Source: an uncultured bacterium
Lineage (GTDB): Bacteria; Patescibacteriota; Minisyncoccia; Phycocordibacterales; GWA1-40-21
Length of the DNA: 64,000 nucleotides
NCBI GenBank assembly: GCA_963716205.1
Contig: OY970290.1
Coordinates: 303,417-367,416, forward strand
Direction: 5' to 3'
The notes under the pieces were generated by a model. The model was not told the DNA's origin. It made no database searches and was given only the letters and a program-made list of their open reading frames with translations. How positions within the stretch are numbered: position 1 is the stretch's first letter; every line of letters starts with the position of its first letter. The position numbers and the translations under genes were made by a program. This document shows, one piece after another, positions 1 to 64,000 of this stretch.

Positions 1-3000
1 TATCGCGGCATCAGATATAAAGGCATCATCTGCGAAAAGTGCGGAGTGGAAATCACTCGTTCAATCGTCAGACGCGAGAGAATGGGGCATATCGAACTTT
101 CAAGTCCGGTTTCGCATATCTGGTTTTTGCGAGGTACGCCGTCAAGGCTCGGCTCGATCATGGGTATGTCCGTTTCCGATCTTGAAAAAGTCATTTATTT
201 TGCCGGCTATATCATCACCAAAGTTTTCATTTCCGAAAAGGAGCGGATTTTAAAAGAAATTGAAAATGAATTCAAAAATAAAGTAAAGAATGTTGCCGAT
301 GAAAAGACCAAGGAAGCGCTCAAAGAAATGGCGACAAATGCCAGAAAGGAAGTTGAGAGCATCGCCGAAGGAAAAGTTCTTGATGAAGTCATGTTTCATA
401 AATTCTCCATCAAATACGGAGCCGCTTTCGAAGCGGGCATCGGCGGGGAAGTTATTTATGAAATTTTGAAAAAAATCAATCTGAACGATCTCGAGAAAAA
501 AGTCATTGCAAGCTTGGAAAAAGCAAATGCAATCGACAGCGAAAAATTAAACAAAAGACTTTCGCTCATCAGATCCATGATTGCATCGGATTCAAGGCCG
601 GAATGGATGTTCTTCACAAAAATCCCGGTTATTCCTCCAGCACTTCGCCCAATGGTTCCTCTTGACGGCGGCAGATTTGCAACATCCGATGTCAATGACC
701 TGTACCGAAGAGTTATTAATAGAAATAATAGGCTTTTGAAATTGAAGGAAATCAACGCGCCGGATGTCATTTTGAGAAATGAAAAAAGAATTTTGCAGGA
801 AGCGGTGGATGCATTGATTGACAATTCCATCAGGCACGGCAACTCGCTCTTTTCCGCACTCGGAAATGCTTCGCAGAAACGACCGCTCAAATCACTCGCG
901 GACAATTTGCAGGGAAAGAGAGGATTGTTTCGATCCAATCTGCTTGGTAAGCGCGTGGATTATTCCGGACGTTCCGTTATCGTTGTCGGACCGGAACTCC
1001 ACCTTGATCAATGCGGTCTACCGAAACACATGGCACTTGAACTTTTCAGACCATTCGTCATTTCGCAGCTTTTGAAAAAAGAATTAGCTTACAATATTCG
1101 CGGTGCCGGAAGGCTCATCGATGACGGTGTTGCCGAAGTCTGGGCTATTCTTGAAGATGTCATTAAAGACAAGTATGTTCTTCTTAACCGCGCGCCAACG
1201 CTTCATCGCCTCGGTATTCAGGCGTTCAGACCGATTTTGATCGAAGGAAATGCTATTCAGGTTCATCCGCTTGTCTGTACCGCATTTAACGCGGACTTCG
1301 ACGGAGACCAGATGGCTGTCCACGTGCCGCTTGGTATTGATGCACAGCTTGAAGCAAAAGAGATCATGTCATCCGATAAAAATATTTTGAAACCGGGAGA
1401 CGGCGATCCAACCATTTCATCAAAACTTCTCGACATTGTTCTCGGGTGCTATTGGATGACAAAAACCATTTCCGGAGAAAAGGGCGAAGGAAAATTTTTC
1501 TCATCGCCGAATGCCGCGATTACCGCGCACGATTTTGATCTTGTCGGCTTCAGAACAAAAATAAAAGTCCGTCCATCAGCAAAAGCAAAATACGCTCAAT
1601 TCAAGGGAGAATTGTTTGAGACAACCGTCGGACGATTGCTCTTCAACAGCGTTTTGCCGGATGACTATCCTTTTGTAAATAAAGAAATAGACAGAGGTCA
1701 AATGGTCAAGATTATTGATGATTTGATTATTGCACACGGTCCGAACAAAATCGGTTCAATCATGGACAAGATCAAGAATTTTGGATTTAAGTATGCTACA
1801 TATTCTGGTATTACCTGGGGTCTTGATGACATCAAAGTTCCAAAAGAAAAAGACACAATTATCAAAAATTCAAAAGAAAAATCCGCAAAAGTTGTGGCGG
1901 AATATAATGAAGGCCTTCTTTCTGAAGAGGAACGATTGAGATTAAATATAGAAATTTGGCAAAATACCAAAGGTGAAATTGAAAAATTAATGTCGGGAAC
2001 ACTTGGAGTAAACAGCCCGGTATACGACATGTTGAAATCCGGTGCGCGAGGTAACCTTGCTTCGCTTACGCAGATGGCGGGCATGAAAGGCTTGATTCAA
2101 AACGTTTTGGGCGAAACAATCGAATTTCCAGTCATTAATTCTTATAAGGAAGGTTTGACCCCGATTGAATATTTCATTACCACAAACGGTTCTAGAAAGG
2201 GTTTGACAGATACTGCGCTCAACACTGCAAAAGCGGGATATTTGACGAGAAGAATGTTTGACGTTGCGCAGGATATTATCATCACAGAGGTTGATTGCGG
2301 CACAAAAGACGGTATCACAATTTCGAGAACGCAAAGTTTGGAAACCGGTTCTTCGGTGGCAAAAAAAATCCGGGGAAGAGTTTTGGCGGAAGATATAGAA
2401 AGCAAAAATGGAGATGTTTCATTCAAAAAAGGATCGTTGCTTACCAAAAATGATGCGCAGAAAATTGATGCGGCAGAAATAGAAACGATTATCATTCGAT
2501 CACCGCTTTCTTGCAAAACTCTTCACGGTATTTGCTCGAAGTGTTATGGAATGGATCTTGGAAAGGGCACTCTCATTGATATTGGAGAAGCAGTTGGAAC
2601 AATTGCCGCACAAGCTATCGGTGAGCCGGGAACGCAGCTGACCATGAGAACTTTTCATGCGGGAGGTGCAGCATCAGTTGGTGGAGATATTACGCAAGGT
2701 TTGCCGAGAGTTGAGGAAATTTTTGAAAAGAGAAGACCAAAAAGCCCGGCTGTTGTCTCAACAGTCAACGGCACGGTCACTTCAGTCAAAGATTTCGGAA
2801 AAGAAAAAATCATTACAGTCATTCCTGACATTGAAGACAAAGGCAAATCAAAGAAATCTGGCGAAATTGAATACGTGTTTAATCCAAAAAGAGTTTCCTT
2901 TGTAAAATCGGGAGACAAGATTATCAAAGGTCAGCTTTTGACCGACGGTTCAGCGGATATTGATGAGATATTTGAATATGCCGGCAAAGACAAGGCGATG

Positions 3001-3477
3001 GAATACATTATCGGCGAAGTGTCCAAACCATATGAATTGCAAGGTGCTGCGGTGGACAGAAAGCATATTGAAATCATCGTCAAGCAGATGTTTGCAAAGA
3101 AAAATGTCGTCAATCCTGGAACATCAAATTATTGCAAAGGAGATATTATTGATGAACTTGATTTTGTTCTTGAGAATAAAAAAATCAAGGAAAACAAAGG
3201 AGAAGGTCTTACCGCCGAACCGATGGTTATGGGCATTACCGAGTCATCACTCTCGCGAAGAAGCTTCCTTGCAGCCGCATCATTCCAGCACACGAAGCGT
3301 ATTTTGATCAACGCCGCCATCAAAGGCACCAAAGACACGCTTGAAGGTCTGAAAGAAAATGTTATTATCGGCAGAATTATCCCAGCAGGTACCGGTTTCC
3401 GCGGAAGCAAAAAATACGAAATGATCCAGGAGCTCAAAAAAGAATTCGATACCGAGAGCTCTGATATCGAACAATAA
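1..3477 (+). CDS. rpoC: DNA-directed RNA polymerase subunit beta' (5' end truncated by window; reading frame open from nt 1)
   Basis: Translation from nt 1 reads YRGIICEKCGVEITRS...RRERMGHIELSSPVSHIWF (beta' zinc-binding N-terminal region), then NADFDGDQM (catalytic Mg motif) and the trigger loop/bridge helix regions; 1143 aa ORF ending TAA at 3477. Confidence 0.95.
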   Translation, partial: YRGIRYKGIICEKCGVEITRSIVRRERMGHIELSSPVSHIWFLRGTPSRLGSIMGMSVSDLEKVIYFAGYIITKVFISEKERILKEIENEFKNKVKNVADEKTKEALKEMATNARKEVESIAEGKVLDEVMFHKFSIKYGAAFEAGIGGEVIYEILKKINLNDLEKKVIASLEKANAIDSEKLNKRLSLIRSMIASDSRPEWMFFTKIPVIPPALRPMVPLDGGRFATSDVNDLYRRVINRNNRLLKLKEINAPDVILRNEKRILQEAVDALIDNSIRHGNSLFSALGNASQKRPLKSLADNLQGKRGLFRSNLLGKRVDYSGRSVIVVGPELHLDQCGLPKHMALELFRPFVISQLLKKELAYNIRGAGRLIDDGVAEVWAILEDVIKDKYVLLNRAPTLHRLGIQAFRPILIEGNAIQVHPLVCTAFNADFDGDQMAVHVPLGIDAQLEAKEIMSSDKNILKPGDGDPTISSKLLDIVLGCYWMTKTISGEKGEGKFFSSPNAAITAHDFDLVGFRTKIKVRPSAKAKYAQFKGELFETTVGRLLFNSVLPDDYPFVNKEIDRGQMVKIIDDLIIAHGPNKIGSIMDKIKNFGFKYATYSGITWGLDDIKVPKEKDTIIKNSKEKSAKVVAEYNEGLLSEEERLRLNIEIWQNTKGEIEKLMSGTLGVNSPVYDMLKSGARGNLASLTQMAGMKGLIQNVLGETIEFPVINSYKEGLTPIEYFITTNGSRKGLTDTALNTAKAGYLTRRMFDVAQDIIITEVDCGTKDGITISRTQSLETGSSVAKKIRGRVLAEDIESKNGDVSFKKGSLLTKNDAQKIDAAEIETIIIRSPLSCKTLHGICSKCYGMDLGKGTLIDIGEAVGTIAAQAIGEPGTQLTMRTFHAGGAASVGGDITQGLPRVEEIFEKRRPKSPAVVSTVNGTVTSVKDFGKEKIITVIPDIEDKGKSKKSGEIEYVFNPKRVSFVKSGDKIIKGQLLTDGSADIDEIFEYAGKDKAMEYIIGEVSKPYELQGAAVDRKHIEIIVKQMFAKKNVVNPGTSNYCKGDIIDELDFVLENKKIKENKGEGLTAEPMVMGITESSLSRRSFLAAASFQHTKRILINAAIKGTKDTLEGLKENVIIGRIIPAGTGFRGSKKYEMIQELKKEFDTESSDIEQ

Positions 3478-3510
3478 AAAAGTGCGAAGGTTGGTGATTG
3501 ATCAAAAATT

Positions 3511-5241
3511 ATGTCATCTTCCGTAGAACAAATAAAAGAACGATTGAAGATTGAGGACGTTGTTGGCTCATACGTTAAGCTTGAGCGGGCCGGAGCGTCT
3601 CTCAAAGCAAGGTGCCCATTTCATAATGAAAAGACACCGTCTTTTTTTGTGTCTCCGGAGCGCGGCAGCTATTATTGTTTCGGCTGCGGAGAAAAGGGGG
3701 ATATTTTCACTTTTGTCGAGAAATTCGAAGGGATTGATTTTGTCGGCGCTCTGAAAATTCTTGCCGAGCGCGCGGGAGTCAAGCTTGAGCGATACACTGC
3801 GGAACATTCGGACAAAAAGGAACGACTCTATCAGCTTCTTGAAGCATCGACATTTTTCTTGGAAAGGAATCTTGCCGATGAAGCGATACCACTCGAATAT
3901 CTCACAAACAGGGGACTGACCGAAAAGACAATCAAAGAATGGCGGATCGGCTATGTGCGCAACGAATGGCGATCCATTTCGGATTATTTAAAATCAAAAG
4001 GTTTTACGGAGAGCGAAATGGAGCGTGCAGGCATTACGAAAACCGAAGGCAAAAATACCTACGACAGATTCCGTGGACGGATCATGTTTCCGATTTTTGA
4101 TGCTGCCGGACGGGTGATCGCGTATTCCGGCAGGATTCTGCATGATGACGGTAAGTCGGCGAAATATCTCAACAGCCCGCAGACCGAAATTTTTGATAAA
4201 TCAAAAGTTCTCTATGGCTATTACGCGGCAAAGCAGGCGATACACAAATTTGATTTTTCGATTCTCGTCGAAGGCCAGATGGATTTGCTCATGTGCCATC
4301 AGGCGGGATTTGAAAATGCCGTGGCATCAAGTGGCACGGCATTGACGATTGAACATTTGTATTTATTGCGGAGAATTTCAAATAAAATCATCATGACATT
4401 TGACGGCGACGATGCCGGTGCAAAAGCGGCAGAGCGGGGATGGGCTTTGGCACTTTCGGCAAAAATGGAAGTCAAAATTGCGGAAATGCCAGCGGGTATT
4501 GATCCGGCAGATTTAATTTTGAAAGATAAAGGGCAATTTAAAACCGTTTTGAAAAACTCCGTTCATCTGATCGATTTCTTGCTCAACAGGATTACGGCAA
4601 CAGAAACTGATAAAAAGAAACTATGGTCGGCAATCAAAACAAAAGTTCTTCCATATATTTATTTGCTTGAAAGCGATACAGACAAAGGGCGATATGTGAC
4701 GAAAATTTCAGAAATCATCGGCGCGAAAGAAGAATTCATTTGGGACGATTTGAAAAAAGTGAAGCTCAATGATGAATTCAAGCCGGAAAAAGGAGAGGAA
4801 AATAGTGCAATAAATATGGCTATAAATAACGATATTTTAAAAAAAGGTTCGGTCGAGCGCACCATCGCGGGCATTATTGCAAAAGATGAAAGTTCGCCGC
4901 ACAAAAATCAAGAACTTGCGAGATTGCGGGAAGAAGTGAAAGATATTATCGGGCAGGAACAATATGAAAAGTTTGATGAAGAAATGAAAATTTTGTCAGG
5001 CGAGCTGGCTTTTGAGACAGAAGCATATTACGGAAATTTTCCAGAAAAGAAAATGAGAAAAGAGACAGATATTCTCCTTCTCGGGCTCACCGAAGAAGCG
5101 ATCAACAAAGAACGGATTGCGCTTGCGGTTGAGATGACAAAAACGAAAGATGACGAGAAAAAGAAAAGTCTGATGGTACGCAATATGGATTTGAGCCGGC
5201 GGATGGAACAAATCAGAGAGGACAAAAAGAAACTTTTATAA
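3511..5241 (+). CDS. dnaG: DNA primase
   Basis: N-terminal CHC2 zinc finger ([11 protein letters not shown]...CFGCG), Toprim region ([15 protein letters not shown]); 576 aa; starts 33 bp after rpoC. Confidence 0.9.
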
Positions 5242-5263
5242 ATTTTTTATCAACACAAAACAT

Positions 5264-6439
5264 ATGACAAAGAAAAACAAAACAAAAAAAGCGAAAATTT
5301 CAAAAAAACCGGCGGTCAAAAAACCGGTAAAAAAAGTTTCAGCCAAAATGCCTAAAATGTCTGCCAAGAAAAAAGAATGGGAAGTCAAAGCAGAGAAGCT
5401 TATTGCTAAAGGCAAGGAGCGCGGTTTTATCACCTACGATGAAATTTTGAAGGAATTTCCGAAAGTTGAGGACGATGTCATTTTTCTCGATGATTTATAT
5501 AATAAATTTGTCGTTGCCGGACTTGATGTTTTGGAAGGCGGCGGCTTGCTTGAGACGAATGATGATCAGATTAAAAAATACGCCTATGGCGGACGCTCAT
5601 CGGACGCCGGTTATGATTCCATTCAGATATATTTGAAAGAAATCGGCCAGTATCCGCTCATCAGTGCCTCGATGGAAAAAGATTTGGCGAGAAAAATTCT
5701 TGCCGGAGATATGGAGGCAAAAAATCTTCTGGCAAAGGCAAACTTGCGCCTCGTTGTTTCCATTGCCAAAAAATACGTCGGTAGGAGCGCTGACTTGACC
5801 CTTTTGGACTTGATTCAGGAAGGCAATCTTGGTTTGTTTAAAGCTGTTGATAAATTTGACTGGACAAAAGGTTTTAAATTTTCAACCTACGCGACGTGGT
5901 GGATCCGCCAGGCCATTACTCGCGCCCTTGCCGACCAGTCTCGTACGATCCGCGTGCCGGTGCACATGGTGGAAACGATTGCAAAATACAAGCAAGTCTA
6001 CCGCAGACTTTCGCAGGATTTGGGTAGAGAGCCATTGCAGGATGAGATCGCGACTGAAATGGGGCTTGATGTGGAAAAAGTTTACATGATTGAAAAGATT
6101 GATCAGGACACATTATCTCTAGAAAATCCTGTCGGTGATGATGATGATGGCAAGTCCACACTTGGTGATTTTGTCGCCGATGACAAGATACTTTCTCCGG
6201 ATCAGGAATCTTCCCGCAGAATTCTTTCCGATCAGGTCAAGGAAATTCTCAATGACCTTTCGCTCAAAGAACGGAAAATTCTTGAGATGCGACATGGTTT
6301 AATTGATGGTGTCACTCACACACTTGAAGAAGTTGGCTTGGAATTCGGCGTTACCCGCGAGCGTATCCGCCAGATTGAAGCCAAAGCACATGAAAAAATC
6401 CGCCAGCATGAAAAAATAGGGAAGTTGCAGAGTTATTAA
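5264..6439 (+). CDS. rpoD: RNA polymerase primary sigma factor (sigma-70 family) with Lys-rich N-terminal extension
   Basis: Region 2-4 signatures: [54 protein letters not shown]; [20 protein letters not shown] (region 4 HTH); directly downstream of dnaG. Confidence 0.92.
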
Positions 6440-6454
6440 AAATAAAAATCATAA

Positions 6455-6488
6455 AAACGGGCGACCTTCGGTCGCCCGTTTTTATTTC
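6455..6488 (+). terminator. Rho-independent terminator after rpoD
   Basis: Perfect hairpin ACGGGCGACC-TTCG-GGTCGCCCGT followed by TTTTTATTT. Confidence 0.7.
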
Positions 6489-6829
6489 TAAAAGTTATCC
6501 ACAAAAAAATAGTTCCTGCACGTATTATTGCACTGCACGAAAACATTATGATTACATTACCGGATTTGGAAGTCCGCTGACGGATATATTTTAGCTTTGT
6601 GCTAAAATAGCTACATGACCTTCGAGGAACGCTATCAGAGTCTCAACCGGACGATAAAGGAAAATACAAAAAAGAAAAATTTGCCACTACGAATGAAGAT
6701 ACAAAAGAATTAATTTCCATCATTCAAAAATTTACAACAGAAATCGCAAGTTTTGAATTTTGGGATAAAAAATGTTCGGACAAAAAATGCGAATACTGCA
6801 AACTGCGGGAAGTGATGACGAAAAATTAA

Positions 6830-7645
6830 TTATTTCAGTACCATATCGATTATTGAAGTCACATTTTCCAGAGGTATTGCACCATCGAGCACAATATCTT
6901 TATTGTCTGAAGATAAAGTGATATTTTGCGTCAAATTGTTGCTAGCAATATATGTTTCTATTGCTGTTGCTTCATCGCTTGTGAGGGGTGTTTTCAAAAT
7001 CATGATGCTGTACGGCGTGCCTTGCGCACCGGCAGTGACTCCGTCATTATAATCATTTTCCACTGCTTGAGCGGTTGTGTTGTTGGAAAGGCAATCATTG
7101 AATTGTGCCGTGTTGATGCCGTTATCTTGCGCGACCTGCATCAATTGAGCCGTATCTGAAGCGGTGTCGCGATCCGTCGCTCCTTGAAGCGGGAAGACGC
7201 TATACCATTCTTTTTCATAATTCCAGAATGCAGTATTGCCGCCAAGGGTTGCAACGCATTCAAATGCTTGCGCTTCATGCTGCGCATTCGGATGGAGACT
7301 GGTAAGTGGAAAATCTCGGTAAACCCAAGTAACTTTTCCTGTTGCGCCATAATTTGCAATGATTGTTTCCATCGTACTTTGGAACATCTTGCAATACGGA
7401 CAGGATGGGTCGGAAAATTCCACGATGACAATCGGTGCATTCGGATCCCCGAGAATATGATCGCTTGCGCTGACCGGTTTCAATGAAATATTTGATGGCG
7501 ATACTTGAGTGGTATTTGCCGGAGCCGGAATGTTGCTTTTATTTGACAAAAGTATGGCGCCCGCGATTAAAATACCGACGACAATAATAGCTCCCGGTAT
7601 TGAAAGATTATTTTTCTGGACTTCCATTTTTTGTTCTTCATTCAT
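6830..7645 (-). CDS. DsbA-family thiol:disulfide oxidoreductase (thioredoxin fold), membrane-anchored
   Basis: N-terminal TM helix, CPYC active-site motif (DPSCPYCKMF), 271 aa. Confidence 0.7.
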   Translation of the reverse strand: MNEEQKMEVQKNNLSIPGAIIVVGILIAGAILLSNKSNIPAPANTTQVSPSNISLKPVSASDHILGDPNAPIVIVEFSDPSCPYCKMFQSTMETIIANYGATGKVTWVYRDFPLTSLHPNAQHEAQAFECVATLGGNTAFWNYEKEWYSVFPLQGATDRDTASDTAQLMQVAQDNGINTAQFNDCLSNNTTAQAVENDYNDGVTAGAQGTPYSIMILKTPLTSDEATAIETYIASNNLTQNITLSSDNKDIVLDGAIPLENVTSIIDMVLK

Positions 7646-7695
7646 AAATTTTTATTTTATTTGATATGCAATCATTCTAGCATGTTATAGAACAG

Positions 7696-7724
7696 TTGCA
7701 AAAAATTCAATTTTCGGGTAGTAT
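7696..7724 (+). promoter_or_regulatory. Candidate sigma-70 promoter for rplU (TTGCAA-N17-TAGTAT) ending ~8 nt before the ATG
   Basis: TTGCAA at 7696-7701, 17-nt spacer, TAGTAT at 7719-7724; ATG at 7733; implies very short or absent leader. Confidence 0.3.
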
Positions 7725-7732
7725 GGTGACCT

Positions 7733-8050
7733 ATGGAATTTGCAATTATCAAGACAGGAGGCAAGCAATATAAGGTTTCAAAGGGCGATTCTCTCAAAAT
7801 TGAAAAGCTTTCGGATACCGCAAAAATTGGCGATAAAATTGTTTTTGATCAGGTTTTGCTTGTGGATAACGGCAAAGATACTTCCATTGGAATGCCTTAC
7901 ATCAAAGGTGCGAAAGTGGAAGCGAGCGTTGAAAAAATCGGCAAGCTTCCGACAATTACCGTCATTCATTACAAACAAAAGAGCAGATATTTCAAAAAGA
8001 ATGGTCATCGACAGCCATATTTCCAGGTAAAAATTGAAGCGATTAAATAA
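7733..8050 (+). CDS. rplU: 50S ribosomal protein L21
   Basis: MEFAIIKTGGKQYKVSKGDSLKIEKL... typical L21 N-terminus; 105 aa. Confidence 0.9.
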   Translation: MEFAIIKTGGKQYKVSKGDSLKIEKLSDTAKIGDKIVFDQVLLVDNGKDTSIGMPYIKGAKVEASVEKIGKLPTITVIHYKQKSRYFKKNGHRQPYFQVKIEAIK

Positions 8051-8062
8051 ATACATATACAT

Positions 8063-8098
8063 AAAGAGCGGCGCCAAAGGCGCCGCTCTTTTGATTTA
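8063..8098. terminator. Hairpin terminator between convergent rplU and recR
   Basis: AGAGCGGCGCC-AAA-GGCGCCGCTCT hairpin followed by TTTTGATTT. Confidence 0.6.
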
Positions 8099-8109
8099 AT
8101 TTTATTTTT

Positions 8110-8745
8110 TTAACTCCTATTTTTCAGTGCATTTTTGATTGTTTCCGGATCGGAATATTCAAGCTCGGTGCCCGTCGAAAGTCCGCGGCCGAGTTCGGAA
8201 ATTTTGATGCTGTATTTTGACGCAATGGGGGAGAGTTCGTTTTTCAAAAGTTCCGCCGTATATTCACCTTCGGAATTTGCATCAAGCCCGAGAATAATTT
8301 CTTTCAGACTTTTCTCTGAAATTCTACTCACGAGTGAAAGCAATTCTTTTAGGCGAATTCTTTGTTCCGGGTTTTTGTCGAGTATTGGCACAAGCCCGCC
8401 AAGGACAAAATATTTTCCATTAAAGGGATGACTTTTCTCAATATTATCGAGATCAATATCCCGGCTGACAATCATCAGCAATTCTTTGTCGCGTCTTTCA
8501 TCCGCACAAATACCGCAGAGATTTGTGCCATTTACTTGTTTACCTTTCTGTAAAGAAATCGAGAAATATCGTTTGCAATCAGCACAGGATTCAATATCGG
8601 ATTTCAGCTCGCTGATTTCATTTTTAAATTCCTCGATATACCCCTGCGATCGAGTAATTAAAAAATATACAAAACGCCTCGCTTGTTTTGGCCCGATTCC
8701 GGGAAATTCGGAAAATATTTTGATAAGTTTTTCGATTGAGTTCAT
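8110..8745 (-). CDS. recR: Recombination protein RecR
   Basis: C4 zinc finger (CADCKRY...CGICADERRD), Toprim-like C-terminal region; 211 aa. Confidence 0.88.
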   Translation of the reverse strand: MNSIEKLIKIFSEFPGIGPKQARRFVYFLITRSQGYIEEFKNEISELKSDIESCADCKRYFSISLQKGKQVNGTNLCGICADERRDKELLMIVSRDIDLDNIEKSHPFNGKYFVLGGLVPILDKNPEQRIRLKELLSLVSRISEKSLKEIILGLDANSEGEYTAELLKNELSPIASKYSIKISELGRGLSTGTELEYSDPETIKNALKNRS

Positions 8746-8746
8746 A

Positions 8747-10126
8747 TTAAAATACTTCGCTTGTCTGGCTGAAATCCCCGAAATTATCCTTATCCATAGT
8801 CAGGAATGTTGCTTTATCACGATCAAAAAACAGGTCTACTTTTCCGGTTGGACCGTTTCGGTGCTTTTCGATCAGTATTTCGGCTGTCTGTTTTTTGCCT
8901 ACGCCGTCTTCATTTTGGTCAGCATGGATAAACATAACGACATCCGCGTCCTGCTCGATAGAACCCGAATCTCGCAGATCGGAAAGGCGAGGTCTGCCAC
9001 CGCGGGATTCAACGGCACGGGAAAGCTGGGAAAGAGCAAGGACAGGGATGTCGAATTCTTTTGCAAGCTGCTTGAGCGAATGTGATATCTCGGTGATCTG
9101 TTGGACCATATTGTCTCCGCCTTTCGTCTGTACCGGCGCCATGAGCTGAAGATAGTCTACAATCACAAGCCCGAGATTTTTCTCATGCTTCAACCGCCTC
9201 ACCACGGAGCGCATTTTCAAAATATTATTCGCCGCCTGGTCATCGATAAAAAGAGGAGCTTTAGAAATCGGGTCAAGCGAGCTGCGGATTTTGTCGAATT
9301 CACTGTCAAGCGAAAGTTTGCCTGTGCGAAGCTTCCATGCATCGACGCGAGCTTCAGCGGCGAGTATGCGGTCGACGAGCTGCTGCGTCGACATTTCAAG
9401 GGAAAATATCACAGTCGGAATCTGGGAACGTATCGTTACGTTGCGGGCGATATCAAGCGCGAGAGAAGTTTTTCCCATGCTTGGCCGCGCGGCAAGGATG
9501 ACCAGATCGGAATTCTGCAAACCGGAAAGTTTGAAATCAAGATCTTTGAATCCTGTCGGCACGCCGCGGATTTCATCTTTACTGTTATGAAGCCGGTCGA
9601 GCCGATCCATCGCAGTATTGATAACATCTTTCATCTGGACATATTTTCCAGAAAGATTTTTGCTTGTCACTTCGTATAATTTTTTCTCCGCTTTGTCCAA
9701 AATACCGAGAAGCTCAGCTTCTTCGTCGTAGCCGAGATTGCCGATATGCTCCGCTGCTTCGATGAGCCGTCGCATGATATATTTTTTCTGAATTATTTCC
9801 GCATAATGTTCGGCATTCGTTGAAGAGGGAACTGAATTCACCACTTCGGTCAGGAAACTTGCACCACCGACACGATCCAAGTCGCCAGATTCTTTGAGTT
9901 TGGATGAAAGCGTCAAAAGATCAATCGGTTCCTGCCGTTTGTAAAGCTCCGCCATCGCAGAAAAAATTGTTTTGTGTTTTTGCGTATAAAAAGCTTCTGG
10001 CACGAGCAGGTCCATGATTTCCGGCAAGACTTCCGGGCGAAGCATGATGGAGCCGAGCAGCGCCATTTCCGATTCGGTATTTTGTGGAGGAATCCTGATA
10101 TTTATTTTTCGCGTTTCAGTTGCCAT
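8747..10126 (-). CDS. dnaB: Replicative DNA helicase DnaB
   Basis: N-terminal DnaB domain (LLGSIMLRPEVLPEI), Walker A (ARPSMGKTSLALDIA), RecA-fold motifs; 459 aa. Confidence 0.9.
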   Translation of the reverse strand: MATETRKINIRIPPQNTESEMALLGSIMLRPEVLPEIMDLLVPEAFYTQKHKTIFSAMAELYKRQEPIDLLTLSSKLKESGDLDRVGGASFLTEVVNSVPSSTNAEHYAEIIQKKYIMRRLIEAAEHIGNLGYDEEAELLGILDKAEKKLYEVTSKNLSGKYVQMKDVINTAMDRLDRLHNSKDEIRGVPTGFKDLDFKLSGLQNSDLVILAARPSMGKTSLALDIARNVTIRSQIPTVIFSLEMSTQQLVDRILAAEARVDAWKLRTGKLSLDSEFDKIRSSLDPISKAPLFIDDQAANNILKMRSVVRRLKHEKNLGLVIVDYLQLMAPVQTKGGDNMVQQITEISHSLKQLAKEFDIPVLALSQLSRAVESRGGRPRLSDLRDSGSIEQDADVVMFIHADQNEDGVGKKQTAEILIEKHRNGPTGKVDLFFDRDKATFLTMDKDNFGDFSQTSEVF

Positions 10127-10213
10127 GAAATTGTTAGTTTCATTTTAACAAGCGTAAAAATTCACCGCAATGGCGACTATTGGCACAATGTGTGGTTAAA
10201 TTGTGGAGAAAAT

Positions 10214-11614
10214 TTAACCGAGTTTCTTTATTTCTTGTCCTTCTGTCGTATCCTTTACTTCATATCCAAGCTTTGCGATTTCATCACGCAATTCATCCGA
10301 CTTTTTCCAATCTTTATTTTGCCGGGCAAGTTTTCTTTCTTCCACAAGTTTTTGCACTTCCTCTGGAATTTTTTCCATTGAATTTTTTGTAGTCACTGAT
10401 TTCAAATCAAGCCCAAGCACGGTATCAAAATCAAACGCTGTCGTAAGCTTTTCGGCAGGGGAGATGTCAGACTTCAGCATTTCATTCAATATCGCCATCG
10501 CCTGCGGCATATTCAGATCATCATTCACGGCATTTAAAAACTTTTCTTTCCATCCATTATTTATTTTTCCAATTTTATCACCGAGATTTCCAATCTTTGC
10601 ATACAAATTCTCTAAGCCATTTTTTGCTGCTTGCAATATTTCATCATTCCATTCCATCTGCTTTCGATAATGAACGGTTAGGTTGGCAAAACGATAGACG
10701 ATAGGATTAATATTTTTTTTTATAAAAACATTTTCAACAGTAATCACATCTCCTGCACTTTTTGACATTTTCCGGTCTAAAAGATTCAGAAATTCTCCAT
10801 GTATCCAATAATTCACCCATGGTTTTTTGCCTGTAGCAGCTTCTGTTTGGGCTATTTCATTGGTATGGTGCAAGTTAATGAAATCCACTCCACCGCAGTG
10901 AATATCAAAATGATCTCCCAAATATTTCAAACTCATTGCCGAACATTCAATATGCCAACCGGGGAAACCGATACCCCACGGACTTGGCCATTCCATCTGT
11001 CTTTTTTCATTTTTCGGGGAGAATTTCCAAAGTGCAAAGTCGGTATGATTCTTTTTTTCTGTATTTACTTCGACGCGGACGCCTTCTTTCAAATCCTCAA
11101 GTTTCTGTCCAGACAATTTCCCGTAATCGGGAAATTTTGACGTATCAAAATAAATTCCATCACTCGTTTTATACGTAAATCCTTTTTTTTCAAGTCTTTG
11201 TATAAGTTTTATCTGCTCGGGAATATTGTCTGTTGCTTTGCAAAATGTGGTGGGGAAGAGAATGTTTAGATTTTTTAAATCTTTTTTGAAAGCTTCAGTA
11301 TAAAATTCTGCAATCTGCCATGCGGTTTTGCCTTCTTTTTTCGCTTCTTTCTCGACTTTGTCCTCACCCATATCGCGGTCGTTCGTCAGATGCCCAACAT
11401 CGGTGATATTCATCACATGATCCACTTTGTAGCCATTGTAAAACAAAACGCGTTTGAGCAAATCCTCAAAAATATAGGTGCGCATATTGCCGAGATGCGG
11501 ATAATTGTAGACAGTCGGTCCGCATGTATACATGCCAACCTTGCCCTTTTTTATCGGCACAAATAAATCTTTTTTCCTGGTGAGAGTATTATAAAGATAG
11601 AGGGACTGGCTCAT
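10214..11614 (-). CDS. cysS: Cysteinyl-tRNA synthetase
   Basis: [20 protein letters not shown] (HIGH-type), KMSKSAGD (KMSKS); 466 aa. Confidence 0.92.
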
Positions 11615-12082
11615 TTATTTTTTCTTAATTTCTTTTTGCTCAAGTTTTTGCAAAATTTTCATCATGATTTCATTCTGGTTTTCCAAATGAATTAAAATGG
11701 TGTCGATTTCTTTTTCCGCAACCTGATTGAGCTCAAAATCCGCCTGCGCGCGGACATCGGTGTGATATCCCTGTAAATTTTGCCCGACCATGACGATAGG
11801 CAAGAGAATCATCTGGATGAGGTTTGATATAAAAAGCCAGAGCACGAAAGCGGGAAACGGATCAAACCGGAGACTGACCGGCGCGATGATATTCCAGCCG
11901 AGCCAGAGAATTGTCCAGATGATCAATACGTAAAAAAATCCCATGGAACCGACTTTTTTGGTAATCCATGCCGCCAGCTTTTCCGTTTTTGTTAAATGTT
12001 CCATCTGAAGAAGATAAAAATTCCGTACTGATGGTCTTAATTTTCGCAATTCATTTCTCGTGAGTGGTTTTTCATTATTCAT
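11615..12082 (-). CDS. DUF1003-family membrane protein (start moved to internal Met MNNEKPL to avoid overlap with ctpA)
   Basis: Two TM helices plus conserved DUF1003-like stretch ...PFPAFVLWLFISNLIQMILLPIVMVGQNLQGYH...; original ORF 11615..12187. Confidence 0.55.
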   Translation of the reverse strand: MNNEKPLTRNELRKLRPSVRNFYLLQMEHLTKTEKLAAWITKKVGSMGFFYVLIIWTILWLGWNIIAPVSLRFDPFPAFVLWLFISNLIQMILLPIVMVGQNLQGYHTDVRAQADFELNQVAEKEIDTILIHLENQNEIMMKILQKLEQKEIKKK

Positions 12083-12187
12083 ATTTATAAATTTTATCAC
12101 ATCGCAATATGCAAATCCAGCCAATTTTATTGGACAACGGAAGATTATTTTGAGATAATGGCTTTTACAGTTATGACCAGCGAACAT

Positions 12188-13417
12188 ATGAAAAAATATA
12201 AAATAGTTATTCTTTCAACGATATTGACACTTATCGTATTTGGGCTTGGTATTTACGTAGGTAAGACAAGTGGGTATAATTCATCCGGAGAAGTTTTAAA
12301 TATCGTAGATGACGGTTCAGGAACGGTTTCTTCGTCAACAATCGATATGACGCCATTTTGGACTGTGTGGAACACGCTTGATGAAAAATTCGTCCAAACA
12401 CACAAAAATGTAAAAACTCCGACAAACGCCGATAAAATTTACGCTGCGATCCAGGGACTGACATCGGCATACGGAGATCCTTACACAGTATTTATGCCAC
12501 CGTCCGAGAGCACAGATTTCAATACGAATATCAGCGGAGATTTTGAAGGAGTCGGGATGGAACTTGCGCTTGATGATGCCGGCAACATTGTCGTTGTGGC
12601 GCCGCTCAAAGGCACACCGGCTTACGATGCCGGTATCAAGACTGGGGATATTCTTCTTTCTATTGACGGCACTTCGACTGCAAGCATTGATGTTGATACC
12701 GCCGTTGATATGATACGAGGCAAAGCTGGCACGACAGTTGATCTGACTTTTTCCCGAGCCGGACAGGCAAAACCGCTTGATTTCAAATTGGTACGAGCGG
12801 TGATTAATATTCCGACCGTTGATACGGCAACAAAGGGCGATGTTTTTGTTATCAGTCTTTATAATTTTTATGAACCGTCCGCGAGTCAATTTCAAGTGGC
12901 TCTTCGGGAATTTGTCCAATCAGGAAAGAGCAAATTAATTTTGGATCTGCGAGGCAATCCAGGTGGATATTTGGATTCTGCCGTTGATATAGCAAGCTGG
13001 TTTTTGCCACTTGGCGATGTCGTGGTCCGAGAAGATTTTGGTTCGAGCACTCCGGAACAAGTATATCGAAGCAAAGGATATAACGCGTTTAACAGCAATT
13101 TGAAAATGATAATTTTGGTAAATCAAGGTTCAGCATCAGCAGCAGAAATTCTTTCGGGAGCTCTTCAGGAACATGGCATTGCCAAGCTTGTGGGCACAAG
13201 AACATTCGGCAAAGGTTCTGTCCAGGAATTAATGCAGATCACTCCGGACACGTCACTCAAAATAACCATAGCCAGATGGCTGACACCGGACGGTATATCG
13301 ATTTCAGACAACGGACTTACGCCGGATTACAACGTGTCGATGACGGATGCTGATGTCGCCGCTGGAAAAGATCCTCAGATGGACAAAGCGATTTCTCTTC
13401 TTGACGGCACAAATTAA
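12188..13417 (+). CDS. ctpA: Carboxy-terminal processing protease (S41 family) with PDZ domain
   Basis: PDZ (GVGMELALDDAGNIVVVAPLKGTPAYDAGIKTGDILLSIDG), S41 catalytic region (ILVNQGSASAAEILSGALQEHGIAKLVGTRTFGKGSVQE); start taken at MKKYK (12188). Confidence 0.85.
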   Translation: MKKYKIVILSTILTLIVFGLGIYVGKTSGYNSSGEVLNIVDDGSGTVSSSTIDMTPFWTVWNTLDEKFVQTHKNVKTPTNADKIYAAIQGLTSAYGDPYTVFMPPSESTDFNTNISGDFEGVGMELALDDAGNIVVVAPLKGTPAYDAGIKTGDILLSIDGTSTASIDVDTAVDMIRGKAGTTVDLTFSRAGQAKPLDFKLVRAVINIPTVDTATKGDVFVISLYNFYEPSASQFQVALREFVQSGKSKLILDLRGNPGGYLDSAVDIASWFLPLGDVVVREDFGSSTPEQVYRSKGYNAFNSNLKMIILVNQGSASAAEILSGALQEHGIAKLVGTRTFGKGSVQELMQITPDTSLKITIARWLTPDGISISDNGLTPDYNVSMTDADVAAGKDPQMDKAISLLDGTN

Positions 13418-13435
13418 ATCGACTAGTATAAAAAT

Positions 13436-13882
13436 ATGAAAATAATATTATTGAAAGATGCGAAAAAGATCGGCAAGAAATACGAGATGAAAGAGGTCGC
13501 GGACGGTTACGCTATCAATTCGCTTATTCCGAGCGGGATGGCAGTGCCGGCAACTTCAAGCTACATAAAGTTTGTTGAAGCAAAGAAAAAACAGGATGGC
13601 GTCATGAAAGAGGAGTTTAAGAAAGCATTTGAGTATGCTCTGACAAAACTGCCAAATGGAAAGCTTCATATCAGTGGAAAAGTGAACGACAAAGGACATT
13701 TGTTTGCCGGCATTCAGAAAGATCAAATTATTGAGGAATTCAAAAAGGAAACTGGTATAATGCTTTCAGACGAACATTTTGAACTCGAGAAGCCATTGAA
13801 AGAAATAGGTGAGCATATCATAGAAATAAAGATAGAGGACCAAACATACAAACTCGTTGTTTTTGTAAAAGCAGAAGAATAA
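13436..13882 (+). CDS. rplI: 50S ribosomal protein L9
   Basis: MKIILLKDAKKIGKKYEMKEVADGYAINSLIP... L9 N-terminal domain; 148 aa. Confidence 0.85.
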   Translation: MKIILLKDAKKIGKKYEMKEVADGYAINSLIPSGMAVPATSSYIKFVEAKKKQDGVMKEEFKKAFEYALTKLPNGKLHISGKVNDKGHLFAGIQKDQIIEEFKKETGIMLSDEHFELEKPLKEIGEHIIEIKIEDQTYKLVVFVKAEE

Positions 13883-13893
13883 AAATAAATTAA

Positions 13894-13932
13894 AAAGCTG
13901 CGCCCTTTGGGCGCAGCTTTTTAATTTATTTT
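13894..13932. terminator. Bidirectional hairpin terminator between rplI and rpmA
   Basis: AAAGCTGCGCCC-TTTG-GGCGCAGCTTT flanked by A-run upstream and T-run downstream. Confidence 0.6.
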
Positions 13933-14205
13933 TTAGATTACATTTACAATATTTCTCCTCGTCACTGTGGAATCAAAATTATTTTTTCTCTTTGTTTTGA
14001 ATTCGACGGTGCCATTTGCAAGCGCGAAAAGCGTGTGATCTTTGCCGACACCAACATTCTTGCCAGCAAGAGTATCTCTACCTTTTTGTCTTATGATGAT
14101 TTGTCCGGTTTTTATAGCTTCGCCACTATTGATTTTCACGCCAAGATACCGTGGATTGGAATCTCTCCCGTTTTTTGATGCGCCAGCTGCTTTCTTGTGT
14201 GCCAT
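13933..14205 (-). CDS. rpmA: 50S ribosomal protein L27
   Basis: [24 protein letters not shown]... canonical L27; 90 aa. Confidence 0.9.
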
Positions 14206-14744
14206 TGTATTTTTATTGAATTAAAATCATCCCTTTTTCCCGAGATGTCTGATATAATCTTTACGAAATGAGTATAAAAGATTTTACCAGAAAAATCAAG
14301 CCTTTTTTGAGCGCGACAAAAATGAGGTTCATTGATATTAAAAATAAGGGAACTATATACTTAATTACCCTAGTTAAATGACTTTGAATAAATAAAGCGA
14401 AACTAGAATCAAAATTATCACAACAAGCTAAGAAAAAATAATATGGAAAAAGAAAAGAATGAATTGTCAGAGTTATTTGACAAAGCAACACCAAAATAGA
14501 AGAAAGCAATGATTGGTCATTTAGTAGCTCGCGCACAAGAAAAAATGGACAATCCATATGCTGAATTAGTGAAACACAATCGCAAGATATTATACACATG
14601 GATTGCGACGATTGCTGCTGCAAAGTCTGCTGGTCTGACGCCAGCGGCAAATTGTTCCTGATTAAATTAAAATCTTGAAAAGTTAACAGTCAAAAAACAT
14701 GAGCAAATTTATAAAATAACGGCTAATTAGAGCCATATTTTGTA

Positions 14745-14760
14745 TTTGACTATAGTCAAA
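14745..14760. promoter_or_regulatory. Perfect 16-bp palindrome TTTGACTATAGTCAAA (candidate operator) just upstream of a promoter-like element
   Basis: Self-complementary TTTGACTA/TAGTCAAA; 17 bp upstream of TTGACA(14777)-N17-TAACAT(14800). Confidence 0.35.
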
Positions 14761-14776
14761 AATAGTGGTCTAACTA

Positions 14777-14805
14777 TTGACAGTTTAATTCAGATATGCT
14801 AACAT
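14777..14805 (+). promoter_or_regulatory. Candidate sigma-70 promoter (TTGACA-N17-TAACAT) for the 14838 gene
   Basis: Consensus -35 with 17-nt spacer; followed by hairpin TCAGCC-AAGTAA-GGCTGA plus TTTTATT immediately before ATG. Confidence 0.35.
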
Positions 14806-14837
14806 ATTGAAGTCAGCCAAGTAAGGCTGATTTTATT

Positions 14838-15323
14838 ATGATGGAACTTATAACAACGTCGTTTTTCGTCTTCTCATCAATCTACGGAGGACCGACAGGA
14901 GCTGTAGCTGATAATTCAGCTGCAAGCACTGACGTAACCCCGACAGTAGCAATAGAAGCCACTACGACCATACCGACAAACGAAGGAATAAAAGCGCAAG
15001 CTGAAGCGTACTTCAAAGATACGCCAATTCTCGCCGATATAGCCTTTTGCGAATCAAGCTTTAGGCAATATGACGCGAATGGCAACGTTTTGAAAGGCGT
15101 AGTCAACAAAGGCGACGTGGGTGTCATGCAAATCAACAAATATTATCAAGGAAGTAAAGCTAAAGCCCTTGGTGATGATCTCAACACGTCTGAAGGCAAT
15201 ATGGCTTATGCAAAATACCTTTATGAAAAGGAAGGCACAAAACCATGGGATTCATCATCAGATTGTTGGAAAGGAGATGAAGCGTCAATTGCAACTTCAA
15301 CTAATTTAGTCGCAATGAGATAA
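14838..15323 (+). CDS. Small secreted lytic-transglycosylase-like (SLT/lysozyme-fold) protein
   Basis: N-terminal hydrophobic signal; SLT-type motifs AFCESSF (Glu-Ser catalytic) and GVMQIN...Y; 161 aa. Confidence 0.6.
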   Translation: MMELITTSFFVFSSIYGGPTGAVADNSAASTDVTPTVAIEATTTIPTNEGIKAQAEAYFKDTPILADIAFCESSFRQYDANGNVLKGVVNKGDVGVMQINKYYQGSKAKALGDDLNTSEGNMAYAKYLYEKEGTKPWDSSSDCWKGDEASIATSTNLVAMR

Positions 15324-15343
15324 AAAACAAGATTATAAATTAA

Positions 15344-15375
15344 TAAAAACTCCCGAAAGGGAGTTTTTATTTTAC
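15344..15375 (+). terminator. Rho-independent terminator
   Basis: AAAACTCCC-GAAA-GGGAGTTTT then TATTTT. Confidence 0.55.
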
Positions 15376-15478
15376 AAAGGGGAATATAGGTATAGAAATT
15401 ATAAGCATGTCGCACAATATATCTTTGCGGTACTATATCTAGAGTATGAGAAAACTAACCATTTATTTAATACCATGT

Positions 15479-15700
15479 TTATTTTCCCAATCCGGCTTTT
15501 ATTCCATTCCAGAGAACGCCAATGATAAGTGTATTCCAGAACCACATGACGGGGCCAGAAATCCATCCCCAAATAGTTTGTAGTATGCTCCAAAACCAAG
15601 CAAAATTTGCCTGCACAGGCTGAGAATGAATCACGTTGTTAATATTAACGCCAAAATAGCCCAAAACGATGAGTATGACGACAATAATGATTATGTCCAT
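15479..15700 (-). CDS. Small Trp-rich membrane protein (start at MDIIII, preceded by AAAGGAGG SD)
   Basis: Perfect Shine-Dalgarno AAAGGAGG 7 nt upstream of ATG at 15700; two predicted TM helices. Confidence 0.45.
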   Translation of the reverse strand: MDIIIIVVILIVLGYFGVNINNVIHSQPVQANFAWFWSILQTIWGWISGPVMWFWNTLIIGVLWNGIKAGLGK

Positions 15701-15778
15701 GATCAATCCTCCTTTGTTATATTTCATAAGAATTTATTTAAATGGATAAAATAACCTTTCTAGCATTATATCACAAAT

Positions 15779-17128
15779 TTATTGTAAAGCATCTATCGCA
15801 GATTTAATTCTTTTTAGCGATTCTTCTTTACCAAGGACAGTAAGCAAGGTAAAGGGATCGGAGGATTTTTCTTTTCCTGAAAGGGAAACGCGAAGCGGCC
15901 AGAGAACATTCCCTCTTCCGTTTTCTTCGGCAAATGGCATAAGTATTTTTTTAAGTGCATCAGCAGAAGAAAAAGCAGAAAAATCAGATGCTTTTTCAAG
16001 TAAAACAAGGACGGATCGCAGATTTTCCTCCGCTTCTTTTTCCGTTCCGCCTTTTTTCCAAACAACCATCCCTTTTTGGATTTTTGGTGCTTCAAAGAAA
16101 TATTGGACTTCCCCATCGGTTACCATTGTATCAATATTAGAAAAAACATTTATTCTGTCGACAATGATGGGCGCAATTTTTTCAATGATTTTTTCATCCT
16201 GATATTCTTTCGGGAATCTTTTAATAATTTCCTCAATAATTTTTTCTATTGGAAGCTTTTTAATATATTCTTTATTTATCCACAAAAGTTTTTCTTTGTT
16301 GAAAATTGCACCGGCTTTCTGGACTTTCATAATGTCAAATTTTTCTATGATCTCATCCATAGACAGTAATTCCTCGGTTCCGCCCGGATTCCATCCGCAA
16401 AAAGCCAGAAAGTTCACCATTGCTTCTGGCAAATATCCTTGCTTGCGATAATATTTGAGAGATACCAATTCCCCCTCTTTTCTTTTTGAAAGTTTTGATC
16501 TGTCAGAGTTTAAAATAAAAGGCATGTGAGCATAAACAGGTCGAGGCGCGTTAATTGCTTCCTGTATCAAAATTTGCCTCGGAGTGTTATATATTCCATC
16601 TTCACCACGGATGACATGATTGACTCCCATCTCAAAATCATCGACAACGACGGCAAAATGATAGATCGGTTCACTGACGGACTTTGCAATGACAAAATCT
16701 CCGAGCTCAGTTGTGTCCACGGTAACATCTCCACGGATCATATCAGTAAAGGTAATTTTTTTGCCTGGATTTTTCAGGCGAATAACTTCTGCCCGCTGTC
16801 CCTCCTTTTTAACTTCTTCTTTTGAAATATACGCTTTATCTTCGGCAATGATTTTTTCCAGATATTTTTTATATGTTTCTGAATGTTCAGACTGCTTGTA
16901 AATGTGATTAAAATCTATATCAATACCAAGCCATTTCAGACCCTCAATAATATCATCGGCATATTCTTTCTTTGACCGTTCGCGATCAGTGTCTTCAAGA
17001 CGGAAAAGTAAAGTGCCGTTATTTTTTTTTACAAAAAAGTAATTGAAAAGGGCTGTTCTGGCATTACCAATATGAAACCATCCGGTTGGGCTTGGTGGAA
17101 ACCGAGCAATGATTTTTTGTTTTTCCAT
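15779..17128 (-). CDS. gltX: Glutamyl-tRNA synthetase
   Basis: FPPSPTGWFHIGNARTALFNYFF (HIGH), KLSKR (KMSKS variant); 449 aa. Confidence 0.9.
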   Translation of the reverse strand: MEKQKIIARFPPSPTGWFHIGNARTALFNYFFVKKNNGTLLFRLEDTDRERSKKEYADDIIEGLKWLGIDIDFNHIYKQSEHSETYKKYLEKIIAEDKAYISKEEVKKEGQRAEVIRLKNPGKKITFTDMIRGDVTVDTTELGDFVIAKSVSEPIYHFAVVVDDFEMGVNHVIRGEDGIYNTPRQILIQEAINAPRPVYAHMPFILNSDRSKLSKRKEGELVSLKYYRKQGYLPEAMVNFLAFCGWNPGGTEELLSMDEIIEKFDIMKVQKAGAIFNKEKLLWINKEYIKKLPIEKIIEEIIKRFPKEYQDEKIIEKIAPIIVDRINVFSNIDTMVTDGEVQYFFEAPKIQKGMVVWKKGGTEKEAEENLRSVLVLLEKASDFSAFSSADALKKILMPFAEENGRGNVLWPLRVSLSGKEKSSDPFTLLTVLGKEESLKRIKSAIDALQ

Positions 17129-17179
17129 TGTGAAATTATAGCATATTTCACCAGATTTTTAATGTTTTTTTATTACCTT

Positions 17180-18292
17180 TTATTCAAAGGTAAAAACAAC
17201 AATTTCCGAATTGCTGCCGACTCGCATGGGCGGTCCCCATGTGCCGACACCGCTTGAAGTATAAACCTGCATTTTTTTGAATACATGAAAACCATATACA
17301 AATTTACCATAAATAATTTTGGCAATTAGGCTCAAGGGCCAGATTTGCGCTTTGTGAGTATGTCCGGAAATCTGAAATGAAATGCCGGCATGCGCCGCCA
17401 CCTCGATATCTTTTGGATCATGTTTGAGAAGAATGGATGGTTTATGCGGATCAAATGATATTGTGGCAAGAATCTTTTTAAATTCATTTTTATGAGAAAC
17501 GGTGCGATAATCAACGCCGATAATTTGCACACCGTCGATTTCAACCATTTCGTCTAGCAGTGTGTGAATATTTGCTAATTTGATAGCTTCGATAAATTTG
17601 CTATTGTCTCCGAATTCCTCATGATTGCCGGTAATGAAATATGTTCCAAGCGGAGCGTTCAAATTTTGAAGCGGTAGTACGGCTTTAATCAAATCCGGCG
17701 CTTGAGTGCCGTCATAGAGATCACCGCCGATAAAAACAATATCGTGCTGAATGTTATTTATCATTTCAACAATTTTTTGTGTAAAGAGATTATCATATAA
17801 TTGTCCGACATGCAGGTCACTGATCCATATCGCTCTTTTCCCATGCCATTGTTTTGGTAAGTTTGGCAGCTGTACAGTAATATTTTTTATGATGATTTTT
17901 CCTGCATGGAAAATTCCGTAGATGCTGAAAAACAAAGCAGTGCAGAGAAGGATTTTTCCTATTATCACATACAATTGCCCAGTCAGCATAAAAAGAAATC
18001 CATAAAGCGCGGAAACAAGAAACACATAGGTAAAAAATCCCATCCATAGTGATGAGATAAGATAATATAAACGCGTAAACGGATTGTATGCCCGCATGCC
18101 GAGGACACTGGAAATAATAAAACTTGCCGAAAGAATGCCAAGAATAAAAATAAGAATACTAGTATGAACAATTCCAAAAATAGTTATGAGTGCCAAATAG
18201 ACGACATAATTTGCAATATATAAGAACAGGGAAATAATAAGAAAAAATAACAATGCCGATTTGGAACTATTTGATAAAAATTTATTTTTCAT
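17180..18292 (-). CDS. Membrane-anchored metallophosphoesterase (calcineurin-like)
   Basis: ~5 N-terminal TM helices then GDLYDG...GNHE...GHTH phosphoesterase motifs; 370 aa. Confidence 0.75.
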   Translation of the reverse strand: MKNKFLSNSSKSALLFFLIISLFLYIANYVVYLALITIFGIVHTSILIFILGILSASFIISSVLGMRAYNPFTRLYYLISSLWMGFFTYVFLVSALYGFLFMLTGQLYVIIGKILLCTALFFSIYGIFHAGKIIIKNITVQLPNLPKQWHGKRAIWISDLHVGQLYDNLFTQKIVEMINNIQHDIVFIGGDLYDGTQAPDLIKAVLPLQNLNAPLGTYFITGNHEEFGDNSKFIEAIKLANIHTLLDEMVEIDGVQIIGVDYRTVSHKNEFKKILATISFDPHKPSILLKHDPKDIEVAAHAGISFQISGHTHKAQIWPLSLIAKIIYGKFVYGFHVFKKMQVYTSSGVGTWGPPMRVGSNSEIVVFTFE

Positions 18293-19412
18293 GTTTCAAT
18301 CCAAGATTCAATATTTCTTTTGCAATAAGCTCAGCAGCGTCGGTTTTGACAAAACTTTTTGCGCCATCTGACATCTTTTTCATGATTGCTACGTCATCCA
18401 TAATTCTTTTTATTTCTGCAAGCAGAATATGCGGAGACAGATTCCCCTCTTCAATAACCGTCGCTCCGCCGGATCTGGCGTAATAATAGGCGTTTTTTCT
18501 CTGATGATCACCATTTGAATCGGTAATCGGTATGACGATGCTCGGAATTCCCCAGTTGGCGATTTCAAAAATAGTCGAGCCGGCTCTCGTTATGGTGAGA
18601 TTTGCGACTCCGGCAGCCATGCTCATGTTGAGATTATCCAAATAATCAAATGGTCGGTAATGATCTTTATGCAGATTGTCGCCGAGCACAGTGTTTGCGA
18701 GTGCAATCGTTTCTTCCATGTTATTTTTGCCAATTTGATGAATGACATAATATTCTGCGACAAGATCCGGAAGAATGGTCACAATATTTTCGTTGATGAT
18801 TTTGGCGCCGAGCGAACCGCCGAGCACAAGGATAACAGGAATATTATCTTTGAGATTCAAAAATTGGTGAGCAGCTGAAGGCGTCTGTGCCAGTAAAATA
18901 TTTTTCCTTACCGGATTGCCAGTGACAGCGACTTTTTTCGTATCAAAAAATTGTGCAGCATCAGGATACGATACAGCAATTCTTTTTGCAAACTTCCCCG
19001 CCCAAAGATTTGTCCTTCCGGGAACCGAATCTGATTCATGGATGATGACCGGTATGCCAAAAAATCTTGCTGCGACAAGCACAGGGAAACTGGTATATGC
19101 TCCTTTACTGAAGATAACATCAGGAAAAATAGTAAAAACTTTTATCATTGCCGAGACAATGCCGCCGAATGTTTTGAATATGTCAAAAAAATTTAATAAT
19201 GAAAAATATCTTCGAGCTTTACCGGCAGAGATTTTTATAAATTGAATATTGTTTTCAACAAGCATATCGGCGTCATGCGGCGCGTCCGAGATATAAAAAA
19301 GCTCCACTGGAAGCAGTTTTTCATCTTTGACTATTTTGTTTATTTCTTCCGCAACTGCGATTAGAGGGTAGAAATGCCCTCCTGATCCGCCGCCTGTTAA
19401 AAGTATTTTCAT
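18282..19412 (-). CDS. murG: UDP-GlcNAc:lipid I N-acetylglucosaminyltransferase
   Basis: MKILLTGGGSGGHFYPLIAVAEEI (GT28 N-terminus), 376 aa, in mraY-ftsW-murG order. Confidence 0.9.
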   Translation of the reverse strand: MKILLTGGGSGGHFYPLIAVAEEINKIVKDEKLLPVELFYISDAPHDADMLVENNIQFIKISAGKARRYFSLLNFFDIFKTFGGIVSAMIKVFTIFPDVIFSKGAYTSFPVLVAARFFGIPVIIHESDSVPGRTNLWAGKFAKRIAVSYPDAAQFFDTKKVAVTGNPVRKNILLAQTPSAAHQFLNLKDNIPVILVLGGSLGAKIINENIVTILPDLVAEYYVIHQIGKNNMEETIALANTVLGDNLHKDHYRPFDYLDNLNMSMAAGVANLTITRAGSTIFEIANWGIPSIVIPITDSNGDHQRKNAYYYARSGGATVIEEGNLSPHILLAEIKRIMDDVAIMKKMSDGAKSFVKTDAAELIAKEILNLGLKHEK

Positions 19413-19416
19413 TGTT

Positions 19417-20517
19417 TTAAAGTTTCTCGAATGTTGAAATATTCAGAACAATTCCCAATTCGGCAAGCATAACAAGCATTGATGTTCCGCCTTGGCTGAA
19501 AAAAGCAAGAGGAATTCCGGAAAAAGGAACGATGCCGATTGTCGAACCGATATTCACGAATGACTGGATTGCTATGATTATAACAATTCCAACGACCAAA
19601 AGTCCACTGAAAGAATCCGGCGCTTTGACAGCTATGCGAAATCCCCGGAATATGAAAAAAAGCAACAGAGCGATAACGGTGACACAACCGACGAAACCGA
19701 GCTCTTCGCCGAGTACGGCAAAAATCGAATCGCTGACTGATTCGGGAAGAAAATTATATTTTTGAATGCTTTGCCCAAGACCTCTGCCAAAAAATTCGCC
19801 TGAACCGATTGCAATCAGAGATTGCTGGACCTGATAACCGGAGGTCAGGACGTTTTCCGATGGATGAACATATGTTTCGATTCGGGACATGACATACGGC
19901 CGGACGAGTGCGATCGCACTAATGCCAATTAATCCGATAATACCGAGAACAACAATATGCCTGAATTTGCCCCCAGCGGCGAGAAGCATAATGATTCCCG
20001 CAAGGCAAATAATCAAAAAGGAATCTGTGTCCGGCTGAAGCAAAAGCGGCACGCCGATGATGCCCAAAATAACGAGAAGCGGCAACAAGCCGAATTTGAT
20101 GCTTGAGACTTTATCTTTGGCAGACGAAAGCCACGCCGCCCAGTATGTCACAAAGCCGATATTCAAAAGTGCGACGGGCTGAAACGAAAGTCCGGCGAGA
20201 ATGATCCATCTTCGTGCACCGTTGATCCGTGCTCCGATATGCGGAATAAAAACAGCACAGGTGACTGCAAGCGAAATGAGAAAAATGACAAAGGCGTATT
20301 TTTTAAAAAATTTATACGGTATTTTTGAAAAGAGAAAACACGCCAGAAGTCCGAGGATGATACCGAAGAATGCTTGTTTAAATGCGGTCGCACCGAATTC
20401 GGCACTACTTGTCGCCAAAAGCCCCATGGATGCGGACATAAAAATAATAAAGCCGAATACTACAAGTCCGAAGATTGAAAAAAGAAATATTTTGTCTACG
20501 CTAGAATTTCTCGACAT
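19417..20517 (-). CDS. ftsW: SEDS-family peptidoglycan polymerase FtsW/RodA
   Basis: ~10 TM helices, 366 aa, between mraY and murG. Confidence 0.85.
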   Translation of the reverse strand: MSRNSSVDKIFLFSIFGLVVFGFIIFMSASMGLLATSSAEFGATAFKQAFFGIILGLLACFLFSKIPYKFFKKYAFVIFLISLAVTCAVFIPHIGARINGARRWIILAGLSFQPVALLNIGFVTYWAAWLSSAKDKVSSIKFGLLPLLVILGIIGVPLLLQPDTDSFLIICLAGIIMLLAAGGKFRHIVVLGIIGLIGISAIALVRPYVMSRIETYVHPSENVLTSGYQVQQSLIAIGSGEFFGRGLGQSIQKYNFLPESVSDSIFAVLGEELGFVGCVTVIALLLFFIFRGFRIAVKAPDSFSGLLVVGIVIIIAIQSFVNIGSTIGIVPFSGIPLAFFSQGGTSMLVMLAELGIVLNISTFEKL

Positions 20518-20518
20518 A

Positions 20519-21592
20519 TTAAATTTTTATCAGCGCCAAAATAATGCCGAACACGGCGCAGATGATACTGACAATCCAATACCGCATCGTCACTTTATAT
20601 CCTGGCCAGCCAACAGCTTCAAAATGGTGATGGAGCGGCGCGATGAGAAAAACTTTTTTCCCACTCCTAAATTTTTTTGAAAAAACCTGAATGATGACGG
20701 ACAGTGTTGTAATAATAAGCGGTAAAGCTATGACAGGCAGAACCGTGATTCCTCTGCCGTTACCGAGCGAGTCGGTCATAAACGCTACGACGGCGATGGT
20801 AATCGTCAGCGCCATACTTCCCGTTTCTGACATGTAAAATCGAGCTGGTGGAATGTTAAACCATAAGAATGCAAGAATTGATCCGATAATGACCGCACAA
20901 AAAGCCGCCAAATTTATTTGATTCTGGAAAAAAGCAATGACCGCATATGCCGCAAAAATCGAACCGAACACTCCCGCAGAAAGTCCGTCAATGCCGTCGA
21001 TCACTCCGCCGGAATAAATAAGAAGTGTGACAAGAATAAATATTGGTATAAAAAATATCCCAGTATTAAGGACTCCCATAAACGGAATGCTAACGGAATG
21101 AACATCAAGCTTGAAATAAAACCAGAGAGAAATAAAAAAAGAAATGATAGTGACCAGGAAAAGACGTTTTTTCAGCGAAAGCCCGCCGGCATAATTTCCT
21201 CCCGTTCCTCTGATTTCAAGAATGTCATCAACGAATCCGACCAGAGCCCCGAACAGAAGAACAAATAAAGGAATCCACGTTTGCCCTCTGCTCAAAAAAT
21301 CTAGTTTTGAAAATGTGCCATCAAAAATTTTCCCCAGTATCCAAAAAAGCACAATGGTGATGACCGCGGAAAGCCAAATGACAATGCCACCCATTCTTGG
21401 CGTACTGACTTCTTTTTCCGCATGCAAGCTGTTGAAAATAGGCGTGCCTCCGCCGGAAAGAGAAACCGTTTTCACTTTTTTCTTCCACATTTTGTGTTTG
21501 TAAAGAAAACGGGTCAAAACCGGAGTGCAAGCCATTCCGATAAGAAAAGCGATGACGGATGGCAGTATGACTTTAATGAGATTAATCTGCAT
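20519..21592 (-). CDS. mraY: Phospho-N-acetylmuramoyl-pentapeptide transferase
   Basis: Polytopic membrane protein with conserved DD...NxxNxxDGxDGL-type motifs (VGFVDDILEI, IDGIDGLSAG); 357 aa. Confidence 0.9.
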   Translation of the reverse strand: MQINLIKVILPSVIAFLIGMACTPVLTRFLYKHKMWKKKVKTVSLSGGGTPIFNSLHAEKEVSTPRMGGIVIWLSAVITIVLFWILGKIFDGTFSKLDFLSRGQTWIPLFVLLFGALVGFVDDILEIRGTGGNYAGGLSLKKRLFLVTIISFFISLWFYFKLDVHSVSIPFMGVLNTGIFFIPIFILVTLLIYSGGVIDGIDGLSAGVFGSIFAAYAVIAFFQNQINLAAFCAVIIGSILAFLWFNIPPARFYMSETGSMALTITIAVVAFMTDSLGNGRGITVLPVIALPLIITTLSVIIQVFSKKFRSGKKVFLIAPLHHHFEAVGWPGYKVTMRYWIVSIICAVFGIILALIKI

Positions 21593-21640
21593 TGTGCTGT
21601 CGATTATAGAACTTTTTGGCGGAAAAAACCAGTATGAATA

Positions 21641-22576
21641 TTATTTAGAAAGTTTTTCAAATGTTACGTGCACCAGCTGTTCCATATCGCTAAATCTGCC
21701 GTCTTCCGTCGAACCAAGCACAACGATGATAACTGGATGTTCAATTCCGGCGTCAAAGGCAATGGCAAGATTTCCTCCGGCAAGATCCGTGTAGCCAGTT
21801 TTTGATGCAATCAATCCCGGGATTTTATCTACAAGTGTGTCGGTATTGATTGCGAGATGCCGAATATTGCTTTCGGAAATAAAGTCTTCTGCGCTTTCCG
21901 TCGTTTTTGATATGAGCTGCGGATAAGCAGTCAAAATTTTATCAAGAAGCAGACTGACATCGTATGCCGAACTATACGCACCGCTTGTCGTGGCATTGAG
22001 ATCAAGTCCGGATTCATTGAAAAAAATCGTATCAGTGAGTCCGAGTTCGCGCGCTTTTTGGTTCATCAAATCGATTGTCGTCGAACCGTTTCCGCCCAGA
22101 TAGGAATTCAGCGCATCAGAAAGCGCATAGATTCCGGTATTGGAAGACATGATAAGGCTGAAATTCAGAAGATTTTCAGCTTCCCATTTTTCACCGGCAA
22201 AAAGACCGTTCGTATCCTCGCCTCGGATTAAATCATTTTCTGTAACAGTTACCGTACTTGTCGCCGGCAGAGTGGTGGAAATAATCAATCCGGACATGAG
22301 CTTTGTAATCGAAGCGAGCGGAAGTTCCTCATGTTCGTTTTTAGCAAATAAAACTTTTTTCTCGCTCATATCATAGACATAAAAAGATTTTGCCAGGACA
22401 GCGGCGAGCTCCGGCGAGTAATCATGGGCTTCCTGCGCAGGTTGCTGCGGTTTTTGCCGAATGCTTCCAAAAATTCTCACACCCAGAATAACAAGAATGA
22501 TGGCAAGCAAAAAAAAGACGATAAACAAAATTCTTTTATTCCTCTTTGAAAGTTTTTTTTTATAGGTATACATCAC
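21641..22576 (-). CDS. dacA: D-alanyl-D-alanine carboxypeptidase (S11 serine peptidase, PBP5-like)
   Basis: N-terminal TM anchor, SxxK motif (ASITK), SxN-like and KTG (SKTGYT) motifs; 311 aa. Confidence 0.75.
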   Translation of the reverse strand: MMYTYKKKLSKRNKRILFIVFFLLAIILVILGVRIFGSIRQKPQQPAQEAHDYSPELAAVLAKSFYVYDMSEKKVLFAKNEHEELPLASITKLMSGLIISTTLPATSTVTVTENDLIRGEDTNGLFAGEKWEAENLLNFSLIMSSNTGIYALSDALNSYLGGNGSTTIDLMNQKARELGLTDTIFFNESGLDLNATTSGAYSSAYDVSLLLDKILTAYPQLISKTTESAEDFISESNIRHLAINTDTLVDKIPGLIASKTGYTDLAGGNLAIAFDAGIEHPVIIVVLGSTEDGRFSDMEQLVHVTFEKLSK

Positions 22577-22586
22577 TTTTATATAG

Positions 22587-23168
22587 CTATATAGCCGCTT
22601 CTTCCGCCGCCGTTTCTTTTATTTCTTCGGTTTTTGCAACATTCTTATAATTTTCAATTTCTATTTTTGCTTCCGCAAATTCCGGCATTTCTTCTATTTT
22701 AGTAACACCCAAGAAACTAAGAAGCTCAAAGGTCGGTTTATATAAGAAACTTCTCTGATCTTTTGGATTTGAAATTTTTTCCACGAGGCCGCGGATCATC
22801 AGATTTCGTAAAATGAAGTTTGACTGCACGCCGCGGATATAATCTATTTCTGCGCGGGAAAGCGGACCTTGATAAATGATAATTGAGAGTGTTTCAAGTC
22901 CTGCACGCCCGAGATCTTTGACCAATTCTTCTTTGGTTAATTTTTCAATTATTTCAGAAACATCTTTTGAAGTGGAAAGCGAGACTTCATTTTCCTTGAA
23001 AATTAAACCGACTCCCCTGTCAGCGAGATTTGTCTCAAGAGTTTTGAGCGCGGCGGAAATTTCTTCTTCGCTTTTATCAAAAATTACTGCCAATTTTTTT
23101 ATTGAAATTGGTTCTCCTTTCCAAAACAGCACTGCTTCTATTTGTTTTTCTAAAGTATTTTCTTGCAT
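22587..23168 (-). CDS. scpB: Segregation and condensation protein B
   Basis: Two winged-helix halves (IEAVLFWKGEPISIKKLA...SRAEIDYIRGV), 193 aa, downstream of scpA. Confidence 0.8.
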   Translation of the reverse strand: MQENTLEKQIEAVLFWKGEPISIKKLAVIFDKSEEEISAALKTLETNLADRGVGLIFKENEVSLSTSKDVSEIIEKLTKEELVKDLGRAGLETLSIIIYQGPLSRAEIDYIRGVQSNFILRNLMIRGLVEKISNPKDQRSFLYKPTFELLSFLGVTKIEEMPEFAEAKIEIENYKNVAKTEEIKETAAEEAAI

Positions 23169-23172
23169 ATAA

Positions 23173-23901
23173 TCAATAACTCGGCACGCCGACGGATTTT
23201 GTTTCCATGTGAATGTCCTCGAATTTCTCGCGCTGATTGACGTCTATTATACCTTGCTTTACGAGTTCAAGCATAGCGAGAAATGAAACAATAACATTTA
23301 CTTTGTCAGCTTTGCCCATGCCGGAAAAATCTTTAAAGCTCATTTTTATTGATGACTGAACACGCTTGGTTAGGTTTTCAATCATCTCCTCGAGTGAAAT
23401 TACTTTTATCACCATGACTTTTGGCTTGCATTCGAACTTCGGAAGATTTTTAATGACCTCAAATATTGCTTTTGAGATATTTTCTTTCGTCATCGAAACA
23501 TCGGGAGAAAATACCGGCTGTATTTTTCTATCATTCGGGAAAAATAAAATATGTTTACCGAAATTATTTTTAATATGAATGCTCAATTCTTTGATTTTTT
23601 TATAAATTTTCAGCTTCAATTCCAGATCATGGATATCGGTTTTTTCTTCATCCGCTAGATCGAGATTCGGCAAAAGCGATTTGGATTTTATCAAAAGAAG
23701 CGTGGAAGCGACAACTAAAAATTCAGAAGTATCTTTGATTGAATAGATTTCCCTATTTTGCAGGTAGGAAATAAAATCATCCGTGACTTTTGCAAGCGAA
23801 ACATCATTGATCAGCAGTTTTCTTTTTTCAATCAGATTAAGGAGAAGATCCATCGGACCTTCGAATACTTCTGTTTTGATTTTGAATTGATTATCGGTCA
23901 T
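23173..23901 (-). CDS. scpA: Segregation and condensation protein A (kleisin)
   Basis: FEGPMDLLLNLIEKRKLLINDVSLAKVTDDF N-terminal kleisin motif; 242 aa. Confidence 0.8.
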   Translation of the reverse strand: MTDNQFKIKTEVFEGPMDLLLNLIEKRKLLINDVSLAKVTDDFISYLQNREIYSIKDTSEFLVVASTLLLIKSKSLLPNLDLADEEKTDIHDLELKLKIYKKIKELSIHIKNNFGKHILFFPNDRKIQPVFSPDVSMTKENISKAIFEVIKNLPKFECKPKVMVIKVISLEEMIENLTKRVQSSIKMSFKDFSGMGKADKVNVIVSFLAMLELVKQGIIDVNQREKFEDIHMETKSVGVPSY

Positions 23902-24280
23902 TTATTGTTTTTGCAATTTTTTCCAATTCTTCTTTTGCGGCAGGTTTGGCGTTTGTGGGATTCATATCGTGGGCATTATTTATCGGTATCAAATGTATAT
24001 GAACATGAGAAACTGCAAATCCCTCCACAACAATACCGATTCTTTTTGATTTCAGCTTTGATTTTAATTTTTGAGCAATATCCTTAGCTTCCCGCCATAA
24101 TTCCTGATAATCATCATCCGGCAGATCAAAAATGTAATCCGTATGTTTTTTTGGCATGAGAAGCGTATGACCCGGGTTCATTGGATTGATATCCAAGAAG
24201 GCAAAATATTTTTCATTCTCAAAAATTTTATAGCTTGGTACTTCCCCTTTTCCAATTTTGCAAAATACGCAATTCTCCAT
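23891..24280 (-). CDS. HIT-family (histidine triad) nucleotide hydrolase
   Basis: CVFCKI...NPMNPGHTLLMPKKH...HVHIHLIP (HxHxHxx histidine triad); 129 aa. Confidence 0.8.
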   Translation of the reverse strand: MENCVFCKIGKGEVPSYKIFENEKYFAFLDINPMNPGHTLLMPKKHTDYIFDLPDDDYQELWREAKDIAQKLKSKLKSKRIGIVVEGFAVSHVHIHLIPINNAHDMNPTNAKPAAKEELEKIAKTINDR

Positions 24281-24281
24281 A

Positions 24282-25679
24282 TTATTTTTTCTTTTTGATT
24301 TCTATTCCCAAATCCCGCAGTTGTTCCGCGGAAACTTCGCCCGGTGCGCCGATCATCAGATCTTTTCCCTCACCGTTTTTAGCAAAAGCGATCACTTCCC
24401 GGATATTCGGTTCATTTTCAAGAATCATCACAAGCCGGTCAAGCCCCCATGCAATGCCGCCATGCGGAGGAACACCGGTTTCAAATGCTTTGAGCATGTG
24501 GCCGTATTCTTTCTCAATTTTTTCATCGCTGAAATCCATGATTTCAAGAACCTTTCGCAAAGCTCCCGGCTTGTGGTTTCGGATGCTTCCGCCACCGGCT
24601 TCATTGCCGTTGAGCACGAGGTCGTATTGCGCTGCCATGATTTTTTCAATATTTTTCTTCGCCATCAAATCATCCATTGATTCCGATTTTGTCGTTGAAA
24701 ATGGATTGTGTGTGAATGTCCATTTGCCATCATCACCTTTTTCAAACATGGGGAAATCTACCGTCCATGCGAATGCGAGTAAATCTTTGTTATTTTTGTC
24801 AGCTCTCAAATCCGGTTTATCAGTGCCGTATTTTTCCATCGCTTCCTTGTAAGTGATTTTAGGAAACGGGATTTCCTGAATCTTTTTGTGTGGATAGAGT
24901 TTATGGACCACTTCAATGATCATTTTTTCATTCACGTTCATTACATCTTCTTCAGTAGCAAAACTTATTTCCAAATCCATCTGAGTGAATTCCGGCTGAC
25001 GGTCACCTCGTGAATCTTCATCACGGAAACATCGGGCAAACTGAAAATATTTTTCAAAACCTGCAGCCATCAAAAGTTGTTTGTACTGCTGCGGAGATTG
25101 TGGAAGTGCATAAAAATTCCCCGGCTCAATTCTGGAAGGTACGATAAAATCCCGAGAACCTTCGGCTGTGGCATTGGTCAAATTTGGAGTTTCAATCTCA
25201 CAAAATCCTTCTTTCTCAAGCAAAGTTCGCACGAGTGTCATCACTTTACTGCGGTTTCTGATATTTTTCTGAAGTCGTGGTCTGCGCAAATCGAGATATC
25301 GGTGTTCAAGACGGACATCTTCACCGATTTCCATGCCATCGCTGCGAACATCGATAGCCGGAGTAATTGCTTCATTCAAAATCACCACCAAAAGCATTTC
25401 GATTTCTATGGTGCCGTTTATTTCATTTTTGTTTACCATTCTTTCCGGCCGGGCATTCACTTTGCCGGTTACTTCCACAACCCATTCCGACCTCACAGTA
25501 TTTGCAAGCGCGTGTGCTTCGGCATGATTTGGCAATGCAACCATCTGCACTTTGCCCGACATGTCGCGCAGATCAATAAAAATAAGCTTGCCATGATCCC
25601 GCCGGATATCCACCCAGCCGCAGACTTTCACCTCTTCTCCAATTTTTTTCGTCAAATCCCCAATATATGTTCTTTGCAT
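24282..25679 (-). CDS. aspS: Aspartyl-tRNA synthetase (class IIb, OB-fold anticodon-binding N-terminus)
   Basis: N-terminal OB fold (VKVCGWVDIRRDHGKLIFIDLRD), class II motifs (FRDEDSRGDRQPEFTQMD; GGSIR); 465 aa. Confidence 0.9.
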   Translation of the reverse strand: MQRTYIGDLTKKIGEEVKVCGWVDIRRDHGKLIFIDLRDMSGKVQMVALPNHAEAHALANTVRSEWVVEVTGKVNARPERMVNKNEINGTIEIEMLLVVILNEAITPAIDVRSDGMEIGEDVRLEHRYLDLRRPRLQKNIRNRSKVMTLVRTLLEKEGFCEIETPNLTNATAEGSRDFIVPSRIEPGNFYALPQSPQQYKQLLMAAGFEKYFQFARCFRDEDSRGDRQPEFTQMDLEISFATEEDVMNVNEKMIIEVVHKLYPHKKIQEIPFPKITYKEAMEKYGTDKPDLRADKNNKDLLAFAWTVDFPMFEKGDDGKWTFTHNPFSTTKSESMDDLMAKKNIEKIMAAQYDLVLNGNEAGGGSIRNHKPGALRKVLEIMDFSDEKIEKEYGHMLKAFETGVPPHGGIAWGLDRLVMILENEPNIREVIAFAKNGEGKDLMIGAPGEVSAEQLRDLGIEIKKKK

Positions 25680-25687
25680 GATTGTAT

Positions 25688-26680
25688 TTAGTAAATTTCT
25701 AATCCAACTTTTTCGCGCACTTCTTTCATTTTTTTCTCGGCTCGAGATGATGCGCGCTTGCCACCTTCTTTCAAAATATCAAAAACAGTTTCCATATCCT
25801 TGGCGAGCATTTCCCGTTTCTCGCGGAGCGGTGTGATAAAAGCCATCAAATCTTTTATAAGCAATTCTTTTGCCTCTTTATAACCCATGCCGCCTTTTTC
25901 ATATTTTTTCTTCAATGCTTCCAATTTCTCTTCTTCCAAAAATAATTTATGAATCGAAAAGATAATTGATTCGTCCGGATTTTTCGGCTCATCTACACCT
26001 TTTGAATCCGTAGGAATTTTCATTACTGCTTTCTTTATTTCTGTATCAGTGGCAAAAAGTGGAATGATATTGTCATAGCTCTTGCTCATTTTCTTGCCGT
26101 CAGTGCCCAGAACAGTTTCAACATTTGAAAGAATAAATGGCTCGGGAATTTTGAATGTGTCGCCATACACTCTATTAAATTTTTGCGCAGTATCGCGTGC
26201 GTATTCTACATGCTGTTTTTGGTCTTGCCCCACTGGCACGATATCCGCATCTTGGATCAAAATATCTGCTGCCATGAGCATCGGATAATCAAAAAGACCT
26301 GCGCTTGGTTCTCTGTTATTTGCTATAGCATCTTTGTAAGCATGTGCGCGTTCGAGATACGGAACTGTGGTGATGCAATTAAACATCCAAGTAAGCTCGG
26401 TGACTTGCGGCACATCGGATTGTTTGAATAGCGTAACTTTTTTTGGATCAAGCCCGATAGCTAAATAATCAAGAGCCACATCAATAATCCCCTGCATGAG
26501 CTCCGTTCGGTTTTGCACGGTTGTCATTGCATGGTAATCCGCTATGAAAATATAATTTTCATATTTATCTTGCAAATCGACGAATTGCTTCATCGCGCCG
26601 AAATAATTGCCAATATGAAGCTTTCCTGTCGGCTTGATGCCGGAAAGGAGTATTTTTTTAGATTCTTTTACCATCACCAC
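25688..26680 (-). CDS. trpS: Tryptophanyl-tRNA synthetase
   Basis: KPTGKLHIGNYFGA (HIGH), KMSKS present; 330 aa. Confidence 0.9.
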   Translation of the reverse strand: MVMVKESKKILLSGIKPTGKLHIGNYFGAMKQFVDLQDKYENYIFIADYHAMTTVQNRTELMQGIIDVALDYLAIGLDPKKVTLFKQSDVPQVTELTWMFNCITTVPYLERAHAYKDAIANNREPSAGLFDYPMLMAADILIQDADIVPVGQDQKQHVEYARDTAQKFNRVYGDTFKIPEPFILSNVETVLGTDGKKMSKSYDNIIPLFATDTEIKKAVMKIPTDSKGVDEPKNPDESIIFSIHKLFLEEEKLEALKKKYEKGGMGYKEAKELLIKDLMAFITPLREKREMLAKDMETVFDILKEGGKRASSRAEKKMKEVREKVGLEIY

Positions 26681-26717
26681 ATCTTATCAAAAGAAATTGT
26701 TTTTTGAAAGATAGAAT

Positions 26718-27947
26718 TTATTCATACCGCAGAGCGTCAATCGGATTCAAATCGGAAGCCCGGGCTGCCGGATAATATCCGAATGCGATGCCGATGGCGG
26801 CTGAAACACCGAATGAAAGCAAAATCGGACCGATGGTAATGACAGCCTTGACCAAGCCCGTCAGTGACAAGACAAGCGAAATGGCAATTCCCAAAATGAC
26901 GCCGATCACCCCGCCGATCGTCGTCATAACGATTGACTCGACGAGAAATTGAAGCCTGATGTCATGTTTTTTTGCACCAATGGCTTTTCGCAGACCGATT
27001 TCCTTTGTTCGCTCGGTGACGGTCGTAAGCATCATGTTCATAATGCCGATGCCGCCGACGATGAGTGAGATGCCAGCAATTGCCGCGAGCAGATACGTCA
27101 AAGTGGAAGTGACCGATGAAGCCGTGGATAAAATATCAGCTTCATTGAGCGTGCTGAAATCTGCATTTGCGGGATTTGAAATATTATGCCGGGCGAGCAG
27201 TATTGATGTCGCCTGATTTTGGACATCGGTCACAAGGTTTGCATTTTGTGCTTCAATGCTTATTTCGCTGACATATTTATTTCCCGTCAGATATTGCTGG
27301 GCGACAGTAATGGGAATATAGACCGCATCATCCGGATTAGAAAATCCGGTACTTCCGCCCTTTGCTTTTGTTACACCGATGACGGTATAAATATTTCCGG
27401 CGATCAGAATTGTTTGTCCGACCGGCTCAGTTCCCGTGGCGAACAAATCACTTACCGTTGTTGGGCCGAGCACGGCAACGCGATTTAGATTTGTCACATC
27501 ATCATCGGTAAAAAATGTGCCGTCGGCGATGCTAAAATTTCTCACCTGAAGATACGTCGGTATCGTGCCGATAATGGTTGTGTTCGTATTCAATCCTCCG
27601 GCAACGACTTGTTTACCCCGTATTGTAACATCCGGTGCAACAGCCTCCGCACTGGTGATTTCTTGAGAAAGTGCAGTAGAATCGTCCATGGTCAAAGTGT
27701 TTGCGGTTCCCCGTCCGGCACTGACCGTGCTTCCTGGAGTTCTTTGTGCACCAGGAGATATGACAACAAGGTTCGAGCCGATGGATTGGATACTTTGCTG
27801 GATTGAAGCTGAAGAGCCGTTACCGATTGCAAGCATGGAAATAACGGAAGCAATACCGATGACAATACCGAGCATGGTAAGAGATGTTCGGACTTTGTTT
27901 CCAAGAAGCGCTGATTGTGTTTCGTGCATTAAATCTGGTATTGTCAT
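26718..27947 (-). CDS. ABC transporter permease, FtsX/MacB-type
   Basis: N-terminal TM, large periplasmic domain, C-terminal 3-TM FtsX-like region; 409 aa; downstream of cognate ATPase. Confidence 0.8.
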   Translation of the reverse strand: MTIPDLMHETQSALLGNKVRTSLTMLGIVIGIASVISMLAIGNGSSASIQQSIQSIGSNLVVISPGAQRTPGSTVSAGRGTANTLTMDDSTALSQEITSAEAVAPDVTIRGKQVVAGGLNTNTTIIGTIPTYLQVRNFSIADGTFFTDDDVTNLNRVAVLGPTTVSDLFATGTEPVGQTILIAGNIYTVIGVTKAKGGSTGFSNPDDAVYIPITVAQQYLTGNKYVSEISIEAQNANLVTDVQNQATSILLARHNISNPANADFSTLNEADILSTASSVTSTLTYLLAAIAGISLIVGGIGIMNMMLTTVTERTKEIGLRKAIGAKKHDIRLQFLVESIVMTTIGGVIGVILGIAISLVLSLTGLVKAVITIGPILLSFGVSAAIGIAFGYYPAARASDLNPIDALRYE

Positions 27948-27961
27948 GATGAATGTATTAT

Positions 27962-28687
27962 TTATTCTTCTATTTTTATGCTTTCTATATTTGCAATTCT
28001 CTTTTTATGATTTCTGTCATCGCTGACAATAAGTCCGTCCCGAATATGGATAATCCTGTCAGCGTGTTCAGCAACGTCCGGTTCATGGGTGATAAGAATA
28101 ATGGTATGTCCTTCTTTTTTATTAAGCTCTTGAAATGTTCCGAGAACGATTTCCCCGGTTCGCGTATCAAGATTTCCCGTCGGCTCGTCTGCCATGATAA
28201 GCGAAGGATCGTTCACGAGCGCTCGTGCGATTGCAACTCGCTGGATCTGTCCGCCGGAAAGCTGGTTGGAAAGATGATCCCATCGGTCTTCTTCAAGTCC
28301 CGCGGAAAGCAAAGCTTGTTTCGCCCGTTTTTCTCTTTCCTCCGGAAGAATATTTTGGTAGACGAGCGGCAAGACAACATTTCGGAGGACGGTTGTTCTT
28401 CGCAACAGATTGAATGATTGAAATACGAAGCCGATTTTTTTTCCGCGAATATCTGCAAGTTCATCATCAGTCAATTTTGAAACATCTTGTCCGTCAAGAT
28501 GATACGTGCCAGATGTCGGCGTATCAAGCGCACCGAGAATATGCATGAGTGTTGATTTTCCCGAGCCGGACGGTCCCATAATTGCGACAAATTCCCCATC
28601 CTCTATGGTAAATGAAACTCCTCTCAATGCTTTTGTTTCCGAATCTCCGTTGACGTATGTTTTTTTAATATCTTTAATTTCAATCAT
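27962..28687 (-). CDS. ABC transporter ATP-binding protein (MacB/LolD-like)
   Basis: Walker [10 protein letters not shown], signature LSGGQIQR, Walker [13 protein letters not shown]; 241 aa. Confidence 0.9.
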
Positions 28688-28695
28688 CGTAAAAT

Positions 28696-30699
28696 TTATA
28701 GTCGCGTTGCAGCTCCACTGAATGTTGCGCCACCGACAGCTCCGCCGCCGAATCCTGCCGCGCGGATCGCTCCGCCAGCACCTGCGCCGACAGTTCGTGT
28801 TGTGGCCGCCGCCGCGGCTGATTTTGCTGTTGAAGCGGCAGCGCCAACAACAGTTCTTGTAACGATTATTTGTCCTGCACTCAATCCAGAAAGAATTTCA
28901 GTTTCAGTGGCATTTGCTATGCCGACCGTTACCGGAACCTTTACGATTGTCGGCACTACGCCTGCCGGAAATTGCACTGTTTGTCCGGCGGAAGCAGTTC
29001 TTTGTCTTGTCGTTGAAGCGGTTGTCGAGCTGTATGCCAATGTTGATGAAGAAAAGTTTGATGAACTGCTGCTGAAACCGGAACCGTATCCGCCTGAAAA
29101 TGTTGATGAGGCAAAATTTCTTCTTGTTGAAGATCCAAAACTTCCAGCAAAATTCGCCATTGTCGAAGATGATACTTCCGCAACAAGAACGTATTTTTGG
29201 TTACCTGAAGTCATGATTGCAGAGTTTGGAACCATCAGAGCATTCGGATGGTCAACAGTATCAATATTTGCCGTTGCAGTCATACCGGTCTGGACGGCAG
29301 TATTTTGTTCGTCAAGCACAACTTGAACGCTGTAATTGACGACCCCTTGCGTCACCGTGCCAAGCGGATCAACATAGTTTACATGCCCGTTGATGGTAAC
29401 ATTCGGCAATGCATCAAATGTAACTTGAACTGAATCATTTGCAGCAACTTTTGCGGCATCAACTTCGTTCAGTGCGATATTTACAACTCTTTGCGACGTA
29501 ATAAGCGTACCAAGAGAATCGCTCGAAGAAATCTGCTGACCGATTTGGGCTGTCAAGCCACCGATTTGTCCGTCAAACGGTGCGGTAATAATTCTGCTTG
29601 CATAATTTTGTTCTGCGTTTGCAAGACTTGCATTGGCATTATCAAGCGCAGCTTTTGCCACGGTAACATCATCCGGATTTGGCGGCGCAGTTTGCAGAGC
29701 GAGCGATTGTTCGTCGTTTGCGAGATTTGTTACAGCACTATTATATGACTGCAAAGTCGAAGTAAGCGATGAAATAGATGAATTAGCGCTTGAAAGAGCA
29801 CCTGATGCAGTTGATTTGTCGGAGTTAAGAGTTGATTGATTGGTGGAACCTTCGGCAATACTGTATGAGCTGAACAAACTGGTCATATTGTCAAAATATG
29901 TTCGTATCTGATTCAAATATGAAATGGAATCATTGAGAAGCGTGACGACATCGGTTGAGCTTGCTGTCGAACTCGCCGCATTGTTTATTTCATTATTCCA
30001 TGAATTAAGCGACGAACCGACAATTACCCGGCCGCTTTGAATGCTGTTTTGAAGCTGCTGGTTGGTGAATGAAACCCCGTTGACAACCAAGCTCGGATTG
30101 ACACTCGTAACATTTTGAAAAAATGGATCGGTATTGATATAAACAGAATTTGCTATTGATGAATATGCATTTTGAACATCAATCAAAGTATTTTGCTGAT
30201 CATTGGCAATATTTGTTTTATCCGACTGTATTCCGTTGTTGATTGATTGCAAATCAAGAGCTGTCGGACCATCCACCAATTTATCATAGCTTGCCTGTGC
30301 GCTTTCCACGGATGCTTGCGCCTGATTGAGCGTTTGTAATGCATTTTGTCCATCAAGCGTAGCAATGACTTCCCCAGCTTTTACAAAATCTCCATTTTTA
30401 ACATTGACGGAAACGATTTGACCAAGCGTTTGCGTTTGTCCGACTGTTTGCGGCTGGATGCTTACTTCCCCGAGATCTGCCACTTGTCCCGAACCGGAAA
30501 CTGATACTGCCAAATCACCCTGCTGAACCCGTCCGAATACATATGATGTGGCAGTTGCGGTTCCACCTCTTCCAAATAAAGCATACAGAATGGATAAGAA
30601 AATAATAATTGAAACAATTGTCAGCGGTTTGTGAGTGGAAGTGAAGGGTTTAATTTTTGTTGTCCAAGCTGTTTTAATTTTTGAAAGTAAGTTTTTCAT
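28696..30699 (-). CDS. HlyD/MacA-family periplasmic adaptor subunit with unusually long coiled-coil and Ser/Thr/Gly/Ala-rich C-terminal low-complexity extension
   Basis: N-terminal TM anchor, biotinyl-lipoyl-like (VKNGDFVKAGEVIATLD), long Q/N/S-rich coiled-coil, beta-barrel region, then ~150 aa of S/T/G/A repeats; 667 aa. Confidence 0.65.
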   Translation of the reverse strand: MKNLLSKIKTAWTTKIKPFTSTHKPLTIVSIIIFLSILYALFGRGGTATATSYVFGRVQQGDLAVSVSGSGQVADLGEVSIQPQTVGQTQTLGQIVSVNVKNGDFVKAGEVIATLDGQNALQTLNQAQASVESAQASYDKLVDGPTALDLQSINNGIQSDKTNIANDQQNTLIDVQNAYSSIANSVYINTDPFFQNVTSVNPSLVVNGVSFTNQQLQNSIQSGRVIVGSSLNSWNNEINNAASSTASSTDVVTLLNDSISYLNQIRTYFDNMTSLFSSYSIAEGSTNQSTLNSDKSTASGALSSANSSISSLTSTLQSYNSAVTNLANDEQSLALQTAPPNPDDVTVAKAALDNANASLANAEQNYASRIITAPFDGQIGGLTAQIGQQISSSDSLGTLITSQRVVNIALNEVDAAKVAANDSVQVTFDALPNVTINGHVNYVDPLGTVTQGVVNYSVQVVLDEQNTAVQTGMTATANIDTVDHPNALMVPNSAIMTSGNQKYVLVAEVSSSTMANFAGSFGSSTRRNFASSTFSGGYGSGFSSSSSNFSSSTLAYSSTTASTTRQRTASAGQTVQFPAGVVPTIVKVPVTVGIANATETEILSGLSAGQIIVTRTVVGAAASTAKSAAAAATTRTVGAGAGGAIRAAGFGGGAVGGATFSGAATRL

Positions 30700-30741
30700 T
30701 CTGATTTTTTAATTTATTTTTTTTAATATACTCTTTTAATT

Positions 30742-31215
30742 TTAATTCTCATTTGTTGGCGGCGGCAGAACTCGTATCAATTTGGCGAGTAATATTGGTT
30801 CGCTTGACGATGCCGGCGAACCGAATGCGACCACGTAATCGTCAATTTTAAGATTATCGACATTTTCATCACCATCCGCATCTTTGATTGCCGTTGTGCT
30901 TGAAATTTCTATTGTTTTTTCTATATTTGACTGGTCTTCGATCACTGCAAGCGGCAGTTTTAACCCGATGATTTTCCCGACTGCTCCATGCGTACTTTCA
31001 AAATCACCATTTTGAATTCCCATCATTCCATCTTGCTCTTTATTATTTATTTCATGTAAATAATTTTCACCAATTTTATTATAAAAAGAAGCTTTTTCGT
31101 AGCCAACATACATTCCTGCTTCAAAAACAAAAAAAACAACCAAAAGAGCTACTATGCAATACACGGTAACTTTGAATGCGCGCGAGTGAACGATATATTT
31201 TATTTCTTCGGTCAT
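30742..31215 (-). CDS. Hypothetical membrane-anchored protein
   Basis: Single N-terminal TM helix, 157 aa, in ECF-sigma operon. Confidence 0.4.
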   Translation of the reverse strand: MTEEIKYIVHSRAFKVTVYCIVALLVVFFVFEAGMYVGYEKASFYNKIGENYLHEINNKEQDGMMGIQNGDFESTHGAVGKIIGLKLPLAVIEDQSNIEKTIEISSTTAIKDADGDENVDNLKIDDYVVAFGSPASSSEPILLAKLIRVLPPPTNEN

Positions 31216-31224
31216 AAATGTATT

Positions 31225-31623
31225 TTAAAATGCGTATGATAATTCTTTTTTGCCGTTCGTCGCATACCACATTGAAAGAAGTATCACCAATATCGAAATA
31301 AGTGTAACGGTTATTGCAAAAAAAGGCAACGAGTCCACGAGGGAAAGGGCGAATTGTCCAAAATTCTCGAGAACGAGTTTACTGTCAGAAAAAATGAGTG
31401 ATGCATATGCGGAAAAACCGGATTTCTGGAATGCGTGCACGGTGTAGATAATCAATTCAATGAAAGAAATAATCGATACTGAAAAAATAGAAAAACCGAT
31501 AATTTTCCTGTTTCTGTTCTTTCGTTCAATAACCGTTTCAATTCTTTGAAAGATTTTTGCTTTCAAATTTTGAGGCGGATCGATTTCTTTCAGAATGAAA
31601 TGTATATTAGTGTTATTTGTCAT
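31225..31623 (-). CDS. Putative anti-sigma factor (membrane protein immediately downstream of ECF sigma)
   Basis: Position directly after ECF sigma gene; two TM helices; 132 aa; assignment by context only. Confidence 0.3.
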   Translation of the reverse strand: MTNNTNIHFILKEIDPPQNLKAKIFQRIETVIERKNRNRKIIGFSIFSVSIISFIELIIYTVHAFQKSGFSAYASLIFSDSKLVLENFGQFALSLVDSLPFFAITVTLISILVILLSMWYATNGKKELSYAF

Positions 31624-31651
31624 GGTATCGTTTTATTATACGGTTTAGGGC

Positions 31652-32233
31652 TTATTTTGGTGCATGTGCCAGTTTTTTCCTCAATAAAATAAGGGCTCGC
31701 CGATGCTGGCTTTTGACGGTATTGACAGATTTTTTCAGCATTTTTCCGATTTCTTCAAAATCCAATTGCTCATGATAACGAAGCAGGAGAACTTCACGGT
31801 ACTGGACGGTCAGCTCTCCGAGTATTTTTTCCACCAGGATTTTATGTTCAGACAGTTCAAAGAGTTCATGGGCGGTTTTTTCGGTATCAATAATGGTATC
31901 TTCGAGAAAATTATCTCCATCATTATTTTCAAATTCTGAAAATAAAATGCTTTTTTTCTTCCGCATCCAATCAATGGTCGTGTTTCGCACTATCGTATAG
32001 AGCCATGTCTTAAATTTTTCTCCCCGCCGAAATTTGCTGATATTTTTCCATAATTTTACAAAACTTTCCTGGGTTATTTCTTCAGCATCTTTCGGATTAC
32101 CGCACAGGCGCAAGGAGAAATTATATACTGGCTTGAGATAGCGATTCACCAGCTCGGTAAACGCCGATTGATCTTCATTTTCAGTATAATGAAAAACCAG
32201 TTCTTCATCTTTGAGTTTCTTCACATCCTCCAT
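31652..32233 (-). CDS. ECF-subfamily RNA polymerase sigma factor
   Basis: Sigma-70 region 2 (ITQESFVKLWKNISKFRRGEKFKTWLYTIVRNTTIDWMRKK) and region 4 (LPVQYREVLLLRYHEQLDFEEIGKMLKKSVNTVKSQ); 193 aa. Confidence 0.8.
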   Translation of the reverse strand: MEDVKKLKDEELVFHYTENEDQSAFTELVNRYLKPVYNFSLRLCGNPKDAEEITQESFVKLWKNISKFRRGEKFKTWLYTIVRNTTIDWMRKKKSILFSEFENNDGDNFLEDTIIDTEKTAHELFELSEHKILVEKILGELTVQYREVLLLRYHEQLDFEEIGKMLKKSVNTVKSQHRRALILLRKKLAHAPK

Positions 32234-32315
32234 AGAAAAGAATTATAGCAAGACTGCTGTATTCGTCATAATATTCATTATGTATACATTTACGAGTATC
32301 GAGTATCAGTCGGTG

Positions 32316-32350
32316 CAAAATAAAAAGATTTGGAATTTTCCAAATCTTTT
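32316..32350. terminator. Bidirectional hairpin terminator
   Basis: AAAGATTTGG-AATTTT-CCAAATCTTT flanked by A/T runs. Confidence 0.5.
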
Positions 32351-32369
32351 TATTTTAAACAGCTAAATT

Positions 32370-33233
32370 TTATTGAGCAGTTGTGGAAGCGGTTGTTGTT
32401 GCCGTAACACCGCCTTTTGGTGTCATGGTTCTGATACCGGAAACAACCGTATTCATATCTTTTCGTGCGGTTTGCAAATCTGAATCCCCCGTTTTGATAT
32501 TTGCCCGTGCAGCTTTGAGCGCAGCGGTATTTGAAGCCGCGATCGTCGTATTGCCCTGATCCGGCATAAGTGATGCGGTGCTCGATACTGCGGTTGCCGC
32601 TTGACTTGTTGCATCCGCAATTTTTGATGCGATATCTGACATGGCTGCAGTCAATGAGCTGGTATCAACTCCTGATGACTGCAATTGCGTGATTCTCGTT
32701 TGAAGTTTATTTTCCACGATTGTCATCAGAGAAACAATTTGATTGATTCTATCCGCAGCTGCCAGTATCGTTATCTGCGGTTCGACAAGCATATAGATTC
32801 GATAATCAGTGGTAATTGATTTTAAATCATCGCGCATCGTTGTTGTGCTTGTATCAGAATCTATTTGTGATTTTAACGCAGTCAATGTGGCAATTTCATT
32901 TTGCGTTGTCGATGCGATAGTTGCTTTATCCGCATCTGAAACATTTTTGATAGATTCAATTTTTGAAATCAAAGCATTCAAGGAATTTATTCTCGCAGTA
33001 ATTTCCTTATCGGCATCGGCTATCACTTTTTGCATCATTGATGCGATATTTGCCGCTCTCGTCGAACTTGCTTGCTCCCTCATTTGCATTCGAGTCGTGG
33101 TTGAGACATTTCTGAATCTCATTGTCGTGCTTGCGTTTATTGCGCCATAATTTTGGGCGGAAGCCACAAAAGTCATGGATGTGAATAACAGAGCCGATGT
33201 TGCATACAATGCTATTTGTTTTGATATTTTCAT
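32370..33233 (-). CDS. Secreted Ala/Ser/Thr-rich coiled-coil protein
   Basis: Signal peptide (…FVASAQNYG), heptad-like A/T/S-rich sequence; 287 aa. Confidence 0.5.
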   Translation of the reverse strand: MKISKQIALYATSALLFTSMTFVASAQNYGAINASTTMRFRNVSTTTRMQMREQASSTRAANIASMMQKVIADADKEITARINSLNALISKIESIKNVSDADKATIASTTQNEIATLTALKSQIDSDTSTTTMRDDLKSITTDYRIYMLVEPQITILAAADRINQIVSLMTIVENKLQTRITQLQSSGVDTSSLTAAMSDIASKIADATSQAATAVSSTASLMPDQGNTTIAASNTAALKAARANIKTGDSDLQTARKDMNTVVSGIRTMTPKGGVTATTTASTTAQ

Positions 33234-33267
33234 AGTATTTATTTATTGTTTAATAAAATATAATTTA

Positions 33268-33516
33268 TTAATTGGTTGAAGTCGATTCAAGATTTGCTTC
33301 ATCCGAATTCAAATCATTGAGCTGCGCATCAAGATTCGACATATCTTGATTGATCGCAGTATCTGAAGTATCAGTCGTTGAAGCGACATAAGTGCTTTCC
33401 TGTTCCTGCGATTGATTCGTCTCTACCGTATTTGATTTTGGTATGTACGCCCAAATGATTGCAATGACCGCAATTAAAATAATGATGATCAATATTGTTT
33501 TTGCCGTTTTTGACAT
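33268..33516 (-). CDS. Small membrane protein with acidic C-terminal tail
   Basis: One TM helix (ILIIIILIAVIAIIWAYI), 82 aa. Confidence 0.4.
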   Translation of the reverse strand: MSKTAKTILIIIILIAVIAIIWAYIPKSNTVETNQSQEQESTYVASTTDTSDTAINQDMSNLDAQLNDLNSDEANLESTSTN

Positions 33517-33568
33517 AAAGTTAAAATTAAATCTATTAAAATTACAACTCTAATTATACACCTTTCAA

Positions 33569-35968
33569 TTATTTATTCAACAATGCTCTTGTCAAGGGTC
33601 CTACGCTTCCGACTTGTTGCAAGCCATTTTCTGCCTGAAATTGTATAACTGCGGCATACGTCAAACTTCCAAAATATCCTGTAATCGGACCGTTATAAAC
33701 TCCAAGCTGTGTCAGTCGCGTTTGAAGTTCGGTGACATCATAACTTCTTTCCCCATATCGTATCGGTGATGAGAAGATATACTGGCCACTTGAAACTATC
33801 GGAGTAGAAACCGGAGTTTGAACGGGAACGGATGTCACTGTTACAAAGAGCGGCTGGCAATTGCCGGTATTTGAACATATGGTAACTGATGCCGATCCGG
33901 AATTCACGCCATTCAAGACGAGAAGATCTCCATTAATATTTGCGTTAAAATACGAATTGATGCTTGAAGAGATGGAATAACTAGATGCACCGGACATTGT
34001 TACATATGCTGATTGTCCAACTTCAACTGTCGGATTAACTGGGCTGAATGTAATAACAGATGCAACACTTTCGGCATTTACTGTAATAAAAAGCGGAGAG
34101 CAGCTGTTTGACGAGGCACATACAACAGCGATTGCAGATCCGCTACTTACGCCGGTAACCGTCAGAATATTTCCCGAGATGGTAACTTGCGCCGCGTTTG
34201 GATTACTGTTTGATGCGAGAGAATAATAATTGCTTGCACCGCCAGAAACACTGACAGTAGTATTTTGTCCTGTTGATAATGTTACCGTATTCGGACTAAA
34301 AATTGGATTTGCCGTTGAGCTGATACTACCATTTGAACTGATGACATTCATCGAAAGTATATTACACTGACCTCCACTTTGACAGACGGTGATATTGGTA
34401 CTGCCCAAACTGTTTGCAGTGATAATAATTCCGGATCCGGTGAGTGTATATGAAGCAACGGATGGATTGGTATTTGTGGTGACATAGTATTCTCCAGTAC
34501 CGGTAAATGAAACGGAAGCATTTTGTCCGGCGGTCATTGAAAAATTATTCTGGCTGAAAGCCGGTTGCAGATTTCCAGAACCAACTCCCGCAGAATTAAC
34601 CGTAACGCTAAGTCCTACGCATCCCCCGCCGGCAGAACAAACAGAAAGAATGGATGATCCGGCGGAAAGACCTGTTATATTGATAATATTATTTGAAAGT
34701 GATGATTGAAAAATTCCACTGACCGTCGGCGTCGCTAAACTGTATGGCGCTTCACCGCCAGAAACAGTAACCGAAAGCGTTTGTCCCAAAAGGAGGGTAA
34801 TTGAAGATTGGCTCAAGGACATTGCTCCGCCGGTTGCAGTATAGCTTACCGTCGGCGTGATAGTGCTGCAGCTTCCGCTTGTTGAACAAACAGTGATTGT
34901 CGCGGTTCCCGTTGTATCTCCATACAGATTCAAAGTATTTCCGGAAATTGTCGGACTGACGACAGACGGATTGGAATTTGAAGATATTGTGTATGTGCCG
35001 CTTCCGCCTGAAATTGAAATCGGCAATGTTTGTCCTGTTGCAAGAGTCGGATATGTTTGGCTGAATGTAACACCGGTCGTCGACACAGCTCCGATGGTCG
35101 CATTAATAATTCCACAGGAACTCATATCGCTTGAACAAACAGTAATTGAAGCACTTCCACCTGTTCCCGTCCCATAAAGATTGATTGTATTTCCATTTAT
35201 CAAGCTTGCAGTGATTACTGAAGAATTTGAATTCGTTAATATAGTGTATGATCCTGTTCCGCCAGAAATGGTAATTGGCACCGTTTGTCCGTTTGCAACC
35301 GTAATATTATTTTGATTGAACGTAATCGGCTGTATCGAACTATTATTTTGCGATGGCACCGTAACATACAAACTTCCGCAATTTGTCGTTTGATTGAGCG
35401 GACAAACAGTAAGAACGCTTGAGCCGACGCTTAAAGCGGTGAATGTAATTTGATCGCCTGAGATACCGACATTGGTAGTGACGGCAGGATTTGAATTATT
35501 TGATATATATAATGTGCCGGTGTTGTCGTTCGGATTTATCGTAACGGTTGTTGTTTGACCGACAGTCATGACCAAGCTTGTTTGAGAAAAAGAAACTGCG
35601 GTATTTGCGACAGAGGCTGAAATATTCGGCCATGCGACAGCTTGCGATTGCTGTCCGTCAACGACCACGTATGTGGAACCGCCGGAAGCGATATTGTATT
35701 GCGTTGAATTCAAAACGATCGAAGCAGTGCCGTTTGCAGCTGTTGTGCCGATCGGCTCGATCGATAATCCCTGGCTTGTGCTCTGATAATAAAATACAAC
35801 GCTTGAATTCGGATCACCGACGACATCGACCTCAACGTTACTTCCGTTGATATTTGAAAATGAAAGCGATGGCGTCATTGCGTATGCATTTCCCGTAAAA
35901 ATGAAAAAAGCCGCAAAAGTAAAAACACTTGCAAGTAATGAAAAAACAGATTTTTTAGAAAAGATCAT
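33569..35968 (-). CDS. Large secreted surface protein: ~8 tandem Ig-like (Big-2-like) repeats with C-terminal peptidoglycan-binding (PG_binding_1-like) domain
   Basis: Signal peptide; ~75-80 aa repeats each with conserved TVC...C pair (e.g. ...SVLTVCPLNQTTNCGSLYVTV, ...ASITVCSSDMSSCGIINATI); C-terminal YDVTELQTRLTQLGVY-GPITGYFGSLTYAAVIQFQAENGL; 799 aa. Confidence 0.65.
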   Translation of the reverse strand: MIFSKKSVFSLLASVFTFAAFFIFTGNAYAMTPSLSFSNINGSNVEVDVVGDPNSSVVFYYQSTSQGLSIEPIGTTAANGTASIVLNSTQYNIASGGSTYVVVDGQQSQAVAWPNISASVANTAVSFSQTSLVMTVGQTTTVTINPNDNTGTLYISNNSNPAVTTNVGISGDQITFTALSVGSSVLTVCPLNQTTNCGSLYVTVPSQNNSSIQPITFNQNNITVANGQTVPITISGGTGSYTILTNSNSSVITASLINGNTINLYGTGTGGSASITVCSSDMSSCGIINATIGAVSTTGVTFSQTYPTLATGQTLPISISGGSGTYTISSNSNPSVVSPTISGNTLNLYGDTTGTATITVCSTSGSCSTITPTVSYTATGGAMSLSQSSITLLLGQTLSVTVSGGEAPYSLATPTVSGIFQSSLSNNIINITGLSAGSSILSVCSAGGGCVGLSVTVNSAGVGSGNLQPAFSQNNFSMTAGQNASVSFTGTGEYYVTTNTNPSVASYTLTGSGIIITANSLGSTNITVCQSGGQCNILSMNVISSNGSISSTANPIFSPNTVTLSTGQNTTVSVSGGASNYYSLASNSNPNAAQVTISGNILTVTGVSSGSAIAVVCASSNSCSPLFITVNAESVASVITFSPVNPTVEVGQSAYVTMSGASSYSISSSINSYFNANINGDLLVLNGVNSGSASVTICSNTGNCQPLFVTVTSVPVQTPVSTPIVSSGQYIFSSPIRYGERSYDVTELQTRLTQLGVYNGPITGYFGSLTYAAVIQFQAENGLQQVGSVGPLTRALLNK

Positions 35969-36105
35969 AATACATTTGTTATTTTTAATAATCGATTACA
36001 ATTATATATCATTGGCATAAAAATAAACAGTGCTGTTCAATTCAATTATACGTTTTTTGCTTCAAAAGGGTGCGAAGGATAATATTCTTTGATATACTTG
36101 TCCGC

Positions 36106-37473
36106 ATGAAGCTTTATCGATGCATCATAAGCGGTGTTATATTGTTTATTTTTCTTTTTCCATTCAATGTATTTAATGCCCTAGCCCAAACACTCACCGA
36201 AGCTGAAAAAGAACAACTGCAAACAGAGCTTAATCAAGTTTTACAAGAAGAACAGCAGGCACAAGCCAGTCTTGCCACGGCGCAATCGCAATCTTCTTCT
36301 TTGCAAAACACCATCAATACATTGAATGCAAAAATCAAAGTCGAGCAATTGGATATTCAGGCGAAAAATCTGACTATTCAGACGCTCGGTGAAAATATTA
36401 CCGATACGCAAAATCAAATCGACAGCCTCGGCGACCAGATTCAAAATAACACGCAAGATATTGAAGGCATGTTTAGGCAGCTTCAGCAGGCGGACTCAAC
36501 TTCCCTTCTTGAAATTATTCTTTCAAACCAAACGATATCCGGTGCGGTTGAAGATACAAACAATCTGGAGCTTCTTCAGCAGGATCTGGACACGCTTTCC
36601 GCGGAACTTTCAGATGAAGAGGCATCAAGCACGGTTGCAAAAGGCGTTCTCGTGACAAAACAAAATGCCGCAACTGATGCATTGTATGCAATCCAGCAAG
36701 AGCAAGATACGTTGAAGACAAATCAAGATCAGCAGAAACAATTATTATCAATCAGCAAGAGCAATGAAAAAGCATACTCGGCTGCCGTTGCTGCGGCGCA
36801 GAAAGAAGCTGATGCAATCAACGCAAAGCTCTTTGCACTTGCCGGCGGATCCAACCCGATCAATTTCGGCGAGGCGTATCAATATGCTCTGACTGCGCAA
36901 AAAGCGACCGGCGTTGATCCGGCATTTCTTCTGGCTATTCTCACCCAGGAATCAAATCTCGGGACAGATCAGGGAAATTGTTATCTTGCAAATGATGAGA
37001 CAGGAGCAGGAGTAAGCGTTAAAACCGGTGCAGCAAAACCACGCACCATGAGTCCGACACGTGATGTTCCGCCGTTTCTCACCATCACAAGTGATTTGGG
37101 TGTTGATCCCCATAACACGGTTGTCTCATGCTGGCAGCCTGCTTACACTGCAAGTGGAAATCCATCTGGCTGGGGTGGGGCGATGGGACCGGCACAATTT
37201 ATTGCATCCACATGGATGGGTTTGGTAAATGATCTTGATTCAGAGCTTGGCATTACCGGCATGCCAAATCCATGGAATCCAGAAGATGCATTTACCGCTT
37301 CAGCTACGTATCTTTCCGATCTTGGCGCTTCCGAAGGAGGTTATACGGCAGAAATGAAAGCGGCATGCAGGTATTATGGCAGCGGCGGTTCATCATGTTC
37401 CTACGGCTCAAGCGTCATGGCGCTCGCGTCGACAATTCAGCAGACGGAGATCAATAAACTGCAGGGCTTATAA
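36106..37473 (+). CDS. Secreted coiled-coil protein with C-terminal lytic-transglycosylase (SLT)-like domain (PcsB-like architecture)
   Basis: Signal peptide, ~200 aa Q/L-rich coiled coil, then LAILTQESNLG...GAMGPAQFIASTW (Glu-Ser and G-x-M/A-Q motif of SLT fold); start taken at MKLYRC. Confidence 0.6.
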   Translation: MKLYRCIISGVILFIFLFPFNVFNALAQTLTEAEKEQLQTELNQVLQEEQQAQASLATAQSQSSSLQNTINTLNAKIKVEQLDIQAKNLTIQTLGENITDTQNQIDSLGDQIQNNTQDIEGMFRQLQQADSTSLLEIILSNQTISGAVEDTNNLELLQQDLDTLSAELSDEEASSTVAKGVLVTKQNAATDALYAIQQEQDTLKTNQDQQKQLLSISKSNEKAYSAAVAAAQKEADAINAKLFALAGGSNPINFGEAYQYALTAQKATGVDPAFLLAILTQESNLGTDQGNCYLANDETGAGVSVKTGAAKPRTMSPTRDVPPFLTITSDLGVDPHNTVVSCWQPAYTASGNPSGWGGAMGPAQFIASTWMGLVNDLDSELGITGMPNPWNPEDAFTASATYLSDLGASEGGYTAEMKAACRYYGSGGSSCSYGSSVMALASTIQQTEINKLQGL

Positions 37474-37484
37474 TTTAAATTAGC

Positions 37485-38339
37485 ATGATTTCATTTTTTC
37501 AGGCAATCATCATCGGGCTTGTTCAGGGAGTGACAGAGCTTTTTCCCGTTTCAAGTCTCGGACATTCTGTTTTGTTGCCGGCGATTTTCGGCTGGGGTAT
37601 AAATCAAAACAGCAATATTTTTCTTACGTTTCTCGTAGCTACACATTTTGCCACGGCGCTGGTGCTTTTCTTTTTCTTTTTCAAGGATTGGATTTTGATC
37701 ATCAAAGCAATTTTCCGATCATTGAAAAATCGTATTATCAATATAAATGACATCTATGAAAAGCTCGGCTGGATGATCGTCATTGCCACGATTCCCGTCG
37801 GTATTTTTGGCGTTCTTTTTCAGGACAAAGTGCAGGCGCTTCTTGCGGGCGCAAAATATGTTTCCATTTTTTTGATTCTCAACGGTTGTTTGCTTTTTGG
37901 CTCAGAATATTTGAGAAAGAAAAAAGAAATTTCAGCGGATAGTAATGTTGATGCAAAAATTATAAAAATTTCTTGGTTTGATTCCGTGAAAGTCGGTCTG
38001 GCAGAGTGTATTGCTTTGATACCCGGATTTTCACGCACCGGCTCGACGCTTGGTGCAGGACTTTTTGTCGGTCTTGATCACGAAGCTGCAGCCAGATTTT
38101 CTTTCTTGCTTGCCACGCCGGTTATTTTTGCCGCGGCACTTTTGAAACTTCCGGATTTATTTCACCTTGATTCCAAGACTTCATTGCCGATTTTTGTTGG
38201 TGCACTTTTCGCCGCACTCGGTGCGTATTTTTCTGTGAAATTTTTGAGCAAGTATTTTAAAACAAAAACACTTACTCCATTTGCAGTCTATTGTGTTCTT
38301 GCAGGAGCAATTTCTTTTTGTATTTTAATTATTCGCTGA
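37485..38339 (+). CDS. uppP: Undecaprenyl-diphosphatase
   Basis: MISFFQAIIIGLVQGVTELFPVSSLGHSVL (BacA signature), 8 TM; 284 aa. Confidence 0.9.
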   Translation: MISFFQAIIIGLVQGVTELFPVSSLGHSVLLPAIFGWGINQNSNIFLTFLVATHFATALVLFFFFFKDWILIIKAIFRSLKNRIININDIYEKLGWMIVIATIPVGIFGVLFQDKVQALLAGAKYVSIFLILNGCLLFGSEYLRKKKEISADSNVDAKIIKISWFDSVKVGLAECIALIPGFSRTGSTLGAGLFVGLDHEAAARFSFLLATPVIFAAALLKLPDLFHLDSKTSLPIFVGALFAALGAYFSVKFLSKYFKTKTLTPFAVYCVLAGAISFCILIIR

Positions 38340-38552
38340 TTTCTTTCCGCTTTGAAACCATGCGTAGGCAAAAAGTGCCAGCGCAAGCAGAAGCGAGAGA
38401 AGCCCGTGTTTGAAATGAATTGTCGTTGAGTCAATTTGAAAACCAGGAAAATATGTCGGAAGAGATCCAGCAGCAGTTGTCCAATATAAGATTGTTAAAA
38501 TAACAAATCCGATTCCCAATAAAACCGATACTATAATTAATATTTTTTTCAT
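38325..38552 (-). CDS. Small membrane protein
   Basis: Two TM helices, 75 aa. Confidence 0.4.
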   Translation of the reverse strand: MKKILIIVSVLLGIGFVILTILYWTTAAGSLPTYFPGFQIDSTTIHFKHGLLSLLLALALFAYAWFQSGKKSANN

Positions 38553-38557
38553 ATTTT

Positions 38558-39175
38558 TTAAAACCCCAATTTTTCTTTCACAATGATGACATGGAAAACT
38601 CTTCCCGACATCGGATTTTCTCCGTAAATGATAAGCGTTTTATTATTTGTGGTATGAGCTTTATATACACTCATCATGCGAGCATCTTCAAGCGGCACGA
38701 CATAACCTTCAAGCCGTTTCATCCCCTCTTCGATATTTGGAACGATTTTCTGCGCGCCGACGACGAGTATCAGATTTTTGGAAGTAAAGACTAGATGTGG
38801 CAGCTGGCTTCCGGAATTTGAGGCAACAATCATCCTCCCATTTTCCACGAGTGCGTGAACGCTACCCAAATAAAAATCCGAAAGGACCGACTGTTGTCTC
38901 AATTCCGCCCGCTTTGCCGCGTCATTTTCAGCAAAAATATTGGCATGCAGATCATTCCAGCCATGTTTGCCATCCTTCAGATATTGCATAAAACCGATTT
39001 CTTCGAGAGTGGTCGACGAACCATTCATGACGGAAACCCCGGCGGGAATAAGCTCTTTTATTTTTGCCAAAGCTTCCTCTTTATTTGAAACGACAATTGG
39101 ATTAAAATTTTTGCCTTTCAATGCTTCGGCAGTTTTTTGTATTATTTCATCCGATGCGATTTGATCATAATTCAT
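38558..39175 (-). CDS. LUD-domain (LutC/YkgG-like) protein
   Basis: Family-level similarity across 205 aa (…ALAKIKELIPAGVSVMNGSSTTLEEIGF…GAQKIVPNIEEGMKRLEGYVVPLEDARM…). Confidence 0.6.
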   Translation of the reverse strand: MNYDQIASDEIIQKTAEALKGKNFNPIVVSNKEEALAKIKELIPAGVSVMNGSSTTLEEIGFMQYLKDGKHGWNDLHANIFAENDAAKRAELRQQSVLSDFYLGSVHALVENGRMIVASNSGSQLPHLVFTSKNLILVVGAQKIVPNIEEGMKRLEGYVVPLEDARMMSVYKAHTTNNKTLIIYGENPMSGRVFHVIIVKEKLGF

Positions 39176-39217
39176 ATATTTTTTGAAAATTAAAAACTCA
39201 ATAACAATAGTATTATA

Positions 39218-39979
39218 CTATTCTTCGATTTTTCTCAAAGCTCTGACAGACCAGTAAAACATGGCACTCATCAAAAGAAAGGTGACGATAAATCCGACAA
39301 CAACATCTCCATTTAGAATTGCACCGGCAAATAAATCCCTTGATGCGTTCACCGTGTAATAAAACGGATTTATTTTTGCCAAATCCAAAAGCCAAAAAGG
39401 TGCGAGCGCAAGCGGAAGCATGATGCCGGAAAGAAGTGATACTGGTAAAGTTATCGTATTGAGCGTCGGCGCCATATTGTCCTCGGTTTTATAAATCAGG
39501 GCAAACGCATACGACATAGACGCCATGGAAATCGCAATCATGATATACAGCGGAATGGAAACCAGAAATCCCCAAAAGCTTATTGAAAGCCCGAACGGTA
39601 TTGCTACGATGGTGATGAGAAAGACTTGAAGCAAAAGGATGAATGCATCGTGCAGTACTCTTCCCGCAAGTATTGCCGAGCGTTTAACGGGAGTGACGAG
39701 AAATCTCTCGACTACTCCGCTGCGAATATCATCAATCAAATTGTAGCCGACAAATGCTGAGCCAAAAAGCGACATCATCACGAGAAGTCCCGGAATAAAA
39801 ATCTGTACGGTCTTCCCCGCCGGCAATCCCGGCTCGCCGCCAAGCCCGCCGAGAAGCGGCATGAACAAGACCATATACAAAATCGGCTGGAACATATCCA
39901 AAAGCAGATACAGCGGGCTTTTAAACGTATGCTGTATATTTCTCTCAAACATTAAATAAGTATCTCGCAATAATTTCAT
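39218..39979 (-). CDS. ABC-2 type transporter permease
   Basis: 6 TM helices, 253 aa, immediately downstream of ABC ATPase. Confidence 0.75.
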   Translation of the reverse strand: MKLLRDTYLMFERNIQHTFKSPLYLLLDMFQPILYMVLFMPLLGGLGGEPGLPAGKTVQIFIPGLLVMMSLFGSAFVGYNLIDDIRSGVVERFLVTPVKRSAILAGRVLHDAFILLLQVFLITIVAIPFGLSISFWGFLVSIPLYIMIAISMASMSYAFALIYKTEDNMAPTLNTITLPVSLLSGIMLPLALAPFWLLDLAKINPFYYTVNASRDLFAGAILNGDVVVGFIVTFLLMSAMFYWSVRALRKIEE

Positions 39980-39983
39980 AATT

Positions 39984-40967
39984 TTATTCGTTATCTTCCC
40001 GCAATGATCTGCCGGTATATTTCAAAAACACATCATCAAGACTCGGTTCGGTCATGCTGATACTTTCCGCTTTCAGACCGCTCGTATCAAGCAAGCGCAA
40101 AATATCCGGTATCGCATGATCGCCATCCATGACATGCAAGCGAAGCGTATTTTCATGTTTTTCGGATTTCATTGAAGGAAATTTTCCCAATAAAATCTTT
40201 TCCGATCTGCCGACGATTTCAGAATTTGCAAAACTGAGCGTGATCGTGTCGGTGCCGATGCTGTTTTTCAATTCAGTCGGCGTGCCAGTCGTGATGATTT
40301 CCCCATTATCGATGATGGCAATATTGTCGCAGAGATTGTCCGCTTCTTCCATATAATGTGTGGTCAGAAATATTGTCATACCGGTCTCATTTAATTTCTG
40401 GATTTCTTCCCACATGAACGCTCTGCTTTGCGGATCAAGCCCTGTTGTCGGCTCATCGAGCAAAAGGAGCTGGGGCTGATGCGTCATGCCGAGCGCGATA
40501 TCAAGCCTCCGCAATTGCCCGCCGGAATAGCTTTCAGCGACGCGGTCTGCAAAATTCTGCATTTGAAAATGTTCAATAAGCTCTTTTGCTTTCTTTTGTG
40601 CGGAAATTTTATCAATACCATAGAGCCGTGCTTGTAGGATGAGGTTTTCATATCCGGTCGAAGCGAGGTCTGCTCCGCCTGCCTGGCTAACATAGCCGAT
40701 ATTTTTGCGGATCTCCGCCTGATCTTTTGAAATGTCAAAGCCAACGATATTGATCGTGCCGTTTGTCGGCGTCAGAAGCGTGGAAAGAATTCTCTGCGTG
40801 GTGGATTTGCCTGCGCCATTCGGGCCGAGGAAGCCGAAAATTTCCCCGCGACGAACCGTGAGATTGACTCCTTTGACCGCTTCCACTTCATTTTTCTTTC
40901 CTTTGACTTTGGAAATAAAAGTTTTTTTCAGTCCGATAGTTTCGATGATGAGATCATTTTGAGGCAT
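39984..40967 (-). CDS. ABC transporter ATP-binding protein (DrrA-like)
   Basis: Walker A GPNGAGKST, signature YSGGQLRRL, Walker B LLLLDEPTTGLD; 327 aa. Confidence 0.88.
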   Translation of the reverse strand: MPQNDLIIETIGLKKTFISKVKGKKNEVEAVKGVNLTVRRGEIFGFLGPNGAGKSTTQRILSTLLTPTNGTINIVGFDISKDQAEIRKNIGYVSQAGGADLASTGYENLILQARLYGIDKISAQKKAKELIEHFQMQNFADRVAESYSGGQLRRLDIALGMTHQPQLLLLDEPTTGLDPQSRAFMWEEIQKLNETGMTIFLTTHYMEEADNLCDNIAIIDNGEIITTGTPTELKNSIGTDTITLSFANSEIVGRSEKILLGKFPSMKSEKHENTLRLHVMDGDHAIPDILRLLDTSGLKAESISMTEPSLDDVFLKYTGRSLREDNE

Positions 40968-41002
40968 AAAAATTATTTATTGAAAATCATTATACCAAAA
41001 AA

Positions 41003-42211
41003 TTAATTTTTCCCATTATAAATTGCATTCAGCAAACTAAATGTTTTTGAACCAAAAATAGTTTCACCGGTAATATTGTATTTTTGCTGGAACGCTTTCA
41101 CCGCAAGTTCCGTGCATGTGCCGATGGATCCGCTGTGTGGACATTCGTTTCGTGTCATTCCTGCCGGAGGATAATCTCCGTCCATAATCAAAGCTGTCTG
41201 CATCGCATAAATATCTTCAGCGTTTGAATTTTTGCTTGTCACCGGTGTGTTCCATGCATAAATATTTTCACTTGGATCATAAGAAGAAGTCGCAGTGACA
41301 TTTGTATTTCCAGTATAGTAATCCTGCAAACCGAGGTATGTCTGATAGGCGAGATCTTTCAGTGCAATGGGGCGTGTGATCGGATTGACGAATTGCGGTT
41401 CATAAATGTAATCATATTCGATGAGAATGGCTGCTGGCTTTGCCGTGTTATAGGCACCGATGCCGATCAATTGAGGATCTTGAATAAGGCCAGGTTCTTG
41501 AATTGGAAGATCACTTGTCGGATTATAAAGCGACAGTCTGTTGAAAACCGCTTCAGCAACCGGCTTTGTGGTGGAACTGTTGTCATAAATATTCGGCGGA
41601 TAATATTCGACAAAGCCGGTGTATTTGCCGACCGCGTTATAGGCATTGCCGCGATAATTATTGACGCAGATATTAATCATGAAATTTATATCATTCTCAT
41701 CTGCCCACTTCGTGGCACCATAGATGCGGATTGCATCATCTGTTGGCGCAGTATTGTGAACTTCGCCATCATTAAAAATAGCCGCGATTGCCGGATTAGC
41801 CATAGCTGTCTCTTTTGCAGCCTGTTCCCAACTTACGATAGCATTCCAGTTGGTATTAAAATAATTTTGGAATGTTGGATTCCATGCTTGCGTCGTGCGG
41901 GTGACATATGTCTGATAGTTTCCATTGCCATCCAGAAACTCTTGCAAATCATCGCCGATGGTCACTGCCAAATCACGCTCATAGATTTCACCGGATGGTG
42001 TTGCCATCTGTGTTCCGCCCTCGTCCGGCTCATGGGCGGGCACGATCATGACACGGATTTTTTTACCGTTTGAAAATGTAGCAGAAGCCGTTGCAGCCAT
42101 TTTCGGTGCCGCTTTAACGGTGAATTGAAAAGAATAATGATCCGCGGCATACCAAACCCCACCGATGATTACTGCCGCCAAAAATAATTTGAAAATGAAT
42201 TTATTTTTCAC
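41003..42211 (-). CDS. Secreted cell-wall amidase (Amidase_3-like N-acetylmuramoyl-L-alanine amidase) with C-terminal peptidoglycan-binding-like domain
   Basis: Signal peptide; RVMIVPAHEPDEGG...YERDLAVTIGDDLQEFL...YVTRT (Amidase_3 pattern); C-terminal ...TELAVKAFQQKYNITGETIFGSKTFSLLNAIY; 402 aa. Confidence 0.55.
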   Translation of the reverse strand: MKNKFIFKLFLAAVIIGGVWYAADHYSFQFTVKAAPKMAATASATFSNGKKIRVMIVPAHEPDEGGTQMATPSGEIYERDLAVTIGDDLQEFLDGNGNYQTYVTRTTQAWNPTFQNYFNTNWNAIVSWEQAAKETAMANPAIAAIFNDGEVHNTAPTDDAIRIYGATKWADENDINFMINICVNNYRGNAYNAVGKYTGFVEYYPPNIYDNSSTTKPVAEAVFNRLSLYNPTSDLPIQEPGLIQDPQLIGIGAYNTAKPAAILIEYDYIYEPQFVNPITRPIALKDLAYQTYLGLQDYYTGNTNVTATSSYDPSENIYAWNTPVTSKNSNAEDIYAMQTALIMDGDYPPAGMTRNECPHSGSIGTCTELAVKAFQQKYNITGETIFGSKTFSLLNAIYNGKN

Positions 42212-42295
42212 AGGCCAATTGTATCAGACTGAAAATAAAAAGTCATTCAAATTTTAGAAAATAAAAAAGCCCATCTTTTGACGGGCTTTTGTGCT

Positions 42296-42440
42296 TACTT
42301 TTTCTTTCCTCGCTTCTGATTTTTCCTTGCTGTGCTCCGAAGACGACGGGTTACTCCCCAAACTGGCTGGCCGACTCGTGCTGGAACCGTAGTCGGTCAA
42401 GCACTACAATGTCGGTTTGATGAGTTTTATTGTATCAAAA
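42296..42440 (-). ncRNA. Candidate structured non-coding RNA / cis-regulatory leader (unidentified) between two minus-strand terminator hairpins
   Basis: Locally GC-rich (~55% vs ~35-40% flanks) with nested complementary segments (CCGAC...GTCGG, GACCGACT...AGTCGGCC); bracketed by hairpin+T-run at 42481-42515 (after SNF2 gene) and 42262-42295 (50 nt before amidase start). Confidence 0.25.
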
Positions 42441-42515
42441 CGACGCGACTTGAGCTACTTAAAAAGTGACAAAAGTGACAGTTTAACGAGAAAAAGTTAC
42501 ATGGACGTGTAACTT

Positions 42516-45500
42516 TTATCGCACCAGCACAAATCCTTTTTCGGCATCAAGTTTTTTGAAAAGAACATATTTTGAACCAAGTTTCAGTCTTGAAAAATTG
42601 TTCTGTATGATCACCTCACTTGGTATTTTTTCCAGTCCGCCATATTGTTTTTTCAACTTTTCTCCTATTCCAAGTATTTCTTTTTCATTTGCGAGAATTT
42701 TCTTATCTTCGCTATTCAGATCAATTTCATACTTTTTACCACCAATTTCAAACTCACTTATTACTTTTCTAGAATCGCTCAATGTAGCTTTTTTCTTTGA
42801 AATCTTGAGTGCGTCCCTATTCCACGATTTTTCTCCTGCGACCATTTCCGATGTGCTAGCATCCAAATCTTTTTCCTTTTGTAGTGTCACGAACATGGAG
42901 CGATAATTGCTTCCGTGCAGAGCCTCTCCGGTATACTCGTCCACAATTTTAAAACCCAAATCTTTTGTCAACGACTTAAAACTATCGAAATCCTTAAAAT
43001 CAAGCGAGTAAATCATGTTCATGACGAATGATCCGCCCAATTTCAATACTCTGTTCATTTCAGAAAGTACCTTTAGACGTTCGTTATTTCCTTTGATTGG
43101 TTCAGCGGTGTAATGGAATGATAAGCATAAGTTCGTGAAATCGAATGACTTATTTGCGAATGGTATATTCAAGAAACTGCCGGCAACATTTTTTGCACCT
43201 TCGCTTTTCTCACTAGTAAAATGGCGCTCGTTCATATCCATACTGACAATATTATTCTGTAAGTTGTCAGCAATATGTCGTTTGAGCATCTCCGGACCTG
43301 AGGCCACATCAAGAATTTTCACGTCTTTCATTTCTTTATCTTTTATTAGATGCTCAATAATGGATCCTGAGACCCTGTTTGCGTTCGCTTGGTAATTTCT
43401 ACTACCCATATCGAGATAGGCTTCGGCATATTCATCCCCATGCTTTGCGATAAATTCGGAAAAGTCTGATTCACTTACTGATTTTACCGAACGGAAAATA
43501 CGAAATAATTTATCAAAACTCGAAAGATAAAAACGAGCAAGTTCGGCGTTCACGCTGAGATCTGCTGTGCCTTTTTCACTTTCTTTCAAGATTTCTTTTT
43601 CAATCTCTGTGACAGGTATTCCCTTGAGTAATTTTTCAACCGCCTTTTCTTTGATATCAATATATCGATGTATTCCCTCTTCAATAGAATCAGGGACGAT
43701 AGAGGTGACAACATCGAGATCATTTTTCATACCGACACGATATACACGGGATCGTTCCTGTCGTTCCTCGCTTTTCGTCCACGGTTCGTTATAGAACAAA
43801 ACGCTTTCGCCAGCTGAATAATCAACGCCGACTCCGGCAGTCTGCCCGCTAACCACGAGCAATATTTTTCCATCTCCATTTTTAAATTGTTCTTGAATCC
43901 TATCTCTTTCTTCCTTTTCTGTTTCTCCATGGACGATAAGAATTTTAACATCCTCTGGTAAATGAAAATTGTTTAATATCGATTTATCTCCCCGAATAAC
44001 ATCTTCCACGTAGTCGTTTACAAACATAAGAACTTTATTTTTCTGCTTGAATGTTTCGTTTAGATCCTGACCAACGGTTTCCGCTTTGATATTTTTGACC
44101 CCTGGGGTTGCTTCAAGTAATTCTGGGTTCAAAAGGAATTTTCGCATTACCTGAATTTTTTCCGTCGGCGAGAGAGAATCTTCCTCAAGAAGAAGTTCAT
44201 AGATACTTCTTTCATTTTCCGAAAGTCTGCTAAGCAGTACTCTCTCAATCATCTGGGGCATTTCGATATGCTCAGCCAGACTTTTCATTTGCATCTTGTT
44301 GACAAGCAACTTTCTTAATTCGGTGATATCACCGTTGATGATCGAACTAACAAGGTTTTTGTTTTCCATCTTTTCATACTTTTCCGGGTAGAGAAGTTTG
44401 AGTAGCATCGCAACATCCTGAATTTTGTTCGGAACCGGAGTACCGGAAAGAAGCGCCAGATATTGATCCTCTGTTTTTATCATGTCAGCAAGTATAATGG
44501 CGTTCTCCGCACGCACTCCTTCCTTCACATTCTTTATTTCATGCACTTCGTCAATGATCAACATGTCATAACCGATATCGTGCAATTTTTTCGTATTCTC
44601 GGCATTCAGTCTTTCCTGGGAAATCAACACGTAATCGAGATTCTCCCTATCCAAATTGTCCAGATCAAAAATGTTTTCTATGGTCAGGATTTTTGGCGCT
44701 TGTCCTGGTTTGAAATATCCAACTTGTTTCCCGTCCCCCGATACTTCGTCCGAAAGATATTTTTGCCATGTGCTTAACACATTACTTGGAGCTACAATTA
44801 AGCCAAGTTTTACGCCTAAACATTCTTTGGCAAGTATGGCAGAAGCGCTTTTGCCAACTCCCATTTCATCGGCAATAAGCAGACGCTTTTTGTCGGCAAT
44901 TTCCTTAATATTGATAGATTGGTAAATGTCAGGAAAATTCCTGTTTTCCTGAACATTATCAATCAATCGGTCTGGTTTTTCAAAACCGTGATCAACTGAT
45001 CTATAATAGTCCATCGTCGATTGAATAACCTCATCAAGTTCTGAACTGTTGAGTTTTTTGTTTTCATCCGAAATCTTGTTAAAAAATTCTCCAAAAATAA
45101 CTTTATCTGAATCAATTCTTTTATTTCTTTTTTCACCAAGATAATATTGAAGCGCAGAATCCTTCAATACCTCAAAAAGACCCGCTTTCAAATCTTTCTC
45201 TTTTATCAAATTAGATGAGACAGCGTACTCAAGATTTTCGGTATTAAATGGTATTCTGAGAAGTAAATAGTTACCAAGATATTCCGATATGATCTTATTT
45301 GCTTTTTCGACAGGTAAACCCTTGAAGTCTGGGTGCTGGGCGTACAATACGTCCAAAAAGCGTGAGGAACCGAATAAGCCGACTAATTTTCCAAATTTTT
45401 TCGCTTCTTCCGATTCACCCTTTCCTATATCCTCACATTTTACCTTTAATTCTTTTTCCAAATTTTCCTGAGAGTTTTTTTCATTCAATGATTCTTCGCG

Positions 45501-45653
45501 AAGTAGTTTCATTACTTCTTCTTGTGCTTCCGGAGAAAGAAACAAAGTTTTTTTACCGTTTTTTCCACGAAAATAGTCGTATTTTTTCCCAGAGTTCTCC
45601 GGATTTGATTGGGTTGATTCAATCGTATTATTAAAGGGTATTTTTTCGCTCAT
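42516..45653 (-). CDS. SNF2-family helicase fused to C-terminal class-I SAM-dependent methyltransferase domain
   Basis: SNF2_N motifs (LLIADEMGVGKS; MLIIDEVHEIKN), helicase-C region, then ILDVASGPEM...LKLGGSFVM (MTase motifs I/post-I); 1045 aa; last gene of 4-gene operon. Confidence 0.8.
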   Translation of the reverse strand: MSEKIPFNNTIESTQSNPENSGKKYDYFRGKNGKKTLFLSPEAQEEVMKLLREESLNEKNSQENLEKELKVKCEDIGKGESEEAKKFGKLVGLFGSSRFLDVLYAQHPDFKGLPVEKANKIISEYLGNYLLLRIPFNTENLEYAVSSNLIKEKDLKAGLFEVLKDSALQYYLGEKRNKRIDSDKVIFGEFFNKISDENKKLNSSELDEVIQSTMDYYRSVDHGFEKPDRLIDNVQENRNFPDIYQSINIKEIADKKRLLIADEMGVGKSASAILAKECLGVKLGLIVAPSNVLSTWQKYLSDEVSGDGKQVGYFKPGQAPKILTIENIFDLDNLDRENLDYVLISQERLNAENTKKLHDIGYDMLIIDEVHEIKNVKEGVRAENAIILADMIKTEDQYLALLSGTPVPNKIQDVAMLLKLLYPEKYEKMENKNLVSSIINGDITELRKLLVNKMQMKSLAEHIEMPQMIERVLLSRLSENERSIYELLLEEDSLSPTEKIQVMRKFLLNPELLEATPGVKNIKAETVGQDLNETFKQKNKVLMFVNDYVEDVIRGDKSILNNFHLPEDVKILIVHGETEKEERDRIQEQFKNGDGKILLVVSGQTAGVGVDYSAGESVLFYNEPWTKSEERQERSRVYRVGMKNDLDVVTSIVPDSIEEGIHRYIDIKEKAVEKLLKGIPVTEIEKEILKESEKGTADLSVNAELARFYLSSFDKLFRIFRSVKSVSESDFSEFIAKHGDEYAEAYLDMGSRNYQANANRVSGSIIEHLIKDKEMKDVKILDVASGPEMLKRHIADNLQNNIVSMDMNERHFTSEKSEGAKNVAGSFLNIPFANKSFDFTNLCLSFHYTAEPIKGNNERLKVLSEMNRVLKLGGSFVMNMIYSLDFKDFDSFKSLTKDLGFKIVDEYTGEALHGSNYRSMFVTLQKEKDLDASTSEMVAGEKSWNRDALKISKKKATLSDSRKVISEFEIGGKKYEIDLNSEDKKILANEKEILGIGEKLKKQYGGLEKIPSEVIIQNNFSRLKLGSKYVLFKKLDAEKGFVLVR

Positions 45654-45702
45654 ATAGCTATTATTAACGGTGTTTGATAAAAACGCAAGTTCAAATTATC
45701 GA

Positions 45703-47136
45703 CTAGTCACCTTTTAGTCTTTTTAAAATTTTTTTCTTATCGAGACCAGTTTCTTCTGCAATATTATCTAAAGATACCCAACCTTGTGGAGGTTCTGGCG
45801 TTAATTTTTCATCAATAAGTTCAACTAATTTTGGTGAATAATAATATGCCATAGCACCGCCCTTAGGATTTCTGAACATTCCCCTTTCTTTTTCAAGATC
45901 AGAGTTTTTTTCAATCAATCTATCGACAGTTTTTGTAATAGTCAAACTGTTAGCTTTTCTTTTTTCTTTGAGATTTAGTAATGACATCCAATTTTCTGGA
46001 GCCTCTAATATTAAATCTTTCTCAAAAAGTCTGATTAGTTCGGGAGAATAAAAATATGTTACAGGCCCACCTTTTGGATTTTTAAATATCCCCCTTTCTT
46101 TCTCAAGATTGGGATTTTTCTCGATCAATCTCTCAATTACCCCATCGATTCCTGTTCTGCTTATTTTTATTATTTTTAATTTTTCGTGAAGATCCAATGC
46201 TGGTATCCAATTTTCAGGGGCTTCAGGCATCAAGTTCTCATCAATAAGTTCGATTAGTTTGGGTGAATAGTAGAGCGATTTCAACCCATTTGGATTTCTA
46301 AACATTCCGGTTTCCTTCTCAAGCTCAGGGTTATTTCCAATTAATTCATTAATCACCCTTTCGATTGCAACTCTGCTAAACTTTATTTTCTCTTTAAGAA
46401 AACTAGGCATAGATATCCAATTTTCAGGTGCCTCAGGCACCAAGTTCTCATCAATAAGTTCGATTAGTTTAGGTGAAAAATATATAGTGGGCATTCTATT
46501 TTCGTTCGTAAATACTCCCTTTTCTTTCTCAAGTTCAGGAGTTTTTTCAATTAATCTATCAACTATTCCTTCGATCGCCTTTCTACCTAATTTTGGTTTT
46601 TCCTTGAGAAGGCTTGGGAATGATACCCAATCCTTTGGAGATTCTTGATTTAATTTTTTTATTTTATCTTCAATCAATTTCACTAATTCTGGTGAGTAAT
46701 GAATAACTGATTTTCCGGCACTTGGTGAACGAAACATTTTAATATTTTCTTCCGCTTTCAATTTTCCGTCTGATTCATCAATGATTTGTTCAGCATATTT
46801 TCTAACAGTCGATTGATCAATATCATATCTGTCTATAATTGCAGTTTGTGTTGTCCAATCTTTTGGTGCGTCTTCAGTCAAATTTTTCTCAACTAATTCT
46901 ACAATTGCTGGTGAAAAATAAAATGACTTCCCCGTTTCTGAATTTCTAAATATCCCCCTCTCACTTTCAAGTTCTGGAAATTTTTCAATTAATCTATTGA
47001 CTAATCCATTGAACGCAGTTTTTTTGAGATTAAATCTTTTCTTAAGATCAGGTGTAGATACCCAATTTTCCGGAGCCTCCGTTGCTTCGGGTTTTTGTTC
47101 TGACTCAAAATTGTTTGTAAGGAATTTTTCTGACAT
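45703..47136 (-). CDS. Tandem-repeat protein (~6 copies of a ~70-aa HTH-like module)
   Basis: Repeat consensus PE(A)PE-W-s-L-sL-EK-g-sk--I---a-KIIEES-G-L-K--E-G-F-S-K-g-P--YySPkLVELIE--L; 477 aa. Confidence 0.7.
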   Translation of the reverse strand: MSEKFLTNNFESEQKPEATEAPENWVSTPDLKKRFNLKKTAFNGLVNRLIEKFPELESERGIFRNSETGKSFYFSPAIVELVEKNLTEDAPKDWTTQTAIIDRYDIDQSTVRKYAEQIIDESDGKLKAEENIKMFRSPSAGKSVIHYSPELVKLIEDKIKKLNQESPKDWVSFPSLLKEKPKLGRKAIEGIVDRLIEKTPELEKEKGVFTNENRMPTIYFSPKLIELIDENLVPEAPENWISMPSFLKEKIKFSRVAIERVINELIGNNPELEKETGMFRNPNGLKSLYYSPKLIELIDENLMPEAPENWIPALDLHEKLKIIKISRTGIDGVIERLIEKNPNLEKERGIFKNPKGGPVTYFYSPELIRLFEKDLILEAPENWMSLLNLKEKRKANSLTITKTVDRLIEKNSDLEKERGMFRNPKGGAMAYYYSPKLVELIDEKLTPEPPQGWVSLDNIAEETGLDKKKILKRLKGD

Positions 47137-47141
47137 AGATT

Positions 47142-49016
47142 TTAAATATTGTTTCCTTTAATTATCCTTTTTATTTTTTCTTTACTTATTCCGATTTTTT
47201 CCGACAAAGAATCTATACTCTCCCATCCTTTTGGGGCTTTTTCTGGTAAATTTTTCTCAATTAGTTCAATTAGTTTTGGAGAAAAGTATGTTGCGGGTAA
47301 ACCACTTTTTTTAGAGGCAAACATTTTTTCTTCTTTTCCCAATCCATTGTTCGATTCCTCAATTATTTTCTTGGCTATACCCTTAATTATGGAGACACTG
47401 ACATTATTTTTTTCTGCAATCGAAACCAAACTTATCCATCCTTCAGGACTCTGCTGAGGAAGACTTTGTTCAACTAAATCAACTAATTTTGGCGAAAGAA
47501 ATAATGTAGATTTGTTATTCTCAGAAAAGAATATACCCGCTTCTTTTCCGAGTTTCCCCTTCGATTCTTCAATTATTTTTTCAGATCTACTTTTAATTGT
47601 ATTTGGATCAACTTGATTTTTTTTTGCTATAGAAGCTATACTTAACCACCTATCAGGTGCTTCGTGCGGTATTTTTTTTTCAATCAATTCCACTAATTTG
47701 GGAGAGTAATATATTGCTGGCGGACCCATTTTTTTAGCAGAAAATTTTTTCATTTCCTCATTAAGTTTTCCATCTGATTCATTGATTATTTTTTGAGCAA
47801 TATTTTCAATAAACCCCTTACTGATTGAATATTTATTTACAAAGAAATTCGAGTCAGCCCATCCATAAGGAGCTTTCTCGGATAAATCTTCTTCAAGTAA
47901 TCTGACTAGTTTGGGCGAATAATATGATGTTGGAGGACCCTTCTTTTTAGAAAAAAATATTCCTGATTCTTCATCCTCTTTAAGATTCCCGTTTGATTCC
48001 TCGATTATTCTATTAACCTTATATGCAATTCCTGTTTTTGTAACTCCATATTTTTCCGCTAGAGAAATCAGATCTATCCACCCAATAGGTGGTTCTTGGG
48101 GTAGAATCCTTTCTATTGATTCTACTACTTTTGCCGAATAATATTTTGTTGGTTTATGGTTTTTGGCCCAAAATATCCCTGTATCCTTTTCTTCCGAAAG
48201 CTCACCTTTTGACTCCTCAATTATTTTTTTTGCTCTATTTTCATATGCTATTCTACTAATTCCATATTTTTTAGTTAGAGAAATTATATCAGACCATCCC
48301 TCAGGCGCTTTTTCAGGTAAGTCTCTTTCAATTAATTCTACCAGTCTAGGTGAATAATACATTGTTAGATTGCCGGACTTCTTAGACGAGAACATTCCAA
48401 CATTTTCGATTTTTTTGAGATTTTCATTTGAATCCCCAATTATTTTTTGAGCTAAATTTTCAATCGTTTTTTTATTTATTCTGTGTTTTTCAGCAAAAGA
48501 AATCCGATCGACCCATCCATCAGGTGCTTCGTGCGGTATTTTTTTTTCAATCAATTCCACTAATTTGGGAGAGAAAAAAGTTGATGGTTCATTATTTATT
48601 TTTGATGGAAACATTGACCTTTCTTTTTCTAGATTTCCATTTGACTCCTCAATTATTTTTTCAACAATTTTTATAATAGTGGGCATACTAATCCCGTATT
48701 TTTGTACTACAGATGTCATACTCACCCATTCCCCAGGTGCTCTTTTGGGTAGTTTTTTTTCAATTAATTCCACGAGTCTAGGTGAATAATATACTGCAGT
48801 AGGAATTTTTTGTGATGAAAATATCCCAATATCGTCTTTTTTAGTAAGACTTCCGTTCGATTCCCCAATTATTTTTTGAGCCAAATTTTCAATTAGTCCT
48901 CTACCAAATCCATACTTTTCTGTAAGAGAAACCAACATTTGCCATCCATCCGGAGATTCTACTGCTTCCGGTTTTTGTTCTGGCTCAAAATTGCTTATAG
49001 GAAATTTTTCTATCAT
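47142..49016 (-). CDS. Tandem-repeat protein (~9 copies of the same ~70-aa module)
   Basis: Same repeat; N-terminus MIEKFPISNFEPEQKPEAVESPDGW paralogous to neighbours; 624 aa. Confidence 0.7.
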   Translation of the reverse strand: MIEKFPISNFEPEQKPEAVESPDGWQMLVSLTEKYGFGRGLIENLAQKIIGESNGSLTKKDDIGIFSSQKIPTAVYYSPRLVELIEKKLPKRAPGEWVSMTSVVQKYGISMPTIIKIVEKIIEESNGNLEKERSMFPSKINNEPSTFFSPKLVELIEKKIPHEAPDGWVDRISFAEKHRINKKTIENLAQKIIGDSNENLKKIENVGMFSSKKSGNLTMYYSPRLVELIERDLPEKAPEGWSDIISLTKKYGISRIAYENRAKKIIEESKGELSEEKDTGIFWAKNHKPTKYYSAKVVESIERILPQEPPIGWIDLISLAEKYGVTKTGIAYKVNRIIEESNGNLKEDEESGIFFSKKKGPPTSYYSPKLVRLLEEDLSEKAPYGWADSNFFVNKYSISKGFIENIAQKIINESDGKLNEEMKKFSAKKMGPPAIYYSPKLVELIEKKIPHEAPDRWLSIASIAKKNQVDPNTIKSRSEKIIEESKGKLGKEAGIFFSENNKSTLFLSPKLVDLVEQSLPQQSPEGWISLVSIAEKNNVSVSIIKGIAKKIIEESNNGLGKEEKMFASKKSGLPATYFSPKLIELIEKNLPEKAPKGWESIDSLSEKIGISKEKIKRIIKGNNI

Positions 49017-49023
49017 ATAATTA

Positions 49024-51558
49024 TTAGGATATATTTTTATTAATAATCCTTCTAATTTTCTCCGCGTCTATTTTAGTATTTTTTGCAAGTGTCTCTACAC
49101 TAGTCCAACCTTCAGGGGGTTGATCAAGGGTTTCTCGGGAAAATTTTTCATTAATTAGCTCAACTAATCTTGGCGAATAATATATGGCAAGCCCACCAGA
49201 AGATCGAAACATTCCCATATCCATACTTTCCTTCAATTTTCCGTTCGATTCCAGGATTATCTTTTCAGCTGTATTTTTAACCGTGCTTGGATTAAATCCA
49301 TATTTTTTTGCGAGTGACACCCTGTCCATCCAATTTTCTGGTGCCTTCTTGGGCAGTCCTTGTTCGATCAATTCAACCAGTTTTGGTGAAAAATATGTTG
49401 TTAACCTATTATTACTTTTTTTTGACGGAAAAACACCGATTTCTTCATCCTCCTTCAATTTTCCGTTCGATTCATTAATTATTTTTTTAACTCGTTTTTG
49501 GATCGTCAATCTATTAACTTCATATTTTTCCATAAGGGAAACCATATCAGACCATCCCATTGGTGCTTCTTTGGGCAATCCTTGTTCGATTAATTCAATT
49601 AACTTTGGTGAGAAACATGTGGTAGGCATACCACTCTTTTTTGATCGAAATATTCCCATTTCATCCTCTTCCTTGAGTTCACCCTTTGACTCTTCAATTA
49701 TTTTTTTTGCTTTACGTTGAATATACTGATTATCAGTATTATATTTTTCCGCTAGAGATGCCAAATCCGCCCAATCTTTTGGGGCTTCTTTTAGTAAATC
49801 CTTCTCGATTAATTTAACTAATCGTGGTGAAATATATATTGAAGGTCTCTTACTTTTTTTTGACAGGAAAACACCCATTTCGTCTTCTTTCTTGAGCTCT
49901 CCATTTGATTCCTCAATTATCTTTTTAACCCTACCCTCAATTTTTGTTCTACTAGAATCATCTTTTTCTGAGAAAGAAAGCATACTTATCCATCCTTCTG
50001 GAACTTCTTTAGGTAAATTTTTTTCAACTAGTTCAACTAATTTTGGTGAGAGGTATACGGACGGAGGACCACCTTTGGGGGAAGGATAAATTCCCATCTC
50101 CTCATCTTTTTTGATCTTTCCGTTCGATTCTTCAATTATTTTTTTTATTCTATTTTTAATAGTGCTTTTATCTGCTCTACTTTTTTTTGTAACGGAACCT
50201 AAATCCAGCCATCCTTCGGGTACTTCCTTGGGTAGTCTCTGCTCAATCAATTCAATTAGTTTGGGTGAGAAATACATAGTTAACCTATTACGTTTTTTTG
50301 ATGGGAACATACCCATCTCATTGTCTTTTTTGAGTTCCCCCCCTGATTCCTCAATTATTTTTTTGGCCCTGTTTTCAATTATTGTTTTATCTATCCCATA
50401 TTTCTCTGTAAGTGGAATTATACTTATCCATCCATCAGGAGTTTTTTCAGGCAACTGTTGTTTAATCAATTCAACCAATCTTGGTGATAAATGCATGGAA
50501 GGACTACCGTTTTTATTCGAGGGGAAGATTCCCATCTCCTCATCTTTTTTGATCTTTCCGTTCGATTCTTCAATTATTTTTTGGGCTCTGCTTACAATCA
50601 TTGTTGCACCAAATCCGTATCTTTCCATAAGAGAAGATAAATCGGTCCAACCTTCAGGTGCATCTTTCGGCAATTCTTTTTTAATGAGTTCTGCAAACTC
50701 AGGAGAGAAATATGTTGTGGGATAACCACTTTTTTTAGCAGGAAAGGTCCCCATTTTTTTCGCAAGTTTTCCGTTCGATTCCTCGATTATTTTTTGGGCT
50801 CTATTCTCGACTATTGATCTGCTAGTTTTGTATTTTTTTAAAAAAGAAATTAGGTCTATCCATCCTTCGGGGGCTTCTTTCGGTAAATTTTTCTCGACCA
50901 ATTTAACTAACTTTGGTGAGTAATATATCGCTAATCCCCCAGGAGATCGAAACAACCCCGTTTCTTCACCTTCTTTCAGTTCTCCGTTTGATTCCTCAAT
51001 TGTTTTTTGTATTCTTCTTTTAAGAACATTCTCACCAACAGCATATTTTTCCATAAGCGTAGGCGTGTCTACCCAACTCATAGGGGCCTCGTTCGGCAAT
51101 TCTTTTTTAATGAGTTCTGCAAACTCAGGAGAGAAATATGTTCCGGGCACCCTACCCCTTTTAGACATAAATTCCCCAACCTCTTCAGTGAGATTTCCGT
51201 TTGATTCTTGAAGTAATTTTTTAACCCTCTTTTCAATAGTTCCTCTGCTGAGTTTATGCTCCTCAGCAAAAGAAACTAAATCTATCCATCCTTTTGGTGC
51301 TTCCTTAGGTAGATTTTTTTCTATTATCTCTGTCAACTTAGGTGATAAGTATTTTGCCGGTTTACCACCGTTTTTAGATTTAAACATCCCTATTTCCTCT
51401 GCTATTTCTCCGCTCGATTCCTCAACTATTTTCTGGACCCTTCTTTCGATTACACCCTTATCAAATCCAAATTTTTCTGCGAGAGAGGTTATATCTGTCC
51501 ATTCTTCAGGAGCTTCCTGAATTGACTCATTTGAATTAAATGGAAATTGTTCAGTCAT
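49024..51558 (-). CDS. Tandem-repeat protein (~12 copies of the same module); start moved to MTEQFPFNSNES by homology with paralogues
   Basis: 12 repeats, e.g. PEGWTDLSSLMERYGFGATMIVSRAQKIIEESNGKIKKDEEMGIFPSNKNGSPSMHLSPRLVELIKQQLPEKT; ORF extends to 51753 but upstream 65 aa are non-repeat and unlike paralogue N-termini. Confidence 0.7.
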   Translation of the reverse strand: MTEQFPFNSNESIQEAPEEWTDITSLAEKFGFDKGVIERRVQKIVEESSGEIAEEIGMFKSKNGGKPAKYLSPKLTEIIEKNLPKEAPKGWIDLVSFAEEHKLSRGTIEKRVKKLLQESNGNLTEEVGEFMSKRGRVPGTYFSPEFAELIKKELPNEAPMSWVDTPTLMEKYAVGENVLKRRIQKTIEESNGELKEGEETGLFRSPGGLAIYYSPKLVKLVEKNLPKEAPEGWIDLISFLKKYKTSRSIVENRAQKIIEESNGKLAKKMGTFPAKKSGYPTTYFSPEFAELIKKELPKDAPEGWTDLSSLMERYGFGATMIVSRAQKIIEESNGKIKKDEEMGIFPSNKNGSPSMHLSPRLVELIKQQLPEKTPDGWISIIPLTEKYGIDKTIIENRAKKIIEESGGELKKDNEMGMFPSKKRNRLTMYFSPKLIELIEQRLPKEVPEGWLDLGSVTKKSRADKSTIKNRIKKIIEESNGKIKKDEEMGIYPSPKGGPPSVYLSPKLVELVEKNLPKEVPEGWISMLSFSEKDDSSRTKIEGRVKKIIEESNGELKKEDEMGVFLSKKSKRPSIYISPRLVKLIEKDLLKEAPKDWADLASLAEKYNTDNQYIQRKAKKIIEESKGELKEEDEMGIFRSKKSGMPTTCFSPKLIELIEQGLPKEAPMGWSDMVSLMEKYEVNRLTIQKRVKKIINESNGKLKEDEEIGVFPSKKSNNRLTTYFSPKLVELIEQGLPKKAPENWMDRVSLAKKYGFNPSTVKNTAEKIILESNGKLKESMDMGMFRSSGGLAIYYSPRLVELINEKFSRETLDQPPEGWTSVETLAKNTKIDAEKIRRIINKNIS

Positions 51559-51655
51559 ATGACTACGGTATAACAAATTTGCCGAAAATGCAAATAAAAA
51601 CTTGCATAAAATATTAATGTATGTTATGGTAAAGCCCGAAAGAGAGGTGTACCTT

Positions 51656-51973
51656 ATGGATCTCATATCAGTTTCTTCGACGAAGTTTCGCAACAAGGAG
51701 GATGGAACTGAGTTCACGGTTGTCAAAGCCAAACGCTTTGAGAAGCATAACATCAGGAAATACAGACAGTACCTGATGTCACTCTCAGACGGAAAGCTCG
51801 TGGGCGTTTACTTCTACGGCCAACTGGTGCCCCTCATCACCGTAACTACCGGTGTCGAGAAGCTCACCCAGGTGACCGTCGGGAAAAAACTGCTACGTAC
51901 GGCAGCCGAGATAAGCAAGGCCCTGGGAATCAAGAAACCCAAAAAGCCCGTTCCGCTTGTTCTCGTTTCGTAG
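51656..51973 (+). CDS. Hypothetical protein (GC-rich, RBS AGAGAGG, strong terminator)
   Basis: MDLISVSSTKFRNKEDGTEFTVVKAKRF...; 106 aa; visibly higher GC than surroundings. Confidence 0.5.
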   Translation: MDLISVSSTKFRNKEDGTEFTVVKAKRFEKHNIRKYRQYLMSLSDGKLVGVYFYGQLVPLITVTTGVEKLTQVTVGKKLLRTAAEISKALGIKKPKKPVPLVLVS

Positions 51974-51993
51974 TCCGGAAGTACAACAAGACT

Positions 51994-52033
51994 CGCACTC
52001 ATGACTTATGGTCGTGAGTGCGTTTTATTTTTT
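51994..52033 (+). terminator. Rho-independent terminator
   Basis: CGCACTCATGAC-TTATG-GTCGTGAGTGCG then TTTTATTTTTT. Confidence 0.65.
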
Positions 52034-52035
52034 AG

Positions 52036-52070
52036 TTAAAAAGCCTGACCGTAATAGTCAGGCTTTAGTG
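52036..52070 (-). terminator. Rho-independent terminator for minus-strand dinB/small-gene transcript
   Basis: AGCCTGAC-CGTAATAGT-CAGGCT; on minus strand followed by TTTTTAACTAAAAAAT. Confidence 0.5.
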
Positions 52071-52084
52071 AGAAACAAGAGTGA

Positions 52085-52318
52085 TTATAAAGTACCGGTA
52101 ACGGGTTGGGTGATTGTGCCGGTTTTAGCAACGATCTCGTCGCCGTTTTTGAGGACAAGCTGCGAGCCGAGCCGAGCACCATCCATTGTCTTTGCCGTCC
52201 AAACCTTTCCTACCGGAGTTTTATTTATTCCGGAAGTCAGGTCTTCGGTCTTCACCAACTGGAAATTTCCTCCAGTCATCCTCAGCTCAAAGACAGAATC
52301 TCTCGTCACTATTTTCAT
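52085..52318 (-). CDS. Small hypothetical protein co-transcribed downstream of Y-family polymerase
   Basis: Perfect SD AAGGAGG 5 nt upstream of ATG; 77 aa beta-rich; GC-rich. Confidence 0.5.
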   Translation of the reverse strand: MKIVTRDSVFELRMTGGNFQLVKTEDLTSGINKTPVGKVWTAKTMDGARLGSQLVLKNGDEIVAKTGTITQPVTGTL

Positions 52319-52389
52319 AGTTTCCTCCTTTGTTTTGACTGCCCATGGTAAATCTATACATAATGCAATACCTTGTCAATTCATTTAAA

Positions 52390-53634
52390 TTATAAAAACA
52401 ACAAATCTCGATCAAGATCATCCGAATCCGTTCCCTTCTCCTTGTGCCCCATAGCTTTGTGAGTAGAAGCCAGATAGACGACGTTTTTTCCAAATTTCTC
52501 CTCAAGAGAATCGATACGCTCGTGAATCAGTTTGAATTTATCCGATTGATTGCTGTTGCCGAACAGGTCTTTCTGCGAGACGGAATCGGGAATGAGATCC
52601 TCGAGGATCACTCCCGTCGTGCGATATGGAACACCTTTTGTATGTACTGTCTTGAAGCGTTCTCGAATCAAAGGAATGAGTATTTCAGGAGAATTTGTCG
52701 GTGAAGGAAGCATGACAGAGCAAGTTGAATACTTGAAACCGCTTGTTTTGAGGAAGAATGAAAATTTCTTGGCGGCAAGTTTATAATGTCTTGCCTTTCT
52801 ACAGGCTTCCTCCGCATGCTTGGAGAGTTGAGAAAGAAGAAACTCCATGTCGTTTGTTGCTGGGTGGAATGTTCTTGTTTTTTGAATGGATGAATAGCTA
52901 GTCTTCGGATTCGAATCTATTTCCATGACGGAAACCCCGTTGAGTTCCTGCCACATGGTTTCATACGGTTTGGAAAGATTCTCCCTGATCCAATCAATAT
53001 TCTTTTGCGCCAGATTGAGTGCGGTATAAATCTTCTTGTTTTTTAGATACTCCGCTGTCTTTGGTCCTATGCCCCATATCTTTTCAATGGGAGTTTTTGT
53101 GAGGAAGTCGGATATCGTTTCTTTTTCAATCACGGTCAATCCATTCGGTTTGACCCACTTTGAGGCAACCTTGGCAAGAACTTTGGTTGGTGCAAGCCCG
53201 ACTGAAATGGAAAGTCCCAATTCGTCGGCAATTTCTTTCTTGATGCGCTGCGCTATTTCCTTGTATGTCATTTTGAGCGGCTTATCAAGACCCGTCAGAT
53301 CGGCAAAGCACTCATCGATGCTGTATTCTTCAATGTCGTCTGCATATCTGCGAACGATATCAAACATCATGCCGGAATAGCGGACGTATGATTTATAATC
53401 CCCTGGCAGGATAATGACATTGGGGTAATCCCTCTTGATCCGAAAGATCGGCATGCCACGCCTGATACCAAGAGCTTTGGCTTCATACGAGAATGCGGAT
53501 GCGATTCCCCGCTCCTCGCCCGTGACAACGGGAAGGCCTTTGAGTTTCGGATTCTTCGCCATTTCCACGCCGACAAAGAATGCGTCTCCGTCCATGTGAA
53601 GAATGACTTTATTTTTTGGAATTTTGTTGGACAT
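52390..53634 (-). CDS. dinB: Y-family DNA polymerase (DinB/UmuC-like, error-prone translesion polymerase)
   Basis: ILHMDGDAFFVGVE (catalytic Asp palm motif), SIDECFADLTG, little-finger region; 414 aa. Confidence 0.88.
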   Translation of the reverse strand: MSNKIPKNKVILHMDGDAFFVGVEMAKNPKLKGLPVVTGEERGIASAFSYEAKALGIRRGMPIFRIKRDYPNVIILPGDYKSYVRYSGMMFDIVRRYADDIEEYSIDECFADLTGLDKPLKMTYKEIAQRIKKEIADELGLSISVGLAPTKVLAKVASKWVKPNGLTVIEKETISDFLTKTPIEKIWGIGPKTAEYLKNKKIYTALNLAQKNIDWIRENLSKPYETMWQELNGVSVMEIDSNPKTSYSSIQKTRTFHPATNDMEFLLSQLSKHAEEACRKARHYKLAAKKFSFFLKTSGFKYSTCSVMLPSPTNSPEILIPLIRERFKTVHTKGVPYRTTGVILEDLIPDSVSQKDLFGNSNQSDKFKLIHERIDSLEEKFGKNVVYLASTHKAMGHKEKGTDSDDLDRDLLFL

Positions 53635-53691
53635 AGATAAGATAGCTTTTCAGCTTCTTAACTATATCCCTCGAAATGTTTTTGTCATCTA

Positions 53692-54066
53692 TTAACGCTT
53701 ACGAAATCCCGTCTTGTTCAGAGTAATTCTAACCAAAATAAAACAAGTCACGTAGAGCATGAATGTGAACAAGTCAAAACAGTTGTTCGCAAATATGTCC
53801 GGACCGAAAATCAATCCGACAAGAAGAAGGGTTCCGAAATACAAAAAATTGTACAGAAGGCTTCCGAACATTCCCCATCGTCCAATCAGGGCGAGAAGTA
53901 TGGATATCGCAAACAGAATAACGAGCGTGATGACGATGGCGATCCAATGCGCTTTCAGCATCGAAATTAAAATTGACCAAAATAAACGCACATCGTGCAA
54001 CTCAGCGTTATTAAACGCTTGAACGGTTGATGATGAACTCAAAAAAGTAACGGAGACAAACGTCAA
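53692..54066 (-). CDS. Hypothetical polytopic membrane protein
   Basis: 3-4 TM helices; 124 aa. Confidence 0.35.
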   Translation of the reverse strand: MTFVSVTFLSSSSTVQAFNNAELHDVRLFWSILISMLKAHWIAIVITLVILFAISILLALIGRWGMFGSLLYNFLYFGTLLLVGLIFGPDIFANNCFDLFTFMLYVTCFILVRITLNKTGFRKR

Positions 54067-54085
54067 AACCGGAAATATTTATCAA

Positions 54086-54868
54086 TTGGGAAAACATCAT
54101 TTAATCTGTGGAAGCGCTCTCGATCCAAAAATCGTGGAAAAGCTCATGGATGGCGCAAAGGCGGATTTAATTGATGATGATGTCCCATTCAATATTCGGC
54201 TTCCGTACGATAAATATGGCGGAACATATGAAGATGACAAGACAGACGAAGAATATGAGACGTTTGTGAAGACAATCATGCAGAACGCCCTATCGGTGGC
54301 CAAGAATGATGCACATATCGTTTTTTGGTGCGATGAGCGATACGTTTGGTTACTGGAAGTGCTTTATAAAAAATTCAGGATTGATTCAAAGAGGCTCCTT
54401 GTTTGGTGTAAAAACAATTCGTCGCCGACTCCGAGTTGCGCCTTCAACAAAGTGACGGAGTTTGCAGTGTACGGAACTATAGGAACTCCATTTCTTGCCC
54501 AAAATATCACTAATCTGAATCAAATTCAGAATCACGAGATGACGACCGGCAACAGCTTGCACGATGAGATCATGGATTTCTTCAATATCATGCTCACCAA
54601 AAGGTTACCGAGCAACAAATACGAACATTCGGCACAAAAAGATCCGTCCATCCACTACAAAGTTCTGAAAAGATGCACACGGGTCGGAGACGTTGTTTTG
54701 GATCTCACGGCGGGCACGGGAAGTCTCTTGATAGCATGCGAACAATTAAAGAGAATCGCCTACGTATGCGAACTTGATCCAAAGTTCTGCCAGCTCATCA
54801 TCAATCATTACGAAGCGCTTACGGGCGATAAGGCTAAACTGATCCACTCCGATGAAACAACGAATTAA
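54086..54868 (+). CDS. Beta-class DNA methyltransferase (N6-adenine or N4-cytosine)
   Basis: N-terminal HHLICGSALDP...ADLIDDDVPFN (motif IV, DPPY-like) followed by C-terminal VLDLTAGTGSLLIA (motif I, FxGxG) = circularly permuted beta-class order; 260 aa. Confidence 0.8.
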   Translation: MGKHHLICGSALDPKIVEKLMDGAKADLIDDDVPFNIRLPYDKYGGTYEDDKTDEEYETFVKTIMQNALSVAKNDAHIVFWCDERYVWLLEVLYKKFRIDSKRLLVWCKNNSSPTPSCAFNKVTEFAVYGTIGTPFLAQNITNLNQIQNHEMTTGNSLHDEIMDFFNIMLTKRLPSNKYEHSAQKDPSIHYKVLKRCTRVGDVVLDLTAGTGSLLIACEQLKRIAYVCELDPKFCQLIINHYEALTGDKAKLIHSDETTN

Positions 54869-55463
54869 AGCCCCGTTTCTCGAGGAATTGAGAAAAATTC
54901 CTATCATCAAGATGACTACTGATAAATTGGGTATATCGAGGAACACAATCTATCGCTGGATGAAGCTAAACAAGAAATTCAAAGATGATGTTCATGAGGC
55001 GCTCATGGAAGGAGAAAAAAATCTCAATGAAATGGTTGAGTCAATGCTCGTGAAAAAGGCGCTCAACGAGGAGGACCTGCGTGCAATAATGTTTTATCTC
55101 ACTCGCAGGCATCCAAAATACAAGCAAAGCATTGAAAATTCCAAACAAATTTCCGAAACAGAAAGCTCACTCGACATTGCGGAGAGAAATATCCGATCAC
55201 TGCTCAAACGGGGAGACAAAGACATCACCAAGTTTGTCTTGGAAAGATCAAAACCTGATGTGTACAGAAAAATACCTGCAGATGAATTGCGAGAGAATCA
55301 AGCGGAAGCAGAGCGATTGAGAGAACTTGAAAGAATCAGTAAAACGACCGAACCATGGGACAGTCTGAAACAGCATTCAAAAAAGTACATACTGATGATG
55401 AGAGAAGCTGAAAAGAAAATCCGAGAAGAAAAATCGGACACCGAAGAAATAGATAAAAAATAA
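54852..55463 (+). CDS. HTH-domain protein (terminase-small-subunit-like / possible R-M controller)
   Basis: N-terminal HTH (TTDKLGISRNTIYRWMKLNKKF), charged coiled-coil C-terminus; overlaps MTase stop by 17 nt; 203 aa. Confidence 0.45.
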   Translation: MKQRIKAPFLEELRKIPIIKMTTDKLGISRNTIYRWMKLNKKFKDDVHEALMEGEKNLNEMVESMLVKKALNEEDLRAIMFYLTRRHPKYKQSIENSKQISETESSLDIAERNIRSLLKRGDKDITKFVLERSKPDVYRKIPADELRENQAEAERLRELERISKTTEPWDSLKQHSKKYILMMREAEKKIREEKSDTEEIDKK

Positions 55464-56240
55464 TTATTCGAGAATGGCATTTAATATATCCATTCTTGCT
55501 TGTACGTTTGGCATGTCAGCATCTACAGTTTTTACTCCCCCATTCATCAGTTCTCTGAGATAAAGTGAAACCGAAAATATACCGAGTGTTTTAAACGGTG
55601 TTTGTATGTTTTCATTGTGCAAATCTGAAACGGAAATATGGGAAAAAGGTTTAAGGTTATTGTCTTTTGATATCGGCATCCAATAGATGATGACGGGTTC
55701 TGCAATGACATTTTCATATGATTTGGGTTTTTTCATTTCAACCAATACTTTAGTCACATTGTTGGGAAATGTTTTATCGGAGAAAGATTTCAATTGCTGT
55801 TGCCAATAATATTCCGCAACTTTAATCGTCTCGTCTCTATCAATTGTTAATTTTTGACCAAAAGAATTGTAAGCTCCTATTTTTGGGCAAGGCTTACCAG
55901 ACCAAGAATACCTATTTTCTCTTTCGATATTAGGTGCACCAAAAATACTCAAAAATTCATCTCGAGTTAGTATTTTATCTTTTCCTTTCCATATGCCGTA
56001 TTTAGGCGACCAATCACCAAAAGTTGTCTTACCTGTAGTATGGTTTTTCATTTCAAAACCATCTATATCAGGTGTATTACTTGCATTATGAGCAACACCC
56101 ATTTGTGTTTCAAGCCAATGACCACCCCTACCATCATGTCCTTGATTGGAAGTTGATGTATTAGGAACTCTACCTTTTACATTCTTCAGAAAAAGATTAA
56201 TGATCTTTTCTTTTATTTTTTTAGTTTCTGTTGCAGTCAT
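55464..56240 (-). CDS. Hypothetical protein; candidate type II restriction endonuclease by context (convergent on MTase/HTH pair)
   Basis: No recognised family; assignment by position only; 258 aa. Confidence 0.3.
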   Translation of the reverse strand: MTATETKKIKEKIINLFLKNVKGRVPNTSTSNQGHDGRGGHWLETQMGVAHNASNTPDIDGFEMKNHTTGKTTFGDWSPKYGIWKGKDKILTRDEFLSIFGAPNIERENRYSWSGKPCPKIGAYNSFGQKLTIDRDETIKVAEYYWQQQLKSFSDKTFPNNVTKVLVEMKKPKSYENVIAEPVIIYWMPISKDNNLKPFSHISVSDLHNENIQTPFKTLGIFSVSLYLRELMNGGVKTVDADMPNVQARMDILNAILE

Positions 56241-56308
56241 TCCGCTATATTAGCAAAAAAGAACATTAAAGGCGATATTTAATGCGACTTGATTACTGCT
56301 CAACTCGG

Positions 56309-56379
56309 CTGGGGGACTAGGAATCGGACCTAGATTAAAAGCTTCAAAGGCTTCTGTCCTACCGTTAGACGATCCCCCA
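56309..56379 (-). tRNA. tRNA-Gln (anticodon UUG)
   Basis: Manually folded on the minus strand. Acceptor UGGGGGA/UCCCCCA is a perfect 7 bp. U8, D-stem GUCU/GGAC and D-loop with GG are present. Anticodon stem GAAGC/GCUUU with loop CUUUGAA gives U33 and anticodon UUG. T-stem is CUAGG/CCUAG. The T-loop UCCGAUU carries the non-canonical C55. Discriminator is G. Confidence 0.6.
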
Positions 56380-56466
56380 ATATCAAACAAACCAAGAATA
56401 CGTGAAAAAGCTTTATTTTTCAAGTTTAGATAAATGATTTTGCTTTTTTAGTGTTCCCGTATTAGA

Positions 56467-56883
56467 ATGAAAGCAATTATGGACTTACCCGAACATACAA
56501 AAAATTTTGTTGATACAGGAACAAAGATTGATCAAAAAATTGAAGAAGTAAAAGAGAAATTGGACGAATGCGATTCTGTCATTAAAAAAGAATTTATAAT
56601 GCTTAGGGCAACTTCCGTAGAAAATAAAAAATGGTTGGCAAAAATTACAGACAATGTGTTCGGAAAAATAATATATCGTCTCAAGGAAAAATTAGAATTA
56701 TATACGTTGTCCGAGATTGAACAATATGAAAAAGCGGCTTTCACAAGAGATTGTATTGCTATTTTGGAAAATTTATTTGTTAAAGTGCATGAAGCGGATG
56801 AGGTGCCAAAAGGATCACTCGAAAAATTCCATAGTGCCATATCAAAATATTATGAGAAGCTCGGCGAAACTAATTTTTTGTAA
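56467..56883 (+). CDS. Hypothetical protein
   Basis: 138 aa ORF, no recognisable motif. Confidence 0.4.
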   Translation: MKAIMDLPEHTKNFVDTGTKIDQKIEEVKEKLDECDSVIKKEFIMLRATSVENKKWLAKITDNVFGKIIYRLKEKLELYTLSEIEQYEKAAFTRDCIAILENLFVKVHEADEVPKGSLEKFHSAISKYYEKLGETNFL

Positions 56884-57903
56884 GTTTTATCAATACTAGC
56901 TCAAGCGGCAATTCACTGATATAAGCTTGCGCAACCATGTCGTAATAAGACAAAAGCGTCAGAAGCGTTTCAGAATTTATTTTTGAAGGTTTTTTCTCGG
57001 CAATTTCTTTCAGGAATTTGAAATCTGTATCAGTCATTTCCTCAGCAAGCTTTTCAGCTGAGCTTTTCAGATTTCTCAAAAGCAATATTGCGCGCATTTT
57101 GTGCAGAATCAATTTGAAATATAAAAGCATATCGATATTTGTGTCACTCGCCTTCCCTATTGCGGAAAGCCCGAGCTCCAAATTTCCTTCATCAATTGAT
57201 CGGATAAAATCATTTACAATCTGCGACTTTGGCGCGCCAGTCACCAACTCGACTTCTTCTAAAGTGATTTTATTATCCTTTGACGCACTAATGACTTTTT
57301 GCAGTATGCTTTGTGCATCGCGGAATGATCCGTCGCCAAGAAGTGCGATGAGCTCGCATGAGACGCTGTCTATCGTGAACTTTTCTTTTTTTGCGATGGC
57401 GGAAATAACTTCCTTCAAAACTTTCTGTGTCGCTTTTTTGAAAGCAAATGTCTGGCATCTGGAAACGATTGTTTCCGGAATTTTATTGAATTCTGTCGTG
57501 GCAAAAATAAAAATGACGTGTTTTGGCGGTTCTTCGATTGTTTTGAGAAGCGCGTTCCATGCCTGCTTGGAAAGCATATGGGCTTCATCGAGAATATACA
57601 CTTTATATTTTGATTCAAACGGAAGCGTGCTGACGGATTCATTAAGTGCACGGATATCATCCACGCCGGTGTTTGATGCGGCATCTATCTCGACGATATC
57701 GTTTGGGCTTGTGCCAATCTCTTTTGCAAAAATTCTGGCTATAGTCGTCTTGCCTGTTCCGCGAGAACCGGAAAAAATATATGCGTGGGCAATATTGCCG
57801 AGCTTGATCGATGACTCAAGAACTTTAACAATATTTTCCTGACCAAATACTTCGTTAAAATTTTTTGGGCGATATTTCCTATATAAAGCGGTTTCTGACA
57901 TAA
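56870..57903 (-). CDS. dnaX: DNA polymerase III subunit gamma (short dnaX: AAA+ clamp-loader core only, no tau C-terminal domains); start at MSETALYRKYRP
   Basis: YRPKNFNEVFGQE, Walker A GSRGTGKTT, Walker B ILDEAHML, SRC motif (VSRCQ); ORF extends to 58009 but upstream part overlaps a terminator hairpin. Confidence 0.88.
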
Positions 57904-57932
57904 GTTGATTATAACACGCGCAAAAATTGAGA

Positions 57933-57970
57933 CAATAAAAAAGCCGACCAGTCACATGAAAGGTCGGCTT
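57933..57970 (-). terminator. Hairpin + U-run on minus strand immediately upstream of dnaX start (3' end of an upstream RNA or attenuator)
   Basis: Minus-strand AAGCCGACC-TTTCATGTGACT-GGTCGGCTT followed by TTTTTTATT. Confidence 0.5.
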
Positions 57971-58009
57971 TGCGGGGTCGCGTTTTGTTAGGACGCTCAC
58001 CCACCGCAC

Positions 58010-58594
58010 TCAATTATTATTTACTTCACTTAAAGTACTGCTTTACCGGTCTTGCGACTGGTGGTGTTGGGTGGGTACGTTTTACGGTACTTGGTTCCAA
58101 CACGCTTTTATAATTTTCCAACAATTTTTTACTTTGTCGTCTAGGCCTAAAAGATTTCTTAGGAATAAATTCCTAAACGTTCAGGCTGCCAAGATTTACA
58201 AGGTCCTTTCTTAAGGTTTTTTTGGAGCCTTAAAAAGTTGCGTAGAGCCGGAAACATTCGGACAATGGGAGAATGGCTCTTAAGGCAACGGGTTTGATCT
58301 CTTCATCTGTGTCGGCGGAAAACTTCTTGCATTCAAAGAACTAAATTACTTAGTAGGACCTCGGATGTAGCGATGATTTTTCATCATGCTTTTCTCCTTC
58401 TTAATTTTTTAATGTATTCACCATCTGGGCGCCGCTGGATTAGCTCGAGATTCGACGCAAAAAGATGGATCGCATTTCGATAAGCACCTCTCCTACTTTA
58501 TTCCGGAAACTTTCCGGTTTTGATATGGTAACACATCAAAATTTATTGTCAACTATCTTTCTTGTTTTATTTTTTTAACTCTCAAAATAAGGCT
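58010..58594 (-). ncRNA. Candidate structured ncRNA locus (unidentified; RNase P RNA-like P4 fragments noted) in 585-bp non-coding gap between dus and dnaX
   Basis: Unusually long non-coding gap with GC-rich complementary blocks (CACCCACCGCAC / GGTGGTGTTGGGTGGG), minus-strand TTGACA-N16-TACCAT promoter-like element (~58525-58552), GGAAAGUUUCCGG and UUUCCGGCUCUACG on minus strand, terminator at 57933-57970. Confidence 0.25.
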
Positions 58595-59602
58595 CTATTT
58601 AATAGTTTTTAGGAAATGAGTAATTATTTTGATTACTTCCTTTGCATTATTGGTCTGCATGAGCTCATTTCTCAATTCTTTTGCACCGTCAAAGCCGCTG
58701 ACATACGCTTTAAAATGCTTTTTCATGATGGCAAAGTTGCGGTAGTCAACAAGCTTCTCAAAAAGTTTCGTATGCTCGACAAGCACTTTCAATTTTTCCT
58801 GTATTGTCGGAACTTTTTTTCTTTTTTCATCAAAAAGCCATGGGTTGCCAAAGATTCCGCGACCGATCATCACTCCGTCAAATCCGCTTTCTAGTGCCTT
58901 CTTTTTTCCATCGGCAAGTGTTTCAATATCGCCATTTGCAATCAGCACGACATTTTTATCAACTGCTCTGATGGTCTTTACAATATCGCGTGCAAATTCC
59001 CAGTGCGCTGGCACGAATGACATTTCTTTTTTGGTTCGCAGGTGAATTGTCAGCGCATCAATTCCATCTTTTAAAATTTCTGGCAACCAGCTTTTATATT
59101 CAAGTGAATTATAACCGAGGCGTGTTTTGACCGATATCGGCAATTTTGGCGCACCTTCTTTTGCCGCACGAATGATTTTCCGTGCAAGTGTTGGTGTACG
59201 AATAAGCGCAACTCCGCCACCTTGCTTTACCACATCTCTATCCGGACAACCCATATTGATATCAATACCATCAAAGCCGAGCTTAGAAATAATTTGACAT
59301 GCGATTTTTACTTTCTCTGGATTTGCCGAAAATATCTGTGCAATAATCGGTTTTTCTTTTTTATTGAATTTCAAAAGCCGCAAGACTTTTTCTCTTCCCG
59401 CCTCTGATGCAATGCCATCTGCCGAGACAAATTCCGTCCAAAAAACCGCTGGACCACCGCCAATTTTTCCGTGCCGGGAATATTTTGCAATAATCTGCCG
59501 GAATGCCGTGTCAGTAACATTGATCATTGGCGCGAGACAGAAAAAAACACCATTTTTTGCAATTTTTTGCCAGAAATTTTTCATCACTTGCGATAATAGC
59601 AT
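58595..59602 (-). CDS. dus: tRNA-dihydrouridine synthase (start at MLLSQVMKNF)
   Basis: FMN-binding TIM-barrel Dus motifs (LAPMINVTDTAFR; catalytic Cys in ...INMGCPDRDV...); 336 aa from internal Met. Confidence 0.85.
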   Translation of the reverse strand: MLLSQVMKNFWQKIAKNGVFFCLAPMINVTDTAFRQIIAKYSRHGKIGGGPAVFWTEFVSADGIASEAGREKVLRLLKFNKKEKPIIAQIFSANPEKVKIACQIISKLGFDGIDINMGCPDRDVVKQGGGVALIRTPTLARKIIRAAKEGAPKLPISVKTRLGYNSLEYKSWLPEILKDGIDALTIHLRTKKEMSFVPAHWEFARDIVKTIRAVDKNVVLIANGDIETLADGKKKALESGFDGVMIGRGIFGNPWLFDEKRKKVPTIQEKLKVLVEHTKLFEKLVDYRNFAIMKKHFKAYVSGFDGAKELRNELMQTNNAKEVIKIITHFLKTIK

Positions 59603-59646
59603 TTTTTTATTTATAATGTTAGTCTGATAAAACATACGATATATAT

Positions 59647-60210
59647 ATGCCAAAGGAAAAAGTGAAAAAAACAAAAATTGTCCAGAAAAATGATCCCGTT
59701 TTACGGTCAATATCACTAGCGGTGCCGCAGGTAAAAATCAAAAGTCCGGAAATAAAATCCATTATTGCCGATATGAAAAAAACAATGGAGCCGCAGATAG
59801 ATGCAGTGGCTATCGCTGCCGTGCAGATCGGCAAGCCGATGCGAATTTTTGTCATTTCAAAACGGGCATTTGGGATTGTTGGCGGAGATATTGAAACAGT
59901 AAAAACAAAAGACGATATGGTTTTTATCAATCCGAAAATCATGAAAACTTCCAAGGCAAAGGAATATCTGGAAGAAGGATGTCTTTCCGTCCGTTATGTC
60001 TATGGCAAAGTTTTTCGGGCTGAAAAAGCGACCATTCAAGCGTGGGATGAGCATGGCAAAAAATTTACCAGAGGATTTTCCGGATTGCTCGCACAGATTG
60101 TCCAGCATGAGTGCGATCATCTTGACGGCACGCTTTTCATTGACAAAGCAAAAAATCTTCATGAGCTCTCGCATGAAGACTATGAAAAAAGCTTGAAATC
60201 ATTCGCGTAA
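59647..60210 (+). CDS. def: Peptide deformylase
   Basis: GIAAVQIGKPMRIFV (motif 1), EGCLSV (motif 2), QHECDHLDG (HEXXH motif 3); 187 aa. Confidence 0.9.
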   Translation: MPKEKVKKTKIVQKNDPVLRSISLAVPQVKIKSPEIKSIIADMKKTMEPQIDAVAIAAVQIGKPMRIFVISKRAFGIVGGDIETVKTKDDMVFINPKIMKTSKAKEYLEEGCLSVRYVYGKVFRAEKATIQAWDEHGKKFTRGFSGLLAQIVQHECDHLDGTLFIDKAKNLHELSHEDYEKSLKSFA

Positions 60211-60260
60211 TCTGATATAAAAGCTCAAGAATACGATCATTCAAACAAAGGGGGTTTTCC

Positions 60261-60569
60261 GTGCCAGATCCTTTTCTGATACAGATACAAGCTATCAATC
60301 AAAAAGATATAGAAAACATCAAGAAACTTTTGAGACTGTTTATAAATCTTTTTACTATCATAACAGTAAATGATTACATTCGTTTTCAAGAATCAATAGG
60401 ATCAGCGGCATATATAAAAATATATTCCGGGGGAAAAATAATATATCGGGAGGAAATCAAGTTTTATTTAAGCGAACTAGCAGAAATGATGGGATTACCT
60501 TTTACCGCAGACAGATTGTATGTAGAATGTATTAATCTTCCAAAAGCTCCAAATATAGACAGCGCCTGA
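60261..60569 (+). CDS. Hypothetical protein inserted between def and fmt
   Basis: 102 aa ORF, GTG start, no recognisable motif. Confidence 0.35.
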   Translation: MPDPFLIQIQAINQKDIENIKKLLRLFINLFTIITVNDYIRFQESIGSAAYIKIYSGGKIIYREEIKFYLSELAEMMGLPFTADRLYVECINLPKAPNIDSA

Positions 60570-60600
60570 CCTTATTTTTTAAAGACAGGCGCTTTTCTTT

Positions 60601-61482
60601 TTGGAAATAATCCCGTATATTTACTGTATGTTTAAAGATATCAAAATAGCTTTTTTTGGAAATTCGGAATTTTCTCTGATTGTCCTTGAAAATTTAAAAA
60701 AAATCGGCATAATACCAGATCTTATAGTAACAACTCCGGACAAGCCGGTTGGCAGAAAAATGACACTCACTCCGACCGAGACGAAAATTTGGGCTGAAAA
60801 CAATTCAATTGAATATATTGAAGCTGTGAAACTGAAAGATGAAAGTTTTTTGGAAAAAATGAAAAACTACAATCTTTTTCTTGTTGCTTCTTACGGAAAA
60901 ATAATCCCTAAAGTTCTCATTGATATTCCGAAATACAAAGTTTTAAATATTCATCCTTCCCTTTTGCCGAAATATCGCGGACCATCGCCCCTGCAAGAAC
61001 AGATTTTGCATGATGAAAAGCAAGTTGGGGTTTCAATCATGCTTATTGATGAAGGAGTGGATCATGGAGATATCGTGGCTCAAAAAAAAGTTGTCATTTC
61101 TGATTGGCCGGTCGGCTTTCACGTACTCGCAGAAATCCTCGGAAAAGCGGGTTCGGAACTTTTGACAGAAATTTTGCCAGATTGGATAAAAGGAAAAATA
61201 AAACCGGAGGAACAAAAACACACCGAAGCAACATTTACAAAAAAAATCGAGAAATCGGACGGATTGATAAATTTGTCAGTAGGTGGCTATACAAATTATT
61301 TGAAGATTCTTGCCTATGAAGATTGGCCGGGAACATATTTTGAAATTGAAAAAGCCGGCAAAAAAAAACGAGTCATTATCAAAAAAGTTTCTTTCAAAAA
61401 TGGTGTTTTGGAAATCCTTCGAATTCTGCCGGAAGGCAAAAAAGAAATGGATTATGAGGATTTTCTGCGAGGATTAAGATAA
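60601..61482 (+). CDS. fmt: Methionyl-tRNA formyltransferase
   Basis: NIHPSLLPKYRGPSPLQEQIL (formyl-transferase SLLP/HPSLLP motif), N- and C-terminal Fmt domains; 293 aa. Confidence 0.9.
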   Translation: MEIIPYIYCMFKDIKIAFFGNSEFSLIVLENLKKIGIIPDLIVTTPDKPVGRKMTLTPTETKIWAENNSIEYIEAVKLKDESFLEKMKNYNLFLVASYGKIIPKVLIDIPKYKVLNIHPSLLPKYRGPSPLQEQILHDEKQVGVSIMLIDEGVDHGDIVAQKKVVISDWPVGFHVLAEILGKAGSELLTEILPDWIKGKIKPEEQKHTEATFTKKIEKSDGLINLSVGGYTNYLKILAYEDWPGTYFEIEKAGKKKRVIIKKVSFKNGVLEILRILPEGKKEMDYEDFLRGLR

Positions 61483-61496
61483 AACTTTACTCAAAA

Positions 61497-61874
61497 TTAT
61501 TCTTTATAGAAACCTTTTACAAATGCTTTGATTTTTGCTCCACTCCTTTTCAATAAGCTCGTTTGTTTCTTGGCAAATCGTTTCAGTTCAGTAGCCATTT
61601 CATCGACAACAATATCGATTGCCGCATACAAATCGCTTTCCTCGACTTCCGCACGCAAAGATTTTCCCCCGATATGGATTGTTAATTCCGCAACGAAAAA
61701 ATCGCCATTTTTGTGATGCTGCGTGCTTTTTCCCACCTCCACATAGCACATAACTTCATCCATATGTTCCGGGCTGATGAATTTATCAAGATGTGCAAGC
61801 TTTTTTTCCAGATAGTCCTTGATCGCCGGTGTGAGAGAAATTTCCTTTGTTTTTATATTATGTTTCATGATCAA
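61497..61874 (-). CDS. hpf: Ribosome hibernation promoting factor (RaiA/HPF, short form)
   Basis: MKHNIKTKEISLTPAIKDYLEKKLAHLDKF... YfiA/HPF fold; 125 aa. Confidence 0.8.
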   Translation of the reverse strand: MIMKHNIKTKEISLTPAIKDYLEKKLAHLDKFISPEHMDEVMCYVEVGKSTQHHKNGDFFVAELTIHIGGKSLRAEVEESDLYAAIDIVVDEMATELKRFAKKQTSLLKRSGAKIKAFVKGFYKE

Positions 61875-61877
61875 TGA

Positions 61878-62096
61878 TTATTTTTCTAAGCTGATAATTT
61901 TACTTTGCGAATGATGCCCATTTACTATCCTCACCTTATTATACACGTTAAAATATTTTCGCACCAGTTCAAGAACTTTTTTATTTGCCATGTTTCTTTC
62001 CGCCGGCTCTTTGACGGATATGACAAACGAATCGGCTGATTTTTTGACAATTTTTTCTTTCGTGCTTTCCGTGATGACTTTTACTTTGATGAGCAT
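61878..62096 (-). CDS. DUF167 (YggU-like) family protein
   Basis: IKVKV...KEKIVKKSADSFVISVKEPAERNMANKKVLELVRKYF...VRIVNGHHSQSKII matches DUF167 pattern; 72 aa. Confidence 0.55.
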   Translation of the reverse strand: MLIKVKVITESTKEKIVKKSADSFVISVKEPAERNMANKKVLELVRKYFNVYNKVRIVNGHHSQSKIISLEK

Positions 62097-62170
62097 GAAG
62101 ATATGGTATCATAAAATGAATAGTAAAGACTTCACTTTTTATATCCGATCTGCTATTATGGCGACGTATT

Positions 62171-62242
62171 CCGGGATAGCTCAGCGGTAGAGCGATCGCC
62201 TGTTAAGCGATTGGTCGTAGGTTCGATCCCTACTCCCGGAGC
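62171..62242 (+). tRNA. tRNA-Asn (anticodon GUU)
   Basis: Manually folded. Acceptor UCCGGGA/UCCCGGA is 7 bp. D-arm is GCUC-AGCGGUA-GAGC. Anticodon stem AUCGC/GCGAU with loop CUGUUAA gives anticodon GUU. T-arm is GUAGG-UUCGAUC-CCUAC. Discriminator is G. Confidence 0.85.
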
Positions 62243-63936
62243 AAGGTTGAACAGACACTAGCAAAGACCTCGTTTCGTCCTGATGTATCAATGATGTTTT
62301 CAGGTTCGAACTGAGGGTTTTTTGCTTTTGCTTCAAGTAGCCCATTTATAATCACTGAATACAAATCTACATTGGAAACACCAAGCTTTTTCTCCTTTAA
62401 AGTTAGGTTCGAACCAATCTCTGAAAGAGTCCCTCTTTTCGCTTCAATAGTCCCGTTTTCAAACACTTTCGATATACCAACAGCTAAATTAAATGCTCTT
62501 TGGGCCTTTTTTATTCTATACGGATCAGTGTGTCCTAGCCTTTGCAATTCTTCACGTAGATCATCAATTTCTTTCATTGTAGTTTTTTTTAACTCAAGAA
62601 ACTCATCATCTTCAAGAAGATGGCGAGCTTTCATACGAGCTAATTCTTTTTGCTCACTTTCTTTTTGAGCAAGGGTCTTTTCAAGCGACAATTTTTTCTT
62701 AGAATTATCTTGATGATCTGATGTGCCGAGTCGGTCTAAATTTTCAATACACCATTTACTGAGCGATTCTGAAATTTCAAGATTCTTTTTATAGTAAGAT
62801 GACAGGTAGCCGTCAATATAGACCTCTTGCACGCTACCTTCTCGGCAATTCTGATCTTTTTTTCTAGTGCAGTGATAGTAAATATAATGGAGATAGAGAG
62901 GATTATCCATTTTTTCTATCACCATCTTACATTTTGGACACGCCGATCTATTCAAATATGAGAATTTAAATTTACATTCAGAGCATATAAGCTGATATTT
63001 ATGTTCTGCGGTTACTGAACCACTACAACCACCACACCTCGTTGGCCCAGTGTAGGCAAATCCAAGAATGTTCTTAGATGCTCTCGGTCTACCACGGTTT
63101 CCAAGGATTTTTTGAATTTCCCAGTATTGATCCTCGCTAATCATTCGGGGAACATCTGCATTTAATTCATGTCGAATACCATCCTTAGTGAAAAAGAATC
63201 CTGCATAGACCGGATTTTTCAAAATGGTATCAAAGATGTATGAAGCAACTAATTTTTTACCTCCCTGTTTTTTATGTAATTTGGTTCGTAATCCTAATTT
63301 ATCATTAGCGAATGCCATAAGTTTTCGGACTGAATAAGTGCCGGTCAAAAATACTTCAAGAAGTTGACACATTAGATTGAATCGGTCTTCATCAATTAAC
63401 CATCCACGTGCACCAGGTTCTGCGGATAGATCATTCTTAAAACCGATCGGAGCCACACCATTTGGATATCCCCGGTCAACTCTTTCTCGAATACCACGCT
63501 TCGTATCGGTGCTGAGATCTTTTATATATTGATTTGCCATACCGAGTTCAACAGCCATAACAATGACATTATCATCAGGATAAAAGCTGTTGCCGTATGT
63601 TTGAATATGTTTGATAATTCTCTGTTGAAGCATCCAACTGATAGTGCCTCCATCAATTGGGTTGCGAGCAAGTCGGTTCAGTTTCCAAACCAACAAACCG
63701 TCCGCTTCGCCCCGATTGATTCTTTCAATCATATTCGTAAACACTGGTCTGCCCGGAGCTTTTGCAGATTGAGATTCTTCAAGAATCTGAACAATTTCAA
63801 GTCCATGCTCTTTTGCAAATTCAAGCAGCTCTCTTTTTTGAGCATCAATTGATTGCACCTGACGATCTTCAGTATCACTTGATCGGCGACAATACATAAA
63901 ATATCTTATTTTTCTGTGTTCTATCTGTTTTTTCAT
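62230..63936 (-). CDS. Large serine recombinase (resolvase/invertase N-domain + recombinase/zinc-ribbon domains), 3' end overlapping tRNA-Asn
   Basis: N-terminal ...YCRRSSDTEDRQVQSIDAQKRELLEFAKEHG (catalytic Ser region), central recombinase domain, Cys-rich zinc ribbon (CGGCSG...CSECKFKF...CPKCK), C-terminal coiled coil; 568 aa; last 13 nt overlap tRNA 3' end. Confidence 0.85.
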   Translation of the reverse strand: MKKQIEHRKIRYFMYCRRSSDTEDRQVQSIDAQKRELLEFAKEHGLEIVQILEESQSAKAPGRPVFTNMIERINRGEADGLLVWKLNRLARNPIDGGTISWMLQQRIIKHIQTYGNSFYPDDNVIVMAVELGMANQYIKDLSTDTKRGIRERVDRGYPNGVAPIGFKNDLSAEPGARGWLIDEDRFNLMCQLLEVFLTGTYSVRKLMAFANDKLGLRTKLHKKQGGKKLVASYIFDTILKNPVYAGFFFTKDGIRHELNADVPRMISEDQYWEIQKILGNRGRPRASKNILGFAYTGPTRCGGCSGSVTAEHKYQLICSECKFKFSYLNRSACPKCKMVIEKMDNPLYLHYIYYHCTRKKDQNCREGSVQEVYIDGYLSSYYKKNLEISESLSKWCIENLDRLGTSDHQDNSKKKLSLEKTLAQKESEQKELARMKARHLLEDDEFLELKKTTMKEIDDLREELQRLGHTDPYRIKKAQRAFNLAVGISKVFENGTIEAKRGTLSEIGSNLTLKEKKLGVSNVDLYSVIINGLLEAKAKNPQFEPENIIDTSGRNEVFASVCSTLLRE

Positions 63937-64000
63937 TTTCCTATTTTATATATATTCTTAGCCATATATTTGACATACCCATTATACCATTCTTGACATA

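Follow-up and report, generated by a model that had tools for sequence, protein, structure and literature searches.

The window analysed here is a 64 kb stretch of the chromosome of an uncultured member of the Patescibacteria (CPR), with an overall GC content of 40%. The candidate element lies on the minus strand in a 304 bp spacer (42212-42515), which begins directly at the stop codon of a gene for an SNF2/SAM-methyltransferase and ends at the start of a gene for an Amidase_3 protein. Pfam matches in both flanking genes confirm that the first-pass annotation had placed the spacer correctly. The upstream gene (42516-45653, minus strand) encodes a 1045 aa fusion of an SNF2 helicase and a SAM-dependent methyltransferase (Pfam SNF2-rel_dom, Helicase_C and Methyltransf_11); homologues at 43–49% identity occur widely across Patescibacteria, and many of them carry helix-turn-helix domains. 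The downstream gene (41003-42211, minus strand) specifies an N-acetylmuramoyl-L-alanine amidase of 402 aa with an N-terminal membrane anchor, a Pfam Amidase_3 domain and a PG_binding_1 match below threshold. Its start codon does lie downstream of the second of two hairpins in the spacer, as had been described, but is GTG and not ATG, and the GTG start is supported by the N-terminal membrane anchor, which aligns with those of orthologues (MKKELIFKLFL, MKRKLILKIF). Homologues of the amidase are annotated as belonging to Patescibacteria, Paceibacterota, Adlerbacteria or Taylorbacteria. The search for other public copies of the locus turned up a single one, on Logan contig L001, which differs at 1 base over 7209 nt (99.99% identical).

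Further upstream, on the same strand, are three genes (45703-51753) for proteins of 477, 624 and 909 aa, which together contain about 30 tandem copies of a repeat of approximately 71–73 aa (213–219 nt period). The repeat proteins are similar to an N-terminal extension present in longer SNF2-methyltransferase homologues (for example, that of L092, 1822 aa), as well as to ORFs upstream of the SNF2-methyltransferase homologue in L093, which suggests that repeat proteins and SNF2/methyltransferase form a module that is widespread in Patescibacteria. Searches of all three proteins against Pfam and with PADLOC gave matches below threshold only (HEPN_Swt1, HTH, VMAP-M12 and PDC-S05), the 624 aa and 909 aa proteins having weak, sub-threshold helix-turn-helix matches at their C-termini. 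No att-like direct or inverted repeats joining the spacer to the far end of this gene cluster were found.

The strongest signal within the spacer is a hairpin at 42290-42258 (minus strand), AAAAGCCCGTC-AAAA-GATGGGCTTTT followed by TTATTTT, that was detected by terminator scan, fold energy and pair probabilities alike. It has 11 pairs (5 of them G-C), a 4 nt loop and a folding energy of -16 kcal/mol, and its pair probabilities are close to 1.0 in the full-length ensemble. A G+C-rich stem-loop with a U-run directly after it is the canonical form of an intrinsic (Rho-independent) terminator, and the earlier description of a second hairpin with a U-run is borne out. Such hairpins, with at least 11 pairs and a T-run, number only about six in the first 60 kb of the window, and the ones inspected lie at or beyond gene ends. 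One small gene with a strong terminator of its own (8063-8091) is an rplU-like gene (ribosomal protein L21; plus strand, 7724-8091, product MEFAIIKTGGKQYKV...), which falls below the 120 aa cut-off used for ORFs and whose ATG is preceded, at 8 nt, by a -10 box. The terminator at 42258-42290 follows no ORF with detectable homologues, and is separated by 46 nt from the start codon of the amidase on the same strand. It would end a small transcript, and the SNF2 operon may in fact terminate here as well.

Between this terminator and the amidase gene is a promoter-like sequence, P2 (42218-42246, minus strand), identified by promoter and pattern scans and consisting of a -35 element (ATGACT), a 17 nt spacer and a TG-extended -10 box (TACAAT). 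The extended -10 box, TGATACAAT, is at 42226-42218 and ends 6 nt before the GTG codon. The same 9-mer occurs at 42437-42429, just upstream of a GC-richer block, as the extended -10 box of a second putative promoter, P1 (minus strand, pattern scan), which has a poor -35 element (TAGCTC). Neither promoter, nor the hexamer array described below, was noticed in the first-pass annotation. The two identical copies are among only three occurrences of TGATACAAT in the window, and both fit the sigma-70 extended -10 motif TGnTAnAAT at a suitable distance; by this match to the motif, both are predicted to be active, and transcription from P1 is predicted to start near 42421-42424.

There are 27 occurrences of TGNTANAAT in the window, 13 of which are found in the roughly 10% of the sequence that lies outside the listed ORFs, so that extended -10 motifs are enriched about 9-fold there. 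Among 51 gene starts, none has an SD-like 4-mer between positions -20 and -4, and the distribution of -10-like hexamers has its maximum exactly 6 nt ahead of the start codon; translation in this genome therefore appears to be largely leaderless or SD-independent. P2 and the amidase gene form an arrangement of the leaderless type, with the spacing typical for the genome, and a related sequence, TCTGATAnAnT, is found 11 nt before the amidase start codon in three orthologous loci (L003, L004 and L011).

The block between P1 and the terminator had been described as conspicuously GC-rich, which is partly correct. At 42296-42440, the coordinates first given, it contains 46.9% GC, and the best window of about 120 nt reaches 51–53%, while spacers between ORFs taken as genes average 38% (sd 6.7), so the block is about 2 sd above them. 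It is, however, within the range of the coding sequences, windows of which often equal it. By folding, pair probabilities and GC content, the body of a candidate small RNA was delimited at 42306-42424 (minus strand, 51–53% GC), with a predicted stem-loop 1 at 42354-42424 and a predicted stem-loop 2 at about 42308-42349, the latter with a 16 nt loop, GCACAGCAAGGAAAAA. Following stem-loop 2 is a purine-rich tail, and the stretch around it contains five SD-like 4-mers in 70 nt, a density in the top 1% or so of 70 nt windows; these could hint at a role in titration, or reflect plain composition. The single base that distinguishes L001 from the window (42334 of the window, 2878 of L001; C versus G, minus strand) maps to the loop predicted for stem-loop 2. 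Strain variation or a sequencing error could account for it, and the position of this base inside the candidate is an anecdote, giving no sign of constraint.

The multiple nested complementary blocks earlier seen in this region do not translate into unusual stability. Without the terminator, the 119 nt body has a folding energy of -30.5 kcal/mol, compared with -29.9 ± 3.5 kcal/mol after dinucleotide shuffling (z = -0.16); of 200 shuffled sequences, 89 fold as well or better. With z = -0.93, the opposite strand is no different. A longer stretch that includes the terminator reaches z = -2.1, but this is probably due mostly to the terminator, since the effect is lost once it is omitted. The fold of the block is a plausible two-hairpin model that is no more stable than expected by chance.

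At the upstream end of the spacer is the inverted repeat AAGTTACA-CGTCCA-TGTAACTT (42494-42515, minus strand; read in the sequence and assessed by fold energy and hexamer scan), which had been taken as the terminator of the upstream operon. The repeat is real, but its strength as a terminator is not: the stem is A/U-rich with only 2 G-C pairs, its energy is -9.3 kcal/mol, the U-tract (TTTCTCGTT) is poor, and the terminator scan did not call it as an intrinsic terminator. At best, it is a weak terminator of the SNF2 gene. Its arms carry a hexamer of the TGTAAC type that is shared with an adjoining tandem direct repeat, two copies of TGTCACTTT at 42466-42480 (minus strand), which is the sole exact match to TGTCACNNNTGTCAC in the window, and the inverted repeat may thus be an operator. 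Together, the arms and the tandem repeat provide four TGT[A/C]AC hexamers within 48 nt (42466-42513), directly upstream of P1 and at about -45 to -90 relative to the predicted start of the small transcript. The array, inverted repeat included, resembles an operator array more than it does a terminator, although the hairpin could be both, and we regard the array as a candidate site for binding of a regulator. Its spacing and the fourth base of its hexamers do not agree with a WalR-type site (TGTWAH-N5-TGTWAH).

Taken together, these features are best explained by a small orphan unit on the minus strand that is transcribed on its own, a candidate sRNA gene, to which we tentatively assign a probability of about 0.4. 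With a promoter-like signal on one side of the block and a strong terminator on the other, a unit of about 165 nt is defined, within which neither coding homology nor a known RNA family was found. Transcription would be initiated from P1 near 42422 and stopped about 165 nt further on by the terminator at 42290-42258. If P1 fires and its RNA accumulates, the result would be a non-coding RNA in which a GC-richer 5' half is followed by a single-stranded, purine-rich stretch and the terminator hairpin, and a regulator binding the TGT[A/C]AC array would probably control the unit. The amidase gene would be transcribed separately from P2, giving a leaderless or nearly leaderless mRNA that escapes cis control by the small RNA, and any read-through from P1 would simply add a leadered amidase transcript. 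Limits on this reading come from P1, which has a poor -35 element and whose single extended -10 match is not a rare event in an AT-rich spacer. An independent small RNA had been one of two options offered in the first-pass annotation, and P1 ahead of the block keeps it viable, but homologues or covariation to back it were not found.

In its layout, the candidate resembles stand-alone bacterial sRNA genes, which have their own sigma-70-type promoter, a length of 50–250 nt and a Rho-independent terminator. Shared features are the extended -10 box, the length of about 165 nt, the U-tailed terminator, the lack of coding homology, the intergenic position and a single-stranded, purine-rich stretch as a possible interaction region. 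It differs from them in that no homologues were found and its predicted structure is not above chance. There are also similarities to sRNAs derived from mRNA 3' ends with an internal promoter: the candidate is directly downstream of a long operon, has its promoter-like signal after the stop codon, and shares what is likely to be the operon's real terminator.

The main alternative is, in our estimation, only somewhat less probable than the small transcription unit. Here the block would belong to the SNF2-methyltransferase operon as its 3' untranslated tail, or would be non-functional DNA, either plain spacer or a relic left where a rearrangement joined two regions, with P1 a chance match; the hairpin at 42494-42515 would then fail to terminate, and the operon would end at 42290-42258. 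The first hairpin is indeed weak and atypical compared with the strong terminators of this genome, the structure of the body is no better than expected by chance, and searches for relatives were uniformly negative. For these, 80 orthologous amidase loci from species-representative genomes were collected with up to 2.5 kb of flanking sequence per side. Neither blastn nor tblastx detected the element in these or in 10 further loci, and tblastx across all loci and the window revealed no coding relative of the spacer. A covariance model built from the window and the L001 copy and searched over 558 kb, which likewise gave no hit in the 80 orthologous loci, recovered the element itself only. Degenerate-pattern scans of JGI metagenome contigs, exact scans of IMG/VR and blastn against plasmids and phages all returned no match, and the regions downstream of two SNF2-methyltransferase homologues contain no comparable spacer. 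Within the 90%-identity cluster of the amidase, the full-length member P0243 is in a different genomic context and lacks the element, and the short member P0241 is in unrelated loci. Support from conservation or covariation is absent, because the collections searched yielded no homologue of the unit, and the comparison with the corresponding region of relatives that had been proposed as a check revealed no counterpart in the 80 loci collected.

The gene neighborhoods also fit a rearrangement junction. In the four closest relatives, amidase synteny is fully broken, with neighbours unconserved on both sides even in the closest of them, at 79% amino acid identity, and tRNA genes occupy the position of the element in L002, L003 and L004; in L011, a protein-coding gene is found there. 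These tRNA genes immediately precede the amidase gene in the same orientation, at 2408-2481 in L002 (Lys), 2070-2448 in L003 (Met, Met, Asp) and 2248-2321 in L004 (Gln). Against a tail or relic, the terminator of the rplU-like gene comes no more than about 15 nt after the stop codon, whereas the gap here is about 225 nt. The block also exceeds other spacers in GC content, P1 is an exact and rightly placed copy of the 9-mer of the amidase promoter, and the hexamer cluster upstream of P1 is unique.

A second alternative, improbable in our estimation, is that the region acts mainly at the level of DNA, the four TGT[A/C]AC sites serving as an operator array, for example, for helix-turn-helix proteins of the neighbouring repeat-protein/SNF2 module, with any RNA from P1 incidental. 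With a background of about 0.6 TGT[A/C]AC sites per kb, the array is the only cluster of at least three such hexamers within 60 nt in the 64 kb window, and 493 kb of related loci contain no further one except in L001, which is the same locus (about 556 kb in all). The sub-threshold helix-turn-helix matches of the 624 aa and 909 aa proteins, and the domains of this type in many SNF2-methyltransferase homologues, would provide potential binding partners. Such a role, however, leaves the GC-richer block of 120 nt and the strong terminator unexplained, and the motif has no second site in the window.

Less probable still is a cis-acting amidase leader, either a riboswitch (for c-di-AMP or of a new class) or a protein-dependent attenuator, in which P1 would be a regulated amidase promoter and the terminator an expression platform. 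This was the other option in the first-pass annotation, which had suggested a ydaO-type element. In Firmicutes and Actinobacteria, riboswitches of the ydaO type are known to control genes for cell-wall hydrolases. The geometry fits, with a promoter, about 130 nt, a terminator and a further 46 nt before the start codon, all on one strand, and, as with ydaO-yuaA (RF00379), a terminator comes after the candidate and a gene for a cell-wall hydrolase lies downstream in the same orientation. A scan of the whole window against Rfam 15 at gathering thresholds, a check that had been proposed at the outset, returned two tRNAs only. When the 451 nt around the spacer (42150-42600) were searched with permissive filters at E ≤ 10, RF00379 was absent among the 26 matches; the sub-threshold matches listed are mostly over the terminator hairpin, and none has E < 0.1. 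By-eye comparison with SRP RNA, preQ1, ykkC and the 3' half of a tRNA was unconvincing and had no backing from Rfam. ARAGORN located a tRNA-Gln and a tRNA-Asn elsewhere in the window, and no tRNA, tmRNA or remnant of either in the spacer.

The terminator itself does not behave as a switch in these predictions. With its 3' arm withheld, the core of the 5' arm is mostly unpaired, apart from two bases that pair with probabilities of about 0.5–0.6 to partners at adjacent bases only, and the best pairing of the 5' arm to the upstream body is 0.27. Because the 5' arm has no alternative partner, an antiterminator or expression platform is not predicted, in contrast to ydaO-yuaA. The element is also absent upstream of all 80 orthologous amidase genes, and Rfam searches of these loci found tRNAs and no riboswitch. 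Further, the amidase gene has its own promoter of the leaderless type past the terminator, unlike genes controlled by ydaO-yuaA, and a similar core precedes its orthologues in the three loci mentioned above. A cis-acting riboswitch is therefore unlikely, given the negative results from Rfam, antiterminator prediction and orthologues together with the separate amidase promoter, and the absence of structure above chance also counts against such a leader. None of the features tested for, whether of c-di-AMP riboswitches or of riboswitches generally, was found at the locus.

Three small ORFs are present in the spacer, of 48 aa (42254-42400, minus strand), 45 aa (42332-42469, plus strand) and 43 aa (42289-42420, plus strand), and the missing SD motif is no argument against them, since genes in this genome do not need one. 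A small-protein gene, in the form of the 48 aa or the 45 aa ORF, is nevertheless very improbable, as an exhaustive HMMER search of 1.84 billion representative proteins with the low-complexity 48 aa product gave a single, low-complexity match, a word-indexed search with the 45 aa product gave no homologue, Pfam gave no match for the 48 aa or 43 aa products, and the 48 aa ORF has a TTG start that neither coincides with the predicted 5' end of the transcript nor follows an A/T-rich stretch of the kind found at other genes, and contains the strong terminator hairpin.

Returning to the small transcription unit, its RNA, if functional, would most likely be a lineage-specific sRNA that acts in trans or binds a protein. 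A more specific scheme can be drawn, although we give it little credence: a regulatory sRNA particular to this lineage of Patescibacteria, switched via the regulator of the TGT[A/C]AC array, with the purine-rich stretch, in which GGAG/AGGA motifs are dense, acting in trans in an organism that lacks SD sequences at its own genes; it could titrate, for instance, an RNA-binding protein or the anti-SD of the ribosome. Unrestricted RNA duplex energies between the candidate and the 51 gene starts are dominated by length, and hence uninformative on this point. In this scheme, the adjacent amidase gene would hint at a link to envelope remodelling. We know of no RNA chaperone in Patescibacteria, and to our knowledge their regulatory RNA repertoire is almost unknown; a literature search for small or non-coding RNA in Patescibacteria found nothing on sRNAs of this group. 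If real, the transcript would be among the very few candidate regulatory sRNAs proposed for Patescibacteria. As a single-genome prediction that lacks conservation support, the locus is of value mainly for the negative result, namely that the amidase is not under the control of a c-di-AMP or other known riboswitch. The useful outcomes are the rejection of the riboswitch, recognition of the promoter architecture and the flagging of a candidate operator, and the locus also illustrates the leaderless, SD-free gene organization of this lineage.

Two further observations were made in the window. Extended -10 motifs outside the listed ORFs are also found at 6600, 14250 and 38493 (plus strand) and at 15773 and 14289 (minus strand), with no start of a listed ORF within 500 nt downstream, and these may mark small genes or other small transcripts. 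The GC-richest stretch of the window (254 nt, 53–57% GC), listed as intergenic, lies at 51754-52022, beyond the gene for the 909 aa repeat protein; part of it is shared with a 123 aa plus-strand ORF (51602-51973) that has no Pfam match, and a strong plus-strand hairpin with a T-run is found at 51994-52022. The annotated start of the 909 aa gene may be in error here, or a small gene may have gone unrecognised, and the region deserves checking.

Follow-up and report, generated by a model that had tools for sequence, protein, structure and literature searches.

The window analysed here is a stretch of 64,000 nucleotides from the chromosome of a bacterium of the Paceibacterota (CPR). The block of interest has conserved flanks, formed by dnaX and tRNA-Gln at one end and by the LUD, BacA and SLT genes at the other. 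The block and its edges comprise the following features:

42265..42290, minus strand: intrinsic terminator (11-bp stem and T-run) separating the amidase gene from the att relics
42340..42392, minus strand: what looks like a relic pseudo-tRNA-Gln 3´ end with trailer, an older att remnant
42437..42455, minus strand: attR-like junction; distal core TCAAGTCGC at 42445-42453, then ancestral right arm GTCGTTTTGA...
42516..45653, minus strand: fusion of an SNF2-type dsDNA translocase with a class-I SAM methyltransferase, 1045 aa (Pfam SNF2-rel_dom, Helicase_C, Methyltransf_11)
45703..47136, minus strand: repeat-array protein 3, 477 aa; leader, 6 full units, half unit
47142..49016, minus strand: repeat-array protein 2, 624 aa; leader, 8 full units, half unit
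49024..51558, minus strand: repeat-array protein 1, 844 aa; leader, 11 full units, terminal half unit
51656..51973, plus strand: small ORF, 105 aa, GC3 0.65; 13-bp-stem terminator downstream (stem-loop 51994-52022, T-rich tail)
52085..52318, minus strand: small ORF, 77 aa; strong ribosome-binding site, own terminator hairpin at 52040-52068
52390..53634, minus strand: Y-family DNA polymerase IV, DinB (Pfam IMS, IMS_C, IMS_HHH; NCBIfam Pol IV)
53692..54066, minus strand: small hypothetical membrane protein (h124), 124 aa; 3-4 TM segments predicted from hydropathy
54035..54868, plus strand: phage-type ParB-N6/N4 DNA methyltransferase, 5´-truncated; ORF called from 54086
54852..55463, plus strand: terminase-small-subunit-like HTH protein, 203 aa (PHROG terminase small subunit families, best 1.4e-10)
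55464..56240, minus strand: LlaMI / MvaI-BcnI-like type II restriction endonuclease, 258 aa (Pfam RE_LlaMI 1.7e-23; PADLOC REase_II 9e-36)
56277..56306, minus strand: attL-like junction; trailer left arm GAGTTGAGCAGTAA, core TCAAGTCGC at 56284-56292, then island sequence
56307..56379, minus strand: tRNA-Gln, anticodon UUG (ARAGORN; Rfam 59.7 bits), the conserved anchor

Pfam domains and segmentation into units confirm the SNF2-methyltransferase and repeat-protein operon that the original prediction had described. At its N-terminus the fusion protein carries the leader shared with the array proteins as well as half a repeat unit, namely the second half; the best PDB matches of the protein are SsoRad54, CHD1L and INO80. 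PADLOC matches of the SNF2 part to ZorD, DpdE, DrmD and BrxH reflect the shared helicase core only. The three array proteins contain 25 full, DNA-binding-like repeats. In protein 1 (true start M66; the 844-aa model is also present in a public collection as P0241) the units are about 71-74 aa long and winged-helix-like, according to the segmentation and to AF2 models of one unit and of a two-unit segment. In the single-unit model (pLDDT 85.5) a strand is followed by two helices, a beta-hairpin that forms the wing, and one last helix. The SNF2-methyltransferase family is CPR-wide. In other CPR lineages the operon resides among core genes (mur/dcw, rpoBC) and it was not found in viral contigs; therefore, this cargo is not mobile by nature. 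IMG/VR yielded generic SNF2 helicases only and no SNF2-methyltransferase fusion. The combination of SNF2 helicase-methyltransferase with three repeat-array proteins may be a previously undescribed set.

The predicted GC-richer segment with a Y-family polymerase was found as well (GC of 0.42-0.44 over 51-55 kb, versus 0.33-0.34 over the repeat genes). DinB is apparently intact. It is 69% identical to its counterpart in a sister species, which is itself strain-variable and located elsewhere, and this divergence is similar to that of core genes (60-82%). By its sequence, DinB is native to the lineage and not foreign. Neither the two small ORFs nor the membrane ORF matched any family. A 126-aa ORF at 52008-52388 (plus strand) is probably spurious, the ORFs at 51656-51973 (plus) and 52085-52318 (minus) being better calls.

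The genes of the presumed methyltransferase, HTH and restriction endonuclease module are present; they do not, however, form a clean restriction-modification unit, and the first two are better read as a phage ParB-methylase and a terS-like gene. The methylase aligns to aa 147-416 of a 418-aa CPR homologue with 81% identity and is devoid of the ParB-N domain (about 146 aa); its homologues are 417-442 aa long and some of them contain ParB_N. In phages, relatives of this methylase are encoded immediately upstream of terS and terL. Downstream of the 81%-identical homologue come a terS-like gene and then a large ORF, whose counterpart in the related locus, L102, has a terminase domain. In our window the start of the terS-like gene overlaps the methylase stop codon. 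Its product is 44% and 35% identical to proteins of L101 and L102 (128 and 132 aa), both encoded between a ParB-methylase and a terminase large subunit. No terminase large subunit gene was found next to the pair. Judged from these homologues, the two genes are a piece of a phage packaging module; lacking the ParB-N domain and the large subunit, this fragment does not amount to a working module. The match of the nuclease to the LlaMI family is confined to its N-terminal ~150 aa.

Since tRNA-Gln is encoded on the minus strand, its 3´ end (56307) faces this block, as was predicted and as both ARAGORN and Rfam confirm. The repeat that borders the block is located outside the tRNA itself. No exact repeat of at least 9 nt of the tRNA-Gln 3´ half occurs in 36000-56300, and tRNA-Gln plus 30 nt has best matches of at most 10 nt in the whole window, which is chance level. 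This agrees with the earlier observation that the left boundary shows no convincing direct repeat of the tRNA 3´ end. There is, however, a direct repeat of the tRNA trailer, of which the 9-nt core TCAAGTCGC is present in two copies, at 56284-56292 (15 nt after the tRNA) and at 42445-42453. The latter falls into the left edge proposed at 42.2-42.5 kb. By itself the 9-nt exact repeat is at chance level, and the case rests on the conserved arms and on the relatives.

An nhmmer profile built from relatives only detects the tRNA end (56329-56277, E 5e-8) and the attR-like junction (42455-42437, E 0.0044), and no third site in the window. The 14-nt motif CTCRAGTCGYGTYG, which contains the distal core, occurs once in the window (42441-42454; 0.09 copies expected). 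In 1.2 Mb of related DNA, both strands included, it is found six times, always downstream of tRNA-Gln and co-oriented with it. When the tRNA-Gln flanks of L009 and L017 are compared with the whole window, the 42441-42454 site is the best match of each. Finally, joining the two outer arms rebuilds the uninterrupted L009 site: the rebuilt sequence scores 52 when aligned to L009, whereas attL scores 41, attR 31 and the rebuilt element junction 20. Neither the att motif nor the junction sequence occurs in viral contigs. The relic at 42340-42392 is a weak match when taken alone (rank 10 of 2538 windows, nhmmer E 14); the derived string GTCGGCCAGCCA is common to it and to the distal L009 repeat, and its alignment to that copy adds support.

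The order tRNA-Asn...S30AE-fmt-def-dus-dnaX-tRNA-Gln is kept in relatives with 73-92% dnaX identity, and their synteny stops at the 3´ end of tRNA-Gln. The block itself is absent: dnaX and tRNA-Gln are retained, and about 90 related loci had no island protein closer than 10 kb to dnaX. The first 72 of the 73 nt of tRNA-Gln are identical to the 72-nt tRNA-Gln of L002, the nearest long relative, and of L094, the closest one (dnaX 92%, the upper limit of the relatives compared). L094 has a different small insertion and L002 a different trailer. Nucleotide homology with L094 ends at 56308, right at the tRNA 3´ end; the edge of the island is at 56283, next to the core in the trailer. The amidase and ABC genes, formerly regarded as housekeeping neighbours, are not conserved next to LUD in L002; therefore, the zone beyond the island is variable too.

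The same site is used in relatives by other DNA. The trailer element bounds unrelated insertions of 0.35 to 8.5 kb in four of them. In L008 an 18-nt perfect tRNA repeat surrounds an 8.5-kb insert encoding a large serine recombinase, a methylase fusion and an IS200-type transposase. The element is present in pairs around 1.07 kb in L009 and around 1.57 kb in L011, and in L094 a GIY-YIG cassette is situated between the tRNA and the intact hairpin. Strains of the sister species have swapped AbiU2/N6-methylase and Fic/MazG/SLFN-helicase cassettes beside tRNA-Gln.

From the direct repeat, the use of the trailer element in relatives and the reconstruction from outer arms, we conclude that the island spans 42454-56283 (13.83 kb), and we consider it likely to be an integrated genomic island. 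Pfam, PADLOC, NCBIfam and PHROG searches revealed no integrase, recombinase or transposase domain in any protein of the block, nor is there an excisionase or other mobility gene within it. The claim that the island lacks its own integrase is therefore borne out. The view of an old, degraded tRNA-Gln island or of several insertions is also supported, by absence in relatives, the att-like repeat, reuse of the site, and decay and mosaicism.

Between these two options the composition has to be weighed. GC3 is far from uniform in the island (0.23-0.65): the SNF2/repeat operon has 0.23-0.37 and the nuclease 0.26, while values of 0.44-0.65 are reached by the small ORFs, DinB, h124, the methylase and the terS-like gene. 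The standard deviation of GC3, 0.138, is larger by a factor of 2.5 than in the remaining window (0.056), where no other 11-gene run goes above 0.058. Such sharp changes would be expected if separate insertions or replacements had accumulated step by step at the tRNA-Gln hot spot, so that no single island was ever inserted. The phage remnant could have come first, for example, with the DinB module second and the SNF2/repeat operon last. The truncation point of the methylase, 54035, adjoins the membrane ORF lying between it and DinB; the additional relic at 42340-42392 suggests one or more earlier events; and the hot spot is reused in relatives and varies among strains of the sister species. However, the relatives-only profile reveals no internal copy of the att element, no direct repeats were found at module borders, and the mosaic could equally predate a single integration, having been built in the donor. 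We regard stepwise accretion as possible, albeit rather unlikely.

It is improbable that no insertion occurred and that a lineage-specific stretch arose by rearrangement or gene turnover, with coincidental tRNA adjacency and short repeat. Mobility genes are indeed absent, the exact repeat has just 9 nt, the zone between island and LUD also differs from L002, and neither the SNF2-methyltransferase operon nor DinB is foreign in kind, both being characteristic of CPR and of this lineage. Coincidence would nevertheless have to account for a motif that is specific to tRNA-Gln trailers over 1.2 Mb and appears at the predicted place and in the predicted orientation, for a rebuilt empty site matching L009 end to end, for the L094 homology break exactly at the tRNA end, for phage gene fragments in the block and for the extreme GC3 spread. 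Very improbable is also a decayed prophage, the whole block being remains of one CPR temperate phage: tRNA-adjacent integration is typical for such phages, DinB-like polymerases and restriction genes are known in phages (PHROG 1268) and the ParB-methylase and terS-like gene stand in phage order, but the block lacks genes for terminase large subunit, portal, capsid, tail, lysis, repressor and integrase, 10 of its 13.8 kb belong to the operon that is chromosomal elsewhere, no SNF2-methyltransferase fusion was found in IMG/VR, and viral contigs contain neither the att motif nor the junction.

We thus favor an integrated island, and its insertion route was presumably site-specific recombination. 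The entry point would be the conserved hairpin/terminator element after tRNA-Gln and not the tRNA itself, with crossover within the 9-nt core, 15-23 nt past the tRNA 3´ end. The products would be attL (tRNA, left arm, core; 56277-56306) and attR (core, ancestral right arm; 42437-42455), and the pseudo-tRNA relic just outside attR would be older. The tRNA-Gln trailer serves as a recurrent landing site within the lineage. The recombinase was probably lost afterwards, leaving the island fixed in place and immobile. The island is a mosaic of at least four compositional and functional pieces: (a) the operon of 6-, 8- and 11-unit winged-helix-like repeat proteins and SNF2 translocase-methyltransferase, (b) two small ORFs with DinB and the small membrane protein, (c) the CPR phage packaging-module fragment, i.e. 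5´-truncated ParB-methylase and terS-like gene, and (d) the LlaMI-like nuclease. As a guess, the cargo might perform DNA-directed defence or DNA-transaction functions, with repeat arrays binding DNA at multiple sites and recruiting or directing the SNF2-methyltransferase.

The island as such is of an ordinary, textbook type; its cargo is the most interesting part. tRNA-associated or "anchored" islands without integrase are exemplified by pathogenicity or fitness islands at tRNA loci of Enterobacteria. Ours resembles them in adjacency to a tRNA 3´ end, target-site direct repeat, absence from relatives, mosaic composition, accessory cargo and reuse of the site by other elements. It differs in that the core lies in the trailer hairpin and not inside the tRNA, the exact repeat has 9 nt, the integrase is gone and the host belongs to the CPR, its genome measuring about 0.7 Mb. 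Defence islands and integration hot spots between conserved core genes are similar in having conserved flanks and a strain- or species-variable interior rich in nucleases, methylases and helicases, although the LlaMI-like nuclease is the only specific match to a known defence family. The methylase followed by a small terminase-like HTH protein resembles the head of a phage ParB-methylase/terS/terL module, and the same order is seen in Lactobacillus and Streptococcus prophages; unlike in that module, the ParB-N domain and terminase large subunit are missing.

With DISARM, BREX and Zorya the island shares the co-occurrence of an SNF2-family ATPase and a SAM methyltransferase near restriction-type genes in a variable region. 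In contrast to those systems, both activities are fused in one chain, the methyltransferase is a generic class-I Methyltransf_11 and not a DNA N6/N4/C5 methylase, none of their other signature genes are present, and the partners are winged-helix-like repeat arrays, which those systems lack. The nearest PDB folds of the single-unit AF2 model are MarR-family wHTH domains and those of the two-unit model are the tandem winged-helix proteins ScpB and SarS, none of these matches being significant (best E 0.025, TM ~0.45). We guess from these models that the arrays are putative DNA binders; while ScpB, MukE and SarS have one or two units, here each protein carries 6 to 11.

The block between the amidase gene and tRNA-Gln is a genuine insertion, an island of 13.83 kb (42454-56283). 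Its site, the trailer of tRNA-Gln, is a hot spot throughout the lineage; the island is now devoid of a recombinase and is mosaic inside. The features of the block and of its surroundings are as follows.

Features of the island and its neighbourhood (window positions)
41003-42211: amidase gene, left neighbour of the block
42516-45653: fusion of SNF2, Helicase_C and Methyltransf_11 domains, 1045 aa
45703-47136: first repeat-array protein
47142-49016: second repeat-array protein
49024-51558: third repeat-array protein
51656-51973, plus strand: small ORF with its own terminator
52085-52318, minus strand: small ORF with its own terminator
52390-53634: DinB
53692-54066: 124-aa ORF with 3-4 predicted TM segments
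54086-54868: N6_N4 methylase
54852-55463: HTH protein (terS-like)
55464-56240: LlaMI/MvaI-BcnI-like nuclease
56307-56379, minus strand: tRNA-Gln(UUG), found by ARAGORN and Rfam
62170-62242, plus strand: tRNA-Asn, found by ARAGORN and Rfam

The third array protein starts at M66 of a long ORF, in agreement with the 844-aa public gene model P0241. A 126-aa ORF is probably spurious, and the two small ORFs with their own terminators take its place. Domain scans of the block, covering all ORFs of at least 80 aa and two smaller called ones, returned no integrase, recombinase or transposase domain, as the original prediction had said of integrases. Above its threshold, Rfam recognized only the two tRNAs in the window; the intergenic segment 42150-42560 gave sub-threshold terminator-like matches and nothing else.

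Homologues of dnaX bear names such as Candidatus Paceibacterota, and the host is accordingly a member of the CPR/Patescibacteria. Relatives were fetched at 73-92% dnaX identity and their loci were compared with dnaX as the anchor. Each of these loci has retained tRNA-Asn, a PF1765-like gene, S30AE, fmt, def, dus, dnaX and tRNA-Gln, and synteny always breaks at tRNA-Gln. In the closest relative (L094, dnaX 92%), nucleotide homology to the window ends with the final base of the tRNA (56308), and a small GIY-YIG gene comes next. In the nearest long relative (L002, dnaX 88%), the tRNA is followed by 4.4 kb of unrelated genes and then by LUD (83%), BacA (81%) and SLT (69%). The accessory character proposed for the block is borne out by this comparison: it is missing beside dnaX/tRNA-Gln in L002-L005, L007-L013, L088-L094 and some 80 further loci, all of at most 92% dnaX identity, and none of its proteins is encoded within 10 kb of dnaX in about 90 loci. 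The sister species (dnaX 82%) is represented by more than 24 contigs with identical dnaX, yet the segment on the tRNA-Gln side varies between strains, with cassettes of DUF2779, HEPN_AbiU2 and N6 methylase versus Fic, MazG and an SLFN-type helicase; DinB near tRNA-Asn is present or absent by strain. In the sister-species loci L088-L093, a small GIY-YIG gene bounds the defence-like cassettes, which include an SLFN-helicase/S24 protein. A search of genome contigs with the amidase gave no match, that with LUD gave one locus too distant for use, and a metagenome scan with dnaX yielded relatives of at most 81% identity, none nearer than those from the protein index.

The ends of the island suggest how it was inserted. 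The original prediction had noted no convincing repeat of the tRNA 3' end at the left, and within 36-56.3 kb the 3' half of tRNA-Gln indeed has no exact or near-exact repeat beyond chance. The flanking direct repeat, which is short, is located outside the tRNA itself, within a conserved trailer element. The sequence following the tRNA is a hairpin conserved in several relatives; in L009, a relative with an uninterrupted site, it reads AGTTGAGCGT-AGTTCGA-ACGCTCAAGT, then CGTGTTGTT. The 3' part of this hairpin, CTCRAGTCGYGTYG, occurs just six times on both strands of 1.2 Mb of fetched DNA, each time co-oriented with a tRNA-Gln and downstream of it. Its single copy in the window (0.09 expected by chance) lies on the minus strand at 42441-42454, inside the 304-nt gap at 42.2-42.5 kb where the left edge had been predicted. 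The same spot is the best match in the whole window, on either strand, to the 80-nt tRNA-Gln flanks of L009 and L017. When a site profile is built from relatives alone, it matches the window in just two places, at the tRNA (56329-56277, E 5e-8) and at 42455-42437 (E 0.0044).

Both window copies have in common an exact core of 9 nt, TCAAGTCGC, at 56284-56292 and 42445-42453. The proximal copy consists of the ancestral left arm followed by divergent sequence, and the distal copy of a foreign left side followed by the ancestral right arm, GTCGTTTTGA... When the outer arms are joined, they align end to end with the uninterrupted L009 site at a score of 52, compared with 41 for attL (the tRNA-side junction, 56277-56306), 31 for attR (the distal junction, 42437-42455) and 20 for the rebuilt inner junction. 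The rebuilt empty site (attB) is TCCTAGTCCCCCAGCCGAGTTGAGCAGTAATCAAGTCGCGTCGTTTTGATACAATAAAACTCATCAAAC, and the predicted circular junction of the island is AACTGTCACTTTTGTCACTTTTTAAGTAGCTCAAGTCGCATTAAATATCGCCTTTAATGTTCTTTTTTG; present-day excision is not expected. The right end at 56283 lies 23 nt from the 3' end of tRNA-Gln at 56307, so the block adjoins the tRNA as had been claimed. Further to the left, a relic at 42340-42392 resembles the tRNA 3' end plus trailer (55 columns, 65% identical under permissive alignment). This match is weak alone, and gap-rich chance matches elsewhere score equally high; we retain it solely because it has the derived string GTCGGCCAGCCA in common with the distal copy of L009. 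Among the top scores in the window is also a gap-rich similarity to the tRNA-Gln 3' end and trailer at 14596-14666 (minus strand), which may be due to chance.

Several Paceibacterota lineages use the same tRNA-Gln trailer site. In L008, the tRNA 3' end is perfectly repeated over 18 nt at a distance of 8.5 kb downstream, and the trailer motif follows this distal repeat. The enclosed DNA encodes a serine recombinase of the large type, a methylase fusion of 880 aa, a nuclease and an IS200-type transposase. In L009 and L011, proximal and distal copies of the element surround 1.07 and 1.57 kb, and a degenerate tRNA 3' end is part of the distal copy of L009. The GIY-YIG cassette of L094 lies between the tRNA and an intact hairpin.

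The surroundings of the island show variation of their own. The left flank (39218-42211) consists of an ABC-2 permease and ABC ATPase pair (GC3 0.50) and the amidase; it is not found beside LUD in L002, L007 has an amidase homologue (29% identical) 0.5 kb from tRNA-Gln, and the segment may itself be an older variable one. On the other side, the spacer between dnaX and tRNA-Gln (56380-56883) is 490 nt long, compared with about 48 nt in L002, and contains a 138-aa ORF on the opposite strand; this ORF overlaps the stop codon of dnaX, and its conservation in L094 is weak (31%). At the other tRNA, the gene for a 568-aa serine recombinase (62230-63936, minus strand; Resolvase N-terminal domain) extends 13 nt into the 3' end of tRNA-Asn, and the same recombinase/tRNA-Asn geometry is found in the relative L005. 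This is probably a second integrated element, which has retained its recombinase and extends past the right end of the window; it would serve as an example of an intact element in this genome.

The island does not have one uniform composition, in line with the GC-richer segment noted in the original prediction. GC3 is 0.37 in the SNF2-methyltransferase gene, 0.23-0.30 in the repeat-array genes, 0.65 and 0.53 in the two small ORFs, 0.50 in DinB, the membrane ORF and the methylase, 0.44 in the terS-like gene and 0.26 in the nuclease gene. Its standard deviation is 0.138 in the island against 0.056 in the remaining window (2.5 times), with a mean close to that of the backbone, and no other 11-gene run in the window exceeds 0.058. 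With the repeat genes masked, no sensibly positioned exact direct or inverted repeats were found at the module borders. A 16-nt exact direct repeat, CATGACGGAAACCCCG, at 39026-39041 (in LUD) and 52924-52939 (in DinB) is probably a chance occurrence. With 69% identity to its strain-variable counterpart in the sister species, DinB falls within the range of core genes (60-82%), and we therefore regard it as native to the lineage but moving about.

The right-hand module has phage affinities. The window methylase is incomplete: homologues have 417-442 aa, some with a ParB-N domain, and the window copy, from 54035, covers just aa 147-416 of one homologue (81% identity). In the loci of these homologues, the next gene encodes a protein of 128-132 aa, with which the HTH protein of the window has 35-44% identity; a large ORF comes after it, with a Terminase_6N domain in L102 and L103. 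PHROGs places the HTH protein among terminase small subunits, and phage relatives of the methylase are encoded directly upstream of terS and terL. Nevertheless, the block is unlikely to be a prophage, for it has only the truncated methylase and the terS-like gene; structural, packaging, lysis and lysogeny modules are missing, and the window has no trace of a terminase large subunit. Viral contigs contained one methylase match (31%), and neither a relative of the terS-like protein nor the att motif or the predicted circular junction. With regard to a possible type II restriction-modification pair, the nuclease matches LlaMI/BcnI over its N-terminal half only, and the neighbouring methylase is of a truncated phage ParB type and differs widely from it in GC3 (0.51 vs 0.26). 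Taken as a gauge of nuclease activity, the depletion of CCNGG (0.69) does not exceed that of most other palindromic sites tested. GGCC occurs 41 times in the window against about 132 expected (0.31), a ratio far lower than for the other palindromes tested, which hints at past or present restriction pressure of the HaeIII type.

The left-hand module is of wider interest. SNF2-rel_dom and Helicase_C are above Pfam threshold in the 1045-aa protein, and its aa 259-687 align to SsoRad54 (1z63), CHD1L and INO80 as the best PDB matches; judged by these alignments, the motor is a true SWI2/SNF2 with both RecA-like lobes. The methyltransferase domain is of a generic class-I type, and PDB sequence matches assign no substrate class to it. 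The family is spread over CPR (Levybacteria, Vogelbacteria, Saccharimonadia). Its best match is 49% identical, and close relatives of this genome therefore seem to be without it. In viral contigs, only generic SNF2 helicases and no member of this family were found.

Arrays of DNA-binding-type repeats are found at the N-terminus of many homologues; the repeat is the unit of the window in the collection protein P0122, HTH_29 in P0123 and HNH_repeat in P0131. In other cases, the arrays are encoded by separate genes that precede the homologue: a Levybacteria genome has two of these in its mur/dcw cluster, and another genome (L097) has six, which adjoin rpoBC and all have the C-terminal tail SPDQADELMRGLEEEI. 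The window arrays contain 6, 8 and 11 full units (25 in total) of 69-76 aa each, and a half unit closes each protein. All four proteins have the leader MSEKFxxNNFExEQ in common, and the SNF2 protein begins with the other half of the unit. Across the system (the window and loci L086, L095 and L097), the proteins have N-terminal leaders in common, and the array proteins share C-terminal half units or a C-terminal tail according to lineage. The unit profile matches 279 representative proteins among 1.84 billion. AF2 models (pLDDT 85.5 for one unit, 88.1 for two) consist of separate winged-helix-like domains with a short linker; their PDB fold matches, to MarR-type wHTH and tandem winged-helix proteins, are all weak (best E 0.025). 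Variability among the columns of the unit is highest in the HTH turn, where the second (recognition) helix begins, and in the wing. An overlapping three-unit alignment was dropped because MAFFT shifted the register.

The SNF2-methyltransferase with its repeat arrays is apparently a CPR-wide, undescribed system, and the searched literature held nothing specific on it in CPR. We tentatively suggest that the cargo at 42516-51558 might be a CPR-specific DNA-targeting system, in which the SNF2-methyltransferase works with array "reader" proteins, either separate or fused. Long arrays of diversified winged-helix units would then provide multivalent, modular DNA recognition; the repeat types used in other lineages are different. 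The shared leaders and the C-terminal half units or tails could serve as docking elements, and the system might be used in defence or in chromosome management.

Genomes of CPR/Patescibacteria are tiny and, to our knowledge, their mobile DNA and integration hot spots are little charted. Here, precise bounds of an island are defined, together with an attachment element open to reuse, namely the hairpin of the tRNA-Gln trailer with its core. The element can help to locate further islands and defence cassettes in these genomes and to tell empty from occupied sites in metagenomes.

Compared with known systems, the cargo differs from DISARM, Zorya, BREX and Dpd: PADLOC and NCBIfam give partial matches to the SNF2 core only, and no partner or signature genes accompany it. 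The ZorD match (1.9e-21) is confined to the helicase core, and NCBIfam scores are about 50 against cut-offs of at least 500. The island itself belongs to a well known class, tRNA-associated islands, and is a textbook kind of element, to which knowledge of the exact attachment element and of its repeated use in CPR adds modestly.

What the first reader, a model, noticed from the sequence alone, without database searches (positions are those of the whole stretch)
42516..51558. Four-gene operon: SNF2 helicase-methyltransferase fusion plus three giant tandem-repeat HTH-like proteins (possible undescribed system)
Four minus-strand genes are separated by only 7, 5 and 49 nt, so they are almost certainly co-transcribed. 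The three upstream genes are paralogues (477, 624 and 844 aa) with near-identical N-termini (MSEKFLTNNFESEQKPEATEAPENW, MIEKFPISNFEPEQKPEAVESPDGW, MTEQFPFNSNESIQEAPEEW). They are built almost entirely from ~27 copies of a ~70-aa unit. Each unit (W-x-x-L-x-S-L-A-E-K-Y-G-x-S-x-x-x-I-x-N-R-A-x-K-I-I-E-E-S-N-G-x-L ... G-x-F-x-S-K-K-x-G-x-P-x-x-Y-Y-S-P-K-L-V-E-L-I-E) looks like a helix-turn-helix plus wing, reminiscent of MerR/excisionase (AlpA/Xis, HTH_17)-type DNA-binding modules joined by Pro/Glu-rich linkers. The last gene fuses an SNF2 DNA translocase to a class-I SAM methyltransferase. Tens of nucleic-acid-binding modules combined with an ATP-dependent translocase and a methyltransferase is not an arrangement I recognise from characterised systems such as R-M, BREX, DISARM or Dnd. 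It could be a novel defence or DNA-organising/epigenetic system, or a mobile-element maintenance module.
Basis: partly seen in the sequence, partly recalled or inferred. Interest (0 to 1): 0.9.

Follow-up and report, generated by a model that had tools for sequence, protein, structure and literature searches.

The report
SNF2-methyltransferase with detachable winged-helix arrays
This is a real four-gene operon from an uncharacterised, CPR/Patescibacteria-restricted family in which a DNA-motor/methyltransferase fusion works with long chains of small DNA-binding modules (here split off into three separate genes); its domains are familiar, but the combination has no described function.

Summary
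Four minus-strand genes (gaps 7, 5 and 49 nt, one terminator after the last) encode three paralogous repeat proteins and an SNF2 ATPase fused to a class-I methyltransferase. The repeat proteins hold 25 full ~70-aa units plus 3 truncated C-terminal ones.

A modelled unit (pLDDT 86) is a MerR/Xis-type winged helix-turn-helix.

The link between the repeats and the enzyme is strong. The same unit family is fused to the N-terminus in 59 of 120 close homologues. Every unfused homologue with readable upstream DNA (8 loci plus this window) has 2 to 6 or more array genes directly upstream.

Related loci sit among housekeeping genes (rpoBC, nusA-infB/rpsO-pnp, the dcw cluster). No defence model, curated family or paper describes the module.

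Best reading: a DNA-anchored, translocation-coupled methyltransferase with a chromosomal housekeeping role. The arrays are its detachable DNA-binding arm. The methylation substrate and the biological role remain inferred.

The parts
49024..51558 (-). Array protein R844: N-terminal leader, 11 full winged-helix units and 1 truncated C-terminal unit (HTH half only)
   Evidence: ORF and unit parsing; unit HMM finds 12 units; public gene call is 844 aa (P0122); pI 9.0
47142..49016 (-). Array protein R624: leader, 8 full units and 1 truncated C-terminal unit
   Evidence: 47% identical to R844; pI 9.0
45703..47136 (-). Array protein R477: leader, 6 full units and 1 truncated C-terminal unit; most diverged paralogue ('RLIEKNPELEKE' variant of the unit)
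   Evidence: 37% identical to R624; pI 5.8
42516..45653 (-). Core enzyme: SNF2-family ATPase fused to an Rrp8/nucleomethylin-like class-I SAM methyltransferase and a conserved C-terminal domain
   Evidence: Pfam; 120 or more homologues at 43-49% identity over more than 90% of its length, all CPR/Patescibacteria where named
45492..45611 (-). Core residues 15-54: remnant second half of a unit (wing plus last helix, 'GKKYDYFRGKNGKKTLFLSPEAQEEVMKLL'). It is complementary to the truncated units at the C-termini of the array proteins.
   Evidence: Partial HMM matches: core N-terminus covers unit positions 30/32 to 58/72, array C-termini cover positions 1 to 26/29. The same pattern occurs in Saccharibacteria locus L009. 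Scores are modest (about 14 bits).
44919..45431 (-). Core residues 75-245: family-specific conserved N-terminal region of unknown fold ('LFGSSR..D.LY...P.F.G.PV')
   Evidence: Conserved in alignments A2 and A5; no Pfam hit and no significant PDB profile match
43731..44894 (-). SNF2 ATPase motor (residues 254-641), motifs I (GVGKS), II (DEVH), III (SGTP) and VI (QERSRVYRVG) intact
   Evidence: Pfam SNF2-rel_dom 1.8e-17 and Helicase_C 4e-14; closest solved relative by profile is Sulfolobus SSO1653 Rad54-like ATPase 1z63, E 3.6e-24; motifs
42876..43364 (-). Class-I SAM methyltransferase domain (about residues 764-926), motif I ILDVASG; Rrp8/nucleomethylin-like
42519..42806 (-). Conserved C-terminal domain (about residues 950-1045) that always follows the methyltransferase in this family; function unknown
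   Evidence: Conserved in A3; modelled with pLDDT mostly 78-95 in one compact model, pTM 0.86; the MTase plus C-terminal module is found only at the C-terminus of SNF2 proteins of 1000 aa or more, or in fragments
42265..42290 (-). Intrinsic-terminator-like hairpin (11 pairs plus T-run) that closes the operon

Best explanation
The operon encodes one molecular machine of a CPR/Patescibacteria-specific family. The core is an SNF2-type double-stranded-DNA translocase fused to an Rrp8/nucleomethylin-like SAM methyltransferase.

Its DNA-binding arm is a chain of MerR/Xis-type winged-helix modules. In most relatives this chain is the N-terminal part of the same polypeptide. Here it has been split off and multiplied into three separately translated paralogous proteins with 6, 8 and 11 full modules.

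**Proposed mechanism (inferred).**
- The arrays lie along DNA and hold it multivalently. They act like a covalent version of the head-to-tail filaments formed by the structural relatives Xis, BldC, RacA and pSK1 Par.
- The anchored motor pulls or twists DNA relative to the anchor. This clears or exposes a substrate that the methyltransferase then modifies. The substrate could be a base in DNA or nascent RNA, or a DNA-bound protein.
- The array proteins probably dock on the core. One candidate interface is their truncated C-terminal unit paired with the complementary half-unit at the core's N-terminus. If so, three alternative arms could serve one motor.

The genomic setting points to a chromosomal housekeeping role (chromosome organisation or a transcription-linked mark) rather than phage defence.

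**Shown:** gene structure, selection on the genes, the fold of the unit, the fusion and adjacency link, the type of methyltransferase, and the housekeeping contexts.

**Inferred:** DNA binding by the arrays, docking on the core, coupling of the motor to methylation, the methylation substrate, and the biological role.
For: - **Rosetta-stone link.** An HMM of the window's unit finds 1-12 units at the N-terminus of 59 of 120 closest homologues, and of 54 of the 84 that are 1200 aa or longer. The other 30 long homologues carry different tandem small-module arrays in the same position, of the HTH_17/MerR, HNH_repeat or another type.
- **Adjacency.** Of the 15 true family loci among species-representative genomes, 10 have the same unit fused. 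Three have other arrays fused. One (L012) is a fused gene broken by an in-frame stop and a frameshift. One (L009) is a true split with 3 upstream array genes.
- **Split loci.** Every unfused homologue with readable upstream DNA has 2 to 6 or more co-oriented, tightly packed upstream genes with 61-80-aa periodicity and no Pfam hit: L082/L083, L084, L085, L086, L088, L089.
- **Variability pattern.** Variability concentrates in helix 1, the turn and the first half of the predicted recognition helix, while the scaffold is conserved.
- **Selection.** Long open frames and dN/dS about 0.33 indicate purifying selection on the arrays.
- **Active-looking enzyme.** ATPase and SAM-binding motifs are intact and invariant across the family.
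- **Complementary half-units.** They occur at array C-termini and the core N-terminus in two distant lineages, the window and L009.
- **Context.** Homologous loci have housekeeping neighbours. Defence libraries match only the generic helicase core.
Against: - No experiment or direct sequence evidence shows that the arrays bind DNA. They are only mildly basic or even acidic (pI 9.0, 9.0 and 5.8), and fused arrays range from pI 5.4 to 8.7.
- The docking idea rests on partial HMM matches of about 14 bits. It could simply reflect where an ancestral fused gene broke.
- Other split loci use a different conserved C-terminal tail ('..A.E.LWKLLEV') instead.
- Rapid turnover of array type and copy number is also what a conflict system would show.
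- The family is not universal in CPR. No such gene appears in the searched gene tables of the cultivated Saccharibacterium studied by Tn-seq.
- Only 151 clusters at 50% identity were found.
Confidence: 0.5

Rival explanations
1. It is an anti-phage or anti-plasmid defence system, related in logic to DISARM, BREX or Zorya. The arrays recognise foreign DNA, the SNF2 motor tracks along it, and the methyltransferase marks self.
For: - SNF2 helicases paired with methyltransferases are typical of DISARM and BREX.
- PADLOC gives partial hits to ZorD, DpdE, BrxH and DrmD over the helicase core.
- The arrays vary fast in module type and copy number, and array genes are expanded to as many as six or more paralogues, as in arms-race genes.
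- A type II R-M-like gene pair lies 2.5 kb away in the window.
Against: - All defence-model hits cover only the generic ATPase and are far below curated cut-offs: DrmD 29 against 610 bits, ZorD 28.6 against 1500, DpdE 32 against 500.
- No partner genes are present (DrmA/B, PglX/Z, ZorA/B) and no nuclease or other effector domain.
- The methyltransferase is not a DNA-methylase type.
- Related loci sit inside core housekeeping clusters, not defence islands.
- The core enzyme is conserved at 43-49% identity across distant CPR classes.
Confidence: 0.15
2. It acts on RNA or ribonucleoprotein. The Rrp8-like domain would methylate rRNA (for example m1A) or another RNA during ribosome biogenesis or transcription. 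The motor and arrays would serve as assembly or remodelling factors.
For: - The best relative of the methyltransferase by sequence and structure is Rrp8/nucleomethylin, the m1A645 25S rRNA methyltransferase (PMC3553958).
- In some genomes the module sits between nusA-infB and rpsO-pnp, or next to rpoBC-rpsL-rpsG.
Against: - From general knowledge of the family, SNF2 motors track double-stranded DNA, and the closest solved relatives are DNA translocases.
- The array modules resemble DNA-binding winged helices that were solved on DNA.
- Neighbourhoods differ between genomes (cell-wall cluster, ABC transporter), so the association with translation genes is weak.
Confidence: 0.12
3. It is a RapA-like transcription factor. 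The SNF2 motor would bind RNA polymerase and recycle or dislodge stalled complexes, with the arrays tethering it to the template.
For: RapA is the classical bacterial SNF2 protein (PMC8501970). Two related loci lie directly upstream of rpoB-rpoC. There is a weak NCBIfam RapA hit.
Against: - The RapA hit scores 23.7 bits against a 576-bit cut-off and covers only the ATPase core.
- The N-terminal conserved region shows no resemblance to any solved structure by profile search.
- RapA has neither a methyltransferase nor arrays.
Confidence: 0.1
4. The three upstream genes are non-functional leftovers of partial 5' duplications of a once-fused gene, and only the core enzyme matters.
For: All four genes share the same leader. 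The array genes end in truncated units, as expected from duplication breakpoints. Locus L012 shows a fused gene broken by an in-frame stop and a frameshift.
Against: - The open frames of 477-844 codons have chance probabilities of 2e-18 to 5e-32, and dN/dS is about 0.33.
- The paralogues have diverged to 37-47% identity without acquiring stops.
- The split arrangement recurs in at least 8 other loci from several lineages.
Confidence: 0.03

Closest known systems
Prokaryotic SSO1653/Rad54-like SNF2 ATPases (solved example: Sulfolobus solfataricus 1z63)
   Same: This is the best solved sequence relative of the motor (E 3.6e-24). All ATPase motifs are present, so a dsDNA-translocase mechanism is expected.
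   Different: The present family adds a conserved ~170-aa N-terminal region, a C-terminal methyltransferase with an extra domain, and N-terminal or separately encoded winged-helix arrays.
Rrp8 / nucleomethylin (Pfam Methyltransf_8; PDB 2zfu)
   Different: The Pfam Methyltransf_8 score (22.2 bits) is below the 27-bit cut-off. Rrp8 is a free-standing eukaryotic nucleolar enzyme, not fused to a motor. The substrate here is unknown.
MerR-superfamily winged helices that multimerise on DNA: RacA, BldC, pSK1 Par, Xis/TorI excisionases (Pfam MerR, HTH_17)
   Same: The fold of one unit matches. From the literature as I recall it, these proteins bind DNA as head-to-tail or clustered multimers. A covalent chain of units would mimic that arrangement. 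Some homologues carry true HTH_17/MerR-scoring repeats in the same position (P0085).
   Different: Here 6-12 modules are joined in one polypeptide by Pro/Glu-rich linkers, and each has an extra C-terminal helix. No Pfam HTH family reaches its threshold on the window's units. DNA binding is untested.
DISARM (DrmD with DrmMI), BREX (BrxHI/II with PglX), Zorya ZorD and Dpd DpdE
   Same: They contain SNF2-type helicases, sometimes together with a methyltransferase. PADLOC and NCBIfam give partial hits over the helicase core.
   Different: All hits are far below cut-offs. The partner genes are absent. The methyltransferase is of a different class. There is no nuclease. The genomic context is housekeeping.
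Fungal DNMT5 (SNF2 ATPase fused to a C5 DNA methyltransferase) - from my own knowledge, not tested here
   Same: One polypeptide joins an SNF2 motor and a methyltransferase. In DNMT5 ATP hydrolysis is coupled to methylation, which is the mechanistic precedent for the coupling proposed here.
   Different: DNMT5 carries a C5-cytosine DNA methyltransferase domain and is eukaryotic. Here the domain is Rrp8-like, and arrays of winged helices are added.

Membership tests
SNF2 family ATPase (Pfam SNF2-rel_dom plus Helicase_C) | Both lobes score above Pfam gathering thresholds | tested here: met
   SNF2-rel_dom 63.8 bits (cut-off 24.9); Helicase_C 53.2 bits (cut-off 23.5)
SNF2 family ATPase (Pfam SNF2-rel_dom plus Helicase_C) | Catalytic motifs I (GxGK[ST]), II (DExH), III and VI (arginine fingers) are present | tested here: met
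   GVGKS at 265, DEVH at 368, SGTP at 403, QERSRVYRVG at 632; these columns are invariant in A2
SNF2 family ATPase (Pfam SNF2-rel_dom plus Helicase_C) | dsDNA-stimulated ATPase and translocase activity | not testable with these tools
   Needs biochemistry
Rrp8 / nucleomethylin methyltransferases (Pfam Methyltransf_8) | Sequence score above the Pfam gathering threshold | tested here: not met
   22.2 bits against a cut-off of 27; homologues carry weak or faint precomputed hits
Rrp8 / nucleomethylin methyltransferases (Pfam Methyltransf_8) | Closest structural and sequence neighbour among solved structures | tested here: met
Rrp8 / nucleomethylin methyltransferases (Pfam Methyltransf_8) | N1-adenine methylation of rRNA | not testable with these tools
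   Needs an activity assay or modification mapping
DNA methyltransferases of R-M, BREX or DISARM (N6_Mtase, N6_N4_Mtase, C5) | Match to a DNA-methylase profile | tested here: not met
DISARM | DrmD equivalog score, plus DrmA and DrmB partners in the locus | tested here: not met
   DrmD 29 bits against 610. The neighbours are array genes, an amidase, an ABC transporter and DinB.
BREX | PglX methyltransferase, PglZ, BrxC and BrxL in the locus | tested here: not met
   Only partial BrxHI/II helicase hits. None of the partner domains is present in the window genes scanned.
Zorya (ZorD) | Full-length ZorD with an Mrr-like nuclease, plus ZorA/ZorB | tested here: not met
   PADLOC hits cover only the helicase part of the ZorD profile. 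NCBIfam ZorD scores 28.6 bits against 1500. There is no nuclease and no ZorAB.
RapA (RNA polymerase-associated SNF2) | RapA equivalog score and a RapA-type N-terminal domain | tested here: not met
   23.7 bits against 576. The N-terminal region has no significant solved relative by profile search.
MerR / HTH_17 (excisionase) winged helix-turn-helix | Fold: strand, helix-turn-helix, beta-hairpin wing | tested here: met
MerR / HTH_17 (excisionase) winged helix-turn-helix | Sequence membership in Pfam HTH_17 or MerR | tested here: not met
   HTH_17 and MerR are not among the Pfam hits on the window's array proteins. The HTH families that do hit (HTH_36, HTH_28, HTH_41 and others) are all below their cut-offs. 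Some homologues (P0085) do carry precomputed PF12728 and PF00376 hits on their arrays.
MerR / HTH_17 (excisionase) winged helix-turn-helix | DNA binding | not testable with these tools
   Needs EMSA, DAP-seq or a structure

The most novel reading that the evidence does not exclude
The array proteins are chromatin-like DNA-coating or DNA-reading proteins of CPR bacteria. The SNF2-methyltransferase would be their dedicated remodeler and 'writer'.

The three arrays would dock interchangeably on the motor by completing a split winged-helix domain: the truncated unit at each array's C-terminus pairs with the half-unit at the enzyme's N-terminus. One motor would thereby get several swappable, long-footprint DNA-targeting arms.

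That would make this a lineage-specific, ATP-driven, targeted nucleic-acid modification system with no described bacterial counterpart.
Probability: 0.15. Interest if true: 0.9.

Novelty: new variant of a known kind. Interest (0 to 1): 0.68.

Why it matters
CPR/Patescibacteria make up a large share of bacterial diversity, and most of their lineage-specific genes have no assigned function. This study defines a conserved, large module with a clear internal logic: a motor, a methyltransferase and a variable multi-module nucleic-acid-binding arm that is either fused or split into up to six or more genes.

If motor and methyltransferase are coupled, it would be a bacterial counterpart of the ATP-dependent methylation seen in eukaryotic SNF2-linked enzymes. 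It would also be a natural example of long, modular DNA-binding arrays built from winged helices.

The recurrent fission into array genes that keep a half-domain offers a directly testable case of protein assembly by split-domain complementation.

If the function turns out to be mundane, the result still corrects the database labels ('UbiE methylase / helicase', 'hypothetical protein') and argues against filing the module as a defence system.

Tried and rejected
- **Defence libraries.** PADLOC and NCBIfam scans of all four proteins matched only the generic helicase or methyltransferase cores, far below cut-offs.
- **Pfam on the array proteins.** This gave only sub-threshold scraps (VMAP-M12, HEPN_Swt1, various HTH families), which I treat as repeat-inflated noise.
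- **Homologue search with R624.** The 5.8-billion-protein search returned only R624 itself and its two window paralogues.
- **Homologue search with a 60-unit profile.** This returned four tiny 1-2-unit proteins. The word index is evidently unsuited to these short, diverged repeats. It cost two of the three searches and did not give the census of other architectures I wanted.
- **The genome-contig scan.** Unrelated Bacillota and Riflebacteria SNF2 genes saturated it, and only 15 of the 80 loci were true family members. Prevalence across CPR could therefore not be estimated.
- **DNA-level repeats.** TRF found no tandem repeat, so recent repeat expansion or an assembly artefact is rejected.
- **Read-through or frameshift fusion.** I rejected this for the window's four genes. 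They are in different frames, and each has its own ATG and conserved leader. Locus L012, by contrast, really is a broken fused gene.
- **Core N-terminal region.** A profile search against the PDB gave nothing significant.
- **Literature.** Searches on SNF2 with Patescibacteria, CPR, Saccharibacteria or Rrp8 found no description of the family; one further search failed on a syntax error. The Saccharibacteria Tn-seq study has no such gene in its tables, so no fitness data exist.
- **Mobile-element reading.** I rejected it because no integrase, transposase or relaxase flanks the operon, and homologues sit in different housekeeping clusters.
Full report
**1. The observation**

- the core enzyme, 42516-45653 (1045 aa);
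- R477, 45703-47136;
- R624, 47142-49016;
- R844, 49024-51558.

The stop-free frame of R844 continues to 51753. The ATG at 51558 nevertheless gives the N-terminus shared with the paralogues, and it is the start used in the public gene call (P0122, 844 aa). The gaps are 49, 5 and 7 nt. Each gene is in a different frame from the one before it, so this is not read-through of one broken gene.

A strong terminator-like hairpin (42290-42265, minus strand) follows the last gene, and there is no strong one inside the operon. A plus-strand terminator at 51994-52022 closes a small divergent ORF upstream. This places the operon's start in the 51559-51601 gap.

Anchoring on the P-x-x-W motif divides the proteins as follows:

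| Protein | Full units (69-76 aa) | Truncated C-terminal units |
|---|---|---|
| R844 | 11 | 1 |
| R624 | 8 | 1 |
| R477 | 6 | 1 |
| Total | 25 | 3 |

The repeats are not a DNA-level tandem repeat, since TRF finds nothing. Units are on average 42% identical in protein and 57% in DNA. Median dN/dS is about 0.33. Open frames of this length have chance probabilities of 2e-18 to 5e-32 at this composition. These are old, selected coding repeats.

Pfam confirms SNF2-rel_dom, Helicase_C and Methyltransf_11 on the core. The ATPase motifs and the SAM-binding motif are intact.

**2. What one unit is**

No Pfam family reaches threshold on the array proteins. An AlphaFold2 model of one unit, built with the 25 units as its alignment, is confident (pLDDT 85.8). 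It shows strand, helix-turn-helix, a beta-hairpin wing and a final helix.

- Foldseek independently ranks RacA-DNA (probability 0.96) and BldC-DNA complexes first, although its E-values are not significant for so small a domain.
- A sequence profile of the unit weakly matches the helix-turn-helix of a winged-helix regulator (3r0a).

Within the unit, variability is highest in helix 1, the turn and the first half of the predicted recognition helix. The second half of that helix, the last helix and the linker are conserved. This fits a fixed scaffold with diversified contact residues, but it does not prove sequence-specific binding. The arrays are only mildly basic or acidic overall (pI 9.0, 9.0 and 5.8).

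**3. The repeats belong to the enzyme**

The core has more than 120 homologues at 43-49% identity over more than 90% of its length. Where a source names them, they come from Levybacteria, Vogelbacteria, Saccharimonadia, Paceibacterota or 'Patescibacteria group'. The exact window protein lies on a 681,747-bp contig, a size typical of CPR genomes.

Most homologues are 1300-1800 aa because they carry an N-terminal extension.
- An HMM of the window's unit, iterated on these proteins, finds 1-12 units in 59 of 120. That includes 54 of the 84 that are 1200 aa or longer. The units always lie N-terminal to the motor (sequences).
- The other 30 long homologues carry different tandem ~65-75-aa modules in the same place:
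  - an HTH_17/MerR-scoring type (P0085, P0021, P0070, P0120);
  - an HNH_repeat (PF18780) type (P0007, P0011);
  - a third type (P0114, P0062).

The variable feature is which small module is used. The constant feature is a long chain of them in front of the motor.

**4. The split arrangement recurs**

Fifteen loci from species-representative genomes were true family members:
- 10 have the same unit fused;
- 3 have other arrays fused;
- 1 (L001) is cut by the contig end;
- 1 (L012) is a fused gene interrupted by one in-frame stop and one frameshift, which is either a pseudogene or an assembly error;
- 1 (L009, Saccharibacteria) is a true split with three upstream array genes of 7, 7 and 4 units.

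Looking up unfused (~1100 aa) homologues gave the same picture every time upstream DNA was available:

| Locus | Upstream array genes |
|---|---|
| L082/L083 (Levybacteria) | 2 (5 and 3 units of the same family) |
| L084 | 6 |
| L085 | 3 |
| L086 | 3 |
| L088 | at least 6 |
| L089 | 2 |

These genes are co-oriented, overlap or nearly abut, lack Pfam hits and show 61-80-aa periodicity.

Within each locus, the array proteins and the core share the same N-terminal leader. In the window it is MSEKF/IP..N..ES.Q, and it is also visible in DNA. In L082 it is MKEFDP.L..SVF, and in L084 it is MSE. In six loci the array proteins also end in a conserved tail of the form '..SP..A.E.LWKLLEV'.

**5. A split unit at the junction**

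In the window, each array protein ends in a truncated unit. This unit matches positions 1 to 26/29 of the 73-position unit profile. Residues 15-54 of the core match positions 30/32 to 58/72, which is the wing and last helix.

The same complementary pattern is present in L009, whose units are of a different sequence subtype. The scores are modest (about 14 bits).

There are two readings:
- a scar of gene fission within a unit, followed by duplication of the array gene;
- a functional split domain through which arrays dock on the core.

**6. The methyltransferase**

I modelled the C-terminal 356 residues with a 16-sequence alignment (pLDDT 85.9, pTM 0.86).
- Rrp8 makes m1A645 in yeast 25S rRNA (PMC3553958).
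- The Pfam Methyltransf_8 score is below threshold (22.2 against 27 bits). The domain is therefore Rrp8-like, not a demonstrated family member.

A profile of this C-terminal module finds 151 clusters (50% identity) at E of 1e-30 or better among 1.84 billion representatives. The matches are always at the C-terminus of SNF2 proteins of 1000 aa or more (up to 2635 aa), or in fragments. The fusion is therefore the defining feature of a moderately large family. The motor's closest solved relative is the Sulfolobus SSO1653 Rad54-like ATPase. The ~170-residue conserved region before the motor has no detectable relative.

**7. Genomic context**

In the window, the operon is flanked as follows:
- downstream: a cell-wall amidase, an ABC transporter, a LUD-domain protein and UppP;
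- upstream: a small unknown ORF, DinB and a type II R-M-like pair.

Elsewhere the module lies directly upstream of rpoB-rpoC-rpsL-rpsG (L084, L085). It also lies between nusA-infB and rpsO-pnp (L086), and inside or beside the mraZ-rsmH-PBP-mur cluster (L082, L089). These are not defence islands or mobile elements. The position is not syntenic, so guilt by association gives no single function.

**8. Interpretation**

The best-supported model treats the four genes as one machine.
- The motor is an SNF2 dsDNA translocase.
- The enzymatic head is an Rrp8-like methyltransferase.
- The nucleic-acid-binding arm is a chain of winged helices. It is detachable here and fused in most relatives.

By analogy with the structural relatives (Xis, BldC, RacA, pSK1 Par), which as I recall assemble along DNA as multimers, a covalent chain of 6-12 modules would hold roughly 100 bp or more of DNA. 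An anchored SNF2 motor would then pump or twist DNA relative to that anchor. The fused methyltransferase would act on something exposed by this motion.

The fungal SNF2-C5-methyltransferase DNMT5 (my own knowledge, not tested here) is a precedent for ATP-coupled methylation. Which molecule is methylated, whether DNA, nascent or ribosomal RNA, or a DNA-bound protein, cannot be decided from sequence.

The rivals are scored in the report sections: defence system, RNA or ribosome factor, RapA-like transcription factor, and non-functional duplicates. The defence reading is weakened by context, by the methyltransferase class and by the absence of any effector or partner genes. Fast array turnover keeps it alive.

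**9. Novelty**

All domains are of known kinds. Database entries exist, labelled 'SNF2-related protein', 'methyltransferase domain-containing protein' or 'UbiE methylase/helicase'.

No curated family (Pfam, NCBIfam, PADLOC) captures the architecture. No paper in the searchable library describes it. No fitness data exist, because the gene tables of the cultivated Saccharibacterium studied by Tn-seq hold no such gene.

I rate it a new variant of a known kind, namely SNF2-family enzymes with accessory domains. The interest is real because the architecture is conserved, lineage-specific and mechanistically suggestive, while its function is open.

Noticed in passing
window 54086-56240 (with tRNA-Gln at 56307-56379): A type II restriction-modification-like cluster. 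It has an N6_N4 DNA methylase (54086-54868, +), an overlapping HTH protein (54852-55463, +) and a LlaMI / MvaI-BcnI-like restriction endonuclease (55464-56240, -), right next to a tRNA-Gln gene. It is separate from the operon studied.
   Followed up: partly
window 51602-51973 (+), terminator 51994-52022: A small 123-aa ORF lies divergent from the operon and is closed by a strong 13-bp-stem terminator. It has no Pfam hit. It overlaps the upstream extension of the R844 stop-free frame, which argues that the extension is not coding.
   Followed up: partly
window 52390-53634 (-): A Y-family DNA polymerase (DinB: IMS, IMS_HHH, IMS_C) lies immediately upstream of the divergent small ORF.
   Followed up: no
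L012 3123-8452: A Paceibacterota homologue is a fused array-core gene interrupted by one in-frame stop codon (4863-4865) and one frameshift (around 5297-5339). This is a pseudogene, an assembly error or recoding; it was not resolved.
   Followed up: partly
L082, L084, L085, L086, L088, L089 (C-termini of the upstream array genes): Accessory array proteins of six loci end in a conserved acidic amphipathic tail ('..SP..A.E.LWKLLEV', 'SPDQADELMRGLEEEI', 'ISPQEAKEEFDKLFE'). It is absent from the window's arrays. It could be a docking peptide, or its conservation could partly reflect the overlapping start and ribosome-binding site of the next gene.
   Followed up: partly
P0242 (JGI contig, no DNA held) and L091 185-562 (P0244): Stand-alone proteins of 125-128 aa with one or two units of the same family occur on short contigs without an adjacent SNF2-methyltransferase. 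One lies next to RNase R, rpsP, KhpA and TrmD. The unit may therefore also exist as an independent small DNA-binding protein.
   Followed up: partly
L004, L005, L007, L013, L015: MAG records titled 'uncultured Gammaproteobacteria' carry this otherwise CPR-only gene. L015 is on a 927,721-bp contig. The taxonomic labels are probably wrong.
   Followed up: no
window 44000-50000: G+C drops to 33-37% and GC and AT skews are strongly negative across the array genes, compared with 40-44% G+C in the flanks. This is most simply explained by the Lys/Glu/Ile/Asn-rich repeat composition on the minus strand rather than by foreign origin.
   Followed up: no
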